From the sequence record SRR20825006_2405: 20,000 nucleotides of DNA; one strand, 5' to 3'. The notes under the pieces were generated by a model, which saw only the letters and a program-made list of their open reading frames with translations, had not been told where the DNA came from and searched no databases. Positions within the stretch are counted from its first letter, which is position 1, and the number at the start of each line of letters is the position of its first letter. Position numbers and translations under genes: made by a program. Shown here one piece after another: positions 1 to 20,000 of the stretch.

Positions 1-1122
1 GCTTATAGCCGCCGTTGGTGAGATAACGCCTGTATCGTTATTGGGGCTATGGGCATTGTACCCTATGCTCCCATCATTATTTCTTGAGTAACTCGCTGTA
101 AGCCCCCAACAATCTGCTCCGTAATCTTGATGAAACCCGGGATTTGCCACACAATATTCATAATTGATCATGGTGTGATTTACGTTTACATCCCAATAGT
201 TGACATAATCATCGGAAAGGTTTCTTGGGTCGAGCCCCAAATAGGAATAATGTGCCCAAAATAGTGGCCCACCAAATTGCTCAGCGCCGTTGTGCTTTAC
301 CAAGAGTGGATAACCGTATTGGGTATTTGATGATTGTATTCCTCCATTGGAAGCCCAACCGTTGGTATAAACTTCCTTTTCGATAGTAAAATCAGGTGAA
401 GCGGCCGCCATGACATAGGTTATCAAAACTTCGTTGTACCCTTCAAGCGGCATATTGATTGCAAAATCATGATTTGGGCTCCAGTGCCAATACAATACAT
501 TTTGATTTTGTGTATACCAATCCCATTCCACACCTTTCCAGAGATTATCAGCATGTTGGGCCAGTGCTTGTTCTACATCCGTCCCATTTTTGAAATATTC
601 CTTTATACAAACCAAACCTTGTGCCAAGAAGGCGGTCTCTACCAAATCACCTCCATCATCCAAGTCGCTAAATGGGATAACGGCACCTGTAGCACCATTT
701 ATCCAATGTGGCCAAGCCCCATGAAATCGGTCCGCATTTTCAAGAAAATCCAATAAGGTATTCAATCGCTCCACGGCTTCTGTCCGAGAAACATATCCTC
801 TTTCAATACCTACCAAAATAGCCATAAGCCCGAACCCCGTTCCACCTGCCGTTACAACACCTTCACTGTTTCCGGGGTCATTGGGGTGATATCTTTCCCT
901 TGCGCCACCGGAGTTGGAATCGGCATAGTCCCAGAAATATTTAAAGGTTTCCTCTTGGGTCAAATCCAATAGTTCTTCATCCGAAATTGCAGGTTCTTCT
1001 TCCTCTTCTTCGGAACCGCTACCTGGCAGCTCTGGTTCTGTGGGAACATAGGTATAGTCATCGCCTCCACAGGACAGCATCACAATCGAAAAAAGTGAGA
1101 GGTATATTGCTTTTTTAATCAT
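1..1122 (-). CDS. GH144-like (glucoamylase-like/DUF3131) lipoprotein, probable beta-1,2-glucanase; 3' end truncated by window
   Basis: Absent from the ORF track because it runs off the window. Manual translation from ATG 1122 gives MIKKAIYLSLFSIVMLSC GGDD...EELLDLTQEETFKYFWDYA and ends ...YNAHSPNNDTGVISPTAAIS at base 1. It has a lipobox (MLSC) and is a clear paralogue of 1115-2494 (TFxYFWD, GxGFGLMAILVG, RFHGAWPHW, GGDLVET, GYNE, GPLFWAHYS). It overlaps the upstream stop by 8 nt (ATGATTAA). Confidence 0.85.
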   Translation of the reverse strand, partial: MIKKAIYLSLFSIVMLSCGGDDYTYVPTEPELPGSGSEEEEEEPAISDEELLDLTQEETFKYFWDYADSNSGGARERYHPNDPGNSEGVVTAGGTGFGLMAILVGIERGYVSRTEAVERLNTLLDFLENADRFHGAWPHWINGATGAVIPFSDLDDGGDLVETAFLAQGLVCIKEYFKNGTDVEQALAQHADNLWKGVEWDWYTQNQNVLYWHWSPNHDFAINMPLEGYNEVLITYVMAAASPDFTIEKEVYTNGWASNGGIQSSNTQYGYPLLVKHNGAEQFGGPLFWAHYSYLGLDPRNLSDDYVNYWDVNVNHTMINYEYCVANPGFHQDYGADCWGLTASYSRNNDGSIGYNAHSPNNDTGVISPTAAIS

Positions 1123-2494
1123 CTGTGTTTGTGATCTCGGGGCTTTCAAAACCCAACTTCTTCAAGCCTTTTTGTACTTCTTCATTGGCCATGAACAATT
1201 TCCAGAACAATCCACTTCGATAGTTTTCAATCATCACTGGAATTGGACCTTGGTCTATTGCCAAGTATCGTGGCAAGTACCAATCTTCCTCTAGGCTGAA
1301 AGCGTCGTAAGGACCGTACTTTCCTATGAGGCTATCCTGTTCTTTGTACATAAACCGTAAAAATTGCTTGCTCTCTTCGGGAGTATATGGCATGGAAGAA
1401 AGTGCTGCGGTTGGGGAAATTACGCCCAAATCAGCTTCGGGTCGGTGCCCAGCATATCCATTTATGGAATAGCTTGAGGTGAGACCCCAGCAATCTTTTC
1501 CATACCCTTCATAATCCTTCGGATTGTCCACACAATATTTATAGTGAATCAATGCATGGTTCTTGTTCAGTTTCCAATAGTCGCCAAATTGATCCTTCAA
1601 CCCTTTAGGATTAAGTCCTAAGTAGGAATAATGCGCCCAAAACAAGGGCCCAACGGGTGCATTACTATGCTCATAATGATTGAGTTCAGTTTCTAGGCCG
1701 TAGTATGTGGTATCTTTGGCGATTTGTCCGTCGACTCCCCAACCTTTTTCATAAACTGATTTTTTGATAGGGTGTGAGGGAGATGCTGCTGCCAAAATAT
1801 ACATAATCAGGGCTTCGTTGTAACCACCTACGGGAAAGTTCATTTCCCATTGGTACTCGGGACTCCAATGCCAGTATAGCACCTCTTCTCCGTTCTTGGT
1901 ATACCAGTCCCACTCAACTTCTTCCCATAGCTCTTGGATTTTTTGGGCCAATTGCTGTTCACGTTCATTTCCATCCTTAAAATAGGCTTGAACGGTCAGT
2001 AATCCTTGCACCAAAAAAGCTGTCTCTACCAAATCTCCTCCATTGTCTTTTTTGCTAAAAGGGGTCACTTTTCCTGATGGTAACAGCCAATGGGGCCAAG
2101 CCCCATGAAAACGGTCTGCATTTTCTAAAAAACCAACAATTTGCTCGTAGCGTTCCAGTGCCTGTTCACGGGTGATGAATTCTCTTTCGACACCTACCAA
2201 AATGGCCATCAGTCCAAAACCTGAACCTCCTGTGGTAATAATGTCCTTATCGTGGTTGGGGTAGACTCCATCCATGTGAATTCGTTCCCTAGCCAATCCT
2301 GAGACCGGTTCTGCTCCATCCCAAAAGTAGTTGAAGGTCTGGTATTGGACCGAATCGAGCAACGCCTCATCGGTATAAGCCAAACTATCCGAATAACTTT
2401 CAGATGTTGATTCTTTGCTTTTTTCCTTAGTTTTTTGGCCATTGCACCCTATAAGTAGGGTGACAACGGCCAATGGTAATACAATTAACCTCAT
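1115..2494 (-). CDS. GH144-like (glucoamylase-like/DUF3131) lipoprotein, probable beta-1,2-glucanase
   Basis: 459 aa ORF with lipobox LLIGC. Motifs TFNYFWDGAEPVSGLARER, RFHGAWPHW, GGDLVET, GYNEALI, GPLFWAHYS and YLAIDQGP are typical of Bacteroidota GH144 (alpha/alpha)6 enzymes. Confidence 0.85.
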   Translation of the reverse strand: MRLIVLPLAVVTLLIGCNGQKTKEKSKESTSESYSDSLAYTDEALLDSVQYQTFNYFWDGAEPVSGLARERIHMDGVYPNHDKDIITTGGSGFGLMAILVGVEREFITREQALERYEQIVGFLENADRFHGAWPHWLLPSGKVTPFSKKDNGGDLVETAFLVQGLLTVQAYFKDGNEREQQLAQKIQELWEEVEWDWYTKNGEEVLYWHWSPEYQWEMNFPVGGYNEALIMYILAAASPSHPIKKSVYEKGWGVDGQIAKDTTYYGLETELNHYEHSNAPVGPLFWAHYSYLGLNPKGLKDQFGDYWKLNKNHALIHYKYCVDNPKDYEGYGKDCWGLTSSYSINGYAGHRPEADLGVISPTAALSSMPYTPEESKQFLRFMYKEQDSLIGKYGPYDAFSLEEDWYLPRYLAIDQGPIPVMIENYRSGLFWKLFMANEEVQKGLKKLGFESPEITNTDD

Positions 2495-2551
2495 AGAAAT
2501 AACTAAACTTACTAACTCAAATATTTTGATGTGCTACAAACAAGTAGCTCA

Positions 2552-4348
2552 TTAATTGTTCATGACTTCCTGTACCTCTTCTTGGGTAAGGGATTTATTG
2601 TAGAACCGTAGTTCATCTATTTGACTTTCGTCCGATAAATGGCCCCACTCGGTAAATCTTGGTGCACCGGAACCTATACTGAAGAAATCACAATCGGTCC
2701 AATCGATACCGGATATTGTATTTTGTCCCACTGGTTCTCCATCGATATAAACGACAGCATTGGAACCAGAAATTGTAATGGCCAAGTGTATCCAACCCGT
2801 TGCAACCAATGGATCTAGGTCGGCATTTTCTCCGCCATCTACCCATACATCCGCTGTGCCATCACCTACATTTAGCTTGAAGCGTTGCATTCCACCTACA
2901 TTTTCCCTAAAGAAACGGAATCCGCTGGTTCTAAGGTTCTGAACTTCTGGATAGCCAGCATTTTCGGTATCCTCCGGTCCTGACGTTAAAATACCTGCGT
3001 TATTTTCGGTCACATTCATTTTGTACCACATGGTAGCACTAAAATTGTCTGATGTCAATCCTTGCGTTGGGAATGTCAAATATGAATCTACAGCTCCGGC
3101 GTAGGCATCCGTACCTTCTAAGCTCTCTCCTGCAAATCCTGGGTTTCCAACTTCGGTTGCCTCAATTTCCCTGAACATTTCCATATAATCCCCGTCAAAT
3201 GGCATGTAGAAGAATTCCCCGTCAAATGTTGGTGGGTAAGATGAAACAAATTCTCCCGAATCATCGGCCATAATAGTTTGAATTTCTTCTTGGGTGATTG
3301 CTCGATTGAAAATTCTAAGCTCATCCATCAAACTTTGGTCGGAAAGATGGTTCCACTCGGTAAAGTTAGGTGCTCCCGACATGATAGAAAGGACATTGCA
3401 ATCGGTCCAATCAATACCTGGGAAGGCATTTTGACTTACGACTTGACCATTGATATAAACCGTGGCCTCGGAACCTGATAAAGTAAATGCCAAGTTCACC
3501 CATTCACCGGTAGAAGGATCTACATCTGCCATTTCTCCACCATCAAACCATTCTGCTCCTTCACCATAACCTGCGGTGAGCTTGAATCTTTGTTCTCCAC
3601 CGGCATTTTCCCTAAAAAAGGCAAAGCCTTTGTTTCTATCATTTGTGGTTCCATCAGTCATTGGAGGGCTCATGGTCAAAATACCAGCCCTGTCCGGCAC
3701 GGCATTTATTTTCACCCAGAAAATGGCACTAAACTCAGGATTTGTCAATCCATCTGTTGGCAATGTTAAATAAGCTCCTTCTGCTCCGACATAAGCACCT
3801 GAACCGCTTAGGCTTTCTTCTTCACTTGCAAATGATGGGCTACCTACTATGGTCGGAGTTTGGAAAGAAATTAAATCTATCCAATCGCCGTCAAAAGGCA
3901 TATATAAAATCTCACCTTCATATTTTGGAATATAAGGTGGTTCCTTTGAGAAGTTTACAGTCGTAGAAGTAGTTTTACCATCCAAATCGGTAGCGGTTAC
4001 CATTAACTCGTGCTCTCCGTCACCCAACCCTTCGTATACCAAATCGTTTACGAGTACACGGCGGTAATCTATGTATCCTCCATTATAACTGGCAATTGTA
4101 TTGCCATCCAATATTACATTTATAGATCCGACCTCAATATCATCGGTAACTTCAAAGGATATGTTTATCGATGTAGTCTCGGCAGGCACTTTAATCACAT
4201 TTCCTGCCACTGGCGTATTTATGGTAACCTGTGGTGCTGTTTCATCCACTCCGGCATCCACTGCCGTTATAGGGTCGATTCCTTGGTCACATCCATAAAA
4301 AAGCAGAACGGCCAGACAGTTAATCAGAATAAATCTTATGGTTTTCAT
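2552..4348 (-). CDS. Surface glycan-binding lipoprotein: Ig-like domain plus two LamG/concanavalin-A-like domains
   Basis: 598 aa with lipobox LFYGC. An Ig-like segment (DETAPQVTI...GEHELMVTATD) is followed by two internal repeats starting YMPFDGD and ending DELRxxNxxxTQEExQ, typical of LamG_3. It sits immediately after susD. Confidence 0.8.
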   Translation of the reverse strand: MKTIRFILINCLAVLLFYGCDQGIDPITAVDAGVDETAPQVTINTPVAGNVIKVPAETTSINISFEVTDDIEVGSINVILDGNTIASYNGGYIDYRRVLVNDLVYEGLGDGEHELMVTATDLDGKTTSTTVNFSKEPPYIPKYEGEILYMPFDGDWIDLISFQTPTIVGSPSFASEEESLSGSGAYVGAEGAYLTLPTDGLTNPEFSAIFWVKINAVPDRAGILTMSPPMTDGTTNDRNKGFAFFRENAGGEQRFKLTAGYGEGAEWFDGGEMADVDPSTGEWVNLAFTLSGSEATVYINGQVVSQNAFPGIDWTDCNVLSIMSGAPNFTEWNHLSDQSLMDELRIFNRAITQEEIQTIMADDSGEFVSSYPPTFDGEFFYMPFDGDYMEMFREIEATEVGNPGFAGESLEGTDAYAGAVDSYLTFPTQGLTSDNFSATMWYKMNVTENNAGILTSGPEDTENAGYPEVQNLRTSGFRFFRENVGGMQRFKLNVGDGTADVWVDGGENADLDPLVATGWIHLAITISGSNAVVYIDGEPVGQNTISGIDWTDCDFFSIGSGAPRFTEWGHLSDESQIDELRFYNKSLTQEEVQEVMNN

Positions 4349-4359
4349 TTTTACTTGTA

Positions 4360-5910
4360 TTAATTGTTGATTATATCCATCAAAATCGGGAATTCATCAA
4401 TTTGATCTTGATGGTAAGTAACAAAAGTTCTATCCGGGGTAAAGGTTCTTCCTTCGAAGCTCAGCTCCTCATATCTGCCCAATCTGACCATGTCCAAAAA
4501 TCGCTTGCCCCATTCCATGGCCAGTTCTGCATATTTCTCGTCGACCACCTGATCTAGGGTAACTCCGCTTATGGGTGCCAATCCAACTCTGCCCCTTACC
4601 ATGTTCACCGCTTGATCTGCAGTCATTCCGGAACCAGTTGCCCCATGTAGCAAGGCTTCTGCATAAATCAACAATGTTTCTGCGTATCTATAAACTATAT
4701 AGTTTTTATTACTTCCATAATCTGTTCGACCCATAATCAATTGATTACTGGGCAAATAATGTTTTCCACTACAGAAAATAGCCCTTTCATTATCCAACAA
4801 TACATCTCCGTCCCGAGTTTCTGGTGAAACGAAATCTGGCAATGTTTCGGCAGTATAACCAGTGGATGAAATAATACTGTCTATTCCGTTTTGGGTGAAC
4901 AGTACAGTTGTTTCCAGACGTTCGGTTTCTCCCCTATCCAACATGAATTTAACATATTTCATACTGGGTTCGAAAAAGCCCCATCCACCTGCTGAACCAG
5001 CTACGGACGGTGTCCATCCATTGGGGCCGTAAGGTGCGTAAAGATGACCTACCCTATCTCCCGTTCCCGAATTAAAGTCCGAATATTGGAGTTCGAACAG
5101 GTTTTCATCGCTCAACTTTCCGGGGGTTTTAAACAACTCATAATAATCTGACATCAAGGAGAATTTACCCGAACTTATTATCTGACCGGCCGCATCTGCA
5201 ACTGCTTGGTAGTTTTCCAGTTCTTGATTCGCCAAAGCTTTCACCATTAATGCTGTATATCGGGTTACTCCACCTGGCAAATCTGTACGTTCGTTGGGCC
5301 TCATATTGGGCAATAATGGAATTGCTTCGTCCATTTGGTCGGATATGTGCTGCATCACCTCTTCTTTGGTGGGTACAGAGGTCACATTTTCAAAAGCACT
5401 TAAATCTGAAGACTCCGGAATAAATACTGCGCCATAGACCTGCGACAATTGAAAAAGCAATATAGATCGTAGAACCTTTGCCTCGGCTATGTATCGGTTC
5501 CCTAGGGCAATTCCGTCCTCATCGGCAAACTCCATGTACCTTTCAATTTGTTCCATTCCTGTATGTGCCGCAATGATATCACCGTAGTAGGTTTCCCATA
5601 AGGTTCTTGAACCAAAAAAGGAGTTATCATATACATAACGGTCTTGATTTTTAAGACCCTGCTGATCACCTGCTGCATTTACATCATCTCCCCGGGTTGC
5701 CACAACCAAAGGCTGCTCCCACCCTCTATCGTTGACTGCCTGATAGATTCCGGTTAAGGAGAAAATCATATCACTTGTCTTTGAAAAATCGGTCCCACCA
5801 GCAAAATTATTGTTGAGTTCTGGTTGGTCAAGTTCACTACTGCAGCTTGAAATCAAGATGCCCAAGAATGCGAAGACCGTAAAAAAATTGTTTGTTTTTA
5901 TTAATTTCAT
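4360..5910 (-). CDS. susD: SusD/RagB family nutrient-binding outer-membrane lipoprotein
   Basis: Start reassigned to MKLIKTNN (5910), 10 nt after the susC stop. Lipobox LISSC; SusD motifs AEAKVLRS, YRYAETLLIYAEA, VNMVRGRVGL and ELAMEWGKRFLDMVR. Confidence 0.92.
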   Translation of the reverse strand: MKLIKTNNFFTVFAFLGILISSCSSELDQPELNNNFAGGTDFSKTSDMIFSLTGIYQAVNDRGWEQPLVVATRGDDVNAAGDQQGLKNQDRYVYDNSFFGSRTLWETYYGDIIAAHTGMEQIERYMEFADEDGIALGNRYIAEAKVLRSILLFQLSQVYGAVFIPESSDLSAFENVTSVPTKEEVMQHISDQMDEAIPLLPNMRPNERTDLPGGVTRYTALMVKALANQELENYQAVADAAGQIISSGKFSLMSDYYELFKTPGKLSDENLFELQYSDFNSGTGDRVGHLYAPYGPNGWTPSVAGSAGGWGFFEPSMKYVKFMLDRGETERLETTVLFTQNGIDSIISSTGYTAETLPDFVSPETRDGDVLLDNERAIFCSGKHYLPSNQLIMGRTDYGSNKNYIVYRYAETLLIYAEALLHGATGSGMTADQAVNMVRGRVGLAPISGVTLDQVVDEKYAELAMEWGKRFLDMVRLGRYEELSFEGRTFTPDRTFVTYHQDQIDEFPILMDIINN

Positions 5911-5920
5911 AGCTTTTGTT

Positions 5921-8900
5921 TTATATTTTAATATTGACACCCAATGTGTATACTCCTGGTATTGGGTAAGTCTGATTGTCCCTTCCATCTTGCACCTCCG
6001 GAGTGAAACCGTTATAATTAAATAAGGTAAGAGGTCTCTCCGCTGTCACATAAAATCGTATTTGTGGGCTGAACTTCCCTGTCAATTCTGGTAGGGTATA
6101 TCCCAGAGTTACATTTTGCAACCTCACGAAATCACCTTTTTCAACAAAGAAGCTATTGAGGAACTGATTGCTCCATGGGTTTCTGATACCTCTTGCAGAA
6201 GGATAGGAATTGGTAGAGCCAGCACTGGTCCAACGGTTTACTGCAAAATCCCTATCTATGTTCGGGTCAGGGGTTTGACGAATTGCGAATCGTTTTTGAT
6301 TGGCAATAACATTTCCTCCTTGTCCTATTACATTTAAGGAGAAATCCCATGCCTTGTAATTGAGACCAAGATTGAATCCAAAAGTATAGGTGGGTATGTA
6401 CGACCCTAAATCGACACGGTCTTGCGCATCTATCATCATATCTCCATTGTGGTCCACGAACCTAAAATCGCCAGGTTCAACAGTCAAACCATTAGCTATA
6501 GCAGTTTGAGCAGCTGGGTCATTTTGTATCTCTTCTGGTGTTTGGTACACCCCAGCAACCTCAAGTCCGAAGAAAGGATTTATAGTTCCCCCGACCACGG
6601 TCCTTTGTGCAACATCGCCCCCTGAAGTCAAATTTTCCTGGCCTTTAAGGTCCAGTACTTCATTTTTAAGGGTTGAAAAGTTTGCACCTATATTGTAACT
6701 GAAATTGTCTGAAACCTTCTTGTTCCAATTCAACACCACTTCAAATCCTGTATTCCTTATTTTTCCAACATTCTGCCTAGTGGTTCCCGGCACTAACAAT
6801 CTGGAAACTGGAATAACCGCGTCCCGAGTATCCCTTCTAAAGTAATCGGCCTCCATGGACAATTGATTGTTGAACATTCTTGCCGTTATACCCACATTGG
6901 TCTCTGCCGTTACTTCCCATTTAAGAGCTTCAAAATCGCTACTGGTGACCTGCCCGGGATATGGGGTGTCTCCAAATGCCGCAACCACTTCCTCCGAAGT
7001 AATACCTCCTGAACTGGATGCCACGTTGGCGTTCCCCAATTCACCCCAGCTTCCTCTAAACTTTAGAAAATTGATTGCATTGGTTTCAGGAAAAAAAGAT
7101 TCTTCGGAAATTACCCAACCAGCACCAATTGTTGGAAAATACCCCCATTTCTCTTGATACTTACTGGTTCCATCCGCACGTACCGTACCATATAGAAGGT
7201 ATCGGTCATCAAAATTATAGGCAATCCGGCCAAAATAGGAAAAGAAATATTCCCTTGCACCGTCGTCACCCGTAACCCTAACGCGGTCGTTATCCACACT
7301 GGTATCGATAGTATCGGCCAAATCCAAATAATAGGATTCATCCCCAATTCCCGGGCCATTGGGGAAATTCAATCCTTTTACTTCCAAGAGTTCAAAAGAT
7401 CTATCCCTAAATGCAGTACCTGCCAAAACGGTCAAGTTATGTTTTCCAAAACTGTCGTTATAAGTTAAAGTATTGTCCCAGGTCTGTTCTGAAAAATTTT
7501 CGGTTCTTTTTATCAATTCTGCATTTTCCCTAAAGGCATCTCCATTTCCAAAAAAGTAAGGAAGTCTTACTTCTCTAACTTCCAAAGTTTCATAGTTGTG
7601 GTAATACGCTGTCTTAAATGTTAATTTATCCGGAACTAGTTCATAGCTCAAGTCAATGGTCATCAATGTATTCCTTGTCTTGTTTCTATTTTGCGTATTT
7701 TCCATTATTGGGAAAGGGTTTTGGGTGCCCCTATATCCTAAATCCTGTGCATTGGCATAAGGTCTTGGGTAGGCCTCTGTTTTGGAAGGATCCAGAACAG
7801 GCATAACGGGTACTGCAAAATATGCCAGTGCAAAAGCAGTGTCTTCTGGCCTAAATCTGGTAGCATTGCTAAAAAGAGTGGACACTCCTACGCTTAGACG
7901 ATCACTAACATCAAAATTCAATTTGCTCCGAATATTGAATCGTTCATAATCGTTCTTCATTTTAAGTATCCCTTCCTGTTCAAAATAGTTCAAGCCAACA
8001 GAATAAGTAATATTTTCCGATCCACCGGCTACACCAAAACTATGGTTTTGCTGTAGGGCATGCCTAAGAATCAAATCGTACCAATCCGTATTAACGTTTG
8101 GAACATTGGGATTAATCCTACTTCTACCATATCGTTGTATGGCATTTTCAATGTATTGTGCCTCAGCTGCCGACCCCGATTCCCTAGCTAAGTTTACAAA
8201 CTGTTCCGAATTGGAAAGTTTCACCAAGTTTTGGGCCACTTGGACCCCTTGATAACCGCTATAAGTAATCTGAGGCTTTTGATTTGGCCTACCTGATTTG
8301 GTTTCGATCAATACAACACCATTTGCAGCACGAACACCATAAATAGCAGCCGCGGAAGCATCTTTAAGTACAGAAATACTTTCTATATCCTCCGTATTCA
8401 AAAAATCGATGTCGTCGAAAAAAGTACCATCCACAACATAGAGCGGATTGGATGCCCCCCCTACATATGAACCGATACCTCTTACCCGAATAGTAGGACC
8501 GGTACCTGGTGCACCACTACTTACCACCTGTAAACCCGCCACCTTACCTTGAAGAGCCTGCATAGCGGCACCGGAAGGGGTTCGGGCTATATCTTCAGAT
8601 TTCACAGTTGCAATGGAACCTGTTAAATCAGCTTTCTTCTGTGTTCCATAGCCGACCACAACAACTTCATCTAGACTTTGCGTGTCTTCCTGCATCGTCA
8701 AGTTGATAGTTGTTCTATTATTAATTGGTATGGTTTGAGAGGTAAAACCAACGTAACTGAATACCAATGAACCATCTCCCGGAACGTTGTCCAAGGTATA
8801 GTTTCCATCAAAGTCCGTTTGGATTCCTGTTGTAGTACCCTCAAGTACCACACTTGCTCCAGGCAAGGGTTGCCCTTGTTCATCGGTTACCGTTCCCGAA

Positions 8901-8980
8901 ACCGTTATATTGTTTTGGGCCAAAACGACGACCTGAAACAATAAAAATGACATTAGCAAAAGTTTGCTTTTAATTTTCAT
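5921..8980 (-). CDS. susC: SusC/RagA family TonB-dependent receptor
   Basis: 1019 aa with a signal peptide, carboxypeptidase-regulatory-like N-domain (VSGTVTDEQGQPLPGASV), LDEVVVVGYGTQKK, plug signature DIESISVLKDASAAAIYGVRAANGVVLI, and a C-terminal beta-strand YTLGVNIKI. Confidence 0.95.
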   Translation of the reverse strand: MKIKSKLLLMSFLLFQVVVLAQNNITVSGTVTDEQGQPLPGASVVLEGTTTGIQTDFDGNYTLDNVPGDGSLVFSYVGFTSQTIPINNRTTINLTMQEDTQSLDEVVVVGYGTQKKADLTGSIATVKSEDIARTPSGAAMQALQGKVAGLQVVSSGAPGTGPTIRVRGIGSYVGGASNPLYVVDGTFFDDIDFLNTEDIESISVLKDASAAAIYGVRAANGVVLIETKSGRPNQKPQITYSGYQGVQVAQNLVKLSNSEQFVNLARESGSAAEAQYIENAIQRYGRSRINPNVPNVNTDWYDLILRHALQQNHSFGVAGGSENITYSVGLNYFEQEGILKMKNDYERFNIRSKLNFDVSDRLSVGVSTLFSNATRFRPEDTAFALAYFAVPVMPVLDPSKTEAYPRPYANAQDLGYRGTQNPFPIMENTQNRNKTRNTLMTIDLSYELVPDKLTFKTAYYHNYETLEVREVRLPYFFGNGDAFRENAELIKRTENFSEQTWDNTLTYNDSFGKHNLTVLAGTAFRDRSFELLEVKGLNFPNGPGIGDESYYLDLADTIDTSVDNDRVRVTGDDGAREYFFSYFGRIAYNFDDRYLLYGTVRADGTSKYQEKWGYFPTIGAGWVISEESFFPETNAINFLKFRGSWGELGNANVASSSGGITSEEVVAAFGDTPYPGQVTSSDFEALKWEVTAETNVGITARMFNNQLSMEADYFRRDTRDAVIPVSRLLVPGTTRQNVGKIRNTGFEVVLNWNKKVSDNFSYNIGANFSTLKNEVLDLKGQENLTSGGDVAQRTVVGGTINPFFGLEVAGVYQTPEEIQNDPAAQTAIANGLTVEPGDFRFVDHNGDMMIDAQDRVDLGSYIPTYTFGFNLGLNYKAWDFSLNVIGQGGNVIANQKRFAIRQTPDPNIDRDFAVNRWTSAGSTNSYPSARGIRNPWSNQFLNSFFVEKGDFVRLQNVTLGYTLPELTGKFSPQIRFYVTAERPLTLFNYNGFTPEVQDGRDNQTYPIPGVYTLGVNIKI

Positions 8981-9050
8981 AATTGTGCAAAAATAGAGTT
9001 AGATTTTTACTAAATTAATAAAGAGTGTGTCGATGGCAGGCTGATTGGAA

Positions 9051-9170
9051 TACATAATAAATACATCATTTTTAAAATGCTTTGAAAGCCTTGTTTCACA
9101 GCGTTTGCAGTATACTCTCTTTATTTTGATGTAAAAAAAATTAACATAGTGATGTAGTCTTGATGTAGTC
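9051..9170. promoter_or_regulatory. Candidate operator array of TGATGTA heptamers upstream of susC
   Basis: TGATGTAGTC tandem at 9150-9159 and 9161-9170 (11-bp period), a single TGATGTA at 9127-9133, and an opposite-orientation pair TACATAA 9051-9057 / TACATCA 9062-9068 (also 11-bp period). Confidence 0.6.
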
Positions 9171-9215
9171 AAAAAAACTGCGCCAACCACTTTTAAAACT
9201 CTTATATTACAGGTT

Positions 9216-11969
9216 TTAAAAAGTGATGAGAAAGTTGGAAAGATTATCCGAACTATCCATATCGAGCTTTTTTCGGAGACGGTATCGATGTATTTCCACC
9301 CCTCTAACGGTTATCCCCATCAACGGTGCGATTTCCTTTGTAGAAAGATTCATTTTTAGGTAAGCACATAGCTTTAGATCTTTTGGGGTCAAAGACGGGT
9401 AGGATTTCAACAATCGCTCAAAGAAATCTTGGTGCAATTCCTTGAAATTTACTTCAAAACGTCTCCAATCCTCGGTATCTTCTATGGAACTGTTCAGCTT
9501 TTTTATAAATGTTCGGTATCGCTGTGAATTGGAGAACTTATCCTTGTTCATGATCAGCATATTCTTCAACTCCAAGATCATTTCGTTTTTTCGGGCAATG
9601 TTCAAGGTTGTACTGGCCAGTTCGTTCTGTTTTTGTTTTACCTCCTTGGCCAATTCCTCCTTCTCCATCTTGTCCATGCGCTCTTGCTGTTCGTGATGTA
9701 ATCGCTCCTCCAGTTCCCTATGTTTTCTTTCCAATTTCTTCCGGTTGTACCTTCTTACCAAGTAAATGGCCAAAAATCCTAAAGCAGCATAGAAGAACAG
9801 ACTCCACCAAGAAAAGTACCACGGTGGTGATATGGTAAAATTAAGCTGTTTAAGTTCAGAAGTGGTGGTGTCCATGCCCGCCGTGGCAATCTTGAAGGTG
9901 TATTCCCCATAGGGCAGGTTTTGAAAATTGATGGCACCGCCTTCCACATATTGGGAGTATTCTTTGGGCCCTTCCAATTTGTAATAGTAATGTGGGTATA
10001 TGTACTCGGGCGAAGCCACTTCGATGGTTATGGACTGTGCGTATCGAAATGGCACTTCAATATTATCATCCATTACGGAATGCTTGCTTTCTTGATCTTT
10101 AAAAACGATAAAGCTTGGGGTCGGAAGCTTTTCTTGTTTAGAAATTTCCTTTACATTGATCTTGGCAAATCCATCTATAAGGGTGATGTAAGAGGTGCTA
10201 TCGTTTACCTTGACCAAGTTTTGAGAGTCCGGTGCCAAACGTTCCCGTAATGGCAGATCGGTAAGCATTAAACTGTCTCCCTTCAGGTCGGTATATATAA
10301 TGGCCTTTTGTTCATCATCATCCACGAACCAAAAATATTCTTCATCAAAAAACAACAACTCCTTGTTCTTATAATGCTTGAATTCCTCAAACCTTTCAAT
10401 TTTATCACCAATAGGATTGTAGGTAAACCAATTGCCCTCGCTATTGAGCACAATATGATTTTTGATGTTGTACAACTTTGCATTGTACTCGCTGGGCGCA
10501 TCTTTTTGCTTGAATTTTTGGACTTTGTCAATCTTGTTGTACTCAGCCCCTTTAAAATGAATTCTTGAAAAACCCTTGTACGGATGTGCCGTCCAGAGAA
10601 TATTGGGTGTTTCAAAACACAACTGTTTCACGGGCTCATCTACACCTTCAATCTTGACTACGCTCCACGTTCCATCTTCAAGTTTGGTGAATTTGGCAAG
10701 TCCATTGTATGTACCTTGAACATAGGTAGATTTCTTGTCCGGCACTTTAATCATCTGATAACCACCGGCAACCTCACTGATGAGCTCAAAACTGTTTTTG
10801 GACACTTTAAAGGTTCCCCGGGTATGCCCACAGAGCAAATCCCCCTCGATCACTTCCAAATCCCATACATGACCCTGTGAGCCGTTCACGAACTTAAGCT
10901 GGCTGCCATCAAAATAAAAAACTCCTGTGTTGCTTCCCAGAAATAATGTACCATTATACCAAGCAATATCGTAGACCATTCCCAGCGAACCGGTATAATC
11001 CGTAAAGTATGTTATGGGATTGTTCAGCTTCGCCCTCGCCATTCCATTGTCCAGTCCCAGCCAGAGTAGATCCTTATACAATAATGAGGAAAGCACTGTA
11101 TTGTTCTGAAGCCCGGATTCCCGATTTAAAACATTGTACTTACCCGATTCGGAATTATACAGGTACATTCCATTTTTAATGGTTCCAAAGCCCAAGAGGT
11201 TTTCTCCCAAAAGGGTTATTTTGTTTAATTGGTGTTCCTTGAGGTCATCGTTGATAGATGCCTGCCATGGAGTCAACTGTTTCCCATCATATAAAAAACA
11301 CCCACTTAGTTTGGTGCCTATCAGTAAATTTCCTCCAAAAATAGCTATGTCATTAATGGTTTTCCCTGTCAATATATCATGGCCCGGTAAAGGGAGATAG
11401 GTATCTCCTTGGATTTCAAAAAGTCCAACAAATCCTCCAGCGACTATCAATTTACCGTTGAACTCGATAAGGTCCGAGACCACAAAGGGCGGGTCTATAA
11501 CCGTAATCTTATCATCTGCATAACAATAAATGGCCGAAAAGGAACGGAACATGACCTTACCGTCCGATGATTGAAAAATTTCCCAGAATTCTTCATTTGT
11601 AAACGTATGATTTTTGATAAGGTGAGTCAATGAGGTATAGGCCAGTTCACCAAACTCGTTTTTGGTCCAATAACCAAATTCTTCATAAGATCCGGTATAA
11701 ACCTTATCGCCAATGCTTTTCACAGACCTTATGATCGTATTGTTGGGTAGTTTGTTCAACGTCCATTGTTCACCATTATAATGCAACAGACCTTTGTTGT
11801 TCGCCACAAACAACTCTCCATTTTCATTGATAGAAACATCCCAGTTTTTGGTGCCTCCCTTATAATCCAACAATTGATAATTTTGGATGGGCGGTAACAA
11901 CTGTTGCCCGTTGACCGATAAACAGACAACTAAAAACAAAATGGATTTCATCCTAAGTAACACTGGCAT
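9216..11969 (-). CDS. Membrane-spanning PUL regulator: periplasmic beta-propeller sensor, Y_Y_Y domain, TM helix, coiled coil, LuxR-type HTH
   Basis: Reg_prop-like repeats (GLQNNTVLS, LWLGLDNG), Y_Y_Y domain (YYYKLEG...FQNLPYGEYTFKI), PPWYFSWW plus a TM helix, a charged coiled coil, and a C-terminal LTPKDLKLCAYLKMNLSTKEIAPLMGITVRGVEIHRYRLRKKL. The start is uncertain (ATG 11969 or 11951; TTG 11990). Confidence 0.88.
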   Translation of the reverse strand: MPVLLRMKSILFLVVCLSVNGQQLLPPIQNYQLLDYKGGTKNWDVSINENGELFVANNKGLLHYNGEQWTLNKLPNNTIIRSVKSIGDKVYTGSYEEFGYWTKNEFGELAYTSLTHLIKNHTFTNEEFWEIFQSSDGKVMFRSFSAIYCYADDKITVIDPPFVVSDLIEFNGKLIVAGGFVGLFEIQGDTYLPLPGHDILTGKTINDIAIFGGNLLIGTKLSGCFLYDGKQLTPWQASINDDLKEHQLNKITLLGENLLGFGTIKNGMYLYNSESGKYNVLNRESGLQNNTVLSSLLYKDLLWLGLDNGMARAKLNNPITYFTDYTGSLGMVYDIAWYNGTLFLGSNTGVFYFDGSQLKFVNGSQGHVWDLEVIEGDLLCGHTRGTFKVSKNSFELISEVAGGYQMIKVPDKKSTYVQGTYNGLAKFTKLEDGTWSVVKIEGVDEPVKQLCFETPNILWTAHPYKGFSRIHFKGAEYNKIDKVQKFKQKDAPSEYNAKLYNIKNHIVLNSEGNWFTYNPIGDKIERFEEFKHYKNKELLFFDEEYFWFVDDDEQKAIIYTDLKGDSLMLTDLPLRERLAPDSQNLVKVNDSTSYITLIDGFAKINVKEISKQEKLPTPSFIVFKDQESKHSVMDDNIEVPFRYAQSITIEVASPEYIYPHYYYKLEGPKEYSQYVEGGAINFQNLPYGEYTFKIATAGMDTTTSELKQLNFTISPPWYFSWWSLFFYAALGFLAIYLVRRYNRKKLERKHRELEERLHHEQQERMDKMEKEELAKEVKQKQNELASTTLNIARKNEMILELKNMLIMNKDKFSNSQRYRTFIKKLNSSIEDTEDWRRFEVNFKELHQDFFERLLKSYPSLTPKDLKLCAYLKMNLSTKEIAPLMGITVRGVEIHRYRLRKKLDMDSSDNLSNFLITF

Positions 11970-12063
11970 TCTCGTTGATTTATCGGTCAAAGATCTTTCT
12001 AAACCATGAATTTACAAAACTGCCTTTGGAAATAGAGCGTTACCTTATGCACATGCATGAAAA

Positions 12064-12672
12064 TTATAATTCGATTGTCCTAAATGTCAAATTGATTCTG
12101 GGAGTACGCACTTTCTTTGTTGGCGGTAAACGGTGTAGCCAATGTGTTTGTGTCTCACCCTTCATTACCAATAAGCTACCATGACCCAGCCATAATTCCA
12201 CCTTTTCTTTGGTGCTTTTATGTTTGAAGACAAATTTACGTTCCACTCCAAAACTCAACGAGGCTATGGCTCCCTCTTGTTTTAATTCCTTTTCATTGTC
12301 GGAATGCCAGCCCATACCTTCTTCACCCGAATGGTACACATTGAGCAAACATGAATTATAGGTTTCCATGGAAAGGCTCTCCGTCAATTTTTTAAGTTCC
12401 ATTAACTCGGGAGTCCAAAACAATGCCCTCTTTGTGCTGTTGGAATAAGTGTACTCAAAAGGTTTATCACCAAACCAAGCCACTTTTCTCTTGGTTACTA
12501 TGCGCTTGCCGAACATATGTACCACATCGTGTTCCCAAGGAATGGTATTGAGCAGTTGTTCGAAGTAAAAATCAGCTTTTTCCAGTGCTACAATAGGTCC
12601 GAAATAATTCACGGTGCCGTCCTTGGGCAGTATATTCTGATTCGGGTCTATCTGATTCCTGAATAAATCCAT
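12064..12672 (-). CDS. alkB: Alpha-ketoglutarate/Fe(II)-dependent dioxygenase, AlkB family (ALKBH2/3-like alkylation repair)
   Basis: 202 aa with NSCLLNVY, iron ligands WHSD and HRLP, and the C-terminal RINLTFR 2-oxoglutarate-binding motif. Confidence 0.9.
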   Translation of the reverse strand: MDLFRNQIDPNQNILPKDGTVNYFGPIVALEKADFYFEQLLNTIPWEHDVVHMFGKRIVTKRKVAWFGDKPFEYTYSNSTKRALFWTPELMELKKLTESLSMETYNSCLLNVYHSGEEGMGWHSDNEKELKQEGAIASLSFGVERKFVFKHKSTKEKVELWLGHGSLLVMKGETQTHWLHRLPPTKKVRTPRINLTFRTIEL

Positions 12673-12690
12673 CTTCTGTCCTTTGCATTT

Positions 12691-13647
12691 TTAACGGGAA
12701 AGCCTTTTTTGACTTTTCTCCAATATTTCGGCAACCCGCTCCCTTAGCACTTCCGGCTCAATAATTTTGGCATAGTCACCAAACATAAGGTACCAGCGGG
12801 AAAAACCATTTTTCCAATCGGTCGTCATAAAAGTCATTTCAACTTGGTCTCCCTTTTCTTCGCTGGCAACCAAGCCATAATGCTTGGTTTGACCTCTTAT
12901 ATACTTGGCCACGGACTTCTCCACCAATATTTTTACCTTGGTTTTGGAAACTTCCTCTTTTTTTTTCCTGTGCTCATCAATGGTGCCGTGTTCCAATAAG
13001 AAATCAAGCGAAGTCCTTGCTATTTTATGGATTCTATCCGTTCTAAAATGGCGATAATCGGTCCTCAGATGACAATAACCCAAAATGTACCAAAATCCAT
13101 TTTCGTTAAAAAGTCCAACAGGCTCTATGTGTCTCTCTAAGGGTGCCTCTTCCCGTAACGATTCATATCTCAAAAACACTTGTTTCCGCTCTGCAATGCT
13201 TTCGAACAAAATTTCAAGGGCATTGGGCACCTTATCATTGAACAAAACTTGCCCTGGCACTATGGAAACTTGGGATTCCAATGCTTCCACCCAATCCTTT
13301 TCCTTGCCCCGAAGAACCGATTTCAACTTGAACATTGCAGATTCGTAGTAAGCACCAAGGGACTTATCCGTAAATTGTTGCATCAATTTTTCCGCTGCCA
13401 CAAAGCTCCCCGCCTCTTCGCGTGTAAACATGACCGGGGGCAATCGATACCCCTCCATAATGGAATATCCAACACCTGCCTCGCTAATAATGGGGACTCC
13501 AGAGGCTTCCAAAGTTCTCACGTCCCGGTAAATGGTACGCAAGCTTACCTCAAAGCGGTCCGCAAGTTCCTGTGCCTTTACAATCCGTTTGGTCTGCAAC
13601 TGTATTAAAATAGCAACTATCCTATCAAAACGTTTTACGGTGTCCAT
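12691..13647 (-). CDS. YafY-like HTH_11 + WYL + WCX transcriptional regulator
   Basis: wHTH AQELADRFEVSLRTIYRDVRTL, GVGY wing, LPPVMFT, WYL domain (RHIEPVGL, WYILGYCHLRTDYRHFRTDRI) and WCX C-terminus (IIEPEVLRERV). Start set at MDTVKRFDR (13647; alternative 13653) because a TATCTTTG box lies inside the longer ORF. Confidence 0.9.
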   Translation of the reverse strand: MDTVKRFDRIVAILIQLQTKRIVKAQELADRFEVSLRTIYRDVRTLEASGVPIISEAGVGYSIMEGYRLPPVMFTREEAGSFVAAEKLMQQFTDKSLGAYYESAMFKLKSVLRGKEKDWVEALESQVSIVPGQVLFNDKVPNALEILFESIAERKQVFLRYESLREEAPLERHIEPVGLFNENGFWYILGYCHLRTDYRHFRTDRIHKIARTSLDFLLEHGTIDEHRKKKEEVSKTKVKILVEKSVAKYIRGQTKHYGLVASEEKGDQVEMTFMTTDWKNGFSRWYLMFGDYAKIIEPEVLRERVAEILEKSQKRLSR

Positions 13648-13672
13648 TCCCATAATTGCGTGAGCTATCTCC

Positions 13673-13680
13673 CAAAGATA
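13673..13680 (-). promoter_or_regulatory. Bacteroidota -7 promoter element (TATCTTTG) for the WYL gene
   Basis: Exact TAnnTTTG match about 20-25 nt upstream of the probable start codons. No clear -33 element. Confidence 0.45.
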
Positions 13681-13748
13681 GGATTTCAATCCGTGGATGG
13701 AAGATGTTTTCCTGCTCATATTATATCATTTATACGCATTGTCTCCAT

Positions 13749-13783
13749 CAAAATTATTTGGAACATATGACAGCAGCTTGTCA
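13749..13783 (-). promoter_or_regulatory. Leftward promoter: palindromic box plus -7 element (drives WYL gene-alkB)
   Basis: Minus strand reads TGACAagctgcTGTCA (13783-13768), an 11-nt spacer, then TAATTTTG (13756-13749). Confidence 0.7.
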
Positions 13784-13815
13784 ACAGTATTTTTTTTGAA
13801 TTCAATTTTTACTAC

Positions 13816-13850
13816 TGACACGGGGCTGTCACACACCCCTCCTAATTTTG
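13816..13850 (+). promoter_or_regulatory. Rightward promoter: palindromic box plus -7 element (drives the DinB-family operon)
   Basis: Plus strand reads TGACAcggggcTGTCA (13816-13831), an 11-nt spacer, then TAATTTTG (13843-13850), 35 nt before ATG 13886. Confidence 0.75.
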
Positions 13851-13885
13851 TTTTCAGAAACAATAAACCTTTAAATCACAATCAA

Positions 13886-14383
13886 ATGGAAAACACCATT
13901 AATGAACAGACAACGACCCAAGTAATGACACCTGAACAGTTTTTGGAACAATACCAAGGACACAGAAGACTTACCCGAAGGGTTATCGAGGCCTTTCCTG
14001 AAAAAGAGTTTTTTAATTACAGTATTGGAGGGATGCGTCCTTTTGCTGAAATGACCAAAGAACTTTTTGCCATTGCAGTTCCAGGACTTACTGAAATCGT
14101 ATCAGGAAAAACCGTTGAATTTGACGAACATCGTGACTACGGTAGCACCAAGGCCGATTTTTTAAAAAAATGGGACCAGGATACCGAAGAAATCAATAAA
14201 CTTTGGAGCCAAATTAGCCTCGAGAGATTTCAAGAGGAGATAAAACTTTTTGGGCAGTATGAGGGTACCGTCTTATCCAGTATACAGTATTTTGTGGATA
14301 ACGAGATTCACCACCGTGCCCAAGGTTATGTTTACCTGCGTGCCCTTGATATTGAACCTCCATTTTTTTACGACCGAAGCTAA
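13886..14383 (+). CDS. DinB/YfiT-like four-helix-bundle protein (not DNA polymerase IV)
   Basis: 165 aa from MENTINEQ, preceded by an A-rich leader. Motifs HRRLTRRVIEAFPE, GGMRPFAE and EIHHRAQGYVYLRALDIEPP. Confidence 0.85.
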   Translation: MENTINEQTTTQVMTPEQFLEQYQGHRRLTRRVIEAFPEKEFFNYSIGGMRPFAEMTKELFAIAVPGLTEIVSGKTVEFDEHRDYGSTKADFLKKWDQDTEEINKLWSQISLERFQEEIKLFGQYEGTVLSSIQYFVDNEIHHRAQGYVYLRALDIEPPFFYDRS

Positions 14384-14386
14384 GTT

Positions 14387-14605
14387 ATGATGACCGTCCA
14401 TGTTTTTAAGACATCCGTAAAACGAAAAGGAGAAGTGAAACAGCTTCGTCCTTGGCTGAACAGGCTGGTCGATACTAATGGTTGCTGGAATTTTGACCTC
14501 GAAGATTGTGACAACATACTCAGGGTCGAAACCAAGAACCTGAAGGCTACAATAATTTCCACGCTCTTACAGAACAATGGTTTTCATTGTGAAGAATTGC
14601 ACTGA
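14387..14605 (+). CDS. Small conserved hypothetical protein (possible ferredoxin/HMA-like fold)
   Basis: 72 aa starting 3 nt after the upstream stop and ending just before a terminator. The VFKTSV...WNFDLEDCDNILRV...GFHCEEL pattern resembles small Bacteroidota hypotheticals. Confidence 0.7.
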   Translation: MMTVHVFKTSVKRKGEVKQLRPWLNRLVDTNGCWNFDLEDCDNILRVETKNLKATIISTLLQNNGFHCEELH

Positions 14606-14616
14606 GCAGTAAAACA

Positions 14617-14644
14617 AAAAGCCCCTTTTTAAAAAGGGGCTTTT
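14617..14644. terminator. Bidirectional rho-independent terminator
   Basis: Perfect 28-bp palindrome AAAAGCCCCTTTTT|AAAAAGGGGCTTTT between convergent stop codons at 14605 and 14648. Confidence 0.88.
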
Positions 14645-14647
14645 AAA

Positions 14648-17600
14648 TTATAGATTAACTTTTCCCTTAAGTTCGTTGAATTGGGCCAGCAATTCTTGAT
14701 AACGGTCTTTTTCCTCTTGTCCAGGTTCTTTGTCCGCACTACTTAAAATATAATATAGATACGAAATTTGAGCTACCATAACCACTTCGGGATAGGCTCC
14801 TTCATCGTTTTTTAGCTCCTTTAAAACATCTTTATAGGGCTGAAGCTGGGCTTCGCTCGCATTTGACTTTTCCAACTCCTTAATCTTCTTTTCGACCTTA
14901 TCCTGAAATTTTCGAGTTTCCGACAACAAATCAATTACCTTAAACTGAAGTTCCTGTTGCTCCTTCATGTTGGCCAAAGAAATTCCGTCTTCTTCAAGCT
15001 TCGGGTCCATGAGCACTTCAAAACTTTTCTCGAGTGATTGCTCCCCTACGGTGAGTTTCGCGGTATACGTGCCGGGCAATACCATAGGACCATTTCCAAA
15101 TCTCCTTCTTTTATTTTGGTCCCATGCTCCTTTTTGTTGCATGTTCCACTCAAAACGATTGAGTCCCTTTTTAGCTTCCAATTTCTCGTTCATATAAACA
15201 AAAGTCATGCTAAGGCTCATGTCCTCGACCAGCTCCGTAGCGGCCTTCAATTTTGTGGAATCGCTTACAATAGTCGAAACTTCTTTTCCTTGAGCATCCA
15301 AAATCTGTAGACTGATTCCTTCCTCTATATCCGATGGTAGGTAGTAATCAATAATTACGCTGGTAGATGGGTATTGTGGAAAGTCTCCACCGCCCCACGG
15401 AGTCTGGTACCTGTATGTATCATCAGGTTTAAACAAAACCGGAGTCTCTCCCAATTGTGTAATGTTTTCATCGGTTAAGGTGGTAACTTTATCCAGAATC
15501 CAAAAGCCACGTCCCATAGTACTTAAAATCAAATCTCCACGGAACAAAATGATATCGGTAATCGGTGTCACGGGCAGATTTTGTTGGAATTTTTTCCATG
15601 ACCCGCCATCATCAAAAGAAACAAACATTCCGTACTCGGTACCGGCATACAAAAGCCCCTTGCGTAAGGGGTCCTCTCGCAATACCCTTGCCGTATGGTC
15701 GGATGGTATCCCGTTGGATTCGGTACTGATCAGCTCCCAGCTTTCGCCATAATTATCGGTTTTGTAGAAGTAAGGCGTGGTATCTCCCAATAAATGGCGA
15801 TCTACAGCGATGTAGGCAGTTGCCGGGTCAAACTGTGATGGTTCCACGGACTCTACCCTACCGCCCTTTGGTAATTTTTTAGGTGTAACGTTCTTCCAAG
15901 TGGAACCACCATCTTTCGTGACCGAAATGACACCATCGTTGGACCCTGTCCATATCACACCTTTGCTTATCTTGGATTCCCTGATGGAATATAGCGTACT
16001 GTAATATTCTTCACCGGTAATGTCCCTTGTTATGGGGTTACCAGAAATCACTTGTTTATCAGGGTCGTTCTCCGTTAGGTCTGGAGATATGATTTCCCAG
16101 TTTTTACCTCCATCATTTGTTTTATGTAGAAATTGGGAGCCCATGTACACCACTTCAGGGTCGAATGGGGAAACATGGATAGGCGCCACACGTTGGAACC
16201 TATACTTTAAATCTTTAGGGTTATGCCCGTAAATGTTGGATGCCCCGATGGAATATTCACGGCTTTGCCCTGTTTTTTTACTGTACACGCTAAAGCGTCC
16301 CTTACAGTTGTTGTAAACGATATAATGATTGCCCGGCATTGGGATTACTGGCCCGGTTTCACATCCTCCAACATCCATCATTATACTTCCATTGGCAGGG
16401 GAAGTTGCTGTGGGCGCCATACTTGGGATGGCTATCGTTGTGTTATCCTGCTGTGCGCCATACACCCAGTAAGGGTATTGATCATCCACCGCTACTTGAT
16501 AAATCTCGGCCGTAGGCTGGTTGTATTGGGTAGACCATGTTTTTCCTCCGTTGTGGGATATATTTGCCCCACCATCGTTACATTGAACCAACAGGTCTGG
16601 GTTATCCGGATTGAGCCAAATATCATGGTTGTCTCCATGGGGAACACTCATACGCCTCCAAGATTTACCGCCATCGGTGGATTTTATCAAAGGATTGGCA
16701 TTGGAATACACAATATCTGGATTGGTAGGGTCCAGCTCAATATTGGTGTAATAAAAAGGTCGGTTGACCAGTCTTTCATCATCCGAAACATGTTCAAAGG
16801 ATTTACCTTGGTCTACGGATTTGTACAATCCCGTATCTTCATTCGGTGCTTCAACAACCGCATAAAGTATTCTGGAGTCCGATGGAGAAACGGCTAAATC
16901 AATCTTTCCAATCAATCCCGTTGGAAGTCCTTCCTCCAATTTCTCCCAATTTTTTCCGCCATTAACGGATTTATAAATTCCACCTTCACTGTTCTCCCCA
17001 CCTGAATCAATGGTCCAAGGGGTACGTCTTGCTTTCCAGGCAGCGGCATAGACGACATTCGGGTTTCCGGGAAGCAGTTCCAAATCGGCAAAACCTGTCT
17101 CTTCTGAAACGAACAAAACCTTTTCCCAAGTTTCGCCGCCATCCGTAGTTTTAAATATTCCTCTTTCTTTATTTGATTTGAATGCGTTTCCAATGGCGGC
17201 TACCCACACAATATTGCTATTGGTCGGGTCTATTTCCACGGCACCAATTTGGCCCGCATTTTCCAGCCCGATGTGTTCCCACGTTTTTCCGGCATCAATG
17301 GATTTGTACATTCCCTTTCCTTCAATGATGTTGCTACGGATACCATCGGATCCTGTACCCACATAAATAATATTGGGGTCGTTGGCGGCCACTTCAATAG
17401 CTCCAATAGAAGGCGTTTTGAAAAATCCATCGGAAATATTGTGCCAACTGGTTCCGTAGTCCTCGGTTTTCCAGACACCGGCACCGGTAGCTCCAAAATA
17501 AAAAGTACCCGGCAACATGGCTGTTCCGGTAACTGTGGTTACCCTACCTCCCCTAGCGGGACCTATGGTACGGTATTCCAAGGCTTCAAAATCTTGTGCA

Positions 17601-17662
17601 AAGGTGGCACAACTCAATAAAAATGTAAAAAGGAAATAAGATAAGCGCTGTTTCAAAGTCAT
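14648..17662 (-). CDS. Exported VPS10/sortilin-like BNR (Asp-box) beta-propeller protein, putative glycosyl hydrolase-like
   Basis: 1004 aa with a signal peptide (TFA-Q), N-terminal YRTIGPARGGRV, 11 [S/T]xDxGxxW-type Asp-boxes, an FlgD-like Ig segment (GLNRFEWNM...PGTYTAKL) and a helical C-terminus. Confidence 0.8.
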   Translation of the reverse strand: MTLKQRLSYFLFTFLLSCATFAQDFEALEYRTIGPARGGRVTTVTGTAMLPGTFYFGATGAGVWKTEDYGTSWHNISDGFFKTPSIGAIEVAANDPNIIYVGTGSDGIRSNIIEGKGMYKSIDAGKTWEHIGLENAGQIGAVEIDPTNSNIVWVAAIGNAFKSNKERGIFKTTDGGETWEKVLFVSEETGFADLELLPGNPNVVYAAAWKARRTPWTIDSGGENSEGGIYKSVNGGKNWEKLEEGLPTGLIGKIDLAVSPSDSRILYAVVEAPNEDTGLYKSVDQGKSFEHVSDDERLVNRPFYYTNIELDPTNPDIVYSNANPLIKSTDGGKSWRRMSVPHGDNHDIWLNPDNPDLLVQCNDGGANISHNGGKTWSTQYNQPTAEIYQVAVDDQYPYWVYGAQQDNTTIAIPSMAPTATSPANGSIMMDVGGCETGPVIPMPGNHYIVYNNCKGRFSVYSKKTGQSREYSIGASNIYGHNPKDLKYRFQRVAPIHVSPFDPEVVYMGSQFLHKTNDGGKNWEIISPDLTENDPDKQVISGNPITRDITGEEYYSTLYSIRESKISKGVIWTGSNDGVISVTKDGGSTWKNVTPKKLPKGGRVESVEPSQFDPATAYIAVDRHLLGDTTPYFYKTDNYGESWELISTESNGIPSDHTARVLREDPLRKGLLYAGTEYGMFVSFDDGGSWKKFQQNLPVTPITDIILFRGDLILSTMGRGFWILDKVTTLTDENITQLGETPVLFKPDDTYRYQTPWGGGDFPQYPSTSVIIDYYLPSDIEEGISLQILDAQGKEVSTIVSDSTKLKAATELVEDMSLSMTFVYMNEKLEAKKGLNRFEWNMQQKGAWDQNKRRRFGNGPMVLPGTYTAKLTVGEQSLEKSFEVLMDPKLEEDGISLANMKEQQELQFKVIDLLSETRKFQDKVEKKIKELEKSNASEAQLQPYKDVLKELKNDEGAYPEVVMVAQISYLYYILSSADKEPGQEEKDRYQELLAQFNELKGKVNL

Positions 17663-17688
17663 GAGTTAGTTAGAAGTTGGTTTGTTTC

Positions 17689-17696
17689 CAAATCTA
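17689..17696 (-). promoter_or_regulatory. Bacteroidota -7 element (TAGATTTG) for the VPS10 gene
   Basis: TAnnTTTG match 26 nt upstream of ATG 17662. Confidence 0.45.
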
Positions 17697-17794
17697 CTAA
17701 ATACCTAGCCAATCTAAAATGGTATGATAGAGGAATTACAGGCTTTATTATTTAAAACAATGTTATTTACGAATTCTACAAACTAAACTGGTCG

Positions 17795-18226
17795 TTAATC
17801 CATCCTTTCATATTTGTAGCTGCATCCTTCTATGCAGATAACACTGGTTGGGGATAAAAGAAAGTGGTCATTTTCAAATTCGATATGGAAGGTAATCAAG
17901 CCTTCTTCGTTTTCGGCTACCAGCTCCGTATCTCCACAATCATAATCCAGTACCAGAGTTTCACCATCAAGGATATACCCTTCTTCTTTACATTCTGGGT
18001 AATTGGTCGAAGTGAAACTACCATCAGAAAGGAATTCAATTTCTTCACCATCTTCCACATCTACCCAGTATTGTGGTCCGCCCGAACTAATGTATGCCGC
18101 GGTCAATTTCCATTTTCCTAAAATGGAAGTATCTGTTGGGTTTGGAGTACCATTATTATCGTTGTTACATGCCGAAAATTGACTCAATAATACAATTACG
18201 ACCAAACTCGAGATTAACTTTTCCAT
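17795..18226 (-). CDS. Hypothetical lipoprotein, lipocalin-like beta-barrel
   Basis: Start MEKLISS (18226), a hydrophobic stretch, FSAC lipobox-like site, ILGKWKL (lipocalin GxW motif), IEFLSDGSF and a C-terminal CIEGC. Confidence 0.7.
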   Translation of the reverse strand: MEKLISSLVVIVLLSQFSACNNDNNGTPNPTDTSILGKWKLTAAYISSGGPQYWVDVEDGEEIEFLSDGSFTSTNYPECKEEGYILDGETLVLDYDCGDTELVAENEEGLITFHIEFENDHFLLSPTSVICIEGCSYKYERMD

Positions 18227-18282
18227 AGGTTCCTTTTTGTCTAAAGATGAGGATTTGTCAATTAGTTGCGTCATCCAAGCCT

Positions 18283-19320
18283 CTACTCCAAGTCTTTAAA
18301 GATCCTTGATTCAGTAGTCCCCTTTCGAAAAATATGGTGCTGCGTAGCAGTAAAATAGTCCCTAAAAATCTGATTCAGTAGGTGACCTTCTGTACTGGCC
18401 AAAATTCCCAAACTTGGGTAGACCATCAAAATACTTTGAGAAATCAATTGTACCGATTTAGATGCTTCATGATGAACTCGATTTATGAACTTTTCGGTAA
18501 ACCCGCGGCCTTGTTCAATACCTTCTTCAATTTCTTTGGCATAGTCTATCAACAAGGTATCCGCCCTTTTTAGATTTGAAACGAGTGGGACGGTATATTC
18601 TTCAGACGCGCTTACATTTCTGGCTTCTTCCAGAAAATGCTCTGCCATTCCAACATAATTGACCCACAAAGTAAGATCGGCAAACAACGAAAAATGGATC
18701 TTAAAAATCGGATGTGGCTGATGCACTTGGTTATAGACAAAACTATATTTTTCATGAACCCATTTACTTTCCACTTTAAATGATTCCGTTGCGGTTGCCT
18801 TTAAACCCATAGTTTCCCAATCCCGTATAATTTCTACTTGACTTTTTTCCAATACAAAGGAGCGCACCATGGGCGTACCGTTCTCTTGAAGAATATCATT
18901 GCCATTCTCCTGAATTTTTGCGTTTAATGTGAAATGGGTAAGGTAGGGAGCACCCGTTGCGTATTTCCATGTTCCGGAAATAATATATCCTTCGGAATCC
19001 CTTTCTGCTGTTCCAAAGACGCCGCCGCTTCCCCCAAAACAAACAGGTTTTGCGGCATCGAGAAAAATATCGTCGGCTACCTCCTTTTTTAGATTCCCTA
19101 TAAAAAAATTGGCTCCGCTGCACAGGGTAACCGTCCAGCCAAGGCTACCATCTGTTTTAGCGAGCAATCGAAGTTTTTTCAGACCTTCGGAGAACGACAT
19201 TTCCAGTCCCCCATACTTTTTGGGCACCCAAAGATTCCAAAGGTTTTCTTTGGCTATCCACTCCAACACTTCTTGGCTAAAAATCGGTTTTTTAAAATCC
19301 AACGCATCAAGCTCCTGCAT
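18283..19320 (-). CDS. Acyl-CoA-dehydrogenase-fold protein, flavin-dependent hydroxylase-like (HsaA/HpaH type)
   Basis: Motifs VPKKYGGLE, DGSLGW, ISGTWKYATG, DWETMGLKATATESF and IFRDYFTATQH. The likely ATG at 19320 overlaps the upstream transporter gene by 14 nt. Confidence 0.75.
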   Translation of the reverse strand: MQELDALDFKKPIFSQEVLEWIAKENLWNLWVPKKYGGLEMSFSEGLKKLRLLAKTDGSLGWTVTLCSGANFFIGNLKKEVADDIFLDAAKPVCFGGSGGVFGTAERDSEGYIISGTWKYATGAPYLTHFTLNAKIQENGNDILQENGTPMVRSFVLEKSQVEIIRDWETMGLKATATESFKVESKWVHEKYSFVYNQVHQPHPIFKIHFSLFADLTLWVNYVGMAEHFLEEARNVSASEEYTVPLVSNLKRADTLLIDYAKEIEEGIEQGRGFTEKFINRVHHEASKSVQLISQSILMVYPSLGILASTEGHLLNQIFRDYFTATQHHIFRKGTTESRIFKDLE

Positions 19321-19906
19321 AGGTCTCGCTGTTTTTCTTATCAATGATTTTTTTCCATTTGATGTATCCCGAAATTGCAACGGTGAACAAGAAAGCGGTC
19401 AGCCCTGCGTAGATATACAACTCCTTGTAAATCAATAATGGGATGGAAATAAGGTTACTGATGTTCAAATAGACCCAGTTCTCAATCTTCCGTTTGGCCA
19501 TCAACCACATACCGGCCCATGCAAAAGCGCAGACCACGGCATCCCAATACGGCACATCGGAATCTGTATGTTGCCCTAGCCAATAAGCCATCAAAATAAA
19601 ACAGCCCAGTACAATGCCCCCAGCTATGCCATGCTCCTTTTTGGTGGAATAAGAGATGGGGGCTTCTTGTTTTTGCTTGCCCATCTTCCAATAAAACCAG
19701 CCGTAAATGCTCATGACCAGATAATACATATTGAGCAAGATATCGGCATATAATTGGGATTGATAGAGCACCCAAATACTAATCAAAATCGCGATAATGC
19801 CGAAAAGATAGTTGTGGATATTGTTCTGTCTGGCCAATAACACCTGAACCACCCCAAAAAGGGTTCCGATCCATTGTAACACCACGAGTTGAGAAAAGTA
19901 TTCCAT
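19307..19906 (-). CDS. pnuC: PnuC-family vitamin transporter, probably thiamine-specific (PnuT)
   Basis: 199 aa from MEYFSQL, multi-TM, with PnuC motifs YGWFYW, PYWDA, WLMAKRKIENW and GYIKW. It lies downstream of a TPP riboswitch. Confidence 0.88.
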   Translation of the reverse strand: MEYFSQLVVLQWIGTLFGVVQVLLARQNNIHNYLFGIIAILISIWVLYQSQLYADILLNMYYLVMSIYGWFYWKMGKQKQEAPISYSTKKEHGIAGGIVLGCFILMAYWLGQHTDSDVPYWDAVVCAFAWAGMWLMAKRKIENWVYLNISNLISIPLLIYKELYIYAGLTAFLFTVAISGYIKWKKIIDKKNSETYAGA

Positions 19907-19971
19907 TCTTTTAAGTAACCTATATTTAAAATCATGGGTACCCAAATTGGAATACGGGCAAACTTGCCTAA

Positions 19972-20000
19972 ATCCCTACGCCAGCATTACCTGGATCAGG
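19972..20000 (-). ncRNA. TPP riboswitch (THI-box), 3' half; 5' half outside the window
   Basis: Minus strand CCTGATCCAGGTAATGCTGGCGTAGGGA matches the conserved TPP aptamer P4/P5 core (CCUGAU-stem-UAAU-stem-GCGNAGGGA). P5 pairs CCAG with CTGG. Confidence 0.9.

What the first reader, a model, noticed from the sequence alone, without database searches (positions are those of the whole stretch)
18283..20000. TPP riboswitch controls pnuT coupled to an uncharacterised flavin-hydroxylase-like enzyme: possible unknown thiamine salvage or modification step
Seen: a TPP aptamer core, then a PnuC-family gene, then an ACAD-fold gene whose ATG overlaps the transporter's last 14 nt, which suggests translational coupling. 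Known: TPP-regulated PnuC homologues are thiamine transporters (PnuT), which in Bacteroidota typically come with a TonB receptor and/or thiamine pyrophosphokinase. Neither lies in this operon. I know of no ACAD-fold enzyme in established thiamine biosynthesis or salvage pathways. Inference: the enzyme acts on thiamine, a degradation product or a precursor imported by PnuT under B1 limitation. No flavin reductase partner is visible in the window.
Basis: partly seen in the sequence, partly recalled or inferred. Interest (0 to 1): 0.72.

Follow-up and report, generated by a model that had tools for sequence, protein, structure and literature searches.

The report
Vitamin-B1-switched transporter paired with orphan flavoenzyme
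A vitamin-B1-sensing RNA switch controls a two-gene unit, a small transporter plus a flavin-oxygenase-like enzyme of unknown substrate, that is kept together across many marine Bacteroidota and probably marks an undescribed step in how these bacteria acquire vitamin B1.

Summary
A TPP riboswitch runs over the window end, so only its 3' 45 nt (19956-20000) are inside. It is followed by a start-codon-sequestering hairpin, a PnuC-family gene (19307-19906) and a 345-aa ACAD-fold gene (18283-19320) that overlaps it by 14 nt.

The enzyme's nearest solved relatives are group D flavin monooxygenases (XiaF, Rv3094c, HsaA), not acyl-CoA dehydrogenases.

In 80 related loci the transporter sits directly upstream of the enzyme in 77, and a TPP aptamer precedes it in 76. 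No other neighbour is conserved. The pairing persists in other Bacteroidota families at 30-45% identity, once as TPP-TonB receptor-PnuC-enzyme, with the enzyme where Bacteroides has thiamine pyrophosphokinase.

This genome lacks ThiC, ThiG and TPK. Four carrier genomes also lack ThiE and ThiM, which argues against a role in HMP or HET precursor salvage.

The best reading is that the enzyme processes a thiamine-like compound imported by this PnuC paralogue. The substrate is unknown. Eight full-text searches found no report of the pairing. The closest analogy is the orphan OarX-FmnO pair.

The parts
19956..20000 (-). 3' part of a TPP riboswitch aptamer (P4/P5 and the 3' strand of P1). The whole aptamer would be window 19956-20062 and runs off the window end.
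   Evidence: RF00059: 32.2 bits, E 6.2e-5 for the truncated part. The full copy in the genome scores 46.1 bits, E 1.2e-7, below GA 54.3. Orthologous copies score 55.7-62.8 bits. 10 of 22 pairs have compensatory changes in 30 copies.
19898..19955 (-). Expression platform. A hairpin pairs 19948-19955 (GUAUUCCA) with 19898-19905 (UGGAAUAC) and covers the likely AUG at 19904-19906. It is the inferred translational off-switch.
   Evidence: MFE fold (z -1.43, not significant alone). Across 76 orthologous loci the AUG is fully paired to an upstream partner in 63, against 36% of shuffled-upstream controls. The upstream arm differs between lineages in step with the first codons (read by eye).
19307..19906 (-). 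PnuC-family facilitator, 199 aa from ATG 19906 (the longest ORF starts at TTG 19945). This is the paralogue called PnuC2 in this report.
   Evidence: Pfam PF04973 E 2.6e-50 and TIGR01528 at 96 bits. Orthologues at 64% identity or more occur in 8 of 151 Flavobacteriaceae genera. It is 47-62% identical to the enzyme-linked PnuC of other families but 25-32% to the housekeeping PnuC1.
18283..19320 (-). 345-aa ACAD-fold protein resembling the oxygenase component of a group D flavin monooxygenase. Its ATG overlaps the end of pnuC2 by 14 nt.
   Evidence: PDB by sequence: XiaF 1.2e-10; with the family profile 6.6e-18, and a full-length alignment to Rv3094c. NCBIfam best hits are HsaA 1.9e-15 and C2-HPAH 1.1e-13, far below their cut-offs. 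Model pLDDT 70. Foldseek: XiaF 9.8e-16, Rv3094c, HsaA.
17795..18274 (-). 159-aa lipocalin-like lipoprotein gene, 8 nt downstream of the enzyme gene. It may be co-transcribed here but is not part of the conserved cassette.
   Evidence: Weak Pfam Lipocalin_4 hit, E 0.0037, below cut-off. It is found next to the enzyme only in the 4 closest of 80 loci.

Best explanation
This is a self-contained two-gene cassette switched on by vitamin B1 (TPP) shortage.

When TPP is low, the riboswitch leaves the start codon of the first gene accessible. When TPP is bound, a hairpin sequesters the AUG. The position of the hairpin and its conservation are shown; the switching itself is inferred.

The first gene encodes a distinct PnuC-family facilitator (PnuC2). 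It lets a thiamine-type compound cross the inner membrane. In this genome a separate TPP-controlled TonB-dependent receptor would first bring the compound across the outer membrane.

The second gene is translationally coupled to the first. It encodes a cytoplasmic ACAD-fold protein of the group D (two-component) flavin monooxygenase type. I infer that it uses reduced flavin from an unlinked reductase to oxidise the imported compound. That would convert a thiamine vitamer or damaged form into usable thiamine and make uptake irreversible. A kinase still to be identified, and then ThiL, would take thiamine to TPP.

What is shown: the anatomy, the fold, the regulation signal and the conserved gene pairing. 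What is inferred: flavin use, the oxygenase chemistry, the substrate and the direction (salvage).
For: Pairing. pnuC2 lies directly upstream of the enzyme gene in 77 of 80 related loci, and a TPP aptamer precedes it in 76 of 80. By a simple start-codon rule the two ORFs overlap by 8-50 nt in 74 of 78 pairs, and by exactly 14 nt in 39. Among 871 neighbouring ORFs, only these two genes are conserved across the loci.

Depth of the pairing. In a phylum sample, 10 of the 25 genomes with a homologue have PnuC adjacent, at 30-45% enzyme identity. TPP aptamers lie upstream in L122, L125, L126 and L127 and, weakly, in L123. One genome has TPP-TonB receptor-PnuC2-enzyme. All 23 PnuC-adjacent homologues fall in one clade of 29 (SH-aLRT 88, quick tree).

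Enzyme type. The nearest solved relatives are flavin monooxygenases that hydroxylate aromatics or oxygenate sulfur. The C-terminal motif FRDYFTATQHH aligns with FRDAFTATAHF of Rv3094c.

Thiamine setting. This genome lacks ThiC, TPK and ThiG. It has ThiL and a TPP-controlled thiM-thiE-thiD-tenA operon. In four carrier genomes without ThiE, the only TPP riboswitches found precede this cassette and a TonB receptor.

Transcription. One metatranscriptome contig (256 nt, 100% identical) bridges the gene junction. This is a weak hint only.
Against: No substrate, product or cofactor has been tested.

The window's own aptamer scores below Rfam's gathering cut-off (46.1 vs 54.3 bits), and the enzyme's Pfam domain hits are all below their cut-offs.

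Each gene can persist without the other. PnuC2 with its riboswitch stands without the enzyme in one ThiC+ ThiE+ genome. It stands next to a broken enzyme gene in another. The enzyme stands alone in two Kriegella loci, next to a decayed pnuC2 and riboswitch in L040, and in a sister group of another family.

No flavin reductase is linked. One PF01613 protein lies on another contig.

No known thiamine derivative is recognised as needing oxygenation to become usable. In the analogous OarX-FmnO case, five candidate damage products were excluded in Corynebacterium (PMC11223231, abstract and passages read).

Presence of the cassette shows no clear relation to ThiC or ThiE status beyond small numbers. 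ThiC is in 0 of 7 carriers against 24 of 151 overall. ThiE is in 3 of 7 against 42 of 151.
Confidence: 0.5

Rival explanations
1. Detoxification. The enzyme inactivates a toxic thiamine antimetabolite or damage product that enters when the B1 uptake route is switched on. It is co-expressed with the transporter as a safeguard rather than to gain vitamin.
For: The pairing and regulation evidence is the same as for the main reading. PnuC2 can function without the enzyme in a prototroph, which fits an accessory protective role. The OarX paper says that some thiamin degradation products are toxic and that detoxification routes are poorly known (PMC11223231, introduction read).
Against: No toxic analogue is known for these habitats. 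Tight translational coupling in 74 of 78 pairs suggests stoichiometric processing of the main cargo. The enzyme also persists where pnuC2 has decayed or is absent.
Confidence: 0.2
2. Functional stand-in for thiamine pyrophosphokinase. The protein is the metabolic trap for the facilitator, either by binding thiamine tightly or by a non-oxygenase reaction. It would replace tnr3/TPK in the receptor-pnuT-tnr3 type of operon.
For: In one genome it occupies exactly the position of TPK: TPP-TonB receptor-PnuC-X. Compare the classic receptor-PnuT-TPK locus L128. TPK was found in 1 of the 12 carrier genomes tested. Four carriers keep ThiL but lack ThiE, ThiM, ThiC and TPK, so a route from thiamine to TMP or TPP is missing there.
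Against: The missing step is not specific to carriers. 100 of the 151 sampled genera lack ThiE, TPK and this enzyme alike. One carrier (G420) has both the enzyme and TPK. The fold and the conserved motifs are those of flavin monooxygenases, and no kinase family matched. A near-universal PnuC1-AAA_28 kinase cluster is a better candidate for the missing kinase.
Confidence: 0.08
3. TPP-sparing metabolism. The pair imports and oxidises a metabolite that lets the cell bypass a TPP-dependent reaction when B1 is scarce, in the way B12 riboswitches control B12-independent isozymes.
For: The riboswitch reports only TPP shortage, not the identity of the cargo. The enzyme belongs to a broad oxidoreductase superfamily.
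Against: From recall, characterised PnuC-family members carry vitamin-type cargos (nicotinamide riboside, thiamine, riboflavin). The other TPP-controlled genes in these genomes are thiamine genes or a TonB receptor. No bypass pathway genes are conserved nearby.
Confidence: 0.07
4. An ordinary acyl-CoA dehydrogenase of lipid or amino-acid catabolism that happens to sit after pnuC. This is how the databases name it.
For: Public annotations call the family acyl-CoA dehydrogenase. There are weak Pfam hits to the ACAD domains.
Against: All three Pfam hits are below their cut-offs. The best solved and curated relatives are monooxygenases, while true ACADs come far lower. The gene pairing with a TPP-controlled transporter is conserved across families, with no fatty-acid genes nearby. 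The protein is about 40-70 residues shorter than the solved relatives it matches (376-422 aa).
Confidence: 0.03

Closest known systems
OMthi-pnuT-tnr3 thiamine uptake operons of gut Bacteroidetes (Costliow and Degnan 2017, PMC5613172; passages read)
   Same: A TPP riboswitch controls a PnuC-family inner-membrane facilitator together with a cytoplasmic enzyme. A TonB-dependent receptor is also TPP-controlled. It sits in the same operon in one relative (L122) and on another contig in this genome.
   Different: The partner enzyme is an ACAD-fold, monooxygenase-like protein rather than thiamine pyrophosphokinase. The transporter is a separate paralogue, about 30% identical to a TPK-linked PnuT from the same bacterial family. 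I did not compare it with the Bacteroides protein itself.
OarX (short-chain dehydrogenase) and FmnO (predicted FMN monooxygenase): orphan genes behind TPP riboswitches in Firmicutes, Actinobacteria and Proteobacteria (Oliveira-Filho, Rodionov and Hanson 2024, PMC11223231; abstract, introduction and passages read)
   Same: Both are redox enzymes of unknown substrate tied to thiamine genes by riboswitch and gene clustering. Both are thought to act in salvage or detoxification of thiamine derivatives.
   Different: The phylum differs; that paper reports none in Bacteroidota. The partner also differs: a transporter here, OarX there. Whether FmnO shares this fold could not be tested, because its sequences are in a supplement I could not open. 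I recall it as a luciferase-like family, unverified.
Group D flavin-dependent monooxygenases with solved structures: XiaF, Rv3094c, HsaA, the C2 component of p-hydroxyphenylacetate hydroxylase, DszC
   Same: The three-domain ACAD fold. The alignment to Rv3094c is full-length, including the C-terminal FRD..TA..H motif.
   Different: Identity is only 16-20%. The protein is about 30-75 residues shorter. No reductase is adjacent. The substrate is unknown, and the strongly conserved motifs TLCSGAN(F/Y)F, GGSGG and W(K/R)YATGA are specific to this subfamily.
PnuC-NadR: a facilitator plus a kinase that traps nicotinamide riboside (recalled textbook case)
   Same: A PnuC-family facilitator is encoded with a cytoplasmic enzyme that is expected to modify the cargo after entry.
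   Different: The partner here is not a kinase. A PnuC1-AAA_28 pair of the NadR type exists separately in the same genome.

Membership tests
TPP riboswitch (Rfam RF00059) | Score at or above the family's gathering cut-off (54.3 bits) | tested here: not met
   The window's own full copy scores 46.1 bits, E 1.2e-7 genome-wide. The in-window fragment scores 32.2 bits. Orthologous copies in G074, G116, G041 and G134 score 55.7-62.8 bits, above the cut-off.
TPP riboswitch (Rfam RF00059) | Conserved core (CUGAGA; ACCUGAUC..GGAUAAUGCC..GCGUAGGGA) and helices supported by covariation | tested here: met
   The core is present in the alignment to the model. In 30 orthologous copies, 10 of 22 predicted pairs keep pairing through changes on both sides, in P2, P3 and P5.
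TPP riboswitch (Rfam RF00059) | TPP binding and ligand-dependent control of expression | not testable with these tools
   Indirect evidence only: a start-codon-sequestering hairpin in 63 of 76 loci against 36% of shuffled controls.
PnuC family (Pfam PF04973) | Profile match above the curated cut-off over the full domain | tested here: met
   171.3 bits against a cut-off of 27.3, profile positions 2-175 of 175.
PnuT (thiamine-specific PnuC homologue) | Preceded by a TPP riboswitch | tested here: met
PnuT (thiamine-specific PnuC homologue) | Orthology to a characterised or TPK-linked PnuT | tested here: not met
   It is 31% identical to the TPK-linked PnuT of L128, which is itself 29% identical to the housekeeping PnuC1. 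It forms its own group, 47-62% identical across families. It was not compared with the Bacteroides or Shewanella proteins.
PnuT (thiamine-specific PnuC homologue) | Thiamine transport | not testable with these tools
   None.
Group D (ACAD-fold, two-component) flavin monooxygenases | Three-domain ACAD fold, closest to known oxygenase components | tested here: met
   Model pLDDT 70, pTM 0.68. Foldseek probability is 1.00 for XiaF, Rv3094c, HsaA, C2-HPAH and DszC. The same ranking comes from sequence alone.
Group D (ACAD-fold, two-component) flavin monooxygenases | Acyl-CoA_dh_2 C-terminal domain with the R-D...H motif | tested here: inconclusive
   The window's own protein scores 19.8 bits against a cut-off of 22.7. 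A PnuC-linked relative scores 39 bits. The motif FRDYFTATQHH aligns to the same motif in Rv3094c and XiaF. The catalytic role of these residues is recalled, not tested.
Group D (ACAD-fold, two-component) flavin monooxygenases | Partner NAD(P)H:flavin reductase | tested here: inconclusive
   None lies in the window or in any conserved neighbourhood. One PF01613 protein sits elsewhere in the genome.
Group D (ACAD-fold, two-component) flavin monooxygenases | Binds reduced FMN or FAD and activates O2 | not testable with these tools
   None.
Acyl-CoA dehydrogenases proper | Pfam N, M and C domains above cut-off, closest to known ACADs | tested here: not met
   All three hits are below their cut-offs. 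The ACAD-type NCBIfam models score E 0.015-0.03. True ACAD structures rank below the monooxygenases.

The most novel reading that the evidence does not exclude
The enzyme catalyses an undescribed reaction of vitamin B1 acquisition in marine Bacteroidota: flavin-dependent oxidation that turns an environmental thiamine derivative, imported by a dedicated PnuC paralogue, into usable thiamine.

One chemically coherent candidate is oxidative removal of sulfur from a thiazole-2-thione form of thiamine. This comes from recalled chemistry and is untested; it would resemble the sulfur oxygenation done by Rv3094c or DszC.

If true, it would add a new vitamer to the marine B1 economy and a first ACAD-fold enzyme to thiamine metabolism.
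Probability: 0.4. Interest if true: 0.85.

Novelty: new variant of a known kind. Interest (0 to 1): 0.7.

Why it matters
Most marine Flavobacteriaceae sampled here cannot make vitamin B1. ThiC was found in 24 of 151 genera and ThiE in 42 of 151. How these bacteria obtain and activate B1 bears on marine carbon cycling and on vitamin traffic between microbes.

Thiamine salvage is admitted to be poorly charted, with many degradation products of unknown fate (PMC11223231).

This cassette offers a clean handle on the problem. It has two genes, one riboswitch and strong comparative evidence, and it occurs in cultured genera (Flagellimonas, Maribacter, Arenibacter, Salegentibacter, Roseivirga). Finding its substrate could reveal a new B1 vitamer or antivitamin in the sea, and a new reaction for a well-studied enzyme fold. 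It would also correct the misleading annotation 'acyl-CoA dehydrogenase' on well over a thousand database proteins (1206 hits at E <= 0.001).

Tried and rejected
Complex prediction of PnuC2 with the enzyme. It gives no evidence either way, and I did not pursue the question by other means.

TPK versus enzyme as alternatives. There is no overlap in the family sample (8 genomes with TPK, 7 with the enzyme, out of 151). Both are rare and 100 genera have neither, so the pattern says little.

ThiM co-occurrence. Only 2 of 7 carriers have ThiM, so the link to thiazole salvage was dropped.

The apparent ThiG hit in this genome is a nitronate monooxygenase.

RNA evidence. Of four RNA runs laid, one gave nothing. 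Two covered only the downstream lipoprotein gene. One gave a single 256-nt contig across the gene junction. Contigs cannot show a transcript, and DNA carry-over is possible.

The promoter and terminator scan of 17500-20000 gave counts at chance level. It does not model Bacteroidota promoters.

The fold of the leader RNA alone was not significant, z -1.43. The signal came only from the 76-locus comparison.

The ESM Atlas returned only generic 'acyl-CoA dehydrogenase' clusters.

The scan's earlier findings held nothing, by sequence or by words.

Literature. Eight full-text searches found no report of this pairing. The library omits most subscription journals. Rodionov et al. 2002 (JBC) was not seen and is cited from recall.

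The careful tree search did not finish, so only the quick tree was used. Two partial loci, L085 and L087, were dropped from it because their enzyme ORF is cut by the locus end.
Full report
**Anatomy**

All relevant genes read on the minus strand.

- **PnuC-family ORF.** It spans 19307-19945 (Pfam NMN_transporter, E 2.6e-50). Orthologues begin at MEY/MEF, so the likely start is the ATG at 19906, giving 199 aa.
- **Enzyme gene.** A 345-aa ORF starts at the ATG at 19320 and ends at 18283.
- **Riboswitch.** Only the 3' 45 nt of a TPP aptamer lie upstream inside the window (19956-20000; 32.2 bits, E 6.2e-5). The window is G000:C30:18423-38422. In the genome the whole aptamer is C30:38378-38484(-) and scores 46.1 bits, E 1.2e-7. 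That is under Rfam's gathering score of 54.3.
- **Downstream.** A lipocalin-like lipoprotein gene (17795-18274) follows after 8 nt, then a BNR/sortilin-repeat protein.
- **Rest of the window.** It holds a SusC/SusD polysaccharide locus, a Y_Y_Y regulator, an AlkB-like oxygenase, a WYL regulator and a DinB protein. There is no TonB receptor for thiamine, no TPK and no flavin reductase.

**Is the riboswitch real?**

Yes.

- Orthologous aptamers in four other genomes score 55.7-62.8 bits.
- In 30 aligned copies, 10 of 22 predicted pairs keep pairing through changes on both sides, in P2, P3 and P5.
- Downstream of the aptamer, a hairpin pairs 19948-19955 with 19898-19905 and covers the AUG. That fold alone is not significant (z -1.43).
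- Across 76 orthologous leaders, however, the AUG is fully paired to an upstream partner in 63. Controls with the upstream part shuffled give 36%.
- The upstream arm changes between lineages in step with the first codons (read by eye).

I infer translational control by start-codon sequestration. Ligand dependence is not shown.

**What is the enzyme?**

- Pfam gives only sub-threshold hits to the three ACAD domains.
- NCBIfam's best models are HsaA, the C2 component of p-hydroxyphenylacetate hydroxylase, SfnB and DszC. All are far below their cut-offs.
- Against solved structures the order is XiaF, Rv3094c, HsaA and C2-HPAH. True acyl-CoA dehydrogenases rank much lower.
- With the family profile, the alignment to Rv3094c is full-length. 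It includes FRDYFTATQHH against FRDAFTATAHF.
- An AlphaFold model built from a 15-sequence alignment is moderate (pLDDT 70, pTM 0.68). Foldseek gives the same relatives: XiaF 9.8e-16, probability 1.00.

The protein therefore looks like the oxygenase component of a group D flavin monooxygenase. It is about 30-75 residues shorter than its solved relatives and carries its own invariant motifs. Databases call it acyl-CoA dehydrogenase. I consider that name unsupported.

- **Close relatives.** A scan of one genome per species found 250 relatives. The best 80 loci, at 54-81% identity, were kept.
  - PnuC lies directly upstream in 77. One more locus (L040) has only a fragment, and two Kriegella loci have none.
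  - A simple pattern finds the TPP core upstream in 70. Six more have it on inspection. In five of these six (the Salegentibacter loci, not L042), and in L064, about 60-100 nt are inserted in P3. One locus is cut by its contig end. The total is 76 of 80.
  - By a simple start rule the two ORFs overlap in 74 of 78 pairs.
  - Clustering 871 neighbouring ORFs shows that nothing else is conserved. This is a mobile, self-contained two-gene cassette.
- **Distant relatives.** In 401 genomes sampled across the phylum, 25 have a homologue at E <= 1e-25, and 10 of these have PnuC adjacent.
  - That PnuC is 47-62% identical to ours but only 25-32% identical to the housekeeping PnuC.
  - TPP aptamers precede these pairs at 38.5-52.8 bits, and at 32 bits in L123.
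  - In G529 the order is TPP-TonB receptor-PnuC2-enzyme. This is the architecture of the Bacteroides OMthi-pnuT-tnr3 operon (PMC5613172, passages read), with this enzyme in the place of TPK.
- **Tree.** A quick maximum-likelihood tree puts all 23 PnuC-adjacent homologues in one clade of 29 (SH-aLRT 88). Six members of that clade have lost the linkage.

**Thiamine setting**

- **This genome** (100% complete by marker genes):
  - It has no ThiC and no TPK.
  - It has no ThiG; the one hit is a nitronate monooxygenase.
  - It has ThiL.
  - A TPP-controlled thiM-thiE-thiD-tenA-HAD operon lies on C2.
  - A TPP-controlled TonB receptor lies on C44.
- **One genome from each of 151 Flavobacteriaceae genera:**

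| Feature | Genomes with it |
|---|---|
| This enzyme, strong match | 7 (plus 2 distant paralogues) |
| PnuC2 orthologue | 8 |
| Any PnuC | 149 |
| TPK | 8 |
| ThiC | 24 |
| ThiE | 42 |
| Full-length ThiM | 5 |

- **The seven carriers.** None has ThiC or TPK. Three have ThiE and two have ThiM. All five checked have ThiL: this genome and the four carriers without ThiE. In those four, the only TPP riboswitches found precede this cassette and a TonB receptor.
  - The enzyme therefore cannot be working only on HMP or HET precursors. Its cargo must be thiamine itself or something convertible to it, or else the enzyme protects against something.
- **A caution.** 100 of the 151 genera lack ThiE, TPK and this enzyme alike. 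The missing route from thiamine to TPP is thus a general puzzle of the family, not a mark of the carriers. One carrier in another family has TPK as well. This weakens the idea that the enzyme replaces TPK.

**Exceptions**

- PnuC2 with a weak TPP aptamer (35 bits) stands without the enzyme in a ThiC+ ThiE+ genome.
- In G345 the enzyme gene is interrupted by a stop codon.
- In L040 the aptamer and pnuC2 have decayed while the enzyme ORF is intact.

Each partner can therefore outlive the other.

**Mechanism**

- **Best reading (about 0.5).** TPP shortage opens translation of PnuC2 and, by coupling, of the enzyme. PnuC2 admits a thiamine-type compound. The enzyme oxidises it with reduced flavin, making it usable and its uptake irreversible.
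- **Rivals.** Detoxification of an antivitamin (0.2). A trap or TPK stand-in (0.08). TPP-sparing metabolism (0.07). A plain acyl-CoA dehydrogenase (0.03).
- **Weak transcript evidence.** A metatranscriptome contig bridges the gene junction.

**Comparison and novelty**

The system is a variant of the known receptor-pnuT-TPK uptake operon, with a new paralogue of the transporter and a new kind of partner enzyme.

The nearest conceptual parallel is OarX-FmnO. These are orphan redox genes behind TPP riboswitches in other phyla, and their function is still unknown after five candidate substrates were excluded (PMC11223231; abstract, introduction and passages read; supplements closed, so FmnO's family could not be compared).

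Eight full-text searches found no report of this pairing. The library lacks most subscription journals, and curated regulon databases could not be consulted.

**Verdict**

Interest 0.7.

Noticed in passing
G000:C44:35058-37998 (outside the window); also L129-L141 and L144: Nearly every Flavobacteriaceae genome sampled (149 of 151) has a housekeeping PnuC. In the 16 loci fetched, it is followed by an AAA_28 (NadR-type) kinase in 13 and by DUF4301 in 14; the two are fused in G005. In 5 loci it is preceded by a small Thiamine_BP (PF01910) protein.

100 of the 151 genera lack ThiE, TPK and the enzyme studied here, and all five ThiE-lacking genomes checked for ThiL have it. This kinase is therefore a candidate for the missing thiamine kinase. 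In the carrier genomes looked at, the TPP-controlled TonB receptor lies 2.6-8 kb from this cluster.
   Followed up: partly
L048, L064, L067, L072, L076, L078 (Salegentibacter), upstream of pnuC2: These TPP aptamers carry an insertion of roughly 60-100 nt inside the P3 hairpin, yet keep both conserved cores. In three loci (L048, L052, L064) the transporter and enzyme genes are separated by 65-67 nt instead of overlapping.
   Followed up: no
L089 (G045:C18:29277-31324): A strong TPP riboswitch (64 bits) precedes a class I methyltransferase and an AIR-synthase-related (ThiL-like) gene. ThiE lies a few hundred bases further on. This is an unusual thiamine operon.
   Followed up: no
L040 (Pareuzebyella sediminis) and G345:C2:208312-208972 (L105/L121): The cassette is caught decaying in both directions. 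L040 has a degenerate aptamer and a pnuC2 fragment beside an intact enzyme ORF. G345 has an intact aptamer motif and pnuC2 beside an enzyme gene interrupted by a TAA.
   Followed up: partly
L124 (G478:C44:206000-216500): A distant homologue of the enzyme (24% identity, long branch, outside the PnuC-linked clade) lies immediately upstream of a TPP riboswitch (40.9 bits) and its TonB receptor. This may be chance or a second, independent link to thiamine.
   Followed up: no
window 1-11990 (-): A polysaccharide utilisation locus. It holds two PF10091 putative glucoamylases, a Laminin_G_3/Big_7 protein, a SusD and SusC pair, and a 924-aa Y_Y_Y/LuxR-type regulator.
   Followed up: no
window 12064-14383: A WYL-domain regulator (12691-13719, -) lies next to an AlkB-like 2OG-Fe(II) oxygenase (12064-12672, -), with a divergent DinB-family gene (13697-14383, +). 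This looks like a small DNA-damage module.
   Followed up: no
L099, L101, L102, L108 (family f12): A sister group of the enzyme has lost the PnuC link. It sits instead beside a secreted esterase-like protein (EstA_Ig_like domain plus hydrolase domains), a radical SAM protein or a GMC oxidoreductase.
   Followed up: partly
L127:3055-3154 (-): A Flavo-1 small RNA (RF01705, 51.5 bits, above cut-off) lies about 3.5 kb from the cassette in G450.
   Followed up: no
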